Source: an uncultured Pseudomonadales bacterium
Lineage (GTDB): Bacteria > Patescibacteriota > Microgenomatia > UBA1400 > PJMF01
Direction of reading: 5' to 3'
Length of the DNA: 60,839 nucleotides
Assembly (NCBI GenBank): GCA_964555515.1
Contig: CAZKSJ010000001.1
Location: forward strand, 11,421-72,259
Both the position numbers and the translations under genes were made by a program. Positions 1 to 60,839 of this stretch are shown piece after piece; within the stretch, counting starts at the first letter, position 1, and each line of letters starts with the position of its first letter. The notes under the pieces are model-generated. The model saw only the letters and a list, made by a program, of their open reading frames with translations, was not told the origin of the DNA and did not search any database.

Positions 1-947
1 TCGGTTTTACCTTTACCATTTTGTAAACCAATCAAGTATTGGACGGTTCCGACCACATCCTCTGGGGTAAGTACGCTGGTTTCTAGATCAATCTCGTTGC
101 CTAAACGACGGTTGAGCTTGTAACGTCCCACCGCTCCCAAATCATAACGGCGAGGATCAAAAAACATTTGCTTGAGAAACTCTTGAGCAGAATCGAGCGT
201 AGCTGGCTCGCCCGGTCTCATTTTTTCATAAATTTCAATCAGAGCCTCTTCTTTGCTCTTAGTGGGATCTTTTTCGATGGTGTTTTGGAGTAAATCAAAC
301 TCATCAGCAGCATTTACTGTAGAAAATAACTCCATCAGTTCTTCATCTGAACTGTATCCCATGGCTCTCAATAAAACCGTGACGGGTAATTTACGACGAC
401 GGTCAATTTTGACAGTCAGCACATTTTTTTTGCCAACGGCAATTTCCAACCAAGAACCACGCTTAGGACGCAGCTCTGCTTGATAAAGTTCGCGACCAGT
501 CGAAGAATCCTCCGCTCCAGAGAAAAATACTCCTGGAGAACGGACTAATTGGGTAACAACCGCCCGCTCAATACCATTAATCACAAACGTGCCAATGGGG
601 GTCATTTTGGGAATATCACCCAAAAACACCTCTTGAGTTTGTTCTTCGCCAGTCTTTTTATTGATTAAAGTGGCGGCAACATAAAGGGGCATGTCATACG
701 TCACACCCTTTTGTTTAGCCTGAGCGATGCTGTATTTGGGTTTACCAAATCGATAATCACCAAACTTGAGACACCAATTTTTACCGGTGTAGTCTTCAAT
801 CCCATCACTAGAATAAACTTCAACCAACGTTTCTTGGATACCCTTTTCTAGAAAGACTTTGTAACTTTCTATCTGTAGACCGACTAGGTCTAGCTCTGGT
901 AAAGCAGTATGTGCGGTACCCCAATTTTGACGTTGATCATTTGACAT
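1..947 (-). CDS. rpoB: DNA-directed RNA polymerase beta subunit, N-terminal part (runs off the window edge)
   Basis: Absent from the ORF track because there is no stop in the window. Minus-strand translation from the ATG at 947-945 reads MSNDQRQNWGTAHTALPELDLVGLQIESYKVFLEKGIQ...GTFVINGIERAVVTQLVRSPGVFF...KRGSWLEIAVGKK...VLLRAMGY...DPRRYDLGAVGRYKLNRRLG, the conserved RpoB N-terminus. An AGGAGAG SD-like sequence lies just upstream. Confidence 0.9.
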   Translation of the reverse strand, partial: MSNDQRQNWGTAHTALPELDLVGLQIESYKVFLEKGIQETLVEVYSSDGIEDYTGKNWCLKFGDYRFGKPKYSIAQAKQKGVTYDMPLYVAATLINKKTGEEQTQEVFLGDIPKMTPIGTFVINGIERAVVTQLVRSPGVFFSGAEDSSTGRELYQAELRPKRGSWLEIAVGKKNVLTVKIDRRRKLPVTVLLRAMGYSSDEELMELFSTVNAADEFDLLQNTIEKDPTKSKEEALIEIYEKMRPGEPATLDSAQEFLKQMFFDPRRYDLGAVGRYKLNRRLGNEIDLETSVLTPEDVVGTVQYLIGLQNGKGKT

Positions 948-990
948 GAAGTCTCTCCTAGCTACCTCTTTTTAGGAAGAACTTTATTAA

Positions 991-1030
991 AACCACAAAA
1001 ACAAAGCGCACGCATCACATTTTGCGCTTT
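991..1030 (-). terminator. Terminator/attenuator-like hairpin in the rpoB leader
   Basis: On the minus strand, AAAGCGCA (1030-1023), a 12-nt loop and TGCGCTTT (1010-1003) are followed by GTTTTTGTGGTT. It lies between the predicted promoter and the rpoB ATG. Confidence 0.4.
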
Positions 1031-1120
1031 TAAAAGTGTTAGTGGGTTGCTGTTAAAAGAGTTTGTGCTCTTTTAGTCAAGAAAGCTCCAGTTCTTCTCT
1101 TATCTCTGTGTGAAGCAGAG

Positions 1121-1149
1121 ATTGTAGCACATACGATTATCTATCGCAA
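1121..1149 (-). promoter_or_regulatory. Sigma70-like promoter upstream of rpoB
   Basis: The minus strand reads TTGCGA (1149-1144), a 17-nt spacer and TACAAT (1126-1121), about 170 nt upstream of the rpoB ATG. Confidence 0.45.
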
Positions 1150-1199
1150 GTAGTGTACCTAAGGAAAGGTTTCGTGGGAACTGCCGCGGACATAAACTG

Positions 1200-2207
1200 C
1201 TAGCGAAGGTACGCATCTATATTCGCGTTATGCTGCTCAATTGTTTCCGCATAAACGGCCTCGCCAGAGGGTTTATGAATGTAATAATAGTTATTTGATT
1301 CAATTGGCGTCAACACTGCCAAGATAGCGTTATATCCGGGATTGGCAATTGGTGCGGGTGGCAATCCTGGATACAGATAGGTGTTGTATGGCGAAGGATT
1401 CGTTTTGTAACTGACGCTAGGAGGACTCCACCACCCTTGACCAACTTCGTCATAACCCCTAATATATTGCAAAGTCGCATCTGCCTGTAGCGCCATCCCA
1501 ATTTCCAATCGATTCAATAATATGCCAGCGACTTGACGCATATCCTCCAAGTTTCTCGCTTCCCTTTCCACAATCGAGGCGAGGACAAGTACTTCTTGGG
1601 GATCAAGTGTACTCTCAGCAAATTCTGCGACCAAAGCTGTCGAGATTTTTTTATCAAATGTTGAGGTCAATAAAACTACTAACTGAGCCGTGGTAATTTC
1701 TCTAGGCACCAGATAAGTATCGGGATAAAGAGTGCCCTCTAGATCAGTGGTTAACCGTAAAAACTCTTTTTCATCATACTCCACCAAGTCTTGGGTAGCC
1801 AAGTAAGCGGCAATTTCTTCTCTGCGCCAACCTTCTGGCAGAGTAATCCAGATGTCCTCAGTACCCAAAGTGAGCTGCTGGGCAATTTCGGCAAGACTCA
1901 TGCTCGCCCTCAATTCATAAGAGCCGGCTTGCAACTGCCTGTCTAACCCTTCCAGTTGCATGTAATATCTAAAAACTAAAGCGTTTTTGATCAGTTGTTG
2001 TTGCTGTAATTGGGCAGCCACAGATGACAGACTATCGCCTTTGGCCACCACTACCCGCTGTGTTTGTTGATCACTCAGCGCCACCGGTTGGAACTGCAGG
2101 TATACCCATGCCAACATGGCAATCATCATGCCGATACCAACTATAAACACAGTGAGGAGTATGCCTATCTTTTTTATTGATCGAGGTCGAACAGCAACTT
2201 TATTCAT
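1200..2207 (-). CDS. mltG: Endolytic murein transglycosylase MltG/YceG family
   Basis: N-terminal TM helix. YceG-type motifs are LYPDTYL, ASIVEREA, LQADATLQY and SPYNTYLYPGLPPAPIANPG. Confidence 0.85.
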   Translation of the reverse strand: MNKVAVRPRSIKKIGILLTVFIVGIGMMIAMLAWVYLQFQPVALSDQQTQRVVVAKGDSLSSVAAQLQQQQLIKNALVFRYYMQLEGLDRQLQAGSYELRASMSLAEIAQQLTLGTEDIWITLPEGWRREEIAAYLATQDLVEYDEKEFLRLTTDLEGTLYPDTYLVPREITTAQLVVLLTSTFDKKISTALVAEFAESTLDPQEVLVLASIVEREARNLEDMRQVAGILLNRLEIGMALQADATLQYIRGYDEVGQGWWSPPSVSYKTNPSPYNTYLYPGLPPAPIANPGYNAILAVLTPIESNNYYYIHKPSGEAVYAETIEQHNANIDAYLR

Positions 2208-2382
2208 CGATAGCTAGTATAGCAAACCAATTGCAATGCAAGTTGTTAATAACTGACAAATTCTGGAAACTGGAAGTAAGACTCCCTTAGCACAAATTAC
2301 TACGCAAGCTAATCAGAAGAGATCACCTCTTAAATTTATTGATTGACGGATAACTTGGAAATGTTTAGCATGGTGTTTAGTT

Positions 2383-2712
2383 ATGCAATACGATTATTCA
2401 TTACTCTACAAAGCAGCCTACTTTATGGTGCTCGTGCCCACACTTTTAATCATTGTCAGCGCAGCCGCCTCTGCCAAACAAATGGGAGGTACGCTAGGAG
2501 AAGGTCTCAAAAAGATTGCCGCTGGCACGATCATTCACACCATTATGATTGTGGCGTTTATTTTCCAGGAAATCGGCTTTCAAGGCATGCTGCAGGAGTT
2601 TTATGTCCAGATGTTCTTCCTGTCTAGCGGCATCTTAGGAGCGATTTTGCTCATTCTTGGATATCTGCAAATTTATCGCATTTCTAAAAAACTCAAATTA
2701 TTCACCATTTGA
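2383..2712 (+). CDS. Small hydrophobic membrane protein, function unknown
   Basis: 109-aa ORF with about 3 predicted TM segments. Preferred over the overlapping ORF at 2343-2627, which looks low-complexity and non-protein-like. Confidence 0.4.
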   Translation: MQYDYSLLYKAAYFMVLVPTLLIIVSAAASAKQMGGTLGEGLKKIAAGTIIHTIMIVAFIFQEIGFQGMLQEFYVQMFFLSSGILGAILLILGYLQIYRISKKLKLFTI

Positions 2713-2784
2713 ATAATCCAAACCATTGGGCTCAATGTGAGATTGCGTCAGTTTAATGAGCTGTGCTTAAAATCTCTATTTAAC

Positions 2785-4200
2785 TTAATTAAACGTGATA
2801 AGTGGCAAAATAATTTGCACCAAAAAGTAGAGAAAAAACAGAAAAGCGGTAGTCATCACGACTGTTCTCCAGGAGGCTGGCCAATATTTCTTTTTCAAGC
2901 GAAGTCTATTTAAAATCCAGACCAAAGCAAAGGACACCATCATCGCAGCCGCATTCAAGATCGCTGAAACTGTGAGCAGCATTCTTGGTTCTTGAAAACC
3001 GATCAGATAAACCAATATTCCCAAGCCAATCTGTCCCCACAAAGCGATATAGAACGCTCTACTTAAGTTAACTGCTCTGCCTTTTTTGTGAAACAATAGA
3101 ATGCTGTTCTCGGAAATAATTCTTGATGATGATTCCAAGACACCTACTTGCGTAGAAAAAAGCATTACAGCTGCCAACAAAAGAAAGAAGTTGCCAAACA
3201 AGGGCGTACTCAGCTGACTAATAGCGATGGACTCGGCAAAAACAAAATTAATACCTTCAGTAAGTTCTTGGCCATATACCATGGCATAAGCTAACAAGGC
3301 TAACAAAGCAATCGTCAAAAAACCTAAAGTCCAGAATACTAAAAAGTGTTCTTGGTTAACCATCCGCCACCAACCTTGCCATCTTTTGAAGTTGGCCGGA
3401 TTATCAACAAACGTCGCTCCTTCAATTTGGATCGGCTTGGATGCACCCCCAAATAAGGATGAAATTTTTTCCATGTATCTACCCATACCAAAGCCTTTTT
3501 CCTTAATGTAATAAGATTGGGCTAAGTTGAGATTACCACCAGCTCCAGAATAAGCAAACGCTCCCAAAAAAGCAGCCACACCTACGCCGCTCGGGAAAAA
3601 CCACCAGCCATCACCTCTGCCCACTATACCCCACCCCAAAGCGCTCCAATCATTCAGTTCAGTCAATAAAAATGCCAACATGAACATAAATGGCAGACCA
3701 AGTAGAATGATTGTCTTTTGAAACCGTTCCATGGTGTTGTAAACAGATTTGCCAGAAGAAAGCAGTAGTCCAGTTAGTAGCAACAACACAATTGTCGTCA
3801 CTAGTCTAATTACATTAGGATCAAGATAACTCATGCTATTACCCAAGAAAAATAGCACAATGTCTGCCGCAGCCGATGAAAATCCCGGCAAAGACCAAGG
3901 TATAAAGGTAGAAATTACAAACCAAAGCGGCAGTAAAATGCTCAATCTTCTAAAACCAACGAAGACACTTTCTCCCCAATAAAGAGTATATCGCATGGCT
4001 TCGGTGTTAAGGACAAATTGGAAAGACACCCCCAACAACGCTCCCCAAATTAGACCCATTCCCCAATTAGCAGCCAGATATGGCCACAGAATCAGTTCAC
4101 CGCTACCAAGCGCTAGTCCTAACAAGATAAATGATGGACCTAATGATCGCCACAACGGCATTGGCGGGGGTAACTGGCGGGCAGACTTGGGCATCTTCAA
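2785..4200 (-). CDS. Nramp-related (APC/LeuT-fold) polytopic transporter, divergent
   Basis: 471 aa with about 11 TM segments. The N-terminal segment LGPSFILLGLALGSGELILWPYLAANWGMGLIWGALLG aligns by eye with the Nramp GPG...DPGN region, but DPGN is replaced. Confidence 0.55.
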   Translation of the reverse strand: MKMPKSARQLPPPMPLWRSLGPSFILLGLALGSGELILWPYLAANWGMGLIWGALLGVSFQFVLNTEAMRYTLYWGESVFVGFRRLSILLPLWFVISTFIPWSLPGFSSAAADIVLFFLGNSMSYLDPNVIRLVTTIVLLLLTGLLLSSGKSVYNTMERFQKTIILLGLPFMFMLAFLLTELNDWSALGWGIVGRGDGWWFFPSGVGVAAFLGAFAYSGAGGNLNLAQSYYIKEKGFGMGRYMEKISSLFGGASKPIQIEGATFVDNPANFKRWQGWWRMVNQEHFLVFWTLGFLTIALLALLAYAMVYGQELTEGINFVFAESIAISQLSTPLFGNFFLLLAAVMLFSTQVGVLESSSRIISENSILLFHKKGRAVNLSRAFYIALWGQIGLGILVYLIGFQEPRMLLTVSAILNAAAMMVSFALVWILNRLRLKKKYWPASWRTVVMTTAFLFFLYFLVQIILPLITFN

Positions 4201-4285
4201 CAGTATAGCAAGAAATAATCAGTGGGTCACCCATTTATTGACTATGCAGAGAATTCGAGGTGAAGTAATCAATTGTGTGGCGACA

Positions 4286-5275
4286 TCACTGCTTGGCATA
4301 TGAAATAATCATGAAGACTAAATAACCTGCCAAAAGTGGAAAGCCCAACCAATTGGGTAAAATTTTCCCTCTGAACTTAAAAATAATGAAGGTGACTGCC
4401 ATCGCCGCCGACAATACAAAGATTAGTTCTTTAGAACCAATCAACATTGATGAAGTTAAAATCGCTACCAACCCAGGAAAAAGTGTGATGTTGATAATAT
4501 TACTACCAAGAATAGTCCCTACCACCACCTTATTTTCCTCTCTTTTTTGAGCCATTAGAATTGTCACCAACTCTGGTAAGGAAGTGGACATGGCAACTAA
4601 CGTCATGCCCAAAAAGGAGGTGGATATTCCTAACAGTAAAGATAGCTTGCCGACTGCGGTGACGGTGATGTTACCCCCGATACTCAAGCCCGCCACACTC
4701 AGCGCTGATAACAGGAACAATAACCACAAGGGACTGAGGTGATGTTTTTTATTGAGAAACTTGACATGTTTCAAATATTTTTTGTCTTCGTGTTTCCGCC
4801 CGTTCACCCCCATGATTAACTGCACAGAAAATGTCGCCAGCAAAATAAAGATGAGTAACCATCCTGCCCTGAGCGGTTGAATTGATGAAAAGTGCAAGGC
4901 TGTAAACAAGGTGGTGACTGACATCAAAATCAAGGCAGTTCGTTGTGTCTTATGCGTGCCGATCTTGACTTTGCCGATGGAAATGGCCAGCGCTAATACA
5001 AATAAGATATTGGTTACGTAACTTCCCAAAGCGTTACCAAGCGCTAGTCCTGGGTCGTCTTGGTTAACGGCGATCAAAGTGACAGTTAATTCAGGCAAAG
5101 TGGTGACTAAAGCCACCAGAATGACAGAAATAATTAAGGGTGAAACCTGAAATCGGCGGGCAAACTGGTTAGTAATAAATAAAAAGATATTGGCAGCGAT
5201 TAAAATAGCGCCCACACCAATGCCCAAAGCCAGTAAAGTACTCAATAACATCGCTTTCAGTGTAGCAGATCTCAA
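4286..5275 (-). CDS. Ca2+/cation antiporter (CaCA, YrbG-like Na+/Ca2+ exchanger family)
   Basis: Two alpha-repeat signatures: LPELTVTLIAV...GNALGSYVTNILFVLAL and STSLPELVTILMA...GTILGSNIINITL. About 10 TM segments. Confidence 0.8.
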   Translation of the reverse strand: MRSATLKAMLLSTLLALGIGVGAILIAANIFLFITNQFARRFQVSPLIISVILVALVTTLPELTVTLIAVNQDDPGLALGNALGSYVTNILFVLALAISIGKVKIGTHKTQRTALILMSVTTLFTALHFSSIQPLRAGWLLIFILLATFSVQLIMGVNGRKHEDKKYLKHVKFLNKKHHLSPLWLLFLLSALSVAGLSIGGNITVTAVGKLSLLLGISTSFLGMTLVAMSTSLPELVTILMAQKREENKVVVGTILGSNIINITLFPGLVAILTSSMLIGSKELIFVLSAAMAVTFIIFKFRGKILPNWLGFPLLAGYLVFMIISYAKQ

Positions 5276-5297
5276 ACTGTGTTATCATCATCAAACC

Positions 5298-6320
5298 ATG
5301 CTTAACTTGAAAAATACTCTCTTTAAATTTTTGGCGGTTGGTGCCATCCTCATCCTCTTATTGACGACTGCCGGCTTACTTTATGCACAATTCATGGTTG
5401 AGAACAAACAGACCGCAGTTACTCACTCAAACCCTGTTCAAAAGTTGACTTCAACATTTACTGAACCGGTTGTTGCTCAACCACAACCAATTCGCCTCAT
5501 CTTCACTGGCGACGTTATGTTAGACAGGCACATTAGAACCAACGCCGAGCTCAATGGCTATCATAGTTTACTTGATGATAATCTACGCAGTCTACTCCTC
5601 ACCGCAAACTCAGTGGTGATTAACCTGGAGGGACCAATTACCACCAATAAATCGGTCAGCGTCAACAGCGCAGTGGGATCATCCAATAACTACATATTTA
5701 CCTTTGATCCGCAAGTAACAGAGTTTTTACAAGCCAACAATATGAATTTAGTTAATTTGGGTAATAATCATATTCTAAACTTTGGGGAAGCTGGCTTGAC
5801 CAGCACTTATCAATATCTTGAGGATGCGGGCATCGCCTACTTTGGCAATACTGGGCCGGCAGCCACAGACTCACAGCGGGTGGCAATCATTGAGTACGAA
5901 GATTTAACACTTGGCTTTGTCAACTACAATCAGTTTGTGGCTGCCGGCCTTGAATCTGCCCTGGCAGATTTAGCAGATCTAAAAACCAAAGTTGACTTAG
6001 TTTTTGTCTACACTCACTGGGGAAATGAGTATGTACCAGAGAATGAGGTGTTAATCAACCAAGCACATCAATTTGTTGACGCTGGCGCGGATATGGTCAT
6101 CGGTTCTCACCCCCACGTCGTCACAGGCACTGAAGATTATCAAAATAAACGCATATATTACTCACTCGGTAATTTTATTTTTGACCAATACTTTGAGCCA
6201 GCCGTGAGAGAAGGCATGATTCTGGAGGTAGTGATTGATCCGATCACCATGTCTCTTCAGTTTCAAGAACACATGGTCGATATGACTAAGGATGGCAAAA
6301 CCAGCTTAAGAATCGAGTAA
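5298..6320 (+). CDS. CapA/PgsA-family metallophosphatase-like protein (poly-gamma-glutamate/capsule-type)
   Basis: Motifs FTGDVMLDRH, GNNHILNFG, HWGNEY, GSHPHV and SLGNFIFDQ, preceded by a TM anchor. The start is moved to the ATG at 5298, because the longer ORF from 5190 overlaps the antiporter gene. Confidence 0.8.
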   Translation: MLNLKNTLFKFLAVGAILILLLTTAGLLYAQFMVENKQTAVTHSNPVQKLTSTFTEPVVAQPQPIRLIFTGDVMLDRHIRTNAELNGYHSLLDDNLRSLLLTANSVVINLEGPITTNKSVSVNSAVGSSNNYIFTFDPQVTEFLQANNMNLVNLGNNHILNFGEAGLTSTYQYLEDAGIAYFGNTGPAATDSQRVAIIEYEDLTLGFVNYNQFVAAGLESALADLADLKTKVDLVFVYTHWGNEYVPENEVLINQAHQFVDAGADMVIGSHPHVVTGTEDYQNKRIYYSLGNFIFDQYFEPAVREGMILEVVIDPITMSLQFQEHMVDMTKDGKTSLRIE

Positions 6321-6422
6321 TCGGCAAGCCAATTATTTCGCGGTCGACTCTTGATTAGCCAGCGCTGAGTAGCGAGTTCCAAGTCCAGAATAACTTCGAA
6401 AAATAGATCAATCCAAGGAAAT

Positions 6423-6830
6423 TTAAACAATGATTTGCTTAGCTAAACTTTTTTCATCAAGCCAATTTTGCAAAATTTCTGCTGCTGCTAGGTGATCGAT
6501 TGGTTCATGGCTTTTTTTACCCGCTTGCTTCAATTTTTTGCGCACTGTGTGACTACTTAAAGTTTCATCAAATAACTCAACCGGAATCTTGAGTAATTTG
6601 CCAAGCTGCAGCACAAACAGCTTGGTTTTGTCTGCCATGGTATTTTCAGATAAACCAACCACTACCCGCTTGATTGCCTGTTGATTTACTACCTGCGCGA
6701 TGTACTGGATAGCATTTTCGTCATTGGGAATGATAGTCAGCGGATCGGCAATACTGGCAAATGAGACCGCTAAACCAATGCGCACGGTGCCGTAATCAAT
6801 AGCCAAGACTTTTTGATGTGGTTCTTTCAT
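6423..6830 (-). CDS. ruvX: Putative pre-16S rRNA nuclease / Holliday junction resolvase-like YqgF
   Basis: LAIDYGTVRIGLAVS at the N-terminus, VVGLSENTMADKT, and a C-terminal AAAEILQNWLD. Typical YqgF/RuvX length of 135 aa. Confidence 0.85.
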   Translation of the reverse strand: MKEPHQKVLAIDYGTVRIGLAVSFASIADPLTIIPNDENAIQYIAQVVNQQAIKRVVVGLSENTMADKTKLFVLQLGKLLKIPVELFDETLSSHTVRKKLKQAGKKSHEPIDHLAAAEILQNWLDEKSLAKQIIV

Positions 6831-6839
6831 ATTTGTTCT

Positions 6840-7799
6840 TTATTCCGATTTAACTAATTGAGCCGTGACGATACCACGACGTAGGTACGTTCCCTCTGGA
6901 GTACAAGTGACTAACTTTAATCTTCTGGCGTCATAATGTTGCGCCAATATTGAAACTTCCTCTGGCTTGACTTCTGTGAGTTCCTGAACTACGTAGGTAT
7001 ACTTAACACCATCATAGGTCACATAGATTTCATCACCTCTATCTAAAGTCATGATGGTGCTGAAAATTGAGTTGTAGCGTCGAGGATTCTTCTCACTAGG
7101 GTTATAGAACTGCCTCAAAACAGAGTGACCAAAAATAACAGGGGCACCAAACTCTCCTGGATGAGCTGTACCAGGATAAGCAATCAAGCTTTTGTTCAAA
7201 TCAGTACCTCCCAAGGCTACCTCTGCATTAGCAATTTCCAGCTTAGGGATATCAATGGTGTACGTGGCGGGAGCAGCGCTATTAGTTTCAGTAAATTTGA
7301 GATTGCTCAGTGTGGCAGGATCAAACCAGTTTGTTAGATTCGTGTAATCCAAACTCTCATCAATGATCTTGGGATTTTGGGCTAATAAACTACTGCTCGT
7401 TGATGATTCTGCGTGCACCTGAGAAATGACCAGCGGCGTACCATCGATAATTTGATCCTGAGGCACGGGCGCGATCAATTGACCAGCCCGTAAATCAGCT
7501 AAATCATTCAAGTAATAACCAGCGATCGGTAAAGCCGCAGAACTAACTAGGTATAAGCCAAATCCGATCAGTAGCAGCGGCATTGCCAACGCAAACCAAC
7601 GCACCATACCTGGATATTGATTCTGCGCGTCTTGTACTGACTCCTCTGCCTGCCGACCCTCATAGTCTTGCGCCGTGATTAATCGGCCGAGATGTCGCTG
7701 CACCTCGCGCTCGACCTTGTCAAAAGGAACGCCATTCATTAAAGCCTTGCGGTAAAGAGCAATTATCTCTGGCCGTGAAAGTTCTCGACTCGCTCTCAT
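6840..7799 (-). CDS. Sortase-family transpeptidase with N-terminal cytoplasmic extension and TM anchor
   Basis: Catalytic His context VIFGHSVL, Cys motif LKLVTCTP, and a downstream Arg (YLRRGIV). Its ATG overlaps the stop of the upstream gene by 4 nt (7796-7799). Confidence 0.8.
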   Translation of the reverse strand: MRASRELSRPEIIALYRKALMNGVPFDKVEREVQRHLGRLITAQDYEGRQAEESVQDAQNQYPGMVRWFALAMPLLLIGFGLYLVSSAALPIAGYYLNDLADLRAGQLIAPVPQDQIIDGTPLVISQVHAESSTSSSLLAQNPKIIDESLDYTNLTNWFDPATLSNLKFTETNSAAPATYTIDIPKLEIANAEVALGGTDLNKSLIAYPGTAHPGEFGAPVIFGHSVLRQFYNPSEKNPRRYNSIFSTIMTLDRGDEIYVTYDGVKYTYVVQELTEVKPEEVSILAQHYDARRLKLVTCTPEGTYLRRGIVTAQLVKSE

Positions 7800-10087
7800 G
7801 ACTCCTCTACCTTCTGAATGGTGATGCGGCTGGTATCTCCTGGAATTTTACCCAATAATTGACCTGACCAGGTGGGATAAAACACAAACGACACCTGAGT
7901 AATATAGCTTCTGCCCTGCAAAATAGATTGTGCCTCTTTGACTGGCTTACCAACGATATCCTCTTTGAGCTGTTGTTCATCAATCTTAGGTTTTGCCTTG
8001 GTCGTAACATTAGCAGTTAACGAAATCGGCTTATCGTCGCTGCTTTCTTCATTAGGACTGGAGAGAATTTGTGGCTCCTCACTGCCAATTTCGTAACCCT
8101 CTGGCACTTCTGAGGTCAATAGGGCAATAGCAATTGGCTGCAAATCAACGCTTTGATAAGACAAAGCGGTTACTGTCGCTCCCACGGTGGTGGTCAAGGT
8201 ATCAGCTTCAATTTCTAACTCAGCCGAATGGCTAACTTCTTCAACGCTGATTTGATCGGTGGAAAGAATATAAGTACCTTGACCAGATTCTTTGGCAAAT
8301 AAGGCATTTGCTTGTTCAAGAATTTCCTCTTTAGCCTTCTTGACTGCTGCAGTCACGTCTTCCTCTGCCACAACTCTGACTTCTCGGCTGGAGCCACCTG
8401 TAAAAGTTTCTTCAGACAATGCTGAATAGGTATTTCGATCAAAATCACCGACATTTAATTCCTTATCCTTCTCAATGTTGCCTTCTACTCCAATCACGTA
8501 AGCGGTCACATTGACACTTTGTTCTCCGTACTCAGTTTTTTTGCTGCTGGAGCTCTCCTCTACTGTTGCCGCTGGTACAGTCACCTCATCGTTAGTAGTA
8601 AATTGAATTTCTCCTAAACTCACGACTGTTTCTTTGGGAAAAGTTTTTTCGGCTTCCGTTTTATTAAATATCTTGACCTTGCCAACAGCTTTGTCGCCCA
8701 CAATTTTAATGCCGGTCGTGTCAATCGTCACATCTTTAGAAATTGATTTCGTGACTTGACTGGCTGGAATCACTTTATTCTCTGGATCACTCTCGGATGC
8801 GTTGGGGTCTAGAGTCAACTCAACCTCTTTGGAAACAGTTAAATTTTTGGGGACAATCACCGCGGTGACTTGGGATAAATAAACTGTGTAAAATATGCCC
8901 AACACCAAGACCGCAATCAAGCCGGCAATCACACCACCAATCATGAATATTTTTGGATTGTATTTTCGTTTTTTTAATCGCCCGTGCCCAACCACACCAT
9001 CCCTCAACACTCTTCCGGTTTTGACATGCCTGGGTGAATCTAAATCATCATCCTCTTCTGTTTCAAATAAATTGGACTTTATCGGAACTCCAAACGAACT
9101 TACCTGGGTAAGATTAGAATCTGATAGTTCACTGGACTTGGTCATGACAGCTCTTTCTTTCAAATCTGAATCATCTTGAGCAAACTCTTTGGCTAATTCT
9201 GGATTATTTTTACTATCCGTTTCACCATCCACCACTTGCCCCTTTACCTCAGAGCTTAACTCTTGCTCTGTCTGATCGGCGACTAGTGCGGCTGCCGCTA
9301 CTGAATCTTTTGGCGACCGCTGGCCTGCATTTGTCCCAAACTGAACTGCTAATGCTAAGCCTGCTTGTTGAGCAATCAAAGAAATTGCCAACTCAGGCCT
9401 CATCACATCAACAGTTGGTGTCTGCACAAAAGGAATTGTGTCTGGCCACTCTGCTCCCAAGAGTTGCTGTTGATATTCACTTAATTCGCCCTCAGCGTGC
9501 ACAAAAGAAGCACAGACAATTCTGGCGGGTAGATAAGTGCCCTGATGATGGCTGATATATCTTGACAAGGCTTCGGTGACGTCCGCGGTAACATCATCAG
9601 ATCTGCCTACGGTTTCTGTAAATACCACCTTACCTTGGATAATCACTAAAACCGTCATGTTTTTGTTAGCAAAACTCAAAAGAATGGCAGAAAAGTGGGT
9701 GTGTTGGCTAATATAATGTTGATATAACGCCTCTGTTTGCAGCACAAAGCCCATCGGCTGAAGTGATAGGTCTGTCGTAATTTGCTGCAGCAATTCCTTT
9801 TTGTCTTCTGATATTTGTTCACCCACCACCCAGTTGTCTTGCAATCCAAACAAGACTTCACTCACGTTTTCCGATCCTTTTCCCAAATCCTGTAAAGTTT
9901 CGTCTGTCCGCAAGATTGCATCTGCAGCAGTCGTATAGCTTTTAATAACCGAGCGCTTCATGATTCTGGTGGAATGCATCGAAACACTCAGTAATAATGA
10001 CTGAACTGTGGCATCAGTCAGGAGTACGCAAATCACCAGCTTCTTTTCAACTTCAGTTTGAGTGGTAAAGAGATTGGGCAAGTCCAT
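7796..10087 (-). CDS. Large bitopic protein: cytoplasmic domain, acidic linker, TM helix, extracellular beta-rich domain (baseplate-J-like by recollection)
   Basis: 763-aa ORF with a single TM helix, IFMIGGVIAGLIAVLVLGIFYTVYL. The C-terminal half has a pattern like GDKAVGKVKIFNKTEAEKTFPKETVV...VTVPAA. Translationally coupled to the sortase. Function not established. Confidence 0.5.
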   Translation of the reverse strand: MDLPNLFTTQTEVEKKLVICVLLTDATVQSLLLSVSMHSTRIMKRSVIKSYTTAADAILRTDETLQDLGKGSENVSEVLFGLQDNWVVGEQISEDKKELLQQITTDLSLQPMGFVLQTEALYQHYISQHTHFSAILLSFANKNMTVLVIIQGKVVFTETVGRSDDVTADVTEALSRYISHHQGTYLPARIVCASFVHAEGELSEYQQQLLGAEWPDTIPFVQTPTVDVMRPELAISLIAQQAGLALAVQFGTNAGQRSPKDSVAAAALVADQTEQELSSEVKGQVVDGETDSKNNPELAKEFAQDDSDLKERAVMTKSSELSDSNLTQVSSFGVPIKSNLFETEEDDDLDSPRHVKTGRVLRDGVVGHGRLKKRKYNPKIFMIGGVIAGLIAVLVLGIFYTVYLSQVTAVIVPKNLTVSKEVELTLDPNASESDPENKVIPASQVTKSISKDVTIDTTGIKIVGDKAVGKVKIFNKTEAEKTFPKETVVSLGEIQFTTNDEVTVPAATVEESSSSKKTEYGEQSVNVTAYVIGVEGNIEKDKELNVGDFDRNTYSALSEETFTGGSSREVRVVAEEDVTAAVKKAKEEILEQANALFAKESGQGTYILSTDQISVEEVSHSAELEIEADTLTTTVGATVTALSYQSVDLQPIAIALLTSEVPEGYEIGSEEPQILSSPNEESSDDKPISLTANVTTKAKPKIDEQQLKEDIVGKPVKEAQSILQGRSYITQVSFVFYPTWSGQLLGKIPGDTSRITIQKVEES

Positions 10088-10243
10088 AATAATATCGGCG
10101 ATAGTTTACACACCGCTCACCCTCCATTAAAGCAAATTTTTGTCAAGAAGACTAGGGGTTGAATTTTTGATAAATCTTGAGGGAATATCAAAAAGAGCTT
10201 GCATGGACGAGTTTTAGATGATGAATTGAGAAGCTGTGATCTG

Positions 10244-12139
10244 TTACTGCAGATAAATGCGGCGGGTGCCGGCGGCCACCGCTTGTTCTTTTTGCAAAGT
10301 TAGTGAACCAATCTCGCCAGTCCGCGTCACATGCGGCCCACCGCAGACCTCTTTTGAAATCCAGCCTTGATCAGGATCTTCACCAATCGTGTAGACCGTC
10401 ACTTGTTCAGGATATCTCTCCACAAAAAACGCCACCGCACCCGATTTGAGAGCTTGTTCCTTACTCATTTCTTGACGATGAACAGGCAAATCAGCTTTAA
10501 TCCAAGCATTCACCAGCTCGATCACGGTTTGTTTTTCACTTTCAGTCAACGCCCGGTCACAAGAAAAATCAAATCTCAATCGGTCGTGAGTAATATTTGA
10601 GCCTTTTTGTTGCACCCCAGATCCCAGAGTTTTTCGCAGGGCAGCATGCAACAGGTGAGTGGCAGTGTGATACTTGACACTCTGTTGCTCTGCATCCTGT
10701 AAACCACCTTTAAATTTTTTGACTGACCCCTGCCTGGATTGTTCAGCATGCTTGGCTTTTAAGCGATCAAACTCGACCATAAATCTGGCTTCTTCATACT
10801 CCAAAGGAAGCTGGTGTTCGTCAGCAACAGCAATGCTCGTTTCAACAGCTGTGCCATATGTCTGATACATGTCAAAGGCATCTACTGCAAGCAGAGTTTG
10901 TGAGCTGGCAGCCGCCAGTCTTTTCACCCACTCTTTTCTTCCCCTCTCAAGTGTTTGCTCAAACTTAGCTTTTTCCTCAGCAATTAGATCTCTGATAATT
11001 GTTGCTTGATGAGTAACTTCTGGATAGGCATCGGCATAAATGTCCGCTACCTTGTCAACCAAGTTAGTCAAAAATGGCGTTTTGATTCCCAGCATCTTGC
11101 CGTGTCTAATCGCTCGCCGCAGCAGCCGGCGCACAAAATAACCCTGTTCTTTATTGGCAGGGATAACTCCATCTGCCATGAGCATGATGGCGGCACGGGC
11201 ATGATCAGCGATAATTCGAAATGATTTGGTGTCATCCTGCTCGGTTGAATATGATTTGCCAGAGACTTTAACAAGCTCTTCTATCAACGGCCAAAATAGA
11301 TCACTTTGAAATACATCTGGATTATTATTTTTTGCAACCAATATTCTCTCTAGACCACCGCCAAAATCGACATTTTTTTGAGGCAGTTCCACAAATTTGC
11401 CATCTGCGGTTTTCAAGTACTGCATAAATACCGAGTTCGCAATCTCTAAAAACCGACCACAATCGCAATTAACGTGGCAAGGTTGATCAGCAAATAGGGA
11501 CTGGTCGTGTAACTTCAAATCTGCACCAAAATCATAAAAGACTTCGCTGTCTGGGCCGCCCGGCTCGCCGGGCGGCATTTGATCTGGATCGCCGGCTCGA
11601 GACCACCAATTTTTTGATTGGCCGTAGTAGAAAATTCGGCCACCTTGTAAACCCTGCTGCTCGGGATTGGTGATAACTGGAGCAGTAATACCCCTTGCCG
11701 CAAACAGCTCTTGCCAAATCTGCACAGACTCAACATCCCCAGCAATCTCAAACTTTTCTGCACCGTTAAAAACTGTCACGAACAGCCTTTTTGGATCAAG
11801 GCCAACTTCATCAACCAAAAATTCAAACAGCCATTTCAGCTGGGCCTCTTTAAAGTAATCTCCCAAAGACCAATTGCCCAACATTTCAAAAAAAGTAGTG
11901 TGGCGATTATCACCAACTTCTTCAATATCCTGTGATCGGAAACATTTCTGGCTATCAGCAATTCTTTTTCCCTCTGGGTGATTTTCCCCCAGTAAATAGG
12001 GTAACATCGGTTGCATCCCAGACCCAGTAAATAAAGTGGTGGGATCATTTTCTGGCACCAAACTCGCCGAAGGCACGATGGTATGTCCGTTTTTATGGAA
12101 AAATTTTAAATATTTTGAGCGAAGTTGATATCCTGTCAT
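10244..12139 (-). CDS. alaS: Alanine--tRNA ligase, short form ending after the editing domain
   Basis: FFHKNGHTIVPSASLVPENDPTTLFTGSGMQP, RHTTFFEMLGNWSLGDYFK, and editing-domain Zn motifs HTATHLLHAALR and CGGPHV. Start placed at the ATG at 12139 (MTGYQLRSKYL). Confidence 0.9.
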   Translation of the reverse strand: MTGYQLRSKYLKFFHKNGHTIVPSASLVPENDPTTLFTGSGMQPMLPYLLGENHPEGKRIADSQKCFRSQDIEEVGDNRHTTFFEMLGNWSLGDYFKEAQLKWLFEFLVDEVGLDPKRLFVTVFNGAEKFEIAGDVESVQIWQELFAARGITAPVITNPEQQGLQGGRIFYYGQSKNWWSRAGDPDQMPPGEPGGPDSEVFYDFGADLKLHDQSLFADQPCHVNCDCGRFLEIANSVFMQYLKTADGKFVELPQKNVDFGGGLERILVAKNNNPDVFQSDLFWPLIEELVKVSGKSYSTEQDDTKSFRIIADHARAAIMLMADGVIPANKEQGYFVRRLLRRAIRHGKMLGIKTPFLTNLVDKVADIYADAYPEVTHQATIIRDLIAEEKAKFEQTLERGRKEWVKRLAAASSQTLLAVDAFDMYQTYGTAVETSIAVADEHQLPLEYEEARFMVEFDRLKAKHAEQSRQGSVKKFKGGLQDAEQQSVKYHTATHLLHAALRKTLGSGVQQKGSNITHDRLRFDFSCDRALTESEKQTVIELVNAWIKADLPVHRQEMSKEQALKSGAVAFFVERYPEQVTVYTIGEDPDQGWISKEVCGGPHVTRTGEIGSLTLQKEQAVAAGTRRIYLQ

Positions 12140-12201
12140 CTTGGCTGCAATTGTACCAGCAACCCGCCAAGATTTGCAGTGGCCAGCAGAGAGGAACAAT
12201 T

Positions 12202-12540
12202 TTACTTGGTATTTTTAAACTTGGGAGACTTGGTGGCTGTTTTTGCTGAGGTATTCTGCTTGGGTCTGTTTGCTACTCTTGGTTTAGAGGAACTGTCCTG
12301 TTGGTTTAAATCTGAATCAACCCAGATTGATTCAAAGAAGTGCTTAATCGCGCCCCGAAGTGTGTCAGGATAAGCCTGTTTTTCTGATTCAGGAATAGTC
12401 GCATATGCCTGTTCGAACTCCTCTCGAATTTGACGACGAACCTTAGCACCATCCTTGGTAGCGTACAAATAAAATCCGCAAGCACCAGCAACCATACCGA
12501 GCGTAAAACCAGTGATAAATCCATTCGAGTTATTAGGCAT
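12202..12540 (-). CDS. YtxH-like small membrane-associated protein
   Basis: N-terminal Gly-rich hydrophobic segment GFITGFTLGMVAGACGFYLYATKDGAKVRRQIREEFE, typical of YtxH. Overlaps the upstream gene by 8 nt. Confidence 0.55.
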   Translation of the reverse strand: MPNNSNGFITGFTLGMVAGACGFYLYATKDGAKVRRQIREEFEQAYATIPESEKQAYPDTLRGAIKHFFESIWVDSDLNQQDSSSKPRVANRPKQNTSAKTATKSPKFKNTK

Positions 12541-12802
12541 TGCTTTTTCGATTCAAAAATCCCAAAAATGACTCAAAAACCCGATAACCAGCTTTCAAAC
12601 CAGAAAAGGTATTAGAAATGTTGCTGATTGGTACCTGCAGCGCCCTCAACTGAGTTTCGGCTACATCAATTGTGGAGTTGATTCTACTTAAAGTTTTTCT
12701 GACCTCAATTAAAACCAATAACAACTGAATGCCAACCACTCCCACGATAATCGCGAGTAAAACTAAGACTATGGCAAATATTATTGGTAAAGCAGCCTCC
12801 AT
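12533..12802 (-). CDS. DUF948-like membrane protein
   Basis: A single N-terminal TM helix followed by a coiled segment (LIEVRKTLSRINSTIDVAETQL). DUF948 and YtxH adjacency is common in Gram-positive bacteria. Confidence 0.5.
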   Translation of the reverse strand: MEAALPIIFAIVLVLLAIIVGVVGIQLLLVLIEVRKTLSRINSTIDVAETQLRALQVPISNISNTFSGLKAGYRVFESFLGFLNRKSNA

Positions 12803-12868
12803 ACTTCCTTTCTTTCACGTCCTCTAACATCCTATACCCATGAGTAACTAAATGTAAACCATAAATCA

Positions 12869-13513
12869 TTAAAAAGAAACCTGCACTTGCCTGACTACTG
12901 TCGTGGTACGTTCTTTATCGTCAACAGCTTGAATTTCCAAACTTTTTAAGCCTTCTGATTGAAAAATTAATTCATACTCAAAACCACCATCGGGTTGGAT
13001 GGCCACAGGCTGTCCATTGACTAACAACCGCACATCCAGCTCGGTCTCACCAGTGACAATCATTGCTGGACCAACCGCCTCCAGTTGTTGCGGAGCGGTC
13101 ACTATTAATTCTGGCGGTTGTTGTGATTGCCACCACTGCACAAATATATAGAGTAAAACGGTGCAAAATATTAAGCCAATTGTTAACACGGCTAGCCTCA
13201 AAGGTCTGTTGCGGCGCCTTTTTTTTAATATTGGTGACAAGAATTCTCTCGGTACTAGTTTGCCTTTTGAACTTTCCTTGTAATCTCTCCTTAGGATGGC
13301 CAGTACTGGTTGGGGATCAAAATCAAACAACTGGGCATAATTCCTAATATATCCTTTAACAAAAGTAGTTGCAGGTAATTTCTCAAACAGATTTGATTCC
13401 AGAGCCTCAAGGTATTCCTGGCGAATTCTGGTACGTTTAGCCAACTCCAATAATGAAAACCGATGAGCTAGCCGCTCATCTTTCAAAATGTCACCAACTG
13501 TGCGTTGCTTCAT
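12869..13513 (-). CDS. RodZ-like HTH (XRE-type) membrane protein
   Basis: N-terminal HTH GDILKDERLAHRFSLLELAKRTRIRQEYLEALE and KGYIRNYAQLF, a central TM helix, and a C-terminal extracytoplasmic beta domain. Confidence 0.7.
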   Translation of the reverse strand: MKQRTVGDILKDERLAHRFSLLELAKRTRIRQEYLEALESNLFEKLPATTFVKGYIRNYAQLFDFDPQPVLAILRRDYKESSKGKLVPREFLSPILKKRRRNRPLRLAVLTIGLIFCTVLLYIFVQWWQSQQPPELIVTAPQQLEAVGPAMIVTGETELDVRLLVNGQPVAIQPDGGFEYELIFQSEGLKSLEIQAVDDKERTTTVVRQVQVSF

Positions 13514-13544
13514 AACAGGTTGTCAAACAAGTTTTTTGCAGTGG

Positions 13545-13982
13545 TTATTGACTGAGTTGGCGTTTTACCTCCGCTGCAATCCTGGCGCCATCAGCTTGAC
13601 CTGCAGTGAGTTTATTGACTGCCCCAATTACTTGGCCTAATCCAGCATTAGGCATCTCTTCAATCGTCTTTGCAACCATTGCCTGCAGTTCTTCATCAGA
13701 GATTTGTTTTGGCAAGTATGTCTCTAGAACTTTGACTTGAGCAGTTTCCTCATCGACAAGATCTTGTCTTCCCGCTTGCCGATATTGAGCAATCACTTCA
13801 TTCTGTTGTTTGACCTGTTTAGCGATGGCTTTCTGAGCCTCATCGTCAGTCAACGGCTCACCTTTATCAATCGCCAAATTCTTGAGTTGAGACAACATGA
13901 ATCGAATCGTGTCTAATCTAACTTGATCACGACTCTTCATCGCTAATTTCATATCATTGGTTAAATCAGCTTGTAAAGCCAT
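13545..13982 (-). CDS. GatB/YqeY domain protein
   Basis: LTNDMKLAMKSRDQVRLDTIRFMLSQLKN, ETYLPKQISDEEL and a GARIAAEVKRQL tail. Start placed at the ATG at 13982, which is preceded by AGGAGGA. Confidence 0.8.
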   Translation of the reverse strand: MALQADLTNDMKLAMKSRDQVRLDTIRFMLSQLKNLAIDKGEPLTDDEAQKAIAKQVKQQNEVIAQYRQAGRQDLVDEETAQVKVLETYLPKQISDEELQAMVAKTIEEMPNAGLGQVIGAVNKLTAGQADGARIAAEVKRQLSQ

Positions 13983-14155
13983 ATTCCTCCTTTGCTCTGC
14001 GTGTATTGTACTAGATGCGACAGGAAAAATGATCCACTGCATAGTTGCTCTGACTTCCAACAATGTGTAAGAACCTAAACTTCACAAGACAGGTAGCCTA
14101 AACAAGATGTTTCACAGCTCTAGTACAAAAAGTTCTTAAATCCAGTTTAAGATTT

Positions 14156-14947
14156 TTAAACTCCGTAGAGGGCATCTGAGAATTGCCAGAATGCGTCGTT
14201 GCCGCCCAATTTGGCAACACATTCTGAAGCTTCAGCTGCTTTTTGAGCACTAGCATGAAAGCCCAATGGATAGTGGCGGTAGACCCATGCCACATCTTCA
14301 CCGTATTCATCAATTACTTGCAACATGGTGGGGTGAAATCTCTGACAAAATGGGCACTCAAAATCTGAGTACTCAACTAAAATCACTTTGGCATTAACAT
14401 CCCCCCGGATGTTGTCTTCCGCGGTAACTGGCGCCATACTTGCCAGCAGTTCATCAGCCTCTCCATTCTGACCATCAACTAAGTATTTATCCAACATGGT
14501 CTTCACCTCAGTGAAAGGCAGAGCTCCTGGAATTGTTTCAGTTGGCACGCCATTGACCACAACTACTACCGAAGGTGTGCCGCTTACCCCAATGGCAGTG
14601 CCGTTTTCTAACTGTTCAGTCACTACACTTGTCATTTCGCCTGAGTCAATACACGCCTGCACATCTGCTGCATTCAAACCAGCTGCCTCGGCGGTGGCCA
14701 CCAACGTGGGAATGCTTAAATCAATTCCTTCTGCTGCCGTAGGAGCCGCTTCTTGATCTCCGGCGACTGCTCCAGCTTGAGCAGTGGGCGAAGTTGCACC
14801 GCGTTTTAACATGTTGCGTTCTGTCCATACTGACCCAAAAAAGAAGCCGCCTAAAAAGAATAGACCGACGATGACGATTAGCCCAAAATTATTTTTGAGA
14901 AAGCCCGTAGTTGATGCTGCCGAATACGTACTATTTTGTGTAGACAT
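14156..14947 (-). CDS. Membrane-anchored DsbA-family thiol:disulfide oxidoreductase
   Basis: N-terminal TM helix, an Ala/Thr-rich linker, and a thioredoxin fold with the active site EYSDFECPFCQRFHP (CxxC). Confidence 0.8.
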   Translation of the reverse strand: MSTQNSTYSAASTTGFLKNNFGLIVIVGLFFLGGFFFGSVWTERNMLKRGATSPTAQAGAVAGDQEAAPTAAEGIDLSIPTLVATAEAAGLNAADVQACIDSGEMTSVVTEQLENGTAIGVSGTPSVVVVVNGVPTETIPGALPFTEVKTMLDKYLVDGQNGEADELLASMAPVTAEDNIRGDVNAKVILVEYSDFECPFCQRFHPTMLQVIDEYGEDVAWVYRHYPLGFHASAQKAAEASECVAKLGGNDAFWQFSDALYGV

Positions 14948-15035
14948 ATAATTTACTCCCTTTTTTACGTCGTTATGTTATACAAGCAGACCCACTGAAA
15001 AACAAGCCGCAACGCGGGCAGGATATAATCATTGG

Positions 15036-15803
15036 ATGACTCAAAATCGTCACCTCAATCCCTATGAACAAACACAGCTAGCTCGTTATGGTCAGCGCCA
15101 TGATTTTAAGGGAGATGTCACCTCTGCTCCTATTGAGTACATCACAGGCAATGTTGAGTTCTGTGGTCTGGTTTTTCAAATTGACGAGCGAGCACTAATT
15201 CCCAGAATTGAAACTGAACAGCTTGTTGATTTAACTTTAAAAGCTATTCGCGAAAAGATTGCCCGCTCACACCATATGCCGTTGGTCATTGCTGATATCG
15301 GAACCGGCGGCGGTGCCATTGCAATCAGCTTAGCCAAGCAACTCGCTAATTACAAAGAATTAATAAACCTGATCGCCACCGATATTTCTCAGGAGGCGTT
15401 GGAGTTGGCAAAACTCAATGCTCAACGCTTGTTGGCCAATCATGAGCCCTCAATAAAATTCATCCTCAGTGACTTATTGCAGGCTGTTCCCAAGCGGAAA
15501 CTTGATGTGATTGTGGCCAATTTGCCCTACATCCCCACCAGCTATCTGCAAGCATTGGATGATTCGGTGATAAAACACGAGCCACACCTCGCTTTAGACG
15601 GTGGTGACGAAGGATTGGACTGGATTGCGCACTTGTTAGACCAAGCCCCTAACTACCTCAAACCAGATGGCACACTACTGCTCGAAATCAATCACACCCA
15701 TTGGTTATCTGATTTTCAGCCTTGGCAGAAAAGATTTGATCTGACTATTTTGCCAGACGAAAACGGAGCCAATCGCTACTTGATTGCCAACTTAAAATCT
15801 TAA
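15036..15803 (+). CDS. prmC: Class I SAM-dependent methyltransferase, PrmC/HemK-like (release-factor glutamine MTase)
   Basis: SAM motif IADIGTGGGAIA, a catalytic-loop variant VANLPYIP (NPPY-like), and HEPHLALDGGDEGL. Confidence 0.65.
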   Translation: MTQNRHLNPYEQTQLARYGQRHDFKGDVTSAPIEYITGNVEFCGLVFQIDERALIPRIETEQLVDLTLKAIREKIARSHHMPLVIADIGTGGGAIAISLAKQLANYKELINLIATDISQEALELAKLNAQRLLANHEPSIKFILSDLLQAVPKRKLDVIVANLPYIPTSYLQALDDSVIKHEPHLALDGGDEGLDWIAHLLDQAPNYLKPDGTLLLEINHTHWLSDFQPWQKRFDLTILPDENGANRYLIANLKS

Positions 15804-15860
15804 AACCAAGGTGTGTCTACTACTCTTGTTAATTAAACTCAACTCGCGTATTGTTTTGTT

Positions 15861-16826
15861 ATGTTTTCTGTTTCAACCACTGTATTCTCCGGGTTTCTAG
15901 GTTCGGGCAAAACCACTATTATTTCCCATTTGATCGAGGTTGAACAACTTCAAGGCCAACAAATAATTTACATCAAAAATGAGATTGGCGATGAAAATAT
16001 CGATGCCCAACTGATGAAAGGCAAAAACATTGCCTCCAAAGAACTCCTAAACGGTTGCATCTGTTGTACTCTGGTTGGTCCGTTCATTCAGGCTATTGAT
16101 GAACTGATCGATCAATACCACCCAGATAGGATTATTATTGAGGCCTCGGGCGTGGCCGACCCAGCCGCCATTGCATTAATGATTGATTCACACCCCAAAT
16201 TAAATCGAGATGGGGTGATTAGCATCATTGACGTCACTAATTTTGAAGGTTATCAGGATTTGAGTCAAACTGCCAAAAATCAAACTAAGTTCACTGACTT
16301 AATTGTCTTTAATAAAATTGAACTGGCAGATTTGCACACCAAACAGGTGGTGGTAGGTTACGTGCGTGAACTCAATGACTACTCCCCAATTGTTGAAGCT
16401 CCAGGAGGAATCCTAGATCCAAGCGTTGCCTTTGGATTAACTCACGCTCAACTCCAGCAGCTTGATCAAATTCTTGATCAAGCTGGCTATTCTCCAGACA
16501 GCTCTCACCACAACTCGACTACTTCCCACCATCTTGAAGATGATGGGCTTGAGTCTTTTTCCATCAATCTCCCAAAAATGAGTCAAGACGCTTTGGATCA
16601 ATTCCTACAAAACCTACCTGGCGCGGTTTATCGGGCGAAAGGAATTTGCCAAGCAGGCCCAGACCTTATCCTGATCAATAAAGTGGGCAACCGCATTGAC
16701 TTGACACCCATCTCGTCTGCCGTGATCACAAACTCAAAATCTGTTCTTGTCCTAATTGGTTTTAGAATCAAGCAGTATCGAACTAAAATCACAGATCAAT
16801 TGACTAATTTACCCAAGGAATCGTAA
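15861..16826 (+). CDS. COG0523/CobW-family GTPase metallochaperone
   Basis: P-loop GFLGSGKTT, metal motif GCICCT, a His-rich linker SSHHNSTTSHHLEDD, and a CobW_C-like tail. Confidence 0.8.
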   Translation: MFSVSTTVFSGFLGSGKTTIISHLIEVEQLQGQQIIYIKNEIGDENIDAQLMKGKNIASKELLNGCICCTLVGPFIQAIDELIDQYHPDRIIIEASGVADPAAIALMIDSHPKLNRDGVISIIDVTNFEGYQDLSQTAKNQTKFTDLIVFNKIELADLHTKQVVVGYVRELNDYSPIVEAPGGILDPSVAFGLTHAQLQQLDQILDQAGYSPDSSHHNSTTSHHLEDDGLESFSINLPKMSQDALDQFLQNLPGAVYRAKGICQAGPDLILINKVGNRIDLTPISSAVITNSKSVLVLIGFRIKQYRTKITDQLTNLPKES

Positions 16827-16915
16827 TTTAATTTCTTGTTTAACCAACTAAAATCAATATCAAAATGGTTAAGTTGAGTTTATCTAGCCTAGTTAACGAT
16901 CAATCGATTTGGATG

Positions 16916-17791
16916 CTAAAGCAACGTGCTATTTTCTGCCAAATCGGTGACACCATCTGTAGCTGGAAGATAATAGACGTCTTGGTTATAAGACCCGGTT
17001 CCCACAAAAATTGCGTCGCCACGCACAATTGCCTCCAAAGGCCGGCAAGCACGACAACCCTTTTCTCCATGTGGGCACTTGAAAATATTAAGCTTACGCT
17101 GCACTTTGATTTTTTTGGCAATCGTCAACACTTCATCTTCTGCTTGTTGTAGATCTGGCAGCACTTGCTCTTGAGGCACATCGCTTTCGGCTAGGTACCA
17201 ATAGCTCACTCTCGCCACATCACGGTGCTGAGTGTTGTGCACCAACAGGTGATAAATTGGCAACTGCAACGAACTGTCATTCTCTTTGTACTTGCCGGTC
17301 TTAAAATCAATGATGTGCACCGCATCCTGATCAGGCAAGTATTCCAGCCAATCAATTTTGCCACACAAAATAATTTCATCTTGTTCAGAGAGCCAATAGT
17401 GGGGTAAGTCGCCACTAATCTTGACTGCTAAGTTTTTGAGAGGTCCAGGATTTGCCATGACGCGGCGCAGCATATCTGCGCCGCGCTGCTTATACTCAGT
17501 TTCTTGAGCTGATGAAGTAAAACCTCCCTGTTTTCCGCTTACGGCTGACCAAGCATTTTCAAAACGCTTGATTAAGGATTCACGAAATCGTTCTTCAGTA
17601 GGTAGCACCGACAAAGACTCTACTACTTGATGGACAATCTGCCCCAAAGCGAGCGGAGGAGAAATCAGCTGAATTTTATGACGAGTGCGCGGGTCACGAT
17701 AAATGTTATTCAAGTAATACGCTCTCGGGCAACTCAAAAAATCATTAATGCTGGAATGAGAGACCCAAGTGGCAGCATATTTATCGCTCAT
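16916..17791 (-). CDS. PD-(D/E)XK nuclease, Cas4/AddB-like with Cys cluster
   Basis: An N-terminal Cys (FLSCPRAYYL), the core GKIDWLEY...IIDFKTGK, LQLPIYHLL (QxxxY-like), and a C-terminal CPHGEKGCRACRP. Confidence 0.65.
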   Translation of the reverse strand: MSDKYAATWVSHSSINDFLSCPRAYYLNNIYRDPRTRHKIQLISPPLALGQIVHQVVESLSVLPTEERFRESLIKRFENAWSAVSGKQGGFTSSAQETEYKQRGADMLRRVMANPGPLKNLAVKISGDLPHYWLSEQDEIILCGKIDWLEYLPDQDAVHIIDFKTGKYKENDSSLQLPIYHLLVHNTQHRDVARVSYWYLAESDVPQEQVLPDLQQAEDEVLTIAKKIKVQRKLNIFKCPHGEKGCRACRPLEAIVRGDAIFVGTGSYNQDVYYLPATDGVTDLAENSTLL

Positions 17792-17970
17792 ACACCATAT
17801 GTTACTGCGTGAGATGATTTTGTCCAGAGTGAAGCAGGGTTTTGTGAAGCGAAGTCGTGAGTCGACGTTAAACAGCCACTTTCCGTCAACGCTTCAGAAG
17901 TGAATTAATATTGCCCAGGTTAAAAATCAATCGACGACGGCTATCAGCTACGTGAATTAAATCCGATTAG

Positions 17971-18006
17971 AATAAAACACCCCCCCGCCTTTGGCAGGGG
18001 GGTGTT
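17971..18006 (-). terminator. Rho-independent terminator of the pilin gene/pilus operon
   Basis: The minus strand reads AACACCCCCCTGCCAAAGGCGGGGGGGTGTT followed by TTATTCT. It is a GC-rich stem about 20 nt after the pilA stop. Confidence 0.7.
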
Positions 18007-18027
18007 AAACTTCGTTTCTCTTAAAAA

Positions 18028-18501
18028 CTATCGAGTAGCCGAAATACTGGCAGCCAATTCAGCCGCTGGAGCAGCTACAGTCACACGATTATTAGTTGAA
18101 CTGCTGACAACTGTGTAGTTAGTATCATAAGCACCAACACATTGATCTTGCGTCACAGCTGGCCCAGTTAATGGATCCACTGGCAATGCCGCTAAATAAT
18201 CAGTGACAAGATCTCCGCAAATGTCAGCACCTGTATCAGAAATATTTTGAGGAGTCGTAGTAATACCAGTTGGTAATTGACCGGCATTGTCTGCCGCGTA
18301 TTGATGAATAGCATTTAAAATAGCATTCACATCGCTTGACCTTTGAGTGTTGTTGGCCTGCGCAAATTGTCTAGCTGGGTTAATAGCCACTAGTGTAATC
18401 GCTAATAACACGGCCAAGATGCCGATCACGACCAGCAGTTCAATTAATGTAAAGCCAGCTAAATTTCTACGTTTGGTGAGGGTGGGGAGGACTTGTTTCA
18501 T
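18028..18501 (-). CDS. pilA: Type IV major pilin (prepilin with class III signal peptide)
   Basis: Leader MKQVLPTLTKRRNLAG, then FTLIELLVVIGILAVLLAITLV with Glu at +5. C-terminal Cys residues. Last gene of the cluster, followed by a strong terminator. Confidence 0.85.
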   Translation of the reverse strand: MKQVLPTLTKRRNLAGFTLIELLVVIGILAVLLAITLVAINPARQFAQANNTQRSSDVNAILNAIHQYAADNAGQLPTGITTTPQNISDTGADICGDLVTDYLAALPVDPLTGPAVTQDQCVGAYDTNYTVVSSSTNNRVTVAAPAAELAASISATR

Positions 18502-18510
18502 AATGTGTCT

Positions 18511-18540
18511 ATCTTAGACCAATTTTTTAAACCTGGTCAA
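18511..18540 (-). promoter_or_regulatory. Candidate pilA promoter, possibly giving a near-leaderless mRNA
   Basis: The minus strand reads TTGACC (18540-18535), an 18-nt spacer and TAAGAT (18516-18511), then 9 nt with no SD before the ATG at 18501. Confidence 0.35.
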
Positions 18541-18549
18541 TAGGTAAAT

Positions 18550-19776
18550 TTATACTGAGGTCAAGACTATAGATATATCTACATCAAAGTCATCTATTTG
18601 CTGCACCTTTGCCTGATAATTCAGCTTCATGAGTTCATCAACCAGTAATTCTTGTAAAATAATGGGCACATTCTTTGAAACTTTGATAACTATTGGACCG
18701 AACGTGGTTGATTCTAAATTGCGTACTTGAACTTCTTTAAATCCGGCAGTTTTTAATGCTTCTTGCACAATTTGCGCTTCCTCATCCTTCTCTTGACTGT
18801 AATCAATTGATACTTTTAGGTCTTGTAAGTTTTTATTTGCCGATGGAGTGCTTTGTAGATACGTTCCCAAATCTATTCTTGTTTCAAGTGGTATGACTGC
18901 CGCAGATTCAATTGGTTCGGGATTAATTGGTAAATCTGCCACGATCTCAGTTTGAGGGGTAATCACGATTTTTTGATCTCTTTTCATTGACCAAAAAACA
19001 ACTGCTCCTAATATTAATAACAAAATTACAAAGGCGCCTAGCATTAAGTATAGTCTTTTTTTATCCTCAGGAAGTGCTGTCGGAATCTGATTGTTGATTG
19101 CAGGCGATGATACTTGATCTTCCGAAATCATACGTGAATTTAATAAATCTCCAGATTTGAATTTGTCGATCGAGTGCAATAACATTAATGCAGCTTCTGG
19201 AGTGTATCCACCATGATCAAAGACTTCTCCAACCACAGCCATCGGAAAAATGTGGGTTACTCTAAAATGATTATCTGCTAAGACCTTAATCATTGGCTCA
19301 TAAAGATCTCTGTTAGTGACTAATATTAATTTCTTCTTTCCAAACTCAATAATATTTGAATATGTGTTGCTAAAAGGAACGCTCTGCACAAATCTTCTTT
19401 TCTCCTCTATCTCCGCCTCATTTTGTTCAAAACTTGAGATTGGTTTTTCTGGTGCAGCCTCTCCCAATTCAGTTTTTTCACCCTTATATTCTGACAACTC
19501 TCGTTGTTGTTCTTTTGAAATCGGTTGAACTTCTTGCGTAAAATAAATGCTACTATCCAGTAAGATTGTCACTTCACCACTGATCAACTTCATTTGACTC
19601 AAAAATGTGTTGAGTGTTTTTGTGAATACTTCTAAATCTAAGATTTCAAGTTTATTAACCACTTTGGGGTCAAATTTCCAAGTTCCTATTTTGCCATTAG
19701 ATTTCCTAAAAACGCTTAATTGCGATCTTTGCAACAAAAAAAGGTATTGTTCAACTTCTTTTTTATGAAATTTCAT
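18550..19776 (-). CDS. Bitopic pilus-locus protein, candidate PilM/PilN/PilO-like assembly component
   Basis: About 230 aa cytoplasmic domain, TM helix LYLMLGAFVILLLILGAVVFW, then about 150 aa external domain. The ATG at 19776 overlaps the upstream stop (ATGA). Function inferred from position only. Confidence 0.4.
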   Translation of the reverse strand: MKFHKKEVEQYLFLLQRSQLSVFRKSNGKIGTWKFDPKVVNKLEILDLEVFTKTLNTFLSQMKLISGEVTILLDSSIYFTQEVQPISKEQQRELSEYKGEKTELGEAAPEKPISSFEQNEAEIEEKRRFVQSVPFSNTYSNIIEFGKKKLILVTNRDLYEPMIKVLADNHFRVTHIFPMAVVGEVFDHGGYTPEAALMLLHSIDKFKSGDLLNSRMISEDQVSSPAINNQIPTALPEDKKRLYLMLGAFVILLLILGAVVFWSMKRDQKIVITPQTEIVADLPINPEPIESAAVIPLETRIDLGTYLQSTPSANKNLQDLKVSIDYSQEKDEEAQIVQEALKTAGFKEVQVRNLESTTFGPIVIKVSKNVPIILQELLVDELMKLNYQAKVQQIDDFDVDISIVLTSV

Positions 19777-20174
19777 TCTATTTCTCTCCAAGCATCAACG
19801 GTTAGTACGCCATTCTCGCGCTCTAGTTGTACTTCCACAATTCTCTGCGCTACCCCAATCTCACCAGTTGAGGTGACGACTATTGCCTCTGAACCGCTAA
19901 CCGTTATAACTGCTTGTCCATCACCTACGCTGAGCACTTCACCAGTATAACCTGGATCGCGAAGTAATCTCAAGATGGCATTTTCCGCACCACTTTCGGC
20001 AATCATGAGACTCTGATCTGCAATCAAGGCATTTGAAGAAATGGCGGTATTGTCTATCATCATCATGATGGCTGCAGTCGTGATTGTTGTTCCCACAATC
20101 ATAAAGATCAGTAAAGCAATCAAAATGCTACCTTGCTGGTCAGAAAATGCAGATTTATGGAATAGTTTCATCAT
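19773..20174 (-). CDS. Minor pilin, PilX/GspK-like (no Glu at +5)
   Basis: The leader ends in ..SDQQG and is followed by SILIALLIFMIVGTTITTAAIMMM. The hydrophobic N-terminus lacks E5, as in GspK/PilX-type pseudopilins. Confidence 0.6.
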   Translation of the reverse strand: MMKLFHKSAFSDQQGSILIALLIFMIVGTTITTAAIMMMIDNTAISSNALIADQSLMIAESGAENAILRLLRDPGYTGEVLSVGDGQAVITVSGSEAIVVTSTGEIGVAQRIVEVQLERENGVLTVDAWREIE

Positions 20175-20184
20175 TATTTATGAT

Positions 20185-20703
20185 CTATCTAATACCGATG
20201 GTTGATTGAAACTCTCTACTCTCCAAACCTGCATTTTGGATGATCGGGCTTGTAACTTGATAACTAACTCTCAAGGCATGTTTTCCCCCAGGATTGCCAA
20301 GCCTTTGGATTGAGAAATTACTTATTTCTGTATCATAATTTAATACTTGGGGAACATTCTGGATTGAAAGAGTTAATTGGTTATTTGCCACAGCATAGCT
20401 ATAAATCTGACCATCAATGCTTAATTCCATGCCAGACATCGTCTCTCCAAGAGATGAGGGTTGTTCTATCGAGCTGGACCTTTTAATATCATATGCCAAC
20501 CTGGTCAGGATATACTGGCCATCACGCTCCACTGCTGAAAGTGCTTGACTTTGGCTTTTTGCCTCTAAGATAGATAAAAACAAGGAACTCAGTTGCACCA
20601 AAATGAGCGACACCAATGCAAAATATAGCAGCAACTCCACCAAGGTATATCCTTTATCAAATCTTTTCTTAGTTAAATTATCCATTTTCATAATCAAGGC
20701 CAC
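20185..20703 (-). CDS. Minor pilin (PilW/GspJ-like prepilin)
   Basis: Prepilin motif ..RFDKG then YTLVELLLYFALVSLIL, with Glu at +5. Confidence 0.7.
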   Translation of the reverse strand: MALIMKMDNLTKKRFDKGYTLVELLLYFALVSLILVQLSSLFLSILEAKSQSQALSAVERDGQYILTRLAYDIKRSSSIEQPSSLGETMSGMELSIDGQIYSYAVANNQLTLSIQNVPQVLNYDTEISNFSIQRLGNPGGKHALRVSYQVTSPIIQNAGLESREFQSTIGIR

Positions 20704-20705
20704 AG

Positions 20706-22685
20706 CTAAGGAGAGTAATTGATAATTAATGAATCTACTACTGGCGTACTAGAGCTGTCGGCGGTTTCTAGAAAAACCTTATATTTAAAACACCTAGCAG
20801 GATTCTCATAGCCAGAACCATCGTCATCGATAGGTATTGACCCTTCATCTATAAAAAACGTAGAGCTTGTTCCGTCAGGACCGACAAAAATGTATGATGG
20901 TTCGACACAATTTCCGTTAACTGCATCTGCTACCGCAACTTGAAACTGCGCACTAGTTTGATTTGGAACAGTAATATTCGAAAGAATGTAATTATAGGCT
21001 GTAGAGTAACCAGCATCAAAATACTGAGACTCAAAGGTGCCTGTAGTAGAGAAAGAATCTCCTGCACCGCCCTCTATGATCTTAAACTCAGAGGTGTTAT
21101 CTTTACTCACTATATATGAATACGCCTCCCCGTCTTGCTCCAGAACCCCATCAACACCATAAACGCCAGTATCTAGATTGAGACTGCCGCACATGTTGGG
21201 ACTTGTTTCTGATGTTATATCAATAACCTGATACTCATTGCCGCCTGTACCAACTACAATGAGCTTGTTTTCTGTGACCAGCGCTAAATCATTAGGATTC
21301 ATGCCATTGGTGTCGTAAGTACCTATTGCAGGCAAAGATCCTGATTTGCTAGTGGTGTCTATTATGAATAATTCTCTCATGTCACCGGCCTCATCTGTAA
21401 TCAAATATGCTCTTGTGCCCGTTTCATTAACCTCCACATCTTTACCTCGTCTACTATTGACATTTGCATAACCCGCTCTTGATAAATCTCTGGGATTGGA
21501 GATGTCGATCAACTGCATTTCTCTCAGACCAAAATCCAGCGCCACGTAAGCGTAGTTACCCTTAACATCAACTCTGTAACCGGTTGCCGGCCAAAATACA
21601 TAAGGACTAAGATTAATTGAGTCTAATTCTGGCAGATTGCCAGATTTATTAGTTAAATCTACGGTGTGTAATTTTGGCCCGATTACTACGTATGCTACAT
21701 TACCAGAAACATATACTCCCTGGGCTGAACCCCACCAGTATGTGTCATTGAAAACAGCTACTTCCTGGCCTGTAGTTAGATCTATAACCAATAAGTCTTT
21801 AGATACGTCTCCTGTGGCAATATAGGCGTAATTTTCATCTATAAAAATGTCATTTGTATCATACCCCGCAATTTGATTTGCAATGTTTACTCCAGGAGGA
21901 TCGTCCTGACTAATATCCATCTCTACAAATACTCCATCAGTTCCATCAGTACCACTGAATGCCTTACCTTCAATGGCCCGAACAACTTTGGCTCGTCCTG
22001 TTCCAGGCAAATCCTTTTCCGTCCTGATGTAGTCACTTGGTTTGCACCAATTCCCTTTACCCCCAGAGCCTAAAATAATTTCTCCCCCATAATTGTTTAC
22101 TATTGCCGTACCACTAACTTCGCCATCCAAAAAATCAGCCTCACTTGTCTCAATGATTGACAAATTATCCAAATATCTTGTCATGTAAATTGAAGACGAA
22201 ATTTGCGATAAATTCGGTTGATTCCAACTGATCTGAATATCAATTTTCTTCGTTGAAGGGTCGACCAAACCTTCTGAATCAACTATATTTCCTTCCCCAT
22301 CTCTCATCACGTCAGAAATAGTTAGCTGTCTTAAAAAAAGACCGATTGTTTCTGAGCCCGCTGCTAGTGTCCAAGTCGATCCAGTTATCGCTGGGTGGTA
22401 AACACCATTGACAGCAATTGAGTCCCAATTGGCCTCCCTGATGACGCGAAGGGCTTCCGAAGTCTCTATTAGCAGTCCATTTGCCTGAATTCTATTTTCT
22501 CTCTGCACCGATCCCTGCTGAGTAGTTATGATGGCTCCAATTAGAGCGGGGGTGACGACTGCCATCAGTGCCATGACAACCAGGATCTCGATTAAAAGCT
22601 GACCAGATCTCAAATGAGCAAAGTGGAAGCTGCTTAAACGAGCAGTTATTAATCTAAGAAAGTTGATCTCAGTTTTTTTGCGCAT
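20706..22685 (-). CDS. Giant minor pilin: prepilin N-terminus fused to an LVIVD-repeat beta-propeller and a C-terminal beta domain
   Basis: Prepilin motif ..HLRSG then QLLIEILVVMALMAVV (E5). Repeats: ENYAYIATGDVSKDLLVIDLT, GNVAYVVIGPKLHTVDLT, GNYAYVALDFGLREMQLIDISNP, TRAYLITDEAGDMRELFIIDTT and NKLIVVGTGGNEYQVIDITS. Confidence 0.7.
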   Translation of the reverse strand: MRKKTEINFLRLITARLSSFHFAHLRSGQLLIEILVVMALMAVVTPALIGAIITTQQGSVQRENRIQANGLLIETSEALRVIREANWDSIAVNGVYHPAITGSTWTLAAGSETIGLFLRQLTISDVMRDGEGNIVDSEGLVDPSTKKIDIQISWNQPNLSQISSSIYMTRYLDNLSIIETSEADFLDGEVSGTAIVNNYGGEIILGSGGKGNWCKPSDYIRTEKDLPGTGRAKVVRAIEGKAFSGTDGTDGVFVEMDISQDDPPGVNIANQIAGYDTNDIFIDENYAYIATGDVSKDLLVIDLTTGQEVAVFNDTYWWGSAQGVYVSGNVAYVVIGPKLHTVDLTNKSGNLPELDSINLSPYVFWPATGYRVDVKGNYAYVALDFGLREMQLIDISNPRDLSRAGYANVNSRRGKDVEVNETGTRAYLITDEAGDMRELFIIDTTSKSGSLPAIGTYDTNGMNPNDLALVTENKLIVVGTGGNEYQVIDITSETSPNMCGSLNLDTGVYGVDGVLEQDGEAYSYIVSKDNTSEFKIIEGGAGDSFSTTGTFESQYFDAGYSTAYNYILSNITVPNQTSAQFQVAVADAVNGNCVEPSYIFVGPDGTSSTFFIDEGSIPIDDDGSGYENPARCFKYKVFLETADSSSTPVVDSLIINYSP

Positions 22686-23163
22686 GTATTACTCCCAACT
22701 GATTAATCTCAAAATTAATTTGATCACCAGTGGATATATTTACCATCACGAATGTGTCTAAATCAGAGTTATAGTTCACTACTTCACCACTAACAGGAGA
22801 AAAAATTATTTCTCTCTGAGGCAAAGTTACCGATGAAAAACTTAGGTCTTGGGGTAAAGAAACAACAATATTGGCAGAATCAGACACATTAAAAGTGTCA
22901 CCCTGAAACAAGATGTATTGGTCATCGTCCAAATACACACCATGTGGTAATACTTCGCCAACGTTGGTATAACTCCCTTGCATAGCCTGCATTTGTTGGC
23001 GTCTCATATCTGAGACAATGGTTTGTTGATACTCATTAATGTTAGTTCTGGGGATCAATCCTGATAACGAAATGCCCGATAAAGCAAACACCACCACAAA
23101 TAGCGACAACACAACTAATATTTCTACCAGAGTCATTCCTCTAGAATGTTTAGGATTTAGCAT
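22669..23163 (-). CDS. Minor pilin (GspH/FimT-like prepilin)
   Basis: Prepilin motif MLNPKHSRG then MTLVEILVVLSLFVVV, with Glu at +5. Overlaps the next gene by 17 nt. Confidence 0.7.
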   Translation of the reverse strand: MLNPKHSRGMTLVEILVVLSLFVVVFALSGISLSGLIPRTNINEYQQTIVSDMRRQQMQAMQGSYTNVGEVLPHGVYLDDDQYILFQGDTFNVSDSANIVVSLPQDLSFSSVTLPQREIIFSPVSGEVVNYNSDLDTFVMVNISTGDQINFEINQLGVIHAQKN

Positions 23164-23174
23164 AGCAAATTATA

Positions 23175-25424
23175 TTATTCACTTTCTTTCTTCGAACTAG
23201 CAAAAGATTCTTCAGGCACACTTTTGTCTCCATTTTGAGGACGTATTTTTTTTAGTTCCTTTTCAGTATAGACTGGCACTGTAAAACTAAAAGTAGAACC
23301 TTTGTCATGGCCATCCGACTCAACCCAAATTTTACCGCCATGCAACTCCACAATTGACTTACTGATATACAAACCTAAACCAGTACCTTGTGCCGCATCA
23401 CCATTGGAGGCATATGATTCCTTCAGCATGCCAAACTTTTTAAACAACTTGGTCATCTGATCTTTATTCAAACCAACCCCAGTATCGATGACACTTATCG
23501 TCACAAACTGCTTGGTGGCGGTTAAACAGATCCTCACCTTGCCATTAGAAGGAGTGAACTTGAGCGCGTTACCGATCAAGTTGGTCAACACTTCTGAAAT
23601 TTTGTCGCGATCAACCATCACATCTGGTAAATCTGACATTTTGTGAGTTTTAGTAGTCGGGCACTCAATGGTCACCTGTACTCCATGCTCTTCAGATCTA
23701 GGCTGAAATTCGCCCACGATTTGCTCCACCACCTCGCCAATATTTACCTGATCAATGTTGAGCACAATTCTGCCAGACTCAATTCTGGAAATGTTTAATA
23801 AATCATTAATCAATTGTGACATCCGGTTAGCTGACGCATAAGCTCGGTCTAAATAAAACTTTTGTTTCCGTTGCAACTTGCCGCCCTTTCCCGCCAGCGT
23901 CATCCAGATATAGTTCTTGATCGACACCATGGGAGTACGCAACTCATGCGAAGCAATTGATACAAATTCGTCTTTAAGTTTGTCTAGTTCCTGCAGTTTT
24001 TTATTGGCAGACACCAACTTGCCAGTTGCTCGATCAATTTCATCTTCTAAAGTAACATTAAATCTGCGAATTTCTTCATAGGCCTTGGCATTTTCGATGG
24101 CAACAGCTGCTTCTGAAGCAATAATGTTCACCAATTTTGCGTCCCGGTTGGAAAACGGATCTCCGGACAGCTTACCTCCCAGAGTAATTAAGCCAATTGT
24201 TTGGCCTTCTTTAATCATCTCAATGACCAACTCAAACTGGTACTTTTTGAATATATCCTGCAGTTTCGTGTCATTTAACGACTCATAAATCATCAACTCA
24301 TTGGGATGAAGAAGATCTCCAATCTCCTTTTCATCAATTACTGGAGTCTGATCATAACCTTCACTGATGACCTGATAAACTTCATTTTCCTCGATCAAAA
24401 TAATCATACCTCTACTAATTTTCATGTTGCTCAGCATCCGCTGTAATAATCTGCGGCATAAATCCTCCAAAAGCAGTGTCGAGGCCATGATTAGTGTTAA
24501 TTTGTGCAACAATTCTTCAAAATCGTAATAATCTTGATAAAAAATGTTATCTGTAGTCTTAGTGAGAAATCTTTTTAAGGGTTGTAGTGTAAAACCAACT
24601 ACAATTGAGAATAATACAAAGATGCCTGCCAAACGTAGATCTATCAAGCTGCCAAACACTAGGTTGGAAAATAAAAACAGAAAAATACTTTGAAAAGCGG
24701 CAAAAATTATGAGTATTAAAAAATATGACACGGTTCTAGCTAGCACTGGTCTGATATCCAGGAGTTGGTATCTACCGATAGCGGAAGCAATCGCAACTGC
24801 GCCCAACAAAAGAAATAATGGCGACCAGATGACGAACCAAGTCACATCAAAAATTAAGGGTAAAATCACGGTTGCCAAGAGCATTAATATCAAGCTGATA
24901 GAAATCCCCACAGCAATCAACTGGAGTTGCTGCCGTAAATAACCTTTGCTAAGTCGATATTTTCGGATCAAGCTTACTACTCCTCCCAAAACTGCCCCCA
25001 CCTGCAGCATCATGAACGACAGTACTGCCGGGCCGGCTTCAATTTTTAATGAGCCATCATCAATTGATACTTTGGAAAAAATCAAACCCATATAGGCCAA
25101 GATGAAGTTTAGTAATACCCACAACAAGAGTAGAGCTTGAATTTTCAGATTGAAAATTAATTTTTGTGTCGGGAAAACTTTCACAAAACAGAAAAAGAAA
25201 GGTCCTGCGGGAATAGCTGAAAAAAGAATCATTTTCGAAAAAAAGTCCAACCCAATCTGAGAATTAGTGGTTAAAGCTAAATAATTGAAAATTGGATACA
25301 GGCTAATACAAAATAAGAGGAACGCAAAATAAATATGCGTCCCGCTTCGTCGATTCTTAAGAAGGATGAAAAGCCCCAACACAAAACTCGTAAAGGCAGT
25401 AACGATCGCGACAATAAGTTCCAT
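23175..25424 (-). CDS. Sensor histidine kinase: multi-TM N-terminal domain, GAF-like domain, HisKA and HATPase_c
   Basis: About 8 TM helices in the first 290 aa. H-box FVSIASHELRTPM, N-box LTNLIGNALKFTP, and G-boxes DTGVGL and GTGLGLYISK. Confidence 0.85.
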   Translation of the reverse strand: MELIVAIVTAFTSFVLGLFILLKNRRSGTHIYFAFLLFCISLYPIFNYLALTTNSQIGLDFFSKMILFSAIPAGPFFFCFVKVFPTQKLIFNLKIQALLLLWVLLNFILAYMGLIFSKVSIDDGSLKIEAGPAVLSFMMLQVGAVLGGVVSLIRKYRLSKGYLRQQLQLIAVGISISLILMLLATVILPLIFDVTWFVIWSPLFLLLGAVAIASAIGRYQLLDIRPVLARTVSYFLILIIFAAFQSIFLFLFSNLVFGSLIDLRLAGIFVLFSIVVGFTLQPLKRFLTKTTDNIFYQDYYDFEELLHKLTLIMASTLLLEDLCRRLLQRMLSNMKISRGMIILIEENEVYQVISEGYDQTPVIDEKEIGDLLHPNELMIYESLNDTKLQDIFKKYQFELVIEMIKEGQTIGLITLGGKLSGDPFSNRDAKLVNIIASEAAVAIENAKAYEEIRRFNVTLEDEIDRATGKLVSANKKLQELDKLKDEFVSIASHELRTPMVSIKNYIWMTLAGKGGKLQRKQKFYLDRAYASANRMSQLINDLLNISRIESGRIVLNIDQVNIGEVVEQIVGEFQPRSEEHGVQVTIECPTTKTHKMSDLPDVMVDRDKISEVLTNLIGNALKFTPSNGKVRICLTATKQFVTISVIDTGVGLNKDQMTKLFKKFGMLKESYASNGDAAQGTGLGLYISKSIVELHGGKIWVESDGHDKGSTFSFTVPVYTEKELKKIRPQNGDKSVPEESFASSKKESE

Positions 25425-25430
25425 TGAGCT

Positions 25431-26579
25431 CTAGGATAAATCTACCGCCTCCAAAACACTTCTGCGTGGCGTGTGAATTTCCCTATTACCACTATACCCT
25501 AATCGAAAAAACATGTGGGGAGTGAGTTTGGGAATCTTGAAAAAGGACTTTAAAAATGTGGGATAATTTTGATTTTCGACGAGCGCTGCCATGGGCGTGG
25601 TGCTAATACCAAATTTTCTAGATACTAACGCAATTAATTGGTAGGCAATGCCTGCATTAATCCAACTAAGAGTATCGTCCTGACTGCCAGCAATGATGCC
25701 AACCGCCGGTGCAGAATTCAAGTTTTTGGCATCTTTGATCGATTGAATTTTGAGTGGCAAGACAAAGTAACGAATCACAACTGGACCCACCCAGGACATC
25801 AACATTGGTAAGCCAGAAACAAACCCAGGCATACCGTCTGAACGCTTGGTGTTATTTGCGCGCAACCACTGGCTTAGTTCATCTCTAAATAATCGATCCG
25901 CAGACATCTCGTATGCTGCCTGACGATACTGTCCAGCCAACAACTTAATCGCCTCCTCTCCCTGCTCAATTCTAAATTCTTGACTGGAAAAAATTGTCAC
26001 GTACCTGGTTGCTAATTCCATAATTCGGCAAGGTATACGCTTGGGCAGATACTTTCCCTTATCGGAGTAACGTGTGGTGATGCTGTCAAAAAGAGCCCTG
26101 AGCAAAAGCAACCTCACTTCACTACCAACACTTTTTTGTTTCTGAAAACTAACTTGAATAAAGGATTTAGTTGCCACTAATTGCTGATTGCCAATCATCA
26201 TTTGATTGTCTGCACGATCTTGCGATTGCTGGCCAGGTTGGTGGGAACTAGAATAGGGGTGGAAGTCTGATTGATCGCCTACCACCGTAAAGAAAGTTTC
26301 ATAGCCATAAGCGGCAGCAGTTACCTGAACATTAGCTATAAAACAACCCAAACTGACAAATATCCCCCGATTCTTGGGGTCAGCTGCAGGCAAACAAAGC
26401 TGATAGTTAGGTTTAATCAACAAACCATGTTCATAAATCTGCAACTTCCACGGCTGAGTATTATGAGTTGAGGGCGCCAGTATACCCGCCTTAAGACTTT
26501 CAATTATCACTATCGCTAAAGACTGACCTGATTGGGGGTGGTGTAAATGCTGCCAAGCATTGTAGTTCTTAGTTTTCAC
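25431..26579 (-). CDS. Acg-type (double-domain) nitroreductase-family protein
   Basis: N-terminal signature ILAPSTHNTQPWKL and GIFVSLGCFIANVQVTAAAYGYE, plus a second nitroreductase-like half. Its start codon directly abuts the stop of the ThiF-like gene (26579/26580). Confidence 0.65.
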   Translation of the reverse strand: MKTKNYNAWQHLHHPQSGQSLAIVIIESLKAGILAPSTHNTQPWKLQIYEHGLLIKPNYQLCLPAADPKNRGIFVSLGCFIANVQVTAAAYGYETFFTVVGDQSDFHPYSSSHQPGQQSQDRADNQMMIGNQQLVATKSFIQVSFQKQKSVGSEVRLLLLRALFDSITTRYSDKGKYLPKRIPCRIMELATRYVTIFSSQEFRIEQGEEAIKLLAGQYRQAAYEMSADRLFRDELSQWLRANNTKRSDGMPGFVSGLPMLMSWVGPVVIRYFVLPLKIQSIKDAKNLNSAPAVGIIAGSQDDTLSWINAGIAYQLIALVSRKFGISTTPMAALVENQNYPTFLKSFFKIPKLTPHMFFRLGYSGNREIHTPRRSVLEAVDLS

Positions 26580-27671
26580 TCAAATGACCTCCATCATATC
26601 CTCAATGCCAAACAAACTGGGAAAATGAACTTTAGTTTGTTGACTGGGAATCTTTTTTTGTAAAGCAATCTGTCTGACTAAAAAAGCAACTAATCCCGCT
26701 CCAACGGTGACTGAACTGAATAGCTGTGGTCTACCTGCAAGATTTTTCTCCAATTGTGCCACCGAGTTTCTCGCTCTGAGCGGCACATTATTTTTCCCAA
26801 CCAAAGTCACAGCCAACATTTTTTTCTGATCGTCTGGCAGTTGATTGTTGACAATTTTCTCTAGCAACGCTGGGGTAACCCTACCATGAAACGGCTGCAA
26901 AGACCCAAGATCATAGCGTTCAACATCAAATAGCACTGAGTCACCGAGGTTGGTGCACATCACCAGAGGCAAGAGATGCTCTTGAGCAGTCAATCTGAGC
27001 AACACTTTCATCGGAAAGTCATCAATGGCATCAATTATCAGCTGCGGCCGAAATTTGCCTTTCATTAATTCTTGCAACAATTGATCGGATGCTCTGGTTT
27101 TTATAACATTCAGCTTGAGAAATGGATCAAGTTGGTACAAATCTTGCGCCATCCGCTCCGCTTTGGACTGGCCTACCGCCAATAAATCTACCGGCACGCG
27201 GTTTAGATTAGAAATCGCGAAAGTATCATCATCACAAATGGTCATGTTTTGAGCACCACCACCTTGGATGATAGCTCTAGCAATCACTCCACCAATTGAC
27301 ATACCAAAAATGGCTACTTTAAAGTTACGAAGCTGCAACTGCTCTTCAAAAGTAATTAGCTCTCGGTTGCGATTAGTTCGCAGAGCAAAAAATTCCTGCT
27401 CTGGCAGCAAATGAATAATTATCTCTCTCCAAGGATAATAAACCCACGTGCCGGAAATATGATTCTTGGGTTTGAGTCTTTCATCGATAAAAGCCCGCAG
27501 TTTTTGCAGATTGCTCGCTTCTGATGGATGAATAATTCCAAAAAGTTCCTCTAACTGTTGCTCATAATGATCGATGATGGTTACTTTAGGATGGTGAAGT
27601 AACCATTCTTTCAAATCTTTGCGTGAGTGTGATTCAGCTGAAAATATGAGTGGTGAGCTGTCTTGCTGCAT
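26580..27671 (-). CDS. ThiF/E1-like adenylyltransferase-family protein (Rv1355c N-terminal-half-like)
   Basis: RTNRNRELITFEEQLQLRNFKVAIFGMSIGGVIARAIIQGGGAQNMTICDDDTFAISNLNRV is an E1 Rossmann signature with an atypical Gly loop (GMSIGG). There are no C-terminal CxxC pairs. Confidence 0.7.
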   Translation of the reverse strand: MQQDSSPLIFSAESHSRKDLKEWLLHHPKVTIIDHYEQQLEELFGIIHPSEASNLQKLRAFIDERLKPKNHISGTWVYYPWREIIIHLLPEQEFFALRTNRNRELITFEEQLQLRNFKVAIFGMSIGGVIARAIIQGGGAQNMTICDDDTFAISNLNRVPVDLLAVGQSKAERMAQDLYQLDPFLKLNVIKTRASDQLLQELMKGKFRPQLIIDAIDDFPMKVLLRLTAQEHLLPLVMCTNLGDSVLFDVERYDLGSLQPFHGRVTPALLEKIVNNQLPDDQKKMLAVTLVGKNNVPLRARNSVAQLEKNLAGRPQLFSSVTVGAGLVAFLVRQIALQKKIPSQQTKVHFPSLFGIEDMMEVI

Positions 27672-27688
27672 TCTACATTAATCATTTG

Positions 27689-29215
27689 TTACTTATTAAT
27701 CCATCGCTGCTTAATAACTGGGTTAAAGTATTTGGGATGGTGATGTTCCCAAAAAATAACATTTGGCTCAGCACGACCATCGATGGTTTCATAGGTTCTT
27801 CTGTATGGTGAGTTTTCAATTTTCAACCTTTCAACAAGTGTGTCTGTGACTGCTTGCTTGAGTGATTCTGAATTAGTCACACCGTTTTTCAACTCCACAT
27901 TAATATCCAACCGCTGATTGTGATCTGGGTCATACTTAACTTCCATAGTGAATCTGCCTGTGACTGAATTTTCTAACACAGGACTTAGTAGAGCACGTCT
28001 AATTGTCTCTGGATAGACAGTAAAACCATAAAAACTCACCGAAAAATCACGCCTTTCGTAAACGTACACAAAGGGCAACTGCCAAATTGTGTGATCAATT
28101 TTTAACTCCTTGGCAACCTGTTTCAAATCAACACCATGGTCGTTAAAGTTGTTGAGCATGGTTTCATAGGAAATCACTCTGCCTCGATCTTTTAAGTCGT
28201 ATCTAGTTAGGGGGAGGCCGCTGTAGGCAGAACAAATTAAATCGCCGTCAACATCTTCAAAATAGAACATATCTGGGAAAAATTGAGTTAAGGTAGGTAC
28301 TCTGTATATTTTATTAAACACCTGATCAAAAAGTGGTTTAATTTGATAGGCTTGTCTTCTTGCCATAATTGACAGGGGAGTTTCATAAGACATGGTACCC
28401 AAGTCAACGGTGCCATATTGATTCAAGGTATGAGTATAAATATTATCTAAGCCAGTTGCTTTCGCGACATAGTCCCGAAAAGACTCACTAAAAACTTCAG
28501 CCGCAAAAATAAAGCCAAGCTTGTGATTTGTCCAATCTAAACCATCTCTTTTGGCTTCATCTAAAGTATCTTTGAGAAAAGGACCGTAACTACCAATGAT
28601 AATTTGGTCAAAATAAGGTCCCAATTGTTTGACCGCTTTAATGATCTCTTGAGCGCTCACACCTGGGGTAATGACGCTCAATGGATAGTGCCTGGTATCG
28701 GCAATGTACTTGATAGCTTGATACGTAAATAAACCCCCGATCCACTGTCCCATGGGAAAGCCCACAATGTACAATGTGGACTTTTTATCAACTTGAAAAT
28801 TCGTCAACAGGTAGAGCTCTGCCATCGAAGCGTACTGCCAATCTTGATCACTTTCTCTAGGAAAATAGAATGGTTCACCAGTTGAACCTGTGGTTGATGC
28901 CACGGTGGAGTGCTTGGATGATAATTTGCCGTCCCAAGATAACGCATCGAGAGGGTATTGTCTTAAATAACTATCCTTACTGACAGGGGGAACTTTTTTA
29001 AAATCAGCAATGGTTTTAATGGTTTGGGGCTTAATTTTGTGTTTATGTAAAAAGTCTCGATAAGCTGGCACTCTCAGCGACATCTGGTGAAAAAGCTGCA
29101 ACACGCGCACATCACCTCTTTTTTGCCAGTATGATTCTGGATTATGTTTTAATTTGTGAAGCAGCTTGGCTGGCTGCAGATAACCAGATGCAATTAATTT
29201 CCGCTTATTCTTCAT
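27689..29215 (-). CDS. Adenylate-forming enzyme, PaaK / CapK / coenzyme F390 synthetase-like (COG1541)
   Basis: AMP-binding core STTGSTGEPFYFP, 508 aa. Overlaps the upstream dehydrogenase gene by 11 nt. Confidence 0.7.
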   Translation of the reverse strand: MKNKRKLIASGYLQPAKLLHKLKHNPESYWQKRGDVRVLQLFHQMSLRVPAYRDFLHKHKIKPQTIKTIADFKKVPPVSKDSYLRQYPLDALSWDGKLSSKHSTVASTTGSTGEPFYFPRESDQDWQYASMAELYLLTNFQVDKKSTLYIVGFPMGQWIGGLFTYQAIKYIADTRHYPLSVITPGVSAQEIIKAVKQLGPYFDQIIIGSYGPFLKDTLDEAKRDGLDWTNHKLGFIFAAEVFSESFRDYVAKATGLDNIYTHTLNQYGTVDLGTMSYETPLSIMARRQAYQIKPLFDQVFNKIYRVPTLTQFFPDMFYFEDVDGDLICSAYSGLPLTRYDLKDRGRVISYETMLNNFNDHGVDLKQVAKELKIDHTIWQLPFVYVYERRDFSVSFYGFTVYPETIRRALLSPVLENSVTGRFTMEVKYDPDHNQRLDINVELKNGVTNSESLKQAVTDTLVERLKIENSPYRRTYETIDGRAEPNVIFWEHHHPKYFNPVIKQRWINK

Positions 29216-30260
29216 GAGATTCTATTTTCTGTTGATTGATTTCATCGGCAATGAGATGTGGTGATCGCTTAGTTTTGTAACTCAAGCTAAATATCTGGTC
29301 AAGCTCTGCTGCTATTTCATCAAGTTTCTTCATCACCCGCTGATGATTCCGCCGAGGATATTCATACTCATCGACCACGCTGATTAAACCGCCGGCATTA
29401 ATAATGTAATCAGGTGTGTAAAGTATATTTCTTTGATAAAGTAGGTCACCCATGTTTGGGGCAGACAATTGGTTATTTGCCCCACCAGCCACCAACTTGC
29501 ACTGCAGTTGCTTGACAGTCTTTTCATTGATGATACCGTACATGGCGCATGGTACAAAAACATCAACTGGCAACATAGTAATGGCTTCTGGTTTAACCAA
29601 TTCTATTTTTGGATACATTTTTTTAATTTTGGCGGCCACGTTATCCAATACATCAGTAGCATAAATCTTGGCTGCAGTAGGATAAAGTTGGTTAAGCACC
29701 CCAGATCCAATTTTTCCCAGACCCTGGATAGCAAAAGTTCTTTGATGAAATTCATCATCACCAAAGACATGCTTCAAGCCAACTTTCATTCCTTTGATGA
29801 TGCCGGCCACGGTGTACTTAACCGGGTCTATTTCACCACCCACCACGTGTTGACTAGACTTCTTGAGTTGTTTCACCTGCTCTTGGCTCATACCTATGTC
29901 AGCACCTGTAATAAACCGTCCTGCCAATAAATTAACATCGTCGGCATAGGCGGCGATCATTTGCGGAGTAACATCCTCAGGACGAGCAATAATGACCGCT
30001 TTTGCTCCACCGTAAGGCAAGTTGGCGGCGGCGGACTTAAAAGACATTATTTTTGCTAAGCGCAGCGCATCTTTTAACGCTTCAATTTGATTTGAATAAG
30101 GATAAATTCTTGTAGCTCCAAAAGCCTTGAGTTTTTTTGAGCCACGGTGAATAGCAATGAATCCTTCTAACTTGCTGGCTGGATGCCTGAGATAAACCAC
30201 CAAACGGTGTTGATCATACTCTTTTAAGTCAAGATGCGATGATGAATTGCTTTGTGTCAT
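29205..30260 (-). CDS. Glu/Leu/Phe/Val-type amino-acid dehydrogenase (Leu/Phe dehydrogenase-like size)
   Basis: Catalytic Lys motif NLPYGGAKAVII, dinucleotide fold FAIQGLGKIGSGV, and VAGGANNQL. 351 aa. Confidence 0.8.
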   Translation of the reverse strand: MTQSNSSSHLDLKEYDQHRLVVYLRHPASKLEGFIAIHRGSKKLKAFGATRIYPYSNQIEALKDALRLAKIMSFKSAAANLPYGGAKAVIIARPEDVTPQMIAAYADDVNLLAGRFITGADIGMSQEQVKQLKKSSQHVVGGEIDPVKYTVAGIIKGMKVGLKHVFGDDEFHQRTFAIQGLGKIGSGVLNQLYPTAAKIYATDVLDNVAAKIKKMYPKIELVKPEAITMLPVDVFVPCAMYGIINEKTVKQLQCKLVAGGANNQLSAPNMGDLLYQRNILYTPDYIINAGGLISVVDEYEYPRRNHQRVMKKLDEIAAELDQIFSLSYKTKRSPHLIADEINQQKIESHEE

Positions 30261-30325
30261 TGATCCCTAAAACTTGCCCATAACTTTTACTTGATTTTTC
30301 TGAATGCTATCAGTATGCTTGGCCT

Positions 30326-30790
30326 ATGAACACTTCACTTGTAGAACCCTCAAATCCAGTCAAAAAAGCTCAATCAGCTGATGTCAGTAATCCTACTACA
30401 AAAGCTGCCAATAGCAAAAATGGTAAAAAAGTCCTCATTGCTGATGATGAATTATACATCAGGGAACTTTATGAAGAAGTGCTGATCAGTGAAGGCTATG
30501 TGGTTGAGGGGGTTGCAGACGGTAAAACAGCCTTGGACAAAATTTCTGAGGGAGGATGGGATCTCATTACCTTAGATGTGATCATGCCCAAGTTGGATGG
30601 CCTAGGAGTACTCACCAAGCTCCAAGAATCGCCGCCAAAAAAGAAGAATGGGCCGATTATTTTACTGACTAGTCTGGCCAATGATCCTGCAGTTCAGGAG
30701 GCTCAAAAAAAAGGCGCTGCGCAAGTCATCATCAAAACTGAAATCACCCCCAAACAATTTGTGGATCTGGTCAACAAAACCATTGGGTAA
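30326..30790 (+). CDS. Single-domain (CheY-like) response regulator with a 35-aa disordered N-terminal extension
   Basis: KKVLIADDELYIRE, phospho-acceptor context DLITLDVIMPKLDG, and ILLTS...IIKTE. No output domain. Divergent from the enzyme operon across 65 bp. Confidence 0.85.
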   Translation: MNTSLVEPSNPVKKAQSADVSNPTTKAANSKNGKKVLIADDELYIRELYEEVLISEGYVVEGVADGKTALDKISEGGWDLITLDVIMPKLDGLGVLTKLQESPPKKKNGPIILLTSLANDPAVQEAQKKGAAQVIIKTEITPKQFVDLVNKTIG

Positions 30791-30860
30791 CAACTTCGCT
30801 TTTTCTCACAAAATTACTCGCAGACAGGCAATAGCTGCGTTTGAAATTGAGAAATAATCT

Positions 30861-31916
30861 CTATCTGCCCCCAACTGAACCAATCAAACCATAAATAGGA
30901 GCGATGATCGCCATCATCATGCCCCCCACAGCCAGTCCCACAAATACTAGCAAGAGAGGTTCTAATAAGGCAGTCATTTTCTTCACAGATTTACTCACTT
31001 TGTAATCCATGTTATCAGACACGTTTTGCATGGCCTCTTCGAGAGTGCCGCTTTTTTCGCCAACCTCCATCAATTTAATGATAATTCCAGGAATAATATT
31101 ACGCTTGCTCTGCAGACCATGAGAAAAAGGATGACCTGCTAAAGCTTGCTCACGTGCCTTATCTACCAGATCTCTCACTTCCTTTTTCAAAATGACTTCT
31201 TGAGCAAGCTCTAGAGAAGTTGTGATAGGAATACCAGAGGATAATAGTAAGTGTAAGCTCCGGCTAAACCTGGTTAGATCAATCTCTCTGATTAATTTAG
31301 AAACTCCCGGAAATGAAAGCACAATTTGGAGCATCAGCTCACGTTTGGTTTGATAGAGAACAAACAACAAGGCAATTAATAAAAACAAAATACCCAAGAC
31401 AATTAGCCAGTTATTTATTAATAAATTAGATGTATATATCAATGCTTTTGTAGCCATAGGCAACTTGACATTCAACCTACTAAATACTGTGGAGATTCTT
31501 GGAATAACAAACAGCAGCATTCCTAATAAAACGCTAATAAAAACGATCATCACCACAATTGGGTAAAACATGGCAGACTTGACGCCATCTATAAATTCCA
31601 TCTCTTTCTTGATGTTGCCCTGCAAATCGCGCAGTGTTTCCTCAAGCGTGCCAGCCTCTTCAGCTGCTTTGATCAAGCTGACCGTTACCTTGTCAAAGGT
31701 GTATGGATACCGAGAAAAGGAGTCAGAGATCTGCTTGCCAGCGGTGACATCCTCCCGCAAAGATAACAAAATCTTTTTTTGATTTCCTTTTGCTTCTGAT
31801 AAAAGCGAGTCCACTGTTTCTGAAATAGGAATTCCGGCCGACAGCATGGTCGTCATGTTGGCAATCAATCCAATTTTTTCTTCCTGAGACAGTCTGATTC
31901 TGCCAAATCCCAACAT
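30861..31916 (-). CDS. pilC: Type IV pilus platform protein PilC (GspF family)
   Basis: Two T2SF repeats with the typical ..AGIPI..ALE pattern (LSAGIPISETVDSL and LSSGIPITTSLELA) and 3 TM segments. Starts 3 nt after the pilB stop. Confidence 0.85.
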   Translation of the reverse strand: MLGFGRIRLSQEEKIGLIANMTTMLSAGIPISETVDSLLSEAKGNQKKILLSLREDVTAGKQISDSFSRYPYTFDKVTVSLIKAAEEAGTLEETLRDLQGNIKKEMEFIDGVKSAMFYPIVVMIVFISVLLGMLLFVIPRISTVFSRLNVKLPMATKALIYTSNLLINNWLIVLGILFLLIALLFVLYQTKRELMLQIVLSFPGVSKLIREIDLTRFSRSLHLLLSSGIPITTSLELAQEVILKKEVRDLVDKAREQALAGHPFSHGLQSKRNIIPGIIIKLMEVGEKSGTLEEAMQNVSDNMDYKVSKSVKKMTALLEPLLLVFVGLAVGGMMMAIIAPIYGLIGSVGGR

Positions 31917-31919
31917 TGC

Positions 31920-33614
31920 TTACTCCGTTTCAGTCTTGGTGACTCGCAACACTTCTTCAATGGTGGTTAAGCCTTTAGTAATTTTTTCAATGCCATCATC
32001 AAACATGCTGGTTAACCCTTCCTTAATTGCCTGCTCACTGATGGTATCTACATCCGCTTTTTTGGCTACCAACTCTCGCAAGGCTTTTGATAATTCCAAG
32101 ACTTCATAAATTCCCAATCTACCCTTATAACCAGTGTTGTGACATGCCCGACAACCTTGGCCGCGATAAACCCTGACTTCCTTTTTGTCACCCACTGGAA
32201 TGTAATGCTTGTTGATAGTTTCAAGTGACAAGTATTTTTGTAGTTCAGTCACCGGAATTGTTTCAGAAACTCGGCAATGAGGACAAATTCTTCTGACTAG
32301 CCTTTGGGCCACGATTATGTGCACCGTACCAGCTACCAAAAATGGTTCTACTTTCATGTCGAATAGTCTGGGCAGAGAAGAGACCGCATTATTGGTATGG
32401 AGCGTAGAAAAAACCAAGTGACCGGTCAACGCCGCGTTAATTGCAATCGAAGCAGTTTCGTTATCTCTAATTTCCCCGACAAAAATATAATCAGGATCTT
32501 GCCTTAACAATGATCTTAAGCCATTGGCAAAAGTCAGGTTTGTCTTTTCATTAACCTGAACTTGATTTGCACCTTTAATCCGGTACTCAACAGGATCTTC
32601 AATACTGGTTAAGTTGGTCTCTCGAGTATTAATTGTCTTCAAAATTGAGTAGATGGTGGTAGTTTTTCCAGACCCAGTCGGACCAGTCACCAAGATCATG
32701 CCATAAGTTCTGGCAGCAGCTTTTTTAATTTTCACAAGATCTGTCTCATTGATGCCCAGCTCTTGCAATGAATATGACCGTGCTTGAGAGGTTAGCAGCC
32801 TCATCACCACTTTCTCTCCTTCCGCAATGGGAATGATGGAGACACGCAAATCTAGCCTCTCTCCTTTAATATCCATCTTAATCTTGCCGTCTTGTGCGGC
32901 CAAGTGCTGATCTGTGCGCAAGCTTGCTAAAACCTTGATTCTGGTTACAATTCTACCCAATAGCTCCTTCGGTAAATTGGCGATGTCGTGCAGAATGCCA
33001 TCAATCCTGAATCTGACCAGTACCGCATCCTCATTTGGCTCAATATGAATGTCTGAGGCGTGTTCTAAGTAAGCAGCTCTAATCACCTCATCAACCAATT
33101 TTTTAATTGGTGGATCATGTGCGACCGTGCGCACGACTCTGCCATCTGCTTCATTGAGTAACTTGCTAAAAATTTCTTGAAAATCGGTGTGGTAATTCAG
33201 TAAAGTTTGATTTAAATCCTGTTCTGTCGCAAAAAACATCTTGACCTGCTTACCAGTTTTCTGAGCCACCAGCTTGGGTAAGATTTGATTCCTAAAATCG
33301 GCTGTGGCAATACTGACAAACTTTTCATCCTCGGCGAAAGTAATCATTTTGTGACGTTTAGCCACTTCTTCGGGAATAATTCCTAAAGTCTCATCAGAGA
33401 TGTCCAACTTGCTCAACTCAATAAAGGGAACTTTAATTGCCTCAGCCACCATCTTTCCCATTGCCTGATCCGTAATGTAGCCTTTTTCAACCAAACCATC
33501 CCAAAGACTTACTTCGGTTTCTTCTGCAAACTTGATTACTTGCTTGAGATCTGCTTCGGCGATAATTTTTTTAGCCAACAGTAAATTGCTGAGTTGGGCA
33601 TCAGTCAGTTGCAT
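31920..33614 (-). CDS. pilB: Type IV pilus assembly ATPase PilB (GspE family)
   Basis: N-terminal GSPII_E_N-like domain, Walker A VTGPTGSGKTTT, Asp box, His box FSTLHTN, and tetracysteine CPHC...CRACHNTGYKGR. Confidence 0.9.
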   Translation of the reverse strand: MQLTDAQLSNLLLAKKIIAEADLKQVIKFAEETEVSLWDGLVEKGYITDQAMGKMVAEAIKVPFIELSKLDISDETLGIIPEEVAKRHKMITFAEDEKFVSIATADFRNQILPKLVAQKTGKQVKMFFATEQDLNQTLLNYHTDFQEIFSKLLNEADGRVVRTVAHDPPIKKLVDEVIRAAYLEHASDIHIEPNEDAVLVRFRIDGILHDIANLPKELLGRIVTRIKVLASLRTDQHLAAQDGKIKMDIKGERLDLRVSIIPIAEGEKVVMRLLTSQARSYSLQELGINETDLVKIKKAAARTYGMILVTGPTGSGKTTTIYSILKTINTRETNLTSIEDPVEYRIKGANQVQVNEKTNLTFANGLRSLLRQDPDYIFVGEIRDNETASIAINAALTGHLVFSTLHTNNAVSSLPRLFDMKVEPFLVAGTVHIIVAQRLVRRICPHCRVSETIPVTELQKYLSLETINKHYIPVGDKKEVRVYRGQGCRACHNTGYKGRLGIYEVLELSKALRELVAKKADVDTISEQAIKEGLTSMFDDGIEKITKGLTTIEEVLRVTKTETE

Positions 33615-33635
33615 GCTTTCATCATATACTAAAAT

Positions 33636-34886
33636 TTAGCTAAAATGAAACTTTTTATCACCCAAAAAACCAGTTACTTCTGGTCTAATTTTTTCTTTCT
33701 GAATTAGTAAACCTGAGGTAACGGTGAATAATCCATAGCGATCATTTAAAACATCAACTGCTTTAGCAATCTGTTCTTGTTGCCACCAGTGGGGAAACCA
33801 ACAATCTTGGACTTCAGACCAGGGCTTGAGAAGAGACATACCAACGTGCAGTCTAATCACGGGAAAACGATCTTGCCAGCTGGGATATAACTTATACCTA
33901 ATCAAGTCAAACATTTCACTAACGTGTCTCACATAATATTTCAAAGTGAGATGATCTGCCCAAGACTGATCATCTCCAGCCAGTGAACAAAAAACTAGCC
34001 TGCCGGCCAACTCCATCTTGCGCAATTTGTGAATTACTTCTTCTGAAAGATTATAGAGCGTAGACATGATTAAGTCTTGGCTGCTACTCAATCTATATCC
34101 TGTGATTGAACGACTAACGCTTTTCATGTGCGGCAAGTTATCTGCCAGGCGCTTTAAAAAAAGCGGCTCTTCACCACGACCCATCTTGCGCAACTCCACA
34201 CTCCAAAATGGACCAAACATTGACGCCAAAATTTCAGTAGGAACAAAATTAATTTGATAAGGCACGGTCACCCCAATTCTGCTCAAGCGCTTGGCCAGAC
34301 GCGGCCCAATCCCGCAGACGTCTTTAAACTGGGTCGTGGCTAAAATTAGCAATTTATTTTCCTCGGTGACTTGCCGCACGCTACCTTTGGGGGCAGTTTC
34401 ACCGATCATCTTGGCTAAAAACCTATTTTCAGCAATACCAATGTTGCAAGTCACCCACCCCCCCAACACACACTTCACTTGCTCCTGAATTTGGAGAGCA
34501 AAATCATGAGGTGAAGCATATAAATTTTGAACTTGGGAGTAGTCTATAAATACTTCATCCAAAGAAAAGACTTCAGTGGTTGGAGTAAGGTTGTCAAATA
34601 ACTCCTTTAAGCGCTTGGTAGCCGAGAAGTACATTTCAAAAGCAGCCGGCATCTCAATCAAATTGGGAGCAAGTTGATATGCTTCTGCTAAAGAACAACC
34701 AGTACTGATACCTTTTAATTTTGCTTCTTTGGAGGCAGCAATCACACAACTTCTACCCAGTTCTTTAACTACCACCACTGGTTTGTGACGTAAAGCGGGC
34801 GTTTCTTGTTGCAACAGAGTAGCAAAATAGGAATTAATATCAATGTGTAATACAATGCGTTTTTTTTGATTAATCAATTCATTCAC
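33636..34886 (-). CDS. dinB: Y-family DNA polymerase (DinB/Pol IV-like)
   Basis: IVLHIDINSYFATLLQQETP and FSLDEVFIDYS (catalytic D and DE retained), plus CGIGPRLAKRL (HhH). 21 nt upstream of pilB on the same strand. Confidence 0.8.
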   Translation of the reverse strand: MNELINQKKRIVLHIDINSYFATLLQQETPALRHKPVVVVKELGRSCVIAASKEAKLKGISTGCSLAEAYQLAPNLIEMPAAFEMYFSATKRLKELFDNLTPTTEVFSLDEVFIDYSQVQNLYASPHDFALQIQEQVKCVLGGWVTCNIGIAENRFLAKMIGETAPKGSVRQVTEENKLLILATTQFKDVCGIGPRLAKRLSRIGVTVPYQINFVPTEILASMFGPFWSVELRKMGRGEEPLFLKRLADNLPHMKSVSRSITGYRLSSSQDLIMSTLYNLSEEVIHKLRKMELAGRLVFCSLAGDDQSWADHLTLKYYVRHVSEMFDLIRYKLYPSWQDRFPVIRLHVGMSLLKPWSEVQDCWFPHWWQQEQIAKAVDVLNDRYGLFTVTSGLLIQKEKIRPEVTGFLGDKKFHFS

Positions 34887-35148
34887 ACCACACCTCCGCT
34901 AATTCCCACACCTCTTCACTTCTATCAAAAATCAGACGATAACTATTACCCTGTGACAAGACTGAGTACTGTCGTTTGCTAATTCGACTATCACGAATTT
35001 CTGAAATAAAAGTAACTTGATCGACTGCATATATCCTGCCTTGCCACTCGAATTTTTTAGGAATGAAGCGCGCTTGTTTATAAACACCAATTACATTAAT
35101 GCGCTCACCAATTGCTTGGTACATATTAGCTTTTTCTTCTAAGTTCAT
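34879..35148 (-). CDS. Small protein translationally coupled to the Y-family polymerase, function unknown
   Basis: 89-aa ORF overlapping the polymerase start by 8 nt, with no recognised motif. Its position is analogous to UmuD/YolD-type accessory genes. Confidence 0.4.
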   Translation of the reverse strand: MNLEEKANMYQAIGERINVIGVYKQARFIPKKFEWQGRIYAVDQVTFISEIRDSRISKRQYSVLSQGNSYRLIFDRSEEVWELAEVWCE

Positions 35149-35256
35149 TTAGTGCAGATAGTCAAAAGACTAGAAAAAAACCCGAATATTAGCAAGAGGT
35201 ATAAATAGATCAATGATAGGCAATTTCATGGGTTTTATTCGGTTTTGACTTAGAAG

Positions 35257-35284
35257 TTGGCGTAGTTGGGGGTGAAGTTACAAT
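35257..35284 (+). promoter_or_regulatory. Candidate promoter upstream of ccdA
   Basis: TTGGCG (35257-35262), a 16-nt spacer and TACAAT (35279-35284). The palindrome at 35297-35326 lies just downstream. Confidence 0.3.
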
Positions 35285-35296
35285 CGCTGTGATTAA

Positions 35297-35326
35297 GGTC
35301 ACCCACATTCTGGAATGTGGGTGACC
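35297..35326. promoter_or_regulatory. Perfect 14-bp-arm palindrome (operator or 5'-UTR hairpin) in a divergent intergenic region
   Basis: GGTCACCCACATTC-TG-GAATGTGGGTGACC with no mismatches and no adjacent U-tract on either strand. Confidence 0.5.
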
Positions 35327-35371
35327 TATGCACATTAAAAAAACACCGGCTGAAGCTGATATAATGAGGAA

Positions 35372-36130
35372 ATGCTTGCCTTTCCCCTCGATGGCTCTAA
35401 TGTGAATTTATTGATTGCTTTCATCGCTGGGTTTGTCACCTTCTTTGCTTCCTGTTTGCTACCACTGATCCCTACCTATTTAGCTTATTTGTCTGGTATA
35501 GCAATCAATGGTCAACACGACCAAAAGTCAGACATCCACCGCTGGCAAATTGTCAAAGTAGCCATGTTATTCGTCCTAGGCTTTGTCGCAACTTTTACGA
35601 TTCTCGGGCTAGCTTTGATTGGGCTGCAGACCTTTACCAATGGCTATCGAGAAGTTATTCAACGCTTGGCAGGATTATTCTTTATTGTGCTTGGTTTATT
35701 TATGCTAGGGTTATTCCGCTTGCCTTGGTTTAATCAAGATCATCGATTAAAAATTGATCATGCTTTCATAAAACACCGCAGCCTACACGCCTTAGCAATG
35801 GGAATAGCATTTGGATTTGGGTGGACGCCATGCATTGGTCCTGTTCTAGCCGTGATTTTATTCTGGGCAAGCCAAGCTGCTTCTCAATGGCAAGGCATTC
35901 TGTTGCTGATCACATATGGTTTAGGCTTAGGCCTACCTTTTATCCTGATTGCCGTGGCATTTGAAAAATTATTACCACTCATCAAGAAATCACAACAGTT
36001 TAGTTACTATCTAAATGTCATCGCGGCCGTAATCATTATCATCGTGGGTGGATTATTACTCACCAACCAATTTCACGTCGCCTCAGGATACCTACTAAAA
36101 CTATTTAGCATCTCAAGTCTTTCTGTCTGA
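35372..36130 (+). CDS. ccdA: Cytochrome c biogenesis / thiol-disulfide electron transfer membrane protein CcdA (DsbD family)
   Basis: Conserved Cys motifs FFASCLLPLIPTYLAYLSG and GWTPCIGPVLA. 6 or more TM segments. Confidence 0.85.
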   Translation: MLAFPLDGSNVNLLIAFIAGFVTFFASCLLPLIPTYLAYLSGIAINGQHDQKSDIHRWQIVKVAMLFVLGFVATFTILGLALIGLQTFTNGYREVIQRLAGLFFIVLGLFMLGLFRLPWFNQDHRLKIDHAFIKHRSLHALAMGIAFGFGWTPCIGPVLAVILFWASQAASQWQGILLLITYGLGLGLPFILIAVAFEKLLPLIKKSQQFSYYLNVIAAVIIIIVGGLLLTNQFHVASGYLLKLFSISSLSV

Positions 36131-36213
36131 AAAGAGTAATGTAAATTCTCGAGAGCAGCAGAACTACCCTCAAAATAAATACACTACCTTTCTACTTCTT
36201 AACAAAATCGTCT

Positions 36214-36252
36214 TTAGCAGTCGTTGACATTGTCTGCCAATTTTGCTATTAT
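36214..36252 (+). promoter_or_regulatory. hsp20 promoter (TTGACA-N17-TATTAT) overlapped by a degenerate CIRCE-like inverted repeat
   Basis: TTGACA at 36224-36229 and TATTAT at 36247-36252. TTAGCAGTC-N9-GTCTGCCAA (36214-36240) compares with CIRCE TTAGCACTC-N9-GAGTGCTAA at 8/9 and 6/9 matches. Confidence 0.5.
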
Positions 36253-36301
36253 TTAGCCGAGTAGAAAAATTTATCGCTGCTTAAGCGGGAAAGGAAACAT
36301 C

Positions 36302-36724
36302 ATGTCAATCATTAGGTGGAACCCTTCAATCGGTGCACTCAGTCGGTGGCCAAGCACTTGGGATGAGGAGGATTTCCCAAGCTTCAGCGGAGCCAACAAC
36401 CTTGATGTCTATGAAACTCAAGATGAAGTCGTGGTAAAAGCCAACGTAGCAGGTGTGCCAGCAGACAAAGTAGATGTTACATATGACAAGGGTGTGTTAT
36501 GGATTCAAGCCAATGCCCAAGAATCATCTACCGAAGGAAAGAAACACTACAGCCGTTCCTCATGGAGTTATTCTTATAAAGTGTCTGTGCCAGGAGAAAT
36601 TGATGTCAATCTTGAGCCATCGGCAGAGGTTGAGGATGGAGTTATTAAAGTTACGTTCAAAAAATCGCCTGCTTCAAAACCAAAGAAACTACAGGTTTCA
36701 CAAAAAGGAAAGAGCAAGTCTTAG
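36302..36724 (+). CDS. Small heat-shock protein, Hsp20/alpha-crystallin family
   Basis: DVYETQDEVVVKANVAGVPADKVDVTYDKGVLWIQA...SYSYKVSVPGEID...EDGVIKVTFKK. Confidence 0.9.
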   Translation: MSIIRWNPSIGALSRWPSTWDEEDFPSFSGANNLDVYETQDEVVVKANVAGVPADKVDVTYDKGVLWIQANAQESSTEGKKHYSRSSWSYSYKVSVPGEIDVNLEPSAEVEDGVIKVTFKKSPASKPKKLQVSQKGKSKS

Positions 36725-36739
36725 CCAAGACTTGCTCTT
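36710..36739. terminator. Hairpin terminator between convergent hsp20 and the cytochrome-b5-like gene
   Basis: AAGAGCAAGTCTT-AGCC-AAGACTTGCTCTT is a perfect 13-bp stem overlapping the hsp20 stop. It is followed by a T-rich tract. Confidence 0.6.
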
Positions 36740-36770
36740 TAAGTTCTATTTGAAATCAAAACTTAGGAGG

Positions 36771-37268
36771 TTATTCTGCTCCCAAAGTACCGATTAAGTA
36801 CTGCGGTAGGAATGATCTGGCCGTGCTTGAGTGTGGTTCGCCATCTTTTGGCCGTTGATTAAAGATGGCGGTGGCATCTGTCCCACACCCTTGTAAAATT
36901 GCCTCTCCTCCCGGATGCTGCTGTGATTCGATAAAGGCAGTTACATCATAAACTTGATCTTCGATGACCAACCAACAATCTGTGGCCGTGGCGTGTTCCG
37001 CAACTTCTGCCAAACTATAAACCCCACCACCTGGCTCTTCCTGAGCTGCTGCCGCATCATCAGTTGGCTGTCCTGATTGACCTTGATCTAGATTGGCGTT
37101 CTCTAATTCAGCACCATTCAATTCATCATTAAAATTATTGACTGGCTGCCCTTGAACACCCCCATCTTCTACTGAGTCCAAATTGGAGGACTGACTTTGA
37201 CAAGCTGCCAGCAATAAACCTGTACAGAATACCAATAAACCCACACCCAAACTCTTTAATTTCATCAT
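36771..37268 (-). CDS. Lipoprotein with a cytochrome b5-like heme-binding domain
   Basis: Signal peptide with lipobox LLAAC, an acidic low-complexity linker, then DCWLVIEDQVYDVTAFIESQQHPGGEAILQGCGTDATAIF...GEPHSSTA (HPGG and second His). Confidence 0.75.
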   Translation of the reverse strand: MMKLKSLGVGLLVFCTGLLLAACQSQSSNLDSVEDGGVQGQPVNNFNDELNGAELENANLDQGQSGQPTDDAAAAQEEPGGGVYSLAEVAEHATATDCWLVIEDQVYDVTAFIESQQHPGGEAILQGCGTDATAIFNQRPKDGEPHSSTARSFLPQYLIGTLGAE

Positions 37269-37399
37269 GGTTCCCCTTGACGCTAATTTTTGATATCTTG
37301 CACTCTAGCAAAAATAATTTTTTTGACAAGCGGTTTTGATGTGATTGTTCAACTTCATTCAACACCACGAAGAATCTCCACTTATAATATGCAACCAGC

Positions 37400-38560
37400 A
37401 TGATAACAAGTCGTTTCCAAATTGTGATCGCTTTAGCAAGCTTGACCATATTTTTACTAGTTGTCTCGGTGACAGCTTTCTTATGGCTAAGTTACCAAAG
37501 AACAGTTGTTACTACTTCCACAACAGAGCAGAACTTGCCCCAATTAGCCTCCGATCTGCCCACACCCACTCCAGACCCGCTCGCCCCTTTTGGAGTGTTA
37601 CTCCTTGGTTACGGTGGAGCAGGGCACGAAGGAGGCAGCTTGACCGATACCATCATTCTTGCCTGGATTAACCCGAGAGCTAAAAATGTGCATCTCATCT
37701 CAATTCCACGCGATTTATGGGTGACCTTGCCCATCACCGACACAACAGATCAACCTATCTCTGAAAAAATCAATGCTGCTTTTGCTATCGGTAACGATGT
37801 TAAACAATATCCACATCGTGCTGAGCAATTTTCACAAGAGGGTGCTGGTGGCATGATTGCTATGCAAGTGGTATCAGAGATGACTGGCTTACCCATCAAT
37901 TACTTCATCGCCCTAGATTTTCAAGGATTTGAAAAAGCGGTTGATCGTTTAGGAGGCATTGATGTGGCTATTAAGACTGGTTTTGATGATCCATTGTATC
38001 CCCTTCCTGGTCAGGAGAATAATGCTTGTGATAAAAGTGAAGAGGAAATTGCAGCTTTAACAGCCACCTTGTCTGGCGAGAAACTTGATCAAGCCTTTAC
38101 CTGCCGTTACGAACATATTTACTTCGATGCAGGCAAACAACACCTTGATGGCACAACCGCTCTCAAGTTTGTGCGCTCCAGGCACTCTACTCAATCTGGC
38201 AATGATTTCGCCCGGGCAGAAAGACAACAATTAGTCATACAGGCTATCAAACAAAAAGTATTATCTCTCAGCATGATCCCCAAATTGTTTCCCCTCATCA
38301 ATGAGCTTTCTTATCACATCCAAACCAACATCGATGCTACGACTATTACTAGTTACAGTCAGGAATTGTCTGAATTGGACTCATATCAAATTAAAAAGCT
38401 GGTTTTGTCTGAAAAAAACGTTCTTAAAGCAGCTCGGAGTGATCGCGGTCAATACGTGTTACTCCCAAAATCAGACAATAATTGGCAAGAAGTTCACTCA
38501 TTTCTGACGACAGAAATCGGCACCACCCCAGATCTCACAACTGTTCCACCCTCACCCTAA
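37400..38560 (+). CDS. LytR-CpsA-Psr (LCP) family cell-wall glycopolymer ligase
   Basis: N-terminal TM helix, then LLLGYGGAGHEGGSLTDTIILAWINP, ISIPRDLWV, ALKFVRSRHS and FARAERQQ. Confidence 0.85.
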   Translation: MITSRFQIVIALASLTIFLLVVSVTAFLWLSYQRTVVTTSTTEQNLPQLASDLPTPTPDPLAPFGVLLLGYGGAGHEGGSLTDTIILAWINPRAKNVHLISIPRDLWVTLPITDTTDQPISEKINAAFAIGNDVKQYPHRAEQFSQEGAGGMIAMQVVSEMTGLPINYFIALDFQGFEKAVDRLGGIDVAIKTGFDDPLYPLPGQENNACDKSEEEIAALTATLSGEKLDQAFTCRYEHIYFDAGKQHLDGTTALKFVRSRHSTQSGNDFARAERQQLVIQAIKQKVLSLSMIPKLFPLINELSYHIQTNIDATTITSYSQELSELDSYQIKKLVLSEKNVLKAARSDRGQYVLLPKSDNNWQEVHSFLTTEIGTTPDLTTVPPSP

Positions 38561-38690
38561 CAAAATAAGCAATGTCAACGCCCTCTTTTAATTGCCCGTT
38601 AGACGGTTTTGTGGTACACTCTGATCAATTATTTTGATGTTATTGTTGATATATCTGAAAATATAAATACAACTACTTAATCGGCAATTA

Positions 38691-39404
38691 ATGGCAAGAT
38701 CAACAGTCGCTGCTTCACAAAAAAAACGCACACTTAGATTTATTCACTCTATTGGTCATGAGCTCAAACAACCGCTCAGCTTAATCAAAGCTTATACCTA
38801 CTACTTGAGTAAGTATCTACCGCCTGGAAACGATCAAGCACATCAATATCCCGATAAAATTAATCGTCAAGTAGATTTGTTGACAACGATGCTCAACGAC
38901 ATCGTGGAAACTTCTCGTCTTTCCACTTTGGAGATGAAGTTGTCCAAGCAAAAAATTGAGTTAGGGAAGTTCATTCAAAACCAAATCGCCGATCTCAAAT
39001 CAGCTTACCCTAATAGGAGTATTCAGCTTGAAACCAACCATTCACCAACTTGCATCCTAGGTGATCGGATGCGCCTGAGACAGGCTATCATGAATTTGCT
39101 GGTTAATGCAATTAATTACTCCGAAGAATCTGAGCCAATTTTTGTCACCATTAAACCAAACACCAAAACAATTTTGTTGTCTATAACTGATCGAGGGATT
39201 GGCATTCCACCGTCACAAATCAAACACATTTTTGAACCCTACTACCGCACCACTGGTTCAAAAAAAAGAGGGGTGAAGGGTTTGGGGCTAGGCCTAGCGA
39301 TTGTCAAAGAAATTTTGAGACTACACCATGCCAAAATATCGGTTCAGAGCAAAGTTAACAAAGGATCTACCTTCACGATTCATTTCCCCAAAAATTTAAA
39401 CTAG
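38691..39404 (+). CDS. Minimal soluble histidine kinase (HisKA + HATPase_c only)
   Basis: H-box FIHSIGHELKQPLS, N-box LLVNAINYS, and G-boxes DRGIGI and GLGLGLAIVK. No TM or sensor domain. Confidence 0.8.
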   Translation: MARSTVAASQKKRTLRFIHSIGHELKQPLSLIKAYTYYLSKYLPPGNDQAHQYPDKINRQVDLLTTMLNDIVETSRLSTLEMKLSKQKIELGKFIQNQIADLKSAYPNRSIQLETNHSPTCILGDRMRLRQAIMNLLVNAINYSEESEPIFVTIKPNTKTILLSITDRGIGIPPSQIKHIFEPYYRTTGSKKRGVKGLGLGLAIVKEILRLHHAKISVQSKVNKGSTFTIHFPKNLN

Positions 39405-39413
39405 AATTATTTT

Positions 39414-40091
39414 TTAATTCGCGGGAGTCTGCATCATGTAACCAAATCCTCTGATAGATTTGATGAATTTAGTTTGGCCATGCTCAATTTTTTTCCGCAA
39501 ATAGCCCACATAAACGTCCACTACTCTAGTTTCTATGTCTGGGTTGCTATTCCAAATTCTAGACAAAATCATCTCTCTACTCAGCACTTTGTCTGGATTA
39601 GACATAAAATATTCAAGCAACTTAAACTCTTGAGCCGAAAGAGTTATCATCTTGTCTGCTTGCATCACCTGGTGAGTAGTCAGGTTTAAACTTAAATCAC
39701 CAACTTGCAGTTTTTGGACTGTTTTGCCCTTTGACCGAAGGCGTGCTTTGATACGAGCCAGTAGTACTTCTGGCATGATTGGTTTGGGAATGTAGTCATC
39801 TGCCCCCAAGTTTAAACCTTGAGCAATGTCTTGAGGAGAACCTTGGGCAGTGATCATAATCACCTGAATTTGCGGATCATGTTCCTTGATTTTTTGACAA
39901 ATTGTCCGCCCATCTAGATCTGGCAAATTAAGATCAAGCAACACCAATTCTGGACTTACTTTTTCAACTGAGTTCAAACCACTCAGACCTCGATAATCTA
40001 CAAACACTTGAAAACCCTCGTCGACCAAGACGTCTTTAATAAAGTTCGCCATGTCCACTTCATCTTCAATTACTTGAATAATGCTATTCAT
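39414..40091 (-). CDS. OmpR/PhoB-family response regulator
   Basis: Receiver domain (ELVLLDLNLPDLDG and MITAQG), then winged helix LSAQEFKLLEYFMSNPDKVLSREMIL...VDVYVGYLRKKI...IKSIRGFGY. Confidence 0.9.
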   Translation of the reverse strand: MNSIIQVIEDEVDMANFIKDVLVDEGFQVFVDYRGLSGLNSVEKVSPELVLLDLNLPDLDGRTICQKIKEHDPQIQVIMITAQGSPQDIAQGLNLGADDYIPKPIMPEVLLARIKARLRSKGKTVQKLQVGDLSLNLTTHQVMQADKMITLSAQEFKLLEYFMSNPDKVLSREMILSRIWNSNPDIETRVVDVYVGYLRKKIEHGQTKFIKSIRGFGYMMQTPAN

Positions 40092-40215
40092 ACCCCTTGA
40101 TCTAAACTACCGAAATTATCAACCGTGATTTTGCAGAGTAGTATATCACCTCCTGAGCTGCTCGCTTGATTTCTGAGTTTAAAAATCGAACTTGACCATT
40201 TAATTAGTCTGATGA

Positions 40216-40695
40216 TTACTCTGATCTAACACTTACCCTCTGCACAATTGGCGCAGCCGCTTCTGTAAAACAAGCTTTAATTTCAACCATTTGTGGATTG
40301 ATCGCCCGAATAGCATATCCTGTTTTCTCAAGCCCGGGTGCTTCTGCATCAACAGGCAGCGAGATGTTTTCTGATAAGATCTCAGGCAGATTCAAGCATT
40401 GGGCATTTTCTAGTTGACAGTGTGCTGTCTGCAAATTGCATCCCTCCTGACCTGTCCCCAATTGTTGCCACGATTCTGAGATCAGGTCAATGTGGTTTTG
40501 GTCAAAATGATGATTGATGGTGCTCGCCAGATTTGTGACCGCTACCTGCCTGATTCGATCATGATTAGTGTCGATTTTTTCTTGAGGATCAACTTCGTCT
40601 AGCAATAAAAAAAATGCCCCACCCACCATAATAAATATAGCCAAGACCACTACCACAACTAACGATAATCCATTGGACACGTTATTAATTAACAA
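40216..40695 (-). CDS. Membrane-anchored Cys-containing hypothetical protein
   Basis: 159-aa ORF with an N-terminal TM helix (LSLVVVVVLAIFIMVGGAFFLLL) and 4 extracytoplasmic Cys. No recognised domain. Confidence 0.4.
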   Translation of the reverse strand: MLINNVSNGLSLVVVVVLAIFIMVGGAFFLLLDEVDPQEKIDTNHDRIRQVAVTNLASTINHHFDQNHIDLISESWQQLGTGQEGCNLQTAHCQLENAQCLNLPEILSENISLPVDAEAPGLEKTGYAIRAINPQMVEIKACFTEAAAPIVQRVSVRSE

Positions 40696-40756
40696 ATACT
40701 AACTCTAGGATATCAAGAAATATCAATCAAAACATCTTGCAAAATAATTCCGCGCC

Positions 40757-41053
40757 TTATGTTTTAGACTGTTTGTCCTGATAGACAGACAGCAACTGCC
40801 TACCCATATACTCCTGCCATGGCATATTTGTGCGATTTACTGCGAACTGCTTGTCTAATTCAAGCAAAATTTTTTGCAACTCATCTGGTTGAGGCTTAAA
40901 ACCCAACAATTCTGGTAAATCCGACACATCAAGCAACCATCGTGAATACCAAGTTTGCCAGTTATCCCCCTTGCCATCACTACCGGGATGAATGCCACGG
41001 TAAGATTCGTAAGTTTGAGCAAACAAATGAATGAACTCTGCTTCTGATAACAT
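40757..41053 (-). CDS. Hypothetical cytoplasmic protein
   Basis: 98-aa ORF with Trp-rich segments (DNWQTWYSRWLLD). No recognised motif. Confidence 0.4.
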   Translation of the reverse strand: MLSEAEFIHLFAQTYESYRGIHPGSDGKGDNWQTWYSRWLLDVSDLPELLGFKPQPDELQKILLELDKQFAVNRTNMPWQEYMGRQLLSVYQDKQSKT

Positions 41054-41390
41054 AGACGATCTATCCTGCCAATGTACTTGATAATGAGTGACTTCGCTTT
41101 CTATTAATATCCACTTAATATAACATCAATCTTTAATATTTTTCTATCATCATTTGATTGTTTAAGATTAGAACTATCATTAAATATTCTTCTAAATATC
41201 TCAATAATGCTCTCTCAATCAACCCTAAACTTAACTACAATCTCAACACTTACTCCATTCGAGACCAAACTTAATTCAACGCACTCTCTGCCATTTGCTC
41301 TTACTATTTTCTTACCCAATTTTACCGCTCCTGTCACGTTTAAAAAGTAGAGTCGTATCTAGTAATGAGTAGTAAACAACAAGGAGCGTT

Positions 41391-41570
41391 ATGTCAACTT
41401 CAGCAGGTAGAGATAGCAAGGGTAGATTTATAACTGGGTCAGATGTGGCTAAAATGGCCGGCAGAAAAGGCGGTAAAGCAGCACAAAAGGCTGGCAAAGC
41501 CCATCCTCTAACGAGTGAAGAAAGAGCCAAAGGTGGAGAAAATTCTCATGCTATTCCAAGCATGATGTAA
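41391..41570 (+). CDS. KGG-repeat general stress protein (YciG/con-10-like), 59 aa
   Basis: Below the ORF-track cutoff. AAGGAG lies 5 nt upstream of the ATG. Translation is MSTSAGRDSKGRFITGSDVAKMAGRKGGKAAQKAGKAHPLTSEERAKGGENSHAIPSMM, with two KGG motifs. Followed by a strong terminator. Confidence 0.7.
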   Translation: MSTSAGRDSKGRFITGSDVAKMAGRKGGKAAQKAGKAHPLTSEERAKGGENSHAIPSMM

Positions 41571-41593
41571 ACCTCATCGATAAAGCAACACAT

Positions 41594-41621
41594 AAAAAAG
41601 CCCCCCTAGTGGGGCTTTTTT
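41594..41621. terminator. Bidirectional rho-independent terminator
   Basis: AAAAAAGCCCC-CCTAGT-GGGGCTTTTTT lies between the convergent KGG gene and the ORF at 41606-42061, whose TAG stop sits in the loop. Confidence 0.7.
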
Positions 41622-42061
41622 ATTTGGGTAGTTTTAAAAAGATCCTCCAGAACCACTACGCTTTTTTTTAAGGCCGGCTCTAAATAACATCGATCTTGAT
41701 CGCTCACCTTAAGGGTAACTTTAAAACTCCCTACTGGATATTTCCACCAATTCCATTCCGTGAATCCCTCAAACTCAGCATCGATTGTTTCAGATTTAAT
41801 TTGACAAAGCTGATCAAGCACTAAGTGTTCAAACAGATGAGCAATTTCGGTATGCCTAACTTCTTCTGTAAATGCTAAATGATCATCGTTGAAGCAGGTA
41901 GTTTTTAAAACAGATGGCTGGTGGGTTTGTAAAAACTGCACGGTTTCTGGCAAACACTCGGTTGACCAACAAGACTCGGCAAAAGTCATGATCAACGTCA
42001 CTTGGTGAGAATCCAAGTGTGCTTTGTATTGAAAATTGGTAGATTGATAACTTCTCATCAT
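41606..42061 (-). CDS. Hypothetical protein with an HxxEH-containing helix
   Basis: 151-aa ORF containing the segment EEVRHTEIAHLFEHLVLDQLCQI. Function unknown. Confidence 0.45.
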   Translation of the reverse strand: MMRSYQSTNFQYKAHLDSHQVTLIMTFAESCWSTECLPETVQFLQTHQPSVLKTTCFNDDHLAFTEEVRHTEIAHLFEHLVLDQLCQIKSETIDAEFEGFTEWNWWKYPVGSFKVTLKVSDQDRCYLEPALKKSVVVLEDLFKTTQIKKPH

Positions 42062-42279
42062 TGCTTAACTTATTTATTACATTTTTCTTACAATGTTGAT
42101 TACCATGACAGATGTTTGTAGCTTCTGCAAGCCGTATGTGCCGCCTTAAACCCATCCTGGTGAAGCAGTTCTAAATTATTTCTCCAGGCTTGGCTCAATA
42201 TAACTAAGTTAATGGCAAATAAGTAATAGTCTGGTAATAGAATGACTGAAATAACAAAACGTCATATATAATCTAAGCC

Positions 42280-44313
42280 ATGAGCAGTTCCATTTCTTCG
42301 TCTGCTCAACCTCGCGGACAGCATTTACTGCCATCTGCCGTGTCACCCACGACAAAGATGGTAGCTTTTTTGAATTTTGTTCATCAAGAGCTATCGTCCT
42401 CGTTGGATTATGACAAGACGATTCAGCGACTGGGCAAATTGGCTGTACCGGTGTTGGCAGACATGTTTATGATTGACGCCCTCGGTGATGATGGTCAAAT
42501 GCAAGTCTTGGCCATTGTTAACCAAAATCGGCAATCATTAAAAGTAGCTCGTCAACTTAGAAAAGAGCAACCGATTAGCTTGGAGGCTACCCATGGCATT
42601 GGTAAAGTGCTGCGAACTGGCATCGTAGAATTTTACCCGGCGCTATCACCAGCGGTCATCAAGAAGCTCTATCCAAAATCAAACCATTTTCGGGCTGCCA
42701 TCGCTACAAAACCGCTGTCAATGATCATTGCTCCTGTGAAAACTAGAGACAAGATTTACGGAACATTTACTTTTGTCACTAACCAGCAATCGAACAGAAA
42801 ATACTCGGCAATAGACCTATCTATTGCTCAAGATTTTGCCCACAGCGCTGCCTTGTCTCTGCAGAACGCCCATTTATTTTCAGAAACCCAAAAGGTCAGC
42901 CGCAGATACGAGCACCTCTTTCGTGGCATCAATGAGGCAGTGGTAATTTTAAATAATGAGGGATTATTTATTGACGCCAACCCTTCTGCTCAAAAATTGT
43001 TGGGAATTTCTAATCAAGATCTAAGAATGTGGAAAATTAGTGACTTCTGTCCAGACAAAAAAAATAACAAGCCTTCAATTTTTTCAAACCTGCAAAATCA
43101 TCAAGCTTGGAATTCTGAATTGTATCTTAAGTCTAAGAGGGGTCAAATAGTTTTTGTAGATCTCAGGGCACAAAAAATTATCCTGCCTAAGGAAACCATT
43201 TATTCGCTAGTTCTACATGATCTAACTGAAAGCAAGCAGGCTTTTGAAACTAATGCCAGGCTGGCCGCAATCATTTCATCCTCTGATGAAGCAATTATTG
43301 GCCTGAGCTTAACCCGCCTTGTAACTAGTTGGAATAAAGGTGCAGAAAAGACTTATGGTTATCGAGCTTCAGAAGTGATTGGTAAAGACATCTCATTTAT
43401 TTATCCCAAGGATCGACTTCATGAACTAGATTATTTTTCTAAAACGGTTAAAGATGGTCAAAGTATTGATCACTTCCAAACTCAACGAATTCGTAAAGAT
43501 GGTAGATTAATTGATATTTCCATCAGTATTTCACCAATTAGGGACACTGATGGGCACATCATTGGCACATCAACTATTGCGCGTGACATTTCAGAAAGAT
43601 TAAAGATCGAACGGAGAAAAGACGAATTCTTGAGTGTGGCCAGCCATGAATTGAAAACCCCGGTCACAAGCATTAAGGCCTATGCCCAAATTTTAGAAAA
43701 ATACTTCATCAGCCAAGAAGAATCGAAGTGCTTACTCATCAGTAAGAGAATGAATAGACAAATTGATCGTTTATCCCAGCTGGTATACGACTTACTAGAT
43801 GTTTCCAAGATTGAACTTGGTCAAATGAAGTTTAATTATGAAAAAGTGGGTCTTTATGATTTGCTCAAAGAATCTGTAGACGACATGCAAGCCTTCACCA
43901 AACACCATATTAAATTAATTGGTAAAACTTTTCCCCCGGTCTGCGCCGACGCTTATCGCGTCAGTCAAGTTATGACTAACTTGCTAACAAACGCGATCAA
44001 GTATTCACCACCTACCAAAGACATTATTGTTTCCTTAAATAAAGTTGATGATCAGCTACAAGTCAGCGTGCAAGACTTTGGTATCGGCATCGATTCGGTT
44101 CATTTTAATCAAATTTTCCAAAGATTCTATCGGGTTGATGGAAAAGATTCAGATAGTTATGGAGGTTTGGGTTTAGGTTTATATATTTCCCATCAAATTA
44201 TCAAACGACAAGGTGGGAAAATGTGGGTGGAGAGTACATTGGGCAAAGGCTCGACTTTTTATTTTACACTTCAGATGAATAAAAAATGTGAAGACATCAA
44301 AGATGTGTCATAA
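42280..44313 (+). CDS. Cytoplasmic GAF-PAS-PAS histidine kinase
   Basis: GAF-like N-terminal domain and two PAS-like modules (NEAVVILNNEGLFIDANPSAQKLLG and SSDEAIIGLSL...WNKGAEKTYGYRASEVIGKD). H-box FLSVASHELKTPV, N-box LLTNAIKYSP, and G-boxes DFGIGI and GLGLGLYISH. Confidence 0.85.
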   Translation: MSSSISSSAQPRGQHLLPSAVSPTTKMVAFLNFVHQELSSSLDYDKTIQRLGKLAVPVLADMFMIDALGDDGQMQVLAIVNQNRQSLKVARQLRKEQPISLEATHGIGKVLRTGIVEFYPALSPAVIKKLYPKSNHFRAAIATKPLSMIIAPVKTRDKIYGTFTFVTNQQSNRKYSAIDLSIAQDFAHSAALSLQNAHLFSETQKVSRRYEHLFRGINEAVVILNNEGLFIDANPSAQKLLGISNQDLRMWKISDFCPDKKNNKPSIFSNLQNHQAWNSELYLKSKRGQIVFVDLRAQKIILPKETIYSLVLHDLTESKQAFETNARLAAIISSSDEAIIGLSLTRLVTSWNKGAEKTYGYRASEVIGKDISFIYPKDRLHELDYFSKTVKDGQSIDHFQTQRIRKDGRLIDISISISPIRDTDGHIIGTSTIARDISERLKIERRKDEFLSVASHELKTPVTSIKAYAQILEKYFISQEESKCLLISKRMNRQIDRLSQLVYDLLDVSKIELGQMKFNYEKVGLYDLLKESVDDMQAFTKHHIKLIGKTFPPVCADAYRVSQVMTNLLTNAIKYSPPTKDIIVSLNKVDDQLQVSVQDFGIGIDSVHFNQIFQRFYRVDGKDSDSYGGLGLGLYISHQIIKRQGGKMWVESTLGKGSTFYFTLQMNKKCEDIKDVS

Positions 44314-44325
44314 GGATTATTAATC

Positions 44326-44742
44326 ATGAATCAGGTAAATAAAAATTCTGTCTGGGTAGTGGATGATGATGAGGGTATTCTTGAAGTTGTGAAAATCTTA
44401 TTCGAACAAGAGGATTTTGATGGAAAGTTTTTTTGCGACCCAAAAGTCATGCTATCGAAACTGACGAAGGGAATAGAACCAAAGCTGCTACTGCTCGACG
44501 TTTTTATGAGAGGCGTCAATGGAGTTGACATTTCTTTGTGCTTGAAAAACAACACTCAAACCAAGCACATTCCTATCATTTTGCTCACTGCCGATCTAGA
44601 TGCCGCTGAAAAAGCTCGCGAGGCAAAAGCTGAGGGTTTTCTGACCAAACCTTTTGATATTGAGGAACTGTTGGCCGTGGTCAGAGGATATTTAGTCACT
44701 AATAAATCAACCAATCATCTGCAAAATCACAACCATGATTGA
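44326..44742 (+). CDS. Single-domain response regulator
   Basis: VWVVDDDEGILEV, KLLLLDVFMRGVNG, ILLTAD and GFLTKPFDIEEL. Starts 12 nt after the kinase stop. Confidence 0.85.
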   Translation: MNQVNKNSVWVVDDDEGILEVVKILFEQEDFDGKFFCDPKVMLSKLTKGIEPKLLLLDVFMRGVNGVDISLCLKNNTQTKHIPIILLTADLDAAEKAREAKAEGFLTKPFDIEELLAVVRGYLVTNKSTNHLQNHNHD

Positions 44743-45594
44743 CGCAACTGTTAACAAAACTAAAAAACGCCAGTCTGCTAAATGAAAAAGCGCTTCCCCA
44801 AATAAGGCGCCAATAAAACCATAATATTTTTTGAAGTATTTAAATCGGCTTTGCCGATAAATTTTTTTGAGCTGCGTTTCTGATTGCCGGCTAACTTCTG
44901 CTTGATCATGCTCTACAAAAGCATCTGACAAAATGGCCAATTGACGACCTGCTTCTCTAATGCGCTTTCCTACATCCCATTCTTCAAAATAAAGAAATAA
45001 ACTTTCATCAAATCGACCGATCTTTTTAAACAGTTCTTGACTAATCATAAAAGCGCAGCCGGGGATAGCTGCCAACAATTGAGAATCAGGATGATCTATA
45101 TTCAGCAAATAGTGTTGACGTGCAACTGGATTATGCGGCCATAAGCGATGAATAACCGTATGACTCATTAAGTAAGTCCAGATCGTTAGCTTACCACTGC
45201 CTTGCTTTTCAAACCTTTGACCGTTCGTATGCAATAATGTTGGTGCCACTGCGCCGATTTGAGGATGCGCGTCTAGATAAGCACTGAGCTGATTAACAAT
45301 ATCTGATTTTAAAATTACGTCTGGGTTTAAAAATAATAAATATCTACCTGCCGCATGATCGGCGCCCAAGTTATTACCTCCACCGTAACCTAAATTTTGC
45401 TTAGAAGCGACGTAAGTGATTTTGTCCTGACCTCTAAGTTGATCAGCCAGCATGTCGTTGCCTTCGTTATCGACAATTGTGATATGGTAACTGGCGATGA
45501 AGCACTTTTCTCGAATGGAGTTGATGCATCGATGTAATTGAGGCACACTATGGTAATTGACAATGACGATGGAAACTTTGAGCGATTCTGGCAC
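44707..45594 (-). CDS. Family 2 glycosyltransferase
   Basis: VSIVIVNYHS, IVDNEGND, and YLLFLNPDV (DxD-type). Has a C-terminal hydrophobic tail. Confidence 0.8.
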   Translation of the reverse strand: MPESLKVSIVIVNYHSVPQLHRCINSIREKCFIASYHITIVDNEGNDMLADQLRGQDKITYVASKQNLGYGGGNNLGADHAAGRYLLFLNPDVILKSDIVNQLSAYLDAHPQIGAVAPTLLHTNGQRFEKQGSGKLTIWTYLMSHTVIHRLWPHNPVARQHYLLNIDHPDSQLLAAIPGCAFMISQELFKKIGRFDESLFLYFEEWDVGKRIREAGRQLAILSDAFVEHDQAEVSRQSETQLKKIYRQSRFKYFKKYYGFIGALFGEALFHLADWRFLVLLTVASIMVVILQMIG

Positions 45595-45665
45595 TACCTG
45601 ATTCTACTGCAAATCCACTTACGATGCGATTGCATCACCAACTTGTTATATACTAAGTATCAATC

Positions 45666-47657
45666 ATGTTAAAAAATTATTTGTTCAAATGCTTGTTGGT
45701 GATGGGAGTTTTTTTGCTACCGGCTTTGGTATGCAGACATTGTGTAGTGCAAAGTGTCGCTGCTAAATCTTACACTGTTGATCAGGTTGAGATCAACGCT
45801 GAACTACAAACCGACGGCAGCATGTTGGTTGAAGAAAAACGGACTTATACCTTTGATGGGGATTTTACTTTTGCATTTATCGAAAAAAATATCGTCCCAG
45901 ATCAATCCAAATCGCCTGGTCGGACAGAGCAGTATCAGCTGACTGATTTTGCAGTATGTGATCAAACCAAGTGCTATCAACAACTGGCTGATGAGCAAAT
46001 TGCGGCGGCCGATGTCGATCGGCCGCCGCAAACTTTCTACGTACAGGATAAGGGCAATCAGTATTACATCAAATGGTTTTACCGATCCAATCACCCTGAG
46101 GAATTCACCCTTCGTTACCAGGTGAACAATGCTATGACCATCCACCAGGATGTCGCCGAATTATATTGGCAGTGGATTGGCAGTGAGTGGGAAGTACCAC
46201 AGTCCAACGTGACCGTACAAGTAACTCTCCCACCCGAAGTGCCAGGAGAAGCAATTCAGGCATGGGCACACGGCCCATTAACTGGAACAGTGTCTATTCC
46301 TGATTCAAAATCGGTAATATTTAGAGTGCCTAAAGTGGGAGTTGGAGAATTTTTTGAAGGTCGCATCACTCTACCCAAAGCAATTTTTTCTGCTGGCGCG
46401 GTGGGAAATGGTTCCAATGAAGCAATTAATCAGCAGGAAGAGCAGTTTATCAATCAAACCAAGCAAGATTTAAAGAGAAAAAGCTTGGTCACCAATACGG
46501 TTGCCATCCTAAGCCTCGCGGTTTTTGCGGGCACGCTGATCAATCTATATTGGGTGATTAAGCGATTTTATGAATTTGGCAAGGATCCGCAAATGCCGCA
46601 AGTCTCATTGTCAGGCAAGTTGTGGGAACCACCTAGTGAGATTGACCCCTCCCAAGTTGAGCAACTGCTCTCTGGAAATCAAAGGCTAACTCCCAAGGCT
46701 TTTACCGCCACAATTCTGTCGCTCATCCATAAGCGAGTCTACAAAATGAAGCGCAGTGATCAAAAGGAAGGTCTCTTCTTTAAGAATTACAAGTACTATC
46801 TAGAGAAACAAGCGGGTCATCAACAAAAATTATCTGGAGTCGAGTCTGCGATAAGTTCTTTTCTAGATCAGATAGGAACTAAATCCGTTCAGTTCCAAGG
46901 AAAAAAACAACAGTTGTTACCTTTAGATGAAATTGGCAAATGGACAAGAGCGCACCAAACCACTTCATATAATTTTTTTAAAAATCTCGAAAAAACTAGT
47001 TTTGAGGAAAATATCAATGAAGGCTACTTTGACGAAGCAGCAGACAAATACAGTAAAAATTATCTGACTGTCACTTACTTTTCCTTATATGGGACTGCTC
47101 AGTTTATCTTCCTCATGCTGTTGATGAACAATTTGACAGTAGGCGCAGGACTTGTGGCACTCGGCCTGCTTACCGCTCCATTTGGCGTCATGCTTGCCAT
47201 CATGGGCATAATTTTGAACATGGTGCTGCTTTCCCAAGGACAAAAAAGAACTGATTTAGGTGCCAAGGAGGCGGCGGGGTGGAAAGCCTTCAAGCAACAC
47301 ATGGAAGATTATCAAAAAACCGCTAAGTATCCGATTGACTCAATCATTTTGTGGGAAAAATACTTGATCTATGGCACGGTACTTGGAGTTTCTAAAAAAG
47401 CACTTTCACAACTACCAGTATCATTTAGCCCTGAAGATGCCAAAATTGCTACTACATATTGGGCAGGCAGCTCAACGGGAGGTGCGGCCGACTTTTCCAG
47501 CTCTATCTCTGATATTTCCAGCGGCATTGCCGACGCTTTGAGTAGCGTTTCTTCTGCGGCAAGTTCCTCTTACGGCGCTTCTGGATCCGGCTCATCCGGC
47601 GGTTCATCGGGCGGAGGTGGAGGAGGAGGTGGGGGTGGCGGTGGCGGTGCGGGCTAA
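45666..47657 (+). CDS. DUF2207-family membrane protein with a poly-Gly C-terminal tail
   Basis: Signal/TM segment, an extracellular N-domain (YYIKWFY and ELYWQWIG), 3 TM segments, and the C-terminal tail SGSSGGSSGGGGGGGGGGGGGAG typical of DUF2207. Confidence 0.75.
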   Translation: MLKNYLFKCLLVMGVFLLPALVCRHCVVQSVAAKSYTVDQVEINAELQTDGSMLVEEKRTYTFDGDFTFAFIEKNIVPDQSKSPGRTEQYQLTDFAVCDQTKCYQQLADEQIAAADVDRPPQTFYVQDKGNQYYIKWFYRSNHPEEFTLRYQVNNAMTIHQDVAELYWQWIGSEWEVPQSNVTVQVTLPPEVPGEAIQAWAHGPLTGTVSIPDSKSVIFRVPKVGVGEFFEGRITLPKAIFSAGAVGNGSNEAINQQEEQFINQTKQDLKRKSLVTNTVAILSLAVFAGTLINLYWVIKRFYEFGKDPQMPQVSLSGKLWEPPSEIDPSQVEQLLSGNQRLTPKAFTATILSLIHKRVYKMKRSDQKEGLFFKNYKYYLEKQAGHQQKLSGVESAISSFLDQIGTKSVQFQGKKQQLLPLDEIGKWTRAHQTTSYNFFKNLEKTSFEENINEGYFDEAADKYSKNYLTVTYFSLYGTAQFIFLMLLMNNLTVGAGLVALGLLTAPFGVMLAIMGIILNMVLLSQGQKRTDLGAKEAAGWKAFKQHMEDYQKTAKYPIDSIILWEKYLIYGTVLGVSKKALSQLPVSFSPEDAKIATTYWAGSSTGGAADFSSSISDISSGIADALSSVSSAASSSYGASGSGSSGGSSGGGGGGGGGGGGGAG

Positions 47658-47799
47658 TCGCTACCAACAATATTAAATTAATACCTAAATCCATTTGGCA
47701 GGATCGGGTTCTATTCAAACCAAAATAATAATACTTCTCGATCCAGATGAACTTCCCGCTTCTATCAATGCTATTTTGTCATCCTCATTGTCAAGCTCA

Positions 47800-48501
47800 C
47801 TAGCATTTGAGTGCAAAGTCGTGTTCTTCTGAAGTATTTTTATTTAGAATGAGTTGGCAATCGTGCTGGTTTGCTTGCTGATCGGGAGTGTCGGAGACAA
47901 GCTGGTCTTCCTCGACAAGAACTTGAACTTGTTTCTGATTGATGTCTGCCGGAATTAGATTGCCACCTTCCTGATGAAGTAAGTCCTTTTGATCTGTATT
48001 AATCAAATTTGACTTGCCCTGTTGCTGATTGGGATGCGTAATTAAATTCTTGAGTTGTTTTTCTTGCTGATCGGAAAGGGGCAGACTAGATTCGGGTGGT
48101 TTGAAATAGATCGTAATTTCTTGCGGAGATTCCAGTAGCATCCACACTTCTCGACCAACGTCCCCAACGTAATCATCACCAACTTGGTCCGCGTGAGCAG
48201 GATTCAATAAATCAAAAACACAATACGGACCAAAAATTTGCCCATTGCTTTCTTTAATCCAAACTTTTTCTCCAACATGATCCATTTTCAGAGCAACGTG
48301 AGCGATCTCGGCACAAGCTTGATCAATCTGTCCCCACTCAAGACGTTTGGCAATTGTAGCTACTCTCGGCCGATCATTGTAGGGAGTCACGTAGCCGTGA
48401 AGTACCTCACTAGATTGGGGCTCTGCACCCACAACCGGCGAACCATGAAAAAGACAACTAATCGCAATTGCCCACAACCCAACACGAAGTGTTCGCGCCA
48501 T
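47800..48501 (-). CDS. Secreted hypothetical protein with a Gln-rich C-terminal half
   Basis: Start moved to the ATG at 48501 (MARTLRVGLWAIAISCLFHGSPVVGA, signal-peptide-like). The longer ORF would overlap the upstream gene. Confidence 0.45.
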   Translation of the reverse strand: MARTLRVGLWAIAISCLFHGSPVVGAEPQSSEVLHGYVTPYNDRPRVATIAKRLEWGQIDQACAEIAHVALKMDHVGEKVWIKESNGQIFGPYCVFDLLNPAHADQVGDDYVGDVGREVWMLLESPQEITIYFKPPESSLPLSDQQEKQLKNLITHPNQQQGKSNLINTDQKDLLHQEGGNLIPADINQKQVQVLVEEDQLVSDTPDQQANQHDCQLILNKNTSEEHDFALKC

Positions 48502-48620
48502 TTTTTCCTGATTAGCAATGATTTCCAAAGATGAATTTCGTAAAAATTCACTGAAAAGCATAAGTGCTGAGTATAACTTTTGAAAATCATCTGACAACCC
48601 CAAACTATCCCATTGAGTTA

Positions 48621-50261
48621 CTAGTCGACATTCATTCGATACAAGCAATCATCTATGTCACAAGCAATTAAACTTAACGTTGGTATATGATTAACTGTTT
48701 CTCTGAGAAATGATGAATTAACAGCTGCTAAGCCAGCATAAGTAAAGTTATCATCAAACATTTGTTGATACTCCCCATAATGAATCAACACCAACTCAAC
48801 TTGGTTTTTCTGCAAGACTTCAATACTCTGCTCATTGGGAAATTCTCTGATCAAGTCCTGGATCTCCGTGATTCGCTGAGGAGGGACTAATCCACTCACC
48901 CCATTAAACAATTTTTTTTCATGATATGCCTGATAGAGCAATCTTTCATCTTCAACACTGTCGTAGGGAGTCATGTCCCACAGATAAATAGGTAACTCAA
49001 TTAACACATCACCATCTGCATTCTTCACTTTTTCATATATTGCGGGCTGTCTGGTTTGAATGACAAAGAACTCCATCCTCATCGAACTGTACACAATCAT
49101 CGCGATAGCCGACACCGCCAGAGCGATGATCAGCCACTTATCTTTGAGTCGAGATTGATTGACCCATGATCCAATCCACAAAGCCATGCCGAAATTCAAC
49201 AACACACTCCAACGCGTCACCGCACGAAAAGCGTTCATTCCTGGCCATAAATAGTAGGTGACTGCATAAGGCAGTGGGATGGCAAAACCCAACGGCTTCC
49301 AGGTTTCACCAAAAATCTTCATGACTGGACCCAGCATATAAAACAAACCAAATAGCATGATTGTGCTTAAAGACCAGAATGAAATCACAGGTTGTGGCGA
49401 ATCCTGTGACTTGACACGAAATAAAGATAATCCAATCAACACTAGTAGCATCATCATCAAGTCAAATCCCCACAACCTTTCCAATCCATAAGAAGAATGA
49501 GCAGTGTCTCTAATTGTTCTGATAGTGCCCAACTCTTGCGATGTCAGTACATATGGGAAATAAAAAATGACCGATACAAAAAAAAGTAGCAGCAGATGGC
49601 CTAAGAAAATTTTATCCATGATTAACTTCCGCCACCAACTCTCCACAAAAATCAACACTGCAATGATGATCATAAAAAAATAAGCGGTCATCGGATCGTT
49701 GAGAACTTGATATAGGTAAGCCAGGCTAAAACCTAATAAGTATCGATAACGTTTGGTACCGACATACTTCAGCAAAAAGTAGACTCCAAACGGAATACCA
49801 GCTACCAAAAAACTCTGCAAGTGCACGGCAAACTCCAGGTGCAAATATGAGAAAGCAAAGAAAAATGCGCCCGCATATTCAGCGAGCTTATTTTGAAAAA
49901 GCTCTCTTGCCAAGACAAACATAGCTAGAAAAGTTAGTACAGAACCAAGAAGTAAATGGATATTGAGATTCAAGATTAGTTGGTCTGAGAACAAACTAAG
50001 CGGTAAATTAAGCAACGCTGTTGATAGAAAAGGCACCGAATATGTCAGGGTGCTTTGGTATGGATGAAAAAATGGCAAATCATAGATGCTTTCGTTAGCA
50101 ACAACTTGGAGGCCCACTTGATTAATTAACCAAGCTATTAAGGGCCCATCATTGGGTGATGTAGTCATGGTGTCGGGATTCTGCAGCATTGGAAAAAATA
50201 TCACTAATGTGAGAAGAAAACCAATAAATGTGGGAAGCCACATACTTTTTAACCATTGCAT
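48621..50261 (-). CDS. Polytopic membrane protein, possible GT-C-type glycosyltransferase
   Basis: 546 aa with about 12 TM segments followed by a soluble C-terminal domain of about 130 aa. This architecture resembles GT-C enzymes, but no catalytic motif was verified. Confidence 0.4.
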   Translation of the reverse strand: MQWLKSMWLPTFIGFLLTLVIFFPMLQNPDTMTTSPNDGPLIAWLINQVGLQVVANESIYDLPFFHPYQSTLTYSVPFLSTALLNLPLSLFSDQLILNLNIHLLLGSVLTFLAMFVLARELFQNKLAEYAGAFFFAFSYLHLEFAVHLQSFLVAGIPFGVYFLLKYVGTKRYRYLLGFSLAYLYQVLNDPMTAYFFMIIIAVLIFVESWWRKLIMDKIFLGHLLLLFFVSVIFYFPYVLTSQELGTIRTIRDTAHSSYGLERLWGFDLMMMLLVLIGLSLFRVKSQDSPQPVISFWSLSTIMLFGLFYMLGPVMKIFGETWKPLGFAIPLPYAVTYYLWPGMNAFRAVTRWSVLLNFGMALWIGSWVNQSRLKDKWLIIALAVSAIAMIVYSSMRMEFFVIQTRQPAIYEKVKNADGDVLIELPIYLWDMTPYDSVEDERLLYQAYHEKKLFNGVSGLVPPQRITEIQDLIREFPNEQSIEVLQKNQVELVLIHYGEYQQMFDDNFTYAGLAAVNSSFLRETVNHIPTLSLIACDIDDCLYRMNVD

Positions 50262-50316
50262 GCTGCTGATTGTAAACCAATCAGAACAGAAGATGAGGTT
50301 GGTTAAATTACTGCAA

Positions 50317-50880
50317 TTACTTTAGTTCTTTAAGTTCATGAGATTTGTGTTGAGGATCAACGACTTTAAATATTTTTCTTAACACCGCAGCGATCGAATT
50401 TGGATCATCAACATTCTCTATAGAAACCATGATGTCCTTAATAGATGTGACCGGACCATACTGAAATAAAATTGTGCCATAATTGAAAAGTCTTCCCAAC
50501 AAACCTTGAACTACTTCCACTTGTGAAAATTGTTCAATTCTAACGGTCAATGACTTGCGTTGAATAATCCCTCTGGTCACTACTACTCTGTCTTTGAATA
50601 CCTGATAACGTATTGAGCGTAGTTCTAAAATTAGATATCCAACCATAAGTCCTAAAAACCCAAATGCAATTACAAAATAAATCGGTCCTCGTAATAAATT
50701 CATCAACGCATCCATCCCAATTGCTTGAACAAGATAAGCCACGATATTATTTTTAAACCAAACTACTGAGAGCACGATCAACACCGCCACGATCATCTTC
50801 ATCCACAAGACTTTCGCAGTCTGCCTTAAATCCAAGTAATCGTCTCTAACAATATTTTCGGGAAACAACGACATCGTCAT
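50317..50880 (-). CDS. bPH_2 (YdbS/YdbT-like, DUF304) membrane protein
   Basis: Two pairs of TM helices, then VVVTRGIIQRKSLTVRIEQFSQVEVVQGLLGRLFNYGTILF, the bacterial PH-domain signature. Confidence 0.7.
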   Translation of the reverse strand: MTMSLFPENIVRDDYLDLRQTAKVLWMKMIVAVLIVLSVVWFKNNIVAYLVQAIGMDALMNLLRGPIYFVIAFGFLGLMVGYLILELRSIRYQVFKDRVVVTRGIIQRKSLTVRIEQFSQVEVVQGLLGRLFNYGTILFQYGPVTSIKDIMVSIENVDDPNSIAAVLRKIFKVVDPQHKSHELKELK

Positions 50881-51044
50881 CCTTTTTTTAATTTCCTAAC
50901 TATATTGTAAGCTAAAAGCATCTGAATAAAAGATGAAGCACCTCACCAATACTTTTATCTGCAATCTGCATCAACCTATTGCTGTTGCAATTGGGTAATT
51001 ATTCATTTACTATTGGTGCTTAGTACAATCAAATATAATTTCCT

Positions 51045-52391
51045 ATGACAGAATGGTTCAAAGAACACAAAGCCATCTCCATCATCCTCGGAGTGCTGAT
51101 TATCACTGCTCTAGCAATGATAATTTTTGGGGAGCCTAGATCAAGAGAGACAGCTGCTATCTCGGGTTCGGTTAACTTCAACGGCATTGGGCCGCAAGAC
51201 GGATCTCGTAATGGCAATATTATTCTGATGCAAAGAGAGCTTGGACAATCTGACTTTGTTTCAACTAACGCCACCATTCCGATCGCTGATGGCGCCGCTT
51301 GGACTTGGACAGAAGCAGAGTCTGGCATCACTTATGACTTGAAAGCAGATGTTTTCTATAATGGGCAGTTCATTAAATCAAGCAATATTGTCACCACCAC
51401 CGCCCCAGCAGCTGGCCAAGTACTTACTTTCAACATTACTCTAAGTGACATTCCTGATTTTATAATTCAAGAAAACACAACCAGTATTTCTGGTAGTATT
51501 TTGATAGACGGTTTTGTACCAACTGATGCCACAGTCTCAATTTTTGCGGCTGGTGCGGGCTTGCAGGGTATGGAAGAAGTTTTGGCTAATATACCCGCGC
51601 GCACTACAACTAGCTATCAATGGAACGGGGCGTTAACCGGTCAAGAATATCAGCTAGAAGCCCGTTTGGTAAATGCCAACGGGACTGTAATTGGTGCCTC
51701 CCAAAGACAAAATATTGTTGCCCCAGCCAAATCAGAGGATATTAAATTGAGCTCACAAGCGAGTTCCGTACAAGAACAAGAAACAAAAACCGCATCGATC
51801 TCTGGTATGGTGCGTATTTCTGGACCAGTTGTGCAAGGTAGCACTTTGTTAATGTTGCAAAGAGAAGTGGGCGAAACCAACTTCACCGCCTTTGACCGTT
51901 TACCTGCTACAAGTAATGCCGCCTGGACGCTGCGAAATTTAGCTGCAGGTCAAAGATTAGAAATTACCAGTGCTTTACAGGTAAATGAACAAAATGTGGC
52001 AACCGGTGAAGTTTTAACTCTCAGCGCCCCAGCCACCAACCAAGTGATTAATCTGGATACTGGCTTCAATATGCCTGCTCCCAACTCCAGACCAAGAATA
52101 AGTTGTGGCGCTATGGACAGCACTGGCCACTTCAACGCTGAATTAGTCTTTCCTTCTGTCAACGATGCCAGAAAGTACTACGTACAGGTGGGCACAACTG
52201 CGGGCGGGAGAGATTTGCTCAACCAAGGGTTTGATGCACCAAATGGTGATCTCACCACCACTGTCTTTATTGCCAAAGACACCAATTACTTTACAAGATA
52301 TGCATACTCATTATGTGCTGATTGTAATATTCAGGACAGACAAAATTGGTCAGGGTGGTCGCCTACCTTGGGATTCCGCTGTCCACAATGA
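51045..52391 (+). CDS. Membrane-anchored/secreted protein with three internal Ig-like repeats and a Cys-containing C-terminal domain
   Basis: N-terminal TM helix. Repeats start at AAISGSVNFNG..., TSISGSILIDG... and ASISGMVRISG..., each followed by ...LMQRE(L/V)G(Q/E)... or a related segment. The C-terminal domain has 5 Cys. Confidence 0.5.
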   Translation: MTEWFKEHKAISIILGVLIITALAMIIFGEPRSRETAAISGSVNFNGIGPQDGSRNGNIILMQRELGQSDFVSTNATIPIADGAAWTWTEAESGITYDLKADVFYNGQFIKSSNIVTTTAPAAGQVLTFNITLSDIPDFIIQENTTSISGSILIDGFVPTDATVSIFAAGAGLQGMEEVLANIPARTTTSYQWNGALTGQEYQLEARLVNANGTVIGASQRQNIVAPAKSEDIKLSSQASSVQEQETKTASISGMVRISGPVVQGSTLLMLQREVGETNFTAFDRLPATSNAAWTLRNLAAGQRLEITSALQVNEQNVATGEVLTLSAPATNQVINLDTGFNMPAPNSRPRISCGAMDSTGHFNAELVFPSVNDARKYYVQVGTTAGGRDLLNQGFDAPNGDLTTTVFIAKDTNYFTRYAYSLCADCNIQDRQNWSGWSPTLGFRCPQ

Positions 52392-52475
52392 CATGCTCAA
52401 ATTTTTGACATGAGTAGTTAATTACTCTATTCATTGAGAAGATTTTGATCGAGTCACTAGGCTATGAATAAAGAA

Positions 52476-52508
52476 CGGCCGGCTGGGGAGAAACTCCCCA
52501 GCCGGCCG
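52476..52508. terminator. Strong GC-rich hairpin between convergent genes
   Basis: CGGCCGGCTGGGGAG-AAA-CTCCCCAGCCGGCCG is a perfect 15-bp stem. A U-rich tract (TTCTTTATT) follows on the minus strand only. Confidence 0.6.
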
Positions 52509-52561
52509 ATTCAATCTCATTTGCAGTTTATTATTTCTAAAATCTCTCCACAGAAACAATT

Positions 52562-53146
52562 TTATCTCGTTCTTTTCCTCCGAGCTGGCTGCAATTGTTT
52601 GTTCAACTTTCTGTCAAAGCTTTTCAACTGAAAACCCAAAGCAGTGGTAAAAATTCCACTAATCAGCACTACCACACCCATTAATACAGCTGCGAGAGTG
52701 AGCGTTAATTGTGGATTGCTAAACAACGCAAAAGAAATTAGCAACAATACGATCGCACCCGCAGTTAACAACCACTCACCACCAAATAAGACTTTTCTAT
52801 CTTGAAATGCTTCGAAGAGCATGGCAATTCCCACCACGAAGATCCAAATTGCCACCAAAAAGACGAGTGCTGCCAAAGTCAATTGAGGCAGAGCAAAGAT
52901 CAACCACCCAATGATGAGCGTGATCAATCCCTGAAAGAAGAAGACCCACCAGTCATCGTCTTTTTTAACTTGAGTCAAAGATAGAATCATTAGTACCACA
53001 CCCTCTATCAGCAAGTACACTCCTACCAGTGTAGCGAGCACAATTAATGATTTAACGGGTGAAGCAATTAATAATAATCCCATGATGACAGCCAAAATTC
53101 CTCTCATCGCAATCAGCCACCATTTGCCTACATAATCTTCCCACAT
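52562..53146 (-). CDS. HdeD/DUF308-family membrane protein
   Basis: KWWLIAMRGILAVIMGLLLIASP plus about 6 TM segments with the DUF308 repeat pattern. Confidence 0.75.
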   Translation of the reverse strand: MWEDYVGKWWLIAMRGILAVIMGLLLIASPVKSLIVLATLVGVYLLIEGVVLMILSLTQVKKDDDWWVFFFQGLITLIIGWLIFALPQLTLAALVFLVAIWIFVVGIAMLFEAFQDRKVLFGGEWLLTAGAIVLLLISFALFSNPQLTLTLAAVLMGVVVLISGIFTTALGFQLKSFDRKLNKQLQPARRKRTR

Positions 53147-53191
53147 AGTTTTTATTCCTCTCTCTTTAATATTCTCTGTCTTAATACAACT

Positions 53192-53788
53192 TTACTTAAG
53201 GGCACTGCGCAATCGGAAGGACATGACGACAATGCCAATTCCGCCAATCAAGGTCAATAATGACACCGCAAACACCATCGTCACAAACTTGGCGGCAATA
53301 GGCATTCCTAATAAAACTATACCTAAAATCACGTAGAGAATACCTACGAGGAAAGAGCCCCAAGACCAATCATAACCTGACTTTTCTGCAGATTGATTGC
53401 CCAGAAAGATTTTTAACACACCATTTACTAAGAAAACTAAAGCGATAAACCACATAATCATGGTTGGTGTGAGAATGCCTGCAAAGATTGGATTGTTGAT
53501 CACCACCATACCAGCAATAATGCCCAACACGCCTCCAAATAAAGTCAATCCTCTTGATTGTAAAGACTTATTGGCAATTGCCATCAGCACATCAATAAAA
53601 CCAGCGATCAACCAGTAAAAACCTAAAATCCTAATTAAGATAATTGTGGTCGCAATTGGACTGAACATGAGCATGAGTCCAATCAAAACTGTAAATATCC
53701 CCTGAAGTAGTAGTAGCCACCAATTTGCTGCTGCTTCTTGAACAGCATCTCCATTTGCAACAGCTACCGACTGAGAAGATCTTGGCAT
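53192..53788 (-). CDS. HdeD/DUF308-family membrane protein (tandem paralog)
   Basis: NWWLLLLQGIFTVLIGLMLMFSP. Same topology as the downstream paralog. Confidence 0.75.
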   Translation of the reverse strand: MPRSSQSVAVANGDAVQEAAANWWLLLLQGIFTVLIGLMLMFSPIATTIILIRILGFYWLIAGFIDVLMAIANKSLQSRGLTLFGGVLGIIAGMVVINNPIFAGILTPTMIMWFIALVFLVNGVLKIFLGNQSAEKSGYDWSWGSFLVGILYVILGIVLLGMPIAAKFVTMVFAVSLLTLIGGIGIVVMSFRLRSALK

Positions 53789-54017
53789 AGATCAACCTTT
53801 CATTATTGTAGGTATTACGATTTAACCCACGTTTTAATTGTAGTTGATTATAAACACTATTATCTATTTGTCACCACAATGATGTCTTTATCAACCCATT
53901 GATTTCTTAACTTGCACAAAAATTGGACATAATCTAATTCAACAAATAGAAAGCTGTGGCACACTGATGTTGAGTAAAATGACGTTGTGGGTGAAATGCG
54001 TTGAAGGGTAAAGTAAT

Positions 54018-55748
54018 TCATTGACAAAAATCATCTAGCAGCTCAGTTTCTTTCAAAACAGCCTGCCATTGATTTAGATCAATTGCCTGAGCCATGACAT
54101 GCACTTGCGTTGGATCGTAGTATCTAGTAGCCAATTCATACGGAACACGATCATCAGGTCCAGAAACATACAAGGTTGTGGTAGCAATTAATTCTGGATC
54201 ACAAATGATGTCCCACGGCTCTAGATTGCCAAATTCATACTTGCCAAGCTTGGTAGGATGTTGGAAACCCACATCATCTGCACTAGGAAAATTCACTGAC
54301 TGACGGTACCATGTCGGATCAAACTGACCATACCAAGCCACAGCAATGTGTGCATCCGGAAAATGTTGATGAAAATAAATTCGCTTAAAGTTGTCGCTGA
54401 CATTTAAGACATCAATAACTGTTTGCTTTGGGAGGGGGTATGCCCGCCAACTATACTGCACAGGATAAATCACCCAATAATTAACTAACGATCTTACAGT
54501 TAGAAGCAACACACCGGCAGCAAATAACAGAAACATCATGCTGCCAAATTTTTTCTGACTGACCCACTCCCAACTAGCAAATAGTCCCATACCGATGATG
54601 ATGGCAACTAGTGGCATCAAGGCCGCACCCCTAATCACCTGTGGGGGACCAGCGAATGCGTTGGGCATCACCGCCAAAATCCAGATAACAAAGAATAACA
54701 ACCACTCAGGTTGCGTCCTTTTTTGCCAGACAACAACTAAACCTACTAAGTAAAAAGGGTATAAAATCCATAAGAATTCACCCATACCAGGCATCGAGGT
54801 ATAAACCAAGTCATCCCCTCCTCCATCAAAAAATAAAAATGTTGGCAGAATGAAGTGAGCATGATTAGACACCACCTGCTCCAAATAGGTGAGAGGTTTG
54901 TTAAATAACAACTTGCATGCTACACCTAAACGAGGATCAGCAATGAAACAATTAGCACGTTGTTCATTTACCACCATGCTCGCATTCTCATTTGAAAAAA
55001 TAGAAACTTGATTGAATCGCGCCGTACCTGCGGGAGACAAGACTCCAGAAGTAAGGGGAATCACCAACACCAAAAATATGATGGCTGCTACCAAAAACCT
55101 TGTTGCAGGCAACTTAAATTTCCAAATAAGTAAACCCATTACTAAGCCATACAATGGCACCAGCATGCGCAGCGCCACGTAACTATAAACCGCCCCTGCC
55201 ATTGATACACCCAATACTCCCACCCAAACTTTTTTTGGCTTGTGGTTCTGCATGATGATGATACTGGCCAATAGACCGAAGATGAAAAATGCTGAGGCTA
55301 AATTTGACTCGATCGCCAGCCGGGATAAATGAATTGGCCACGGCGAAAAAGCTAGTACTAAAGCTGCTAATAAAGCTACCGGTCGCTTGCTGGTTAAGAC
55401 ATACGTCAACCAGTAGCTGCCAATAATAATCAGTATACCCGCCAAAAGAGAGGGAATTTTGAGTGAAAAATCATTCACGCCAAACAGGGCAAAGCTTAAT
55501 ACCGTCGCATAAACATACCCTGGTAGTTTAAAATCACCAAATGCTTTAAAAACTACTGGAAAAGTTTTTCCCCACTCATCCTGACCGGTCTTCAGAATAG
55601 ATAAGGCATTGTAGCCAATGCTCATTTCATCATGCACCAACACCAACTTGTTGAGATTAACCAATCTAATTACCAAGCCAATGACGATGATCAGAGCCAA
55701 TAAAACGTAACTCATGTTGTGGATTTTTTGCTTGATGTACCAACCCAT
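54018..55748 (-). CDS. Family 39 (ArnT/PMT-like, GT-C) glycosyltransferase
   Basis: First-loop motif LVLVHDEMSIGYNALSILKTGQDEWGKTFP, about 12 TM segments, and a soluble C-terminal domain. Confidence 0.75.
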   Translation of the reverse strand: MGWYIKQKIHNMSYVLLALIIVIGLVIRLVNLNKLVLVHDEMSIGYNALSILKTGQDEWGKTFPVVFKAFGDFKLPGYVYATVLSFALFGVNDFSLKIPSLLAGILIIIGSYWLTYVLTSKRPVALLAALVLAFSPWPIHLSRLAIESNLASAFFIFGLLASIIIMQNHKPKKVWVGVLGVSMAGAVYSYVALRMLVPLYGLVMGLLIWKFKLPATRFLVAAIIFLVLVIPLTSGVLSPAGTARFNQVSIFSNENASMVVNEQRANCFIADPRLGVACKLLFNKPLTYLEQVVSNHAHFILPTFLFFDGGGDDLVYTSMPGMGEFLWILYPFYLVGLVVVWQKRTQPEWLLFFVIWILAVMPNAFAGPPQVIRGAALMPLVAIIIGMGLFASWEWVSQKKFGSMMFLLFAAGVLLLTVRSLVNYWVIYPVQYSWRAYPLPKQTVIDVLNVSDNFKRIYFHQHFPDAHIAVAWYGQFDPTWYRQSVNFPSADDVGFQHPTKLGKYEFGNLEPWDIICDPELIATTTLYVSGPDDRVPYELATRYYDPTQVHVMAQAIDLNQWQAVLKETELLDDFCQ

Positions 55749-55808
55749 ATCAACCTGTCAATTCCCTAAAATCAAGTTTTAATTTTTTAACTCCTAGACC
55801 ACAGATCA

Positions 55809-56531
55809 TCACTCAATTGATAAAAGATTGATTACTTGATCCAAAATTGTGGCCGATTCTGCCAACTCAACACTCACCTCGTTGGTGGTGTCATTAAGTT
55901 GATACCTCTCATCAACTTCCCAAGGCACTATTCCTAAAAACTTCTTTTTTGTTTTGACGTTTGCTTGATAAATGACTTCACCTTCTGGGTTTTCAAGCAG
56001 CTGCAAATCTGTGACTTCGCCGGCTTCCAAAGGCTGTGCCAACTCATCTGGATCAGGAGTAACGATTGGCTCAGGTGTCTCATCGATATCTAAATCAGGT
56101 GAAGCCGATGGCCTTGGCGAGGATGATGGTAGCAGTGTTGGCGCTAATTCCATCTTACCTTTAGACAACATCACTCGAATAGCCTGATCTGGATAATTTC
56201 TTAGTTGATGGGTGTTCCCAGATGGGGTAGTAAGAGTCACCATTCCATCATGACTGAGAGTGAATTTAGCCGATGTTGTTCGGGCGGTCACTCCCTTTGA
56301 TTTGAGCTTCAATCCATCCTCATCTGAATCAATCTCTAGCTCTACTTCTTGCTCTTCCTCATCATCAGTTACTAATTCCTCCTCATCTTCAGTTGCTAAC
56401 TCATCCTCTTGTTCGGTCTCCAATTCCGTCAGTTCCCTACTCTCATTTGAAAATTCTTCAATTTTGGGGAGTCTAACCCTGAGCATATCGGTTTCTGTTT
56501 CTTCGGCTTGCTCAAACAAGTTTGGCTGCAC
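55809..56531 (-). CDS. Highly acidic hypothetical protein
   Basis: 240-aa ORF with an E/D-rich N-terminal repeat region (ELTELETEQEDELATEDEEELVTDDEEEQEVELEIDSDEDG) and a Pro-rich linker. No known motif. Confidence 0.45.
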   Translation of the reverse strand: MQPNLFEQAEETETDMLRVRLPKIEEFSNESRELTELETEQEDELATEDEEELVTDDEEEQEVELEIDSDEDGLKLKSKGVTARTTSAKFTLSHDGMVTLTTPSGNTHQLRNYPDQAIRVMLSKGKMELAPTLLPSSSPRPSASPDLDIDETPEPIVTPDPDELAQPLEAGEVTDLQLLENPEGEVIYQANVKTKKKFLGIVPWEVDERYQLNDTTNEVSVELAESATILDQVINLLSIE

Positions 56532-56536
56532 GCTAT

Positions 56537-56884
56537 CTACGCTGGTTGAGTCTTGAATGGTGACTTTAACTTTGCCAGTGGTTTTTCCGGCTCGATGGAT
56601 ATCTCTTTTTGTTGATATTTGCCAATTTGTTTGACTAGCACATCATCTTTAATTTGTTCAACTCTGACGGGCTTTGCTTGTTCAGTCGAGGTATCTTTGC
56701 CCGCTGCTTTACCTTGATTGTCAGTTTTCCCCAGCACAGAACCTTGATAAATGTTGATCCAACCTTGGTCGGTCACCTCAACCGTTAACGCAGCTGAAGT
56801 ACCCACTACGTTCATGATCAGTATCAACGAAAAAGCAATAGATAACACAATCTTCAACTGTGTATGTTTCATGTCAGCCTCCAA
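56537..56884 (-). CDS. Small secreted/membrane-anchored hypothetical protein
   Basis: 115 aa with an N-terminal hydrophobic signal/anchor (LKIVLSIAFSLILIMNVVGTSAA). Its stop lies 5 nt upstream of the start of the acidic-protein gene. Confidence 0.45.
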   Translation of the reverse strand: MEADMKHTQLKIVLSIAFSLILIMNVVGTSAALTVEVTDQGWINIYQGSVLGKTDNQGKAAGKDTSTEQAKPVRVEQIKDDVLVKQIGKYQQKEISIEPEKPLAKLKSPFKTQPA

Positions 56885-56941
56885 CTCGTTATTATTTGAG
56901 AGTTTTTTTCTGAACTTAACTATACAACATCTGAAGAAACA

Positions 56942-58747
56942 TTACATCTGCTGTGGTACATCAATACCCAATAGCTCCAGTCCTAAACGTAGCACCCGCC
57001 CAAAAGCAGCTGTCAAAACTAACTTAGAGCTAGTTTGTGGTTGGTTATCAGTCACGATCTGCGCCGAGTGATAAAATCTTGTGAAATTCTTCGCCAAGTC
57101 ATATAGATAAATCGCCAATACCGAAGGGTTATAATTGGCCGCTGCTTGCTCAATGGATTCTGGAAATTTGGCCAAAGACAGGGCCAACTGAAACTCCTCT
57201 TCTGTACCTAGTTCCAAGTGATCAAAATCCGGTCGAAAACTGTGCTCATCAAACTGACCTTTTTGCAGTAGTGATTGAGATCTGGCATAAGCATATTGTA
57301 AGTAAGCAGCACTATTTCCTTCTAAAGAGATAATCTTATCCCAATCAAAAGTGATGGTGCGGCCCGGATCACCTGATAAATCTGTCCACTTGATGGCACC
57401 AATCGCCACTTGGTGAATTAATCGCTCTTTATCTTCAACGTTCTCAACCCGAGTTCTTTCTTCAACCAACTTGGTCGCTCGCTTGATGGCTTCATCGATC
57501 ACCTCATCAAGCATCACCACCCGTCCTTTTCTAGTAGACATCTTGCCATCGGGCAATCTGATCATGCCAAAGGAAACGTGCGTCATCTGTGCAGGCTCAG
57601 CATAGCCCAACCGATGCATGATCTCAAAAAGTTGTTTTAAGTATAAGTTTTGGTCATTACCTACGACGTAAATTAATCGATCAGCGTGCAACTCTGTCAA
57701 ACGATACTTGGCGGTAGCAATATCGCGCGTCATGTAAATCGTGGCTCCATCAGATTTTTGAATAAGGCTGATCCCCAGCCCCGCGTCCTCCAAGTCCACA
57801 ACAATCGCGCCCAGGCTTTTACTAGCGATTCCTTTTTCAATCGCTTCCTGAATCACCTCTTTCAGCATCGGTTCATAAAAACTTTCTCCAAGAGCGATGT
57901 CGAACCTTACACCAAGTCGATCATAGGTTTTCTGAAAATCAGCTAACGACCAATCCACAATCTGTTGCCAGCGTTTCCGAGCTGTCTCATCACCAGACTC
58001 AAGTCTTCTAAACCACTCGCGGCCAGCGGCTTTGATCTCCTTAGCCTGTTCAGCTGCCAGGTTGGAATCAGTATTGGTGTAATGATCTGAATGCTCATCA
58101 CCAGCGGCACTGATTTTGACATACAACTTTTGCATCTCTGGAATAGGATTTTTGGCAATCTGCGCCTCATTACCCCACAGCTCAATCGCCGCCAACAAGT
58201 GACCAAACTGTGTGCCCCAATCACCTAAGTGATTATCTTTGACAACTTGATAGCCTAATTTAGATAAGATTCTAGCTATAGCATCACCAATGATGGTTGA
58301 TCGCAGATGGCCAACACTCATCCGTTTAGCAATATTGGGCGATGACATATCGATGACCACTTTCTGAGGCTGCGCTAAACTGCTGGCGCCGTAATGATCG
58401 GCCTGTTGCCAAATTTGTTGCAAAACCTGGTTATTGAACTGTGTCTTGTTTAAACTGACGTTAATATAAGCACCGACCGCAAAATAATGGTCAATTAGAC
58501 TGTTTGGTTCCACCGCAAGCTTCTTCGTTAAGCTGTCCGCGATCGCGACTGGATCAGCTTGCAGTTCTTGGCCAAAGATGCCACAGTGGAAACCTAAATC
58601 ACCCACTTCAGTTGCTGGCACACTAATAATCGGCACCTTTCTGGATAATTCAGCTGAAATCCCGCTACGTTGCAATGCGGCTCGAATCTCAGTAGTGATA
58701 ATTGCTAAGACGGACGGGATGGGGGAATGATTTCCTGTGTTTTCCAT
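56942..58747 (-). CDS. argS: Arginine--tRNA ligase
   Basis: SSPNIAKRMSVGHLRSTIIGDAI (HIGH-region variant), MSTRKGRVV (KMSK-like), and a DALR anticodon-binding C-terminus. Confidence 0.9.
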   Translation of the reverse strand: MENTGNHSPIPSVLAIITTEIRAALQRSGISAELSRKVPIISVPATEVGDLGFHCGIFGQELQADPVAIADSLTKKLAVEPNSLIDHYFAVGAYINVSLNKTQFNNQVLQQIWQQADHYGASSLAQPQKVVIDMSSPNIAKRMSVGHLRSTIIGDAIARILSKLGYQVVKDNHLGDWGTQFGHLLAAIELWGNEAQIAKNPIPEMQKLYVKISAAGDEHSDHYTNTDSNLAAEQAKEIKAAGREWFRRLESGDETARKRWQQIVDWSLADFQKTYDRLGVRFDIALGESFYEPMLKEVIQEAIEKGIASKSLGAIVVDLEDAGLGISLIQKSDGATIYMTRDIATAKYRLTELHADRLIYVVGNDQNLYLKQLFEIMHRLGYAEPAQMTHVSFGMIRLPDGKMSTRKGRVVMLDEVIDEAIKRATKLVEERTRVENVEDKERLIHQVAIGAIKWTDLSGDPGRTITFDWDKIISLEGNSAAYLQYAYARSQSLLQKGQFDEHSFRPDFDHLELGTEEEFQLALSLAKFPESIEQAAANYNPSVLAIYLYDLAKNFTRFYHSAQIVTDNQPQTSSKLVLTAAFGRVLRLGLELLGIDVPQQM

Positions 58748-58796
58748 ACTGTGAATTATAAACTACCAACAGGCGGAGACATCAGGCAACCCGTTG

Positions 58797-59456
58797 TTAC
58801 TCAACCACCAACCTCAGCCGAGCACCCTCTACCCTGGCTAGCTCTCCACTTGACGATTTGATTTGGATGAGATATGCGTGGCTGCCCGAGTGCAAAGTAA
58901 ATCCAGACGAAACTTGCGTGGTCGGTTGTTGGGTATTATGGAAAATTTCGGATGTATTCAAGATGGCGCCTGTTGATAGATTTTTCAATCTGACATGAAC
59001 TTCACCGCCCACAATCGATAAACCACTTTCCAAATAGACCGCCTTAATCTGGTGATATTGATCGGTGTTCACGCTGACGGTTGTTGCTGGTAAATCAACC
59101 CAATCACGACTGGTAGTTGTGCCTGAACCCAACGGAATAAAGTATTCTCCCGCCCCAATTTTTTGACCAGCAGTCAGTGCTGGTTGATTGGTGGTTTTTA
59201 CCAAATTGCTGGCGGCGGCACTGCTTACTGCTTGCTCTAAAGCGGCCAATCGCTCGTCTTGGTCTGACAATTTGACCAACGCTTGTTCAGTTAACCCAGC
59301 CGAAGCAGGCACCGCGCTGAAAGAGGAATTCTTTTCAAACTCACTCATCAAAGCAACCAAGCGCTGCTGGTCTGACCACAAATAAGCAATGGCTGCCCAC
59401 GAAAAAATGGCACTCAAGCACACAGCTGCCAACAATACTTGGGCAAACCTATACAT
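58797..59456 (-). CDS. Membrane-anchored hypothetical protein
   Basis: Start placed at the ATG at 59456 (MYRFAQVLLAAVCLSAIFSWAAIAYLW, a TM anchor). A coiled segment is followed by a beta-rich C-terminal domain. Confidence 0.45.
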   Translation of the reverse strand: MYRFAQVLLAAVCLSAIFSWAAIAYLWSDQQRLVALMSEFEKNSSFSAVPASAGLTEQALVKLSDQDERLAALEQAVSSAAASNLVKTTNQPALTAGQKIGAGEYFIPLGSGTTTSRDWVDLPATTVSVNTDQYHQIKAVYLESGLSIVGGEVHVRLKNLSTGAILNTSEIFHNTQQPTTQVSSGFTLHSGSHAYLIQIKSSSGELARVEGARLRLVVE

Positions 59457-59590
59457 ACCACCAGTATATCGAAGAATCAGCAGAAACGTTAGCGGGACAC
59501 CCACGCGATGATTTCTTATATCTTTGAAAACCAATCTTGGCCTATTTAATCTGAATTCGTGTGTGTATGCTACACTGCACACGCCATTCT

Positions 59591-60085
59591 ATGAAAAATC
59601 ACAAGTTATTCTCACCAGCCACAACCACTAACTCAACTACGATTCCGCTAACAAAGCGAGCTTTTAGTCAATTTAAGCAAAAGTTTTCAAAACTAAAAAA
59701 TGAAAGAGCTGAAGTCATGGCGCGTCTAAAAACTGCCAGAGAAATGGGTGATTTATCAGAAAATGGTGCTTACAAGTATGCCAAATTTGAGCTGAGTTCG
59801 ATTGGCAGACAAATGAGGGAATTGCAGCACATTCTAGATCACGCCGTTGTCACCACCAAGCAGATTAATGGTCAGGTTGGTTTTGGCAGCGTGGTCGGGC
59901 TGGAACGAAATGGAGTCAAAACTACTTACCAAATGGCCAGTGGCTATGAATCAGATCTTAGTCAACACAAATTGTCCATCAACAGCCCAATGGGCTTGGC
60001 CTTAACAGACAAAAAAGTTGGAGATGTGGTGATTGTCAACGCCCCAGCCGGTCAGCTAGAATACAAGATCGTTAGTATTGACTAA
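59591..60085 (+). CDS. greA: Transcription elongation factor GreA
   Basis: RLKTAREMGDLSENGAYKYAKFELSSIGRQMRELQ (coiled-coil tip with acidic residues) and the C-terminal SINSPMGLALTDKKVGDVV. Start placed at the ATG at 59591. Confidence 0.85.
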   Translation: MKNHKLFSPATTTNSTTIPLTKRAFSQFKQKFSKLKNERAEVMARLKTAREMGDLSENGAYKYAKFELSSIGRQMRELQHILDHAVVTTKQINGQVGFGSVVGLERNGVKTTYQMASGYESDLSQHKLSINSPMGLALTDKKVGDVVIVNAPAGQLEYKIVSID

Positions 60086-60093
60086 AAAGTATT

Positions 60094-60393
60094 ATGCCAA
60101 TGCCTAAATACCTTCGTTTTCATCAATTAATGATGGAACAAAATGCCGCTTTGTTTGCCAAGTTCAAACCCATTCATGACGGATTTGCCGTTTCACCAAC
60201 AGAGTGGGCTGCCCAGTTTCACAGCGTGGGAAGGGATGTCACGGACATTTGTCGGGATTGGGAAAGACGTCTTTGTCATGGCTCAGAAAAAGGACAGTAT
60301 GCCAAGTTTTCTCAAAATCTATCAGATAAATTCTGGGGAGTGATCAAAAAAGACTTTCCACTGATTGAACAGGTGGGTTTGATCAAGTCCTAG
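60094..60393 (+). CDS. Hypothetical protein
   Basis: 99-aa ORF starting 8 nt after greA. No recognised motif. Confidence 0.4.
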   Translation: MPMPKYLRFHQLMMEQNAALFAKFKPIHDGFAVSPTEWAAQFHSVGRDVTDICRDWERRLCHGSEKGQYAKFSQNLSDKFWGVIKKDFPLIEQVGLIKS

Positions 60394-60430
60394 CGAATAT
60401 TCTACAAAAGCTTTCCTTGTCGCTCGATGA

Positions 60431-60839
60431 TCAAAGCTTCCCCCGTGAGGGCGCAAAATCTTGAATAGTGAGTTGCAATTGACCACGGTGAAAAGGATTT
60501 TTTCCTAAGGAAAATACTAAATCGATAGTTTCACCTTTTGTAAGTTCAAAAATTCTCTGCTTCATCTCAAAGCCAATCATTGACTCCGGCTTCATACCCT
60601 TTTGCACTTGACCAACCAAATGCTTGCCGTTTCTACTATGGCCAAGCGATGTAACCACGGCGCCTTTAATAAGATAATTAGGCTTTAGCCATCCATTGCC
60701 AAATGGCTCAAGCTTCTGTTGCTCAACTAGAATTTTCTCAAGATGATCAAGATTGTCTAGCTCGAAATCATACTCATTAATGACAGGTTGATCTGCTAGT
60801 GCTTGTTGTTCAAAATATTTCATCAACCGAGCTTTAAAT
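60431..60839 (-). CDS. recJ: C-terminal part of a RecJ-like ssDNA exonuclease (ORF open to the window edge)
   Basis: The reading frame stays open upstream of the listed start to position 60839. The motif LEPFGNGWLKPNY resembles RecJ EPFGxGNPxP and is followed by an OB-like tail. Confidence 0.5.
   Translation of the reverse strand, partial: FKARLMKYFEQQALADQPVINEYDFELDNLDHLEKILVEQQKLEPFGNGWLKPNYLIKGAVVTSLGHSRNGKHLVGQVQKGMKPESMIGFEMKQRIFELTKGETIDLVFSLGKNPFHRGQLQLTIQDFAPSRGKL

Follow-up and report, generated by a model that had tools for sequence, protein, structure and literature searches.

A candidate oxazolone-like pathway with its own sensor kinase in a type IV pilin operon of Patescibacteria

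What are four metabolic enzymes and a sensor kinase doing among the genes of a type IV pilus? The question is raised by the 60,839-nucleotide stretch of DNA analysed here (the window), in which genes for a dehydrogenase (DH), a PaaK-like enzyme (PaaKL), a ThiF-like protein, a nitroreductase-fold flavoenzyme (FDO) and a histidine kinase (HK) lie contiguous, overlapping or at most 17 nt apart (Table 1). The observation itself is confirmed: the coordinates, overlaps and gaps given in the first-pass annotation for the genes from pilB to the first prepilin, and the 65-nt spacing between the response regulator (RR) and DH, are exact to the base, and the motifs it quoted (GGAK, STTGSTGEP, NLNR, APSTHNTQPW) are present in the translations. 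Its family assignments are borne out by profile searches (PF00208/PF02812, PF00899, PF00881, the HK domains and PF00072), with weak NCBIfam matches and a structural match for PaaKL. Its interpretation as a whole is partly supported.

Table 1. Features of the pilus locus and the embedded cassette (window coordinates).
Feature	Position	Strand	Description
pilB	31920-33614	-	PilB-type type IV pilus assembly ATPase; T2SSE 428 bits + MshEN; TIGR02538 517 bits
pilC	30861-31916	-	PilC/GspF-type platform protein; T2SSF 156 bits
RR	30326-30790	+	Receiver-only (CheY-like) response regulator; PF00072 as sole domain
Divergent intergenic region, 65 nt	30261-30325		Putative start of DH-to-pilA unit, from gene geometry
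DH	29205-30260	-	Leu/Trp/Phe-dehydrogenase-like amino-acid dehydrogenase; PF00208 + PF02812
PaaKL	27689-29215	-	PaaK-fold (ANL) adenylate-forming enzyme; overlaps DH by 11 nt
ThiF-like protein	26580-27671	-	PF00899; 17-nt gap after PaaKL
FDO	25431-26579	-	Nitroreductase-fold protein; PF00881 + NF047509 (Acg family) 172 bits; 0-nt gap; GTG start
HK	23175-25424	-	7TM-GAF-HisKA-HATPase sensor histidine kinase; 6-nt gap after FDO
First minor (pseudo)pilin	22669-23163	-	N_methyl motif; 11 nt past HK stop
Further pilus-operon genes	18550-22685	-	659-aa LVIVD-repeat protein, 172-aa prepilin, 133-aa protein, 413-aa protein; LVIVD 52.9 bits, N_methyl matches
Major pilin (PilA-like)	18028-18501	-	N_methyl 31.5 bits
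Intrinsic-terminator-like hairpin	17976-18006	-	14-bp stem, 10 G-C pairs, T-rich tail; after pilA

As had been claimed, no strong terminator-like hairpin precedes the end of pilA, the site at 18006-17976 being the only strong one on the minus strand between 17.5 and 35.5 kb. Between pilC and DH, the RR gene is transcribed from the other strand, convergently with pilC and away from DH; the pilB-pilC transcript therefore does not simply continue into the cassette. Gene geometry suggests that transcription of the DH-to-pilA block probably starts within the divergent region, in which a sigma-70 consensus scan returned no convincing promoter.

The combination of enzymes had been said to match no recognised pathway. 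For two of them this does not hold, as a ThiF-like cyclase with a flavin oxidase of the nitroreductase superfamily is the characterised machinery of acyl-oxazolone and N-acyl-dehydroamino-acid synthesis, represented by OxzB, TyzB/TyzC and TrzS (Rv1355c) (10.1101/2020.06.11.147165; PMC10404671; PMC12856293; PMC12479983). The window's ThiF-like protein (model pLDDT 88) scores 232 bits against NF005901, the Rv1355c family (model positions 9-336; curated cut-off 476), and at most 54 bits against ThiF, MoeB and TcdA models. Its nearest solved relatives by profile search are 9egb (listed as AclA; 66.2 bits) and TcdA (65.9 bits), itself an enzyme that forms an oxazolone ring (PMC12596934). The invariant residues of its family are G123xSxG127, D149, N155xNR158, K170 and D217; neither a CxxC motif nor any single Cys is invariant. 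Its motifs are shared with TrzS-type proteins of mycobacteria and Nocardia, and its N-terminal region with TrzS-type enzymes. Fused ThiF::FDO proteins of Patescibacteria (CPR) reach 377-381 bits against NF005901 over model positions 11-646 of 722, also below 476. The FDO, whose best solved match in the PDB is Acg (2ymv), likewise stays under its curated cut-off (172 against 199). By these scores the window's ThiF and FDO are related to the characterised families but fall outside them. Judged by homology, the two are the ThiF-cyclase/flavin-oxidase enzyme split into separate proteins, the ThiF-like protein being a probable cyclase and a homologue of the ThiF half of TrzS and OxzB.

PaaKL is the most conserved protein of the cassette, in a family of 493 clusters (50% identity) at E<=1e-30. 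It has no Pfam match and only weak matches, at about 1e-9, to the NCBIfam PaaK/F390 models (34 bits against TIGR02155, cut-off 646), with another weak match to FlxY. Its AlphaFold model (pLDDT 85.8) superposes on PaaK1 with TM scores of 0.65/0.76 and also matches ClxA and 2-HIB-CoA ligase. Invariant residues include the P-loop T108-G113, Y267-G-T, R338/Y339/D343 and K502, and these intact ANL motifs support a predicted competence for adenylation. DH is closest among PDB entries to leucine dehydrogenase (6acf, 216 bits) and tryptophan dehydrogenase (5b37, 206 bits), followed by phenylalanine dehydrogenase (128 bits) and GDH (<64 bits). In 20 loci a class-I aminotransferase stands in its place, and L093 has there a gene of the aromatic ammonia-lyase (PAL/HAL) family (305 bits), followed by PaaKL-ThiF-HK. 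A deaminating role is suggested because relatives interchange these three enzymes. A similar pairing appears in NCBIfam for flexirubin synthesis, where a tyrosine ammonia-lyase (FlxA) accompanies the PaaK-like ligase FlxY.

The window carries one copy of this cassette, which occurs across CPR and for which a narrow literature search returned no earlier description. Among 58 non-redundant ThiF+PaaKL loci, FDO is present in 54, DH or an aminotransferase in 43, a 7TM HK in 43, an RR in 29 and a hydrolase in 18; lineages differ in gene order and agree in gene content. All four look-ups seeded with PaaKL returned the cassette with HK and RR. Homologous trios outside CPR, in Streptomyces (L058, L060, L067, L074) and Margulisbacteria (L018), have no adjacent kinase. 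Gene fusions tie the enzymes into one pathway: ThiF::FDO (L008, L010, L087), FDO::alpha/beta-hydrolase (L004, L006, L089 and others), ThiF::hydrolase (L020), DH::PaaKL (P0361), PaaKL::ThiF (P0344), ThiF::PaaKL (P0450) and DH::PaaKL::ThiF (P0438).

A pathway can be proposed on this basis. DH would strip a hydrophobic or aromatic amino acid of its alpha-amino group. The resulting carboxylic acid, a 2-oxo acid, would be adenylated by PaaKL and coupled to the amino group of another amino acid, giving an N-acyl amino acid. By homology to TrzS, TyzB and OxzB, the ThiF-like enzyme would then adenylate the free carboxylate, leading to cyclodehydration to an oxazol-5-one, and the flavoenzyme, by homology to TyzC and the FDO domain of TrzS, would desaturate the C-alpha/C-beta bond. 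Opening or transfer of the reactive azlactone may fall, in many relatives, to an alpha/beta-hydrolase that stands alone or is fused to FDO or ThiF; the window has no gene for it. Several points count against this scheme: the cassette has no N-acyl amino acid synthase, ThiF and FDO score below the curated cut-offs, PaaK-fold enzymes are for the most part CoA ligases, and characterised FDOs use O2, whereas an oxygen-free life is common among CPR organisms. Some cassettes (L090, L093) also lack FDO, and therefore desaturation is not obligatory. With moderate confidence, we take the cassette to turn amino acids into a small oxazolone-like molecule, to carry its own 7TM sensor and, in the window's clade, to be coupled to the pilins.

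The sensor is the kinase, with scores of 54.6 (HisKA_7TM), 25.7 (GAF), 60 (HisKA) and 94 bits (HATPase_c). A 7TM HK adjoins the cassette in 43 of the 58 loci although gene order is shuffled. The RR retains a readable acidic pair, phospho-Asp (LDVIMP), T/S and K, and has no output or DNA-binding domain. From this conserved co-location we infer that HK and RR are the cassette's dedicated signalling arm, most likely responding to the product or a related membrane-soluble cue and acting through protein-protein contacts. Of the two roles suggested by the first-pass annotation, the second, an amino-acid-derived signal that the neighbouring kinase reads, is the most compatible with the findings, with ligand and product sensing putative. 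The kinase may also respond to some other input and serve only to regulate the pathway. The same enzymes could then make a membrane-associated or protective metabolite, as is thought for the oxazolone 'lipids' of Mycobacterium, while HK and RR read a cue from outside, such as contact with a host, stress on the envelope or a change in redox state, and this cue governs enzyme activity or what the pili do. Oxazolone clusters described so far lack a dedicated sensor and an established physiological role (PMC12856293; 10.1101/2020.06.11.147165), the trios outside CPR lack the kinase, and L094 retains the RR without kinase or enzymes. This alternative is nevertheless rather unlikely, as the 7TM HK stays adjacent through several independent rearrangements and several biosynthetic exchanges, the pattern expected of a synthase-receptor pair, and the RR lacks any DNA-binding domain through which it could control the operon.

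PaaKL and ThiF might instead catalyze two successive ATP-dependent condensations on amino-acid-derived acids, yielding a dehydro-diketopiperazine, a pyrazinone-like ring, a primary amide or the like, with the flavoenzyme acting as a cyclic-dipeptide oxidase does. Nitroreductase-fold cyclic dipeptide oxidases are indeed known, FDO is dispensable in some cassettes, no N-acyltransferase is present, and ClxA, a PaaK-fold neighbour, adenylates aminohydroxybenzoate in a non-CoA context. Varied chemistries also follow adenylation by ThiF-like enzymes (PMC12596934). We consider such a product distinctly unlikely: the closest characterised relatives of ThiF and FDO, including those of fused architecture, are oxazolone synthetases, and a deaminating first enzyme favours a non-amino acyl donor over a dipeptide.

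How far is the cassette a pilus system? The pilus-linked pathway proposed by the first-pass annotation survives in the window's clade and fails as a general property. Of the 58 loci, just 3 lie within 8 kb of pilB/pilC and just 4 are close to a prepilin-motif ORF, so the clusters lie mostly away from pilus genes. The window's arrangement is not due to chance, because it is kept in L001 and L002, whose ThiF proteins are 70% and 41% identical to the window's; pilC orthologues in Patescibacteria are 58-81% identical. L001, L002, L092 and L093 share the order pilB-pilC-RR-[variable genes]-HK-pilins, with the first pilin orthologue overlapping or abutting the HK gene. L094 reads pilB-pilC-RR-pilins, with its RR in the same position, no insert, the window's series of further pilus-operon genes directly after pilC/RR, and a major pilin orthologue at 174 bits. 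Within this clade the insert thus always falls between pilC/RR on one side and the minor pilins on the other; the biosynthetic genes there vary, and one relative has none. Pilus embedding is real but specific to the window's own clade. Given this position and the likely translational coupling of HK to the first pilin gene, pilin expression would therefore be physically coupled to the module, and the RR probably acts on pilus function.

The same placement and coupling could point to covalent modification of pilins or another envelope protein, with the ThiF-like enzyme activating a protein C-terminus; azlactones acylate, and relatives have a hydrolase/transferase-like alpha/beta-fold partner. 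No support was found for this earlier proposal, which is highly improbable given the rarity of neighbouring pilus genes, a ThiF family without invariant Cys or CxxC, the lack of a GG-ending small ORF, and an N-terminal region common to TrzS-type enzymes, whose substrates are small molecules. As the first-pass annotation had noted, YcaO, a precursor peptide and a ubiquitin-like protein are absent; a search for GG-ending or intergenic small ORFs returned none. Scarcely credible is aromatic or branched-chain amino-acid catabolism, and the same goes for sulfur-carrier or ubiquitin-like chemistry and for azoline-RiPP synthesis. An E1 fold is present, and DH with a PaaK-fold ligase looks like the first steps of amino-acid fermentation, but PaaKL is far from TIGR02155, fusions link DH, PaaKL, ThiF and FDO into a single unit, and neither the cassette nor the 50 window ORFs (of 61) scanned with Pfam contain paa genes, a decarboxylase, YcaO, ThiS/MoaD or a precursor peptide.

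The best reading is therefore a module for synthesis and sensing of a predicted amino-acid-derived small molecule, wired into the pilin operon in the window's clade. What is new is the surroundings of the ThiF/FDO pair: PaaKL, a deaminating enzyme, a 7TM HK and a receiver-only RR, with no N-acyltransferase. Neither the cassette nor the Pfam-scanned ORFs include an N-acyl amino acid synthase. Known oxazolone pathways employ an acyl-CoA-dependent N-acyltransferase, whereas the window's cassette has PaaKL and a deaminating enzyme instead, a substitution in which putative amide formation by PaaKL would replace the acyltransferase step.

The cassette carried in the window's type IV pilus operon encodes an ELFV dehydrogenase (DH), a PaaK-fold adenylating enzyme (PaaKL), a ThiF-family protein, a nitroreductase-fold flavin oxidase (FDO) and a histidine kinase (HK), together with a receiver-only response regulator (RR). 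The coordinates and spacings of these genes in the first-pass annotation were reproduced exactly by the ORF map, and Pfam and NCBIfam agree with its family assignments. The surrounding cluster encodes a PilB ATPase, a PilC platform protein and prepilins with the N-terminal methylation motif. As had also been proposed, no strong terminator-like hairpin occurs on the minus strand before the end of pilA; the sole strong one lies past that gene. The RR gene is convergent with pilC in the ORF map; the unit running from DH through HK into the pilins therefore most likely begins in the 65-nt divergent region and is probably not a simple extension of pilB-pilC. A sigma-70 promoter scan gave only background-level signal and did not locate the promoter of this unit. 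Window-wide Rfam (gathering threshold) and tRNA scans over 60.8 kb returned no Rfam family and no tRNA gene.

Features of the window, in window coordinates
Feature	Position (nt)	Strand	Basis or remark
Sortase	6840-7799		
763-aa protein	7796-10087		follows the sortase; no Pfam family match
PD-(D/E)XK / Cas4-like nuclease	16916-17791	minus	directly downstream of pilA and terminator
Terminator-like hairpin	18006-17976	minus	past pilA
659-aa LVIVD-repeat protein	20706-22685	minus	within the minor-pilin series
First prepilin	22669-23163	minus	start 11 nt past HK
749-aa HK	23175-25424	minus	6-nt gap after FDO
FDO	25431-26579	minus	0-nt gap after ThiF
Insertion in FDO	26130-26273	minus	residues ~103-150
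ThiF-family protein	26580-27671	minus	17-nt gap after PaaKL
508-aa PaaKL	27689-29215	minus	11-nt overlap with DH
DH	29205-30260	minus	ORF map, Pfam
Divergent region	30261-30325		
RR	30326-30790	plus	ORF map, Pfam
pilC	30861-31916	minus	ORF map, Pfam/NCBIfam
pilB	31920-33614	minus	ORF map, Pfam/NCBIfam
Y-family DNA polymerase (IMS) and small DUF6504 protein	33636-35148	minus	directly upstream of pilB
Further two-component pair	38691-40091		
Further two-component pair	42280-44742		

The core enzymes of the cassette belong to a known kind, the oxazolone-type chemistry of ThiF/FDO pairs. The earlier view that the genes match no known pathway is thus incorrect for this pair, because of its profile scores, common motifs, nearest solved relatives and the published chemistry of its homologues. 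On NCBIfam NF005901, the family of mycobacterial Rv1355c (TrzS), the window ThiF scores 232 bits over model positions 9-336, which is the ThiF half; FDO matches PF00881 and reaches 172 bits on NF047509. The NF005901 scores stay below the 476-bit cut-off both for the split window proteins (232 and 47 bits) and for fused ThiF::FDO proteins of Patescibacteria (CPR), which reach 377-381 bits along almost the full model; the value for a Mycobacterium control locus (L082) is 989 bits. A Gly-rich loop, D149, NxNR158, K170 and D217 are invariant in the ThiF family and align with TrzS-type proteins of mycobacteria. The motifs W..YPW, RxxRN, GxSxG, DxD, SNLNR, K and DxERYD are common to the window, CPR, Streptomyces, Mycobacterium and Nocardia proteins, and the adenylation Asp (window D217) belongs to this cross-phylum set. 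FDO signatures common to the same five groups are APSxxNxQPW plus one central and one C-terminal Arg; this comparison with TrzS covers the general FMN-site signatures.

The nearest solved relatives of ThiF by sequence profile are 9egb (AclA, Tenacibaculum discolor) and TcdA. No paper describing 9egb was found, so it adds nothing on function; TcdA, for its part, builds an oxazolone ring on tRNA (PMC12596934). TrzS makes acyl-tryptazolone from N-acyl-tryptophan in two stages, an ATP-dependent cyclisation and then an O2-dependent desaturation (PMC12856293); the same reactions are divided between two proteins in the case of TyzB (ThiF) and TyzC (FDO) (PMC10404671). The earliest example was OxzB of Pseudoalteromonas (10.1101/2020.06.11.147165). 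In other phyla, clusters combining an N-acyl amino acid synthase (NAS) with ThiF and a nitroreductase lead to N-acyl-dehydrotyrosines (PMC12479983). The cassette's ThiF-like cyclase keeps an intact adenylation motif, with FDO directly adjacent or fused to it, and we consider it likely that ThiF cyclises, and FDO desaturates, a small acylated amino acid.

The window FDO also carries a Q/S-rich low-complexity insertion of ~45 residues, …HPYSSSHQPGQQSQDRADNQMMIGNQQ…, that is absent from its homologues in two related loci (L002, L004) and from CPR-fused, Streptomyces and mycobacterial homologues.

PaaKL has no Pfam match, and its NCBIfam matches to PaaK/F390/FlxY are weak (about 1e-9). Its AlphaFold model (pLDDT 85.8) matches PaaK1 (TM 0.65/0.76) and, further, the small ANL enzymes BT_0428, ClxA and 2-hydroxyisobutyryl-CoA ligase, while the ANL P-loop, hinge Asp and C-terminal Lys are invariant across 36 homologues. 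Although the fold is PaaK-like, a catabolic PaaK role was rejected: the protein scores 34 bits on TIGR02155 (PaaK), whose cut-off is 646 bits, and a look for a catabolic context found no paa genes in the cassette or among the scanned window ORFs (50/61). Its relatives form more than 1,670 clusters at 90% identity, 53-60% identical to the query, and an exhaustive search gave 493 clusters (50% identity) at E<=1e-30. This degree of identity is kept across classes of CPR, and such conservation is unusual.

Readings of the ThiF protein as a partner of a small carrier protein or precursor peptide were rejected. An E1/sulfur-carrier role (ThiF-ThiS, MoeB-MoaD or Ubl) is contradicted by scores of no more than 54 bits on the ThiF, MoeB and TcdA models and by the lack of an invariant Cys in alignments of 46 and 18 family members; a scan of small ORFs for Ubl or precursor candidates, suggested in the first-pass annotation, was negative, with no small ORF ending in GG and none in the intergenic spaces. 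An azoline RiPP pathway was discarded, as neither YcaO nor a precursor peptide occurs in the cassette, the scanned window ORFs (50/61) or the small ORFs.

The first enzyme of the cassette takes three forms. DH is nearest to leucine, tryptophan and phenylalanine dehydrogenases (216, 206 and 128 bits; glutamate dehydrogenases score <64 bits); elsewhere its place is taken by a class-I aminotransferase or, in the related locus L093, by an aromatic amino-acid ammonia-lyase (TIGR01226, 305 bits). As judged from their families, all three forms take the alpha-amino group off an amino acid, which is predicted to yield a 2-oxo acid or an alpha,beta-unsaturated acid. In the known systems, the N-acyl amino acid comes from an AHL-synthase-like N-acyltransferase dependent on acyl-CoA/ACP. 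An N-acyl amino acid synthase of the OxzA/TyzA/TrzA/NasY type is absent from the contiguous window cassette, which has no room for an extra gene. No N-acyltransferase domain was found among the 50 of 61 window ORFs scanned with Pfam, and the gap-free CPR cassettes have no space for such a gene either. What they consistently contain in its place is PaaKL together with a first enzyme.

Since all three first enzymes strip the alpha-amino group, we infer that the deaminated acid would be the substrate adenylated by PaaKL. PaaKL would then join the adenylated acid to a second amino acid, giving an N-acyl amino acid from amino acids and ATP alone. That PaaKL supplies the ThiF/FDO substrate in this manner is a tentative proposal, with chances slightly short of even; amide formation is its least secure step, as PaaK-fold enzymes are mostly CoA ligases. 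CPR organisms are generally viewed as poor in fatty-acid and CoA metabolism, and a CoA-free route from amino acids and ATP would suit them.

The cassette is very widespread in CPR. A ThiF profile built on 18 closer sequences gave 80 genomic loci, with several more from exact-protein look-ups; homologues come from Roizman-, Woese-, Woyke- and Pacebacteria, Saccharimonadia, Parcubacteria and others. Every ORF of these loci was scored against the window proteins, and 58 non-redundant loci have ThiF and PaaKL within 8 kb. Within the same distance, FDO is present in 54 of the 58, a full 7TM histidine kinase in 43, a dehydrogenase (23) or class-I aminotransferase (20) in 43, a receiver-only regulator in 29 and an alpha/beta-hydrolase in 18, all of them lower bounds because contig ends cut many loci. 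Look-ups seeded with PaaKL gave the same cassette with kinase and regulator in 4/4 cases. Gene order varies by lineage while content is kept: DH-PaaKL-ThiF-FDO-HK, aminotransferase<-|->PaaKL-ThiF-FDO(::hydrolase)-HK and FDO-DH-PaaKL-ThiF-hydrolase-HK are all seen. A search for earlier descriptions of the CPR cassette, limited to CPR and oxazolone, found none and returned only unrelated gut-microbiome papers.

Gene fusions and contiguity link every enzyme into one pathway. ThiF::FDO fusions occur in three CPR loci (L008, L010, L087) and a ThiF::hydrolase fusion in another locus (L020); FDO::hydrolase is represented by a 630-aa 'abhydrolase' from Saccharimonadales, whose N-terminal part is an FDO with 28% identity to that of the window (E 3e-29). 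Database representatives add DH::PaaKL (P0361), PaaKL::ThiF (P0344), ThiF::PaaKL (P0450) and DH::PaaKL::ThiF (P0438). Some of these could be merges made in gene calling, which is unlikely as a general explanation because there are four different architectures.

Beyond CPR, Streptomyces has PaaKL-ThiF-FDO trios that lack a kinase, and Margulisbacteria have a version containing DH. In four Streptomyces loci (L058, L060, L067, L074), the PaaKL-like protein scores ~250 bits and ThiF 320 bits on NF005901, with FDO and no adjacent kinase; a Pfam scan around one trio (L058) found uninformative neighbours. Cultivable Streptomyces of this kind are potentially tractable models for the chemistry. One PaaKL homologue 57% identical to the query (P0021) is labelled as a Jordarchaeaceae archaeon MAG, and several cassette loci (L009, L011, L012, L031, L048, L059) are labelled 'uncultured Gammaproteobacteria'. 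Horizontal transfer is the alternative, but these entries are probably mis-binned or mislabelled because their cassettes are of CPR type. Flavobacteriales/Sphingobacteriales (L051-L056, L066, L068, L070, L081) have stand-alone ThiF-like genes (~150-170 bits) without PaaKL or FDO, followed repeatedly ~700 nt downstream by a ~727-aa protein with a weak kinase-core match; this looks like a separate arrangement.

The sensory half of the cassette has the features of a two-component system. In Pfam, HK has HisKA_7TM at its N-terminus, besides GAF and a standard HisKA/HATPase catalytic core, and the H-box SHELRTP can be read from its translation. RR is a bare receiver with residues D40/D41, D83 and K136 intact, including the phospho-acceptor Asp. 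From adjacency only, HK and RR are taken as partners; that both have stayed next to the enzymes while gene order changed speaks for a functional pair. That HK reads the product of the cassette is possible but somewhat less likely than not.

The origin of the pilus link was examined through PilC orthologues and their gene contexts. Between pilB-pilC-RR and the pilins, a locus with a PilC 70% identical to that of the window (L092) has a 373-aa protein, a divergent 489-aa ThiF-like protein (hhalign probability 97%) and a 7TM HK. At 65% PilC identity, L093 has the ammonia-lyase, PaaKL, ThiF and a 7TM HK with no FDO, and at 58% L094 has nothing there, neither enzymes nor kinase. The locus most distant by PilC score (L002) carries the complete DH-PaaKL-ThiF-FDO-HK set, its ThiF 41% identical to the window ThiF. 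In the window's clade, the stretch from RR to the pilins thus keeps its place while its content varies. RR stays with the pilus genes even where the rest is missing (L094), and wherever the slot is filled, the HK gene adjoins or overlaps that of the first pilin. These observations support a functional connection between the circuit and piliation that is specific to the clade, in which RR probably acts on the pilus system. The pilus link seen in the first-pass annotation thus stands for this clade; as a general pilus pathway it does not, with pilB/pilC within 8 kb in 3/58 loci and a prepilin-motif ORF nearby in only 4/58. The slot pattern lends no support to its suggestion that pilins may be covalently modified, and that reading was rejected.

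In L092, from a close relative, the genes of the 373-aa protein and of the 489-aa ThiF-like protein (L092:11598-14203) stand in for DH, PaaKL, ThiF and FDO. The 373-aa protein has no match in Pfam, NCBIfam or a profile comparison with PaaKL, and the slot may hold a different chemistry at the same locus.

Several neighbours of the cassette are also conserved. The Cas4-like nuclease gene recurs past the pilin operon in L001, L002 and L094, and may have a connection with pilus-mediated DNA uptake. Synteny of the IMS/DUF6504 genes with pilB is kept in L001, L002, L092 and L093. The beta-propeller-like LVIVD-repeat protein has a pilin-like N-terminus and is kept in the pilus operons of all relatives (620-944 bits); it is a candidate pilus tip adhesin. 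Of the further two-component pairs in the window, one places a sensor-less 237-aa HisKA/HATPase protein beside an OmpR-type regulator, and in the other a GAF-PAS-PAS kinase precedes a further receiver-only regulator. The window also encodes the sortase and its 763-aa neighbour.

As a whole, the cassette, comprising a deaminase, a PaaK-fold ligase, a ThiF cyclase, FDO, in some cases a hydrolase, a 7TM kinase and a CheY-like regulator, is a new combination. Patescibacteria have a minimal metabolism and depend on host cells, and type IV pili are central to their attachment, motility and DNA uptake. Ligase identity of 53-60% across classes, hundreds of 50%-identity clusters, the fusions and a dedicated membrane kinase mark the cassette as being under strong selection in such small genomes. 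A more ambitious reading, which we regard as unlikely though worth stating, is a self-contained chemical signalling circuit found throughout CPR: an amino-acid-derived oxazolone or dehydroamino-acid autoinducer made without CoA or fatty acids, the 7TM kinase as its receptor, and the CheY-like RR acting directly on the type IV pilus machinery. In the window's clade, the circuit would be built firmly into the operon of the pilins. The contents of the slot are exchanged between dehydrogenase/ligase/cyclase/oxidase, lyase/ligase/cyclase, the 373-aa protein with a divergent ThiF, or none, and such repeated swapping of biosynthetic genes would be the pattern expected of signal-specificity groups. 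If true, this reading would give these host-dependent ultrasmall bacteria their first intrinsic system of small-molecule communication, and oxazolone natural products their first physiological role. Through the cassette, a dedicated sensor is linked to the recently discovered ThiF/flavin-oxidase oxazolone chemistry, which has yet to be given a biological role even in Mycobacterium tuberculosis. The predictions, namely CoA-independent N-acyl amino acids, a ligand for the 7TM kinase and a regulator acting on pili, can be tested with few soluble enzymes.

Like OxzA/OxzB of Pseudoalteromonas rubra, TyzA/TyzB/TyzC and mycobacterial TrzA/TrzS, the cassette combines a ThiF-like ATP-dependent cyclase with a flavin oxidase of the nitroreductase superfamily, and motifs of both domains are common to window-type proteins and acyl-oxazolone synthetases. 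The two are adjacent as in TyzB/TyzC, while the fused CPR forms resemble OxzB and TrzS. In contrast to these systems, the window cassette has a PaaK-fold enzyme and a deaminating enzyme in place of an AHL-synthase-like N-acyltransferase, together with a dedicated 7TM kinase and regulator, and CPR cassettes often add an alpha/beta-hydrolase. Their hosts are Proteobacteria or Actinomycetota, whereas that of the cassette is CPR, and the cassette scores below the family cut-offs. The operon-like N-acyl-dehydrotyrosine clusters of Stieleria, Thalassotalea and Massilia (NasY, ThiF and nitroreductase; PMC12479983) contain the same pair, but their hallmark NAS enzyme is absent from the window cassette and they have no kinase or regulator. 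Their end product may be a ring-opened dehydroamino acid rather than an oxazolone, an outcome that the hydrolase-containing CPR cassettes may share.

The succession of a deaminase and a PaaK-fold ligase is also found in flexirubin biosynthesis, where FlxA (tyrosine ammonia-lyase) and FlxY (PaaK-like acyl-CoA ligase) act (NCBIfam NF053541/NF053551); L093 has exactly such a lyase and PaaKL pair. The window PaaKL is only remotely similar to FlxY (32 bits), and the activated acid of flexirubin enters a polyketide pathway, whereas in the cassette the ligase is followed by the ThiF cyclase and oxidase.

PilG and PilH of the Chp system are CheY-like single-domain regulators of type IV pili. By analogy, the cassette RR is likewise receiver-only, encoded in a pilus locus and kept beside pilC where the cassette is missing (L094), although the window locus has no Chp/CheA-type partners and the presumed partner kinase is instead a 7TM protein with a classical HisKA domain. 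CqsA/CqsS, LqsA/LqsS/LqsR and agr are cell-cell signalling loci that join a small-molecule synthase to a membrane receptor kinase and a regulator. Although the cassette has no sequence homology to them and its RR is without a DNA-binding output, its biosynthetic genes beside a multi-pass kinase and regulator are analogous in layout, and the variation of these genes at a fixed locus in one clade may be likened to the same systems.
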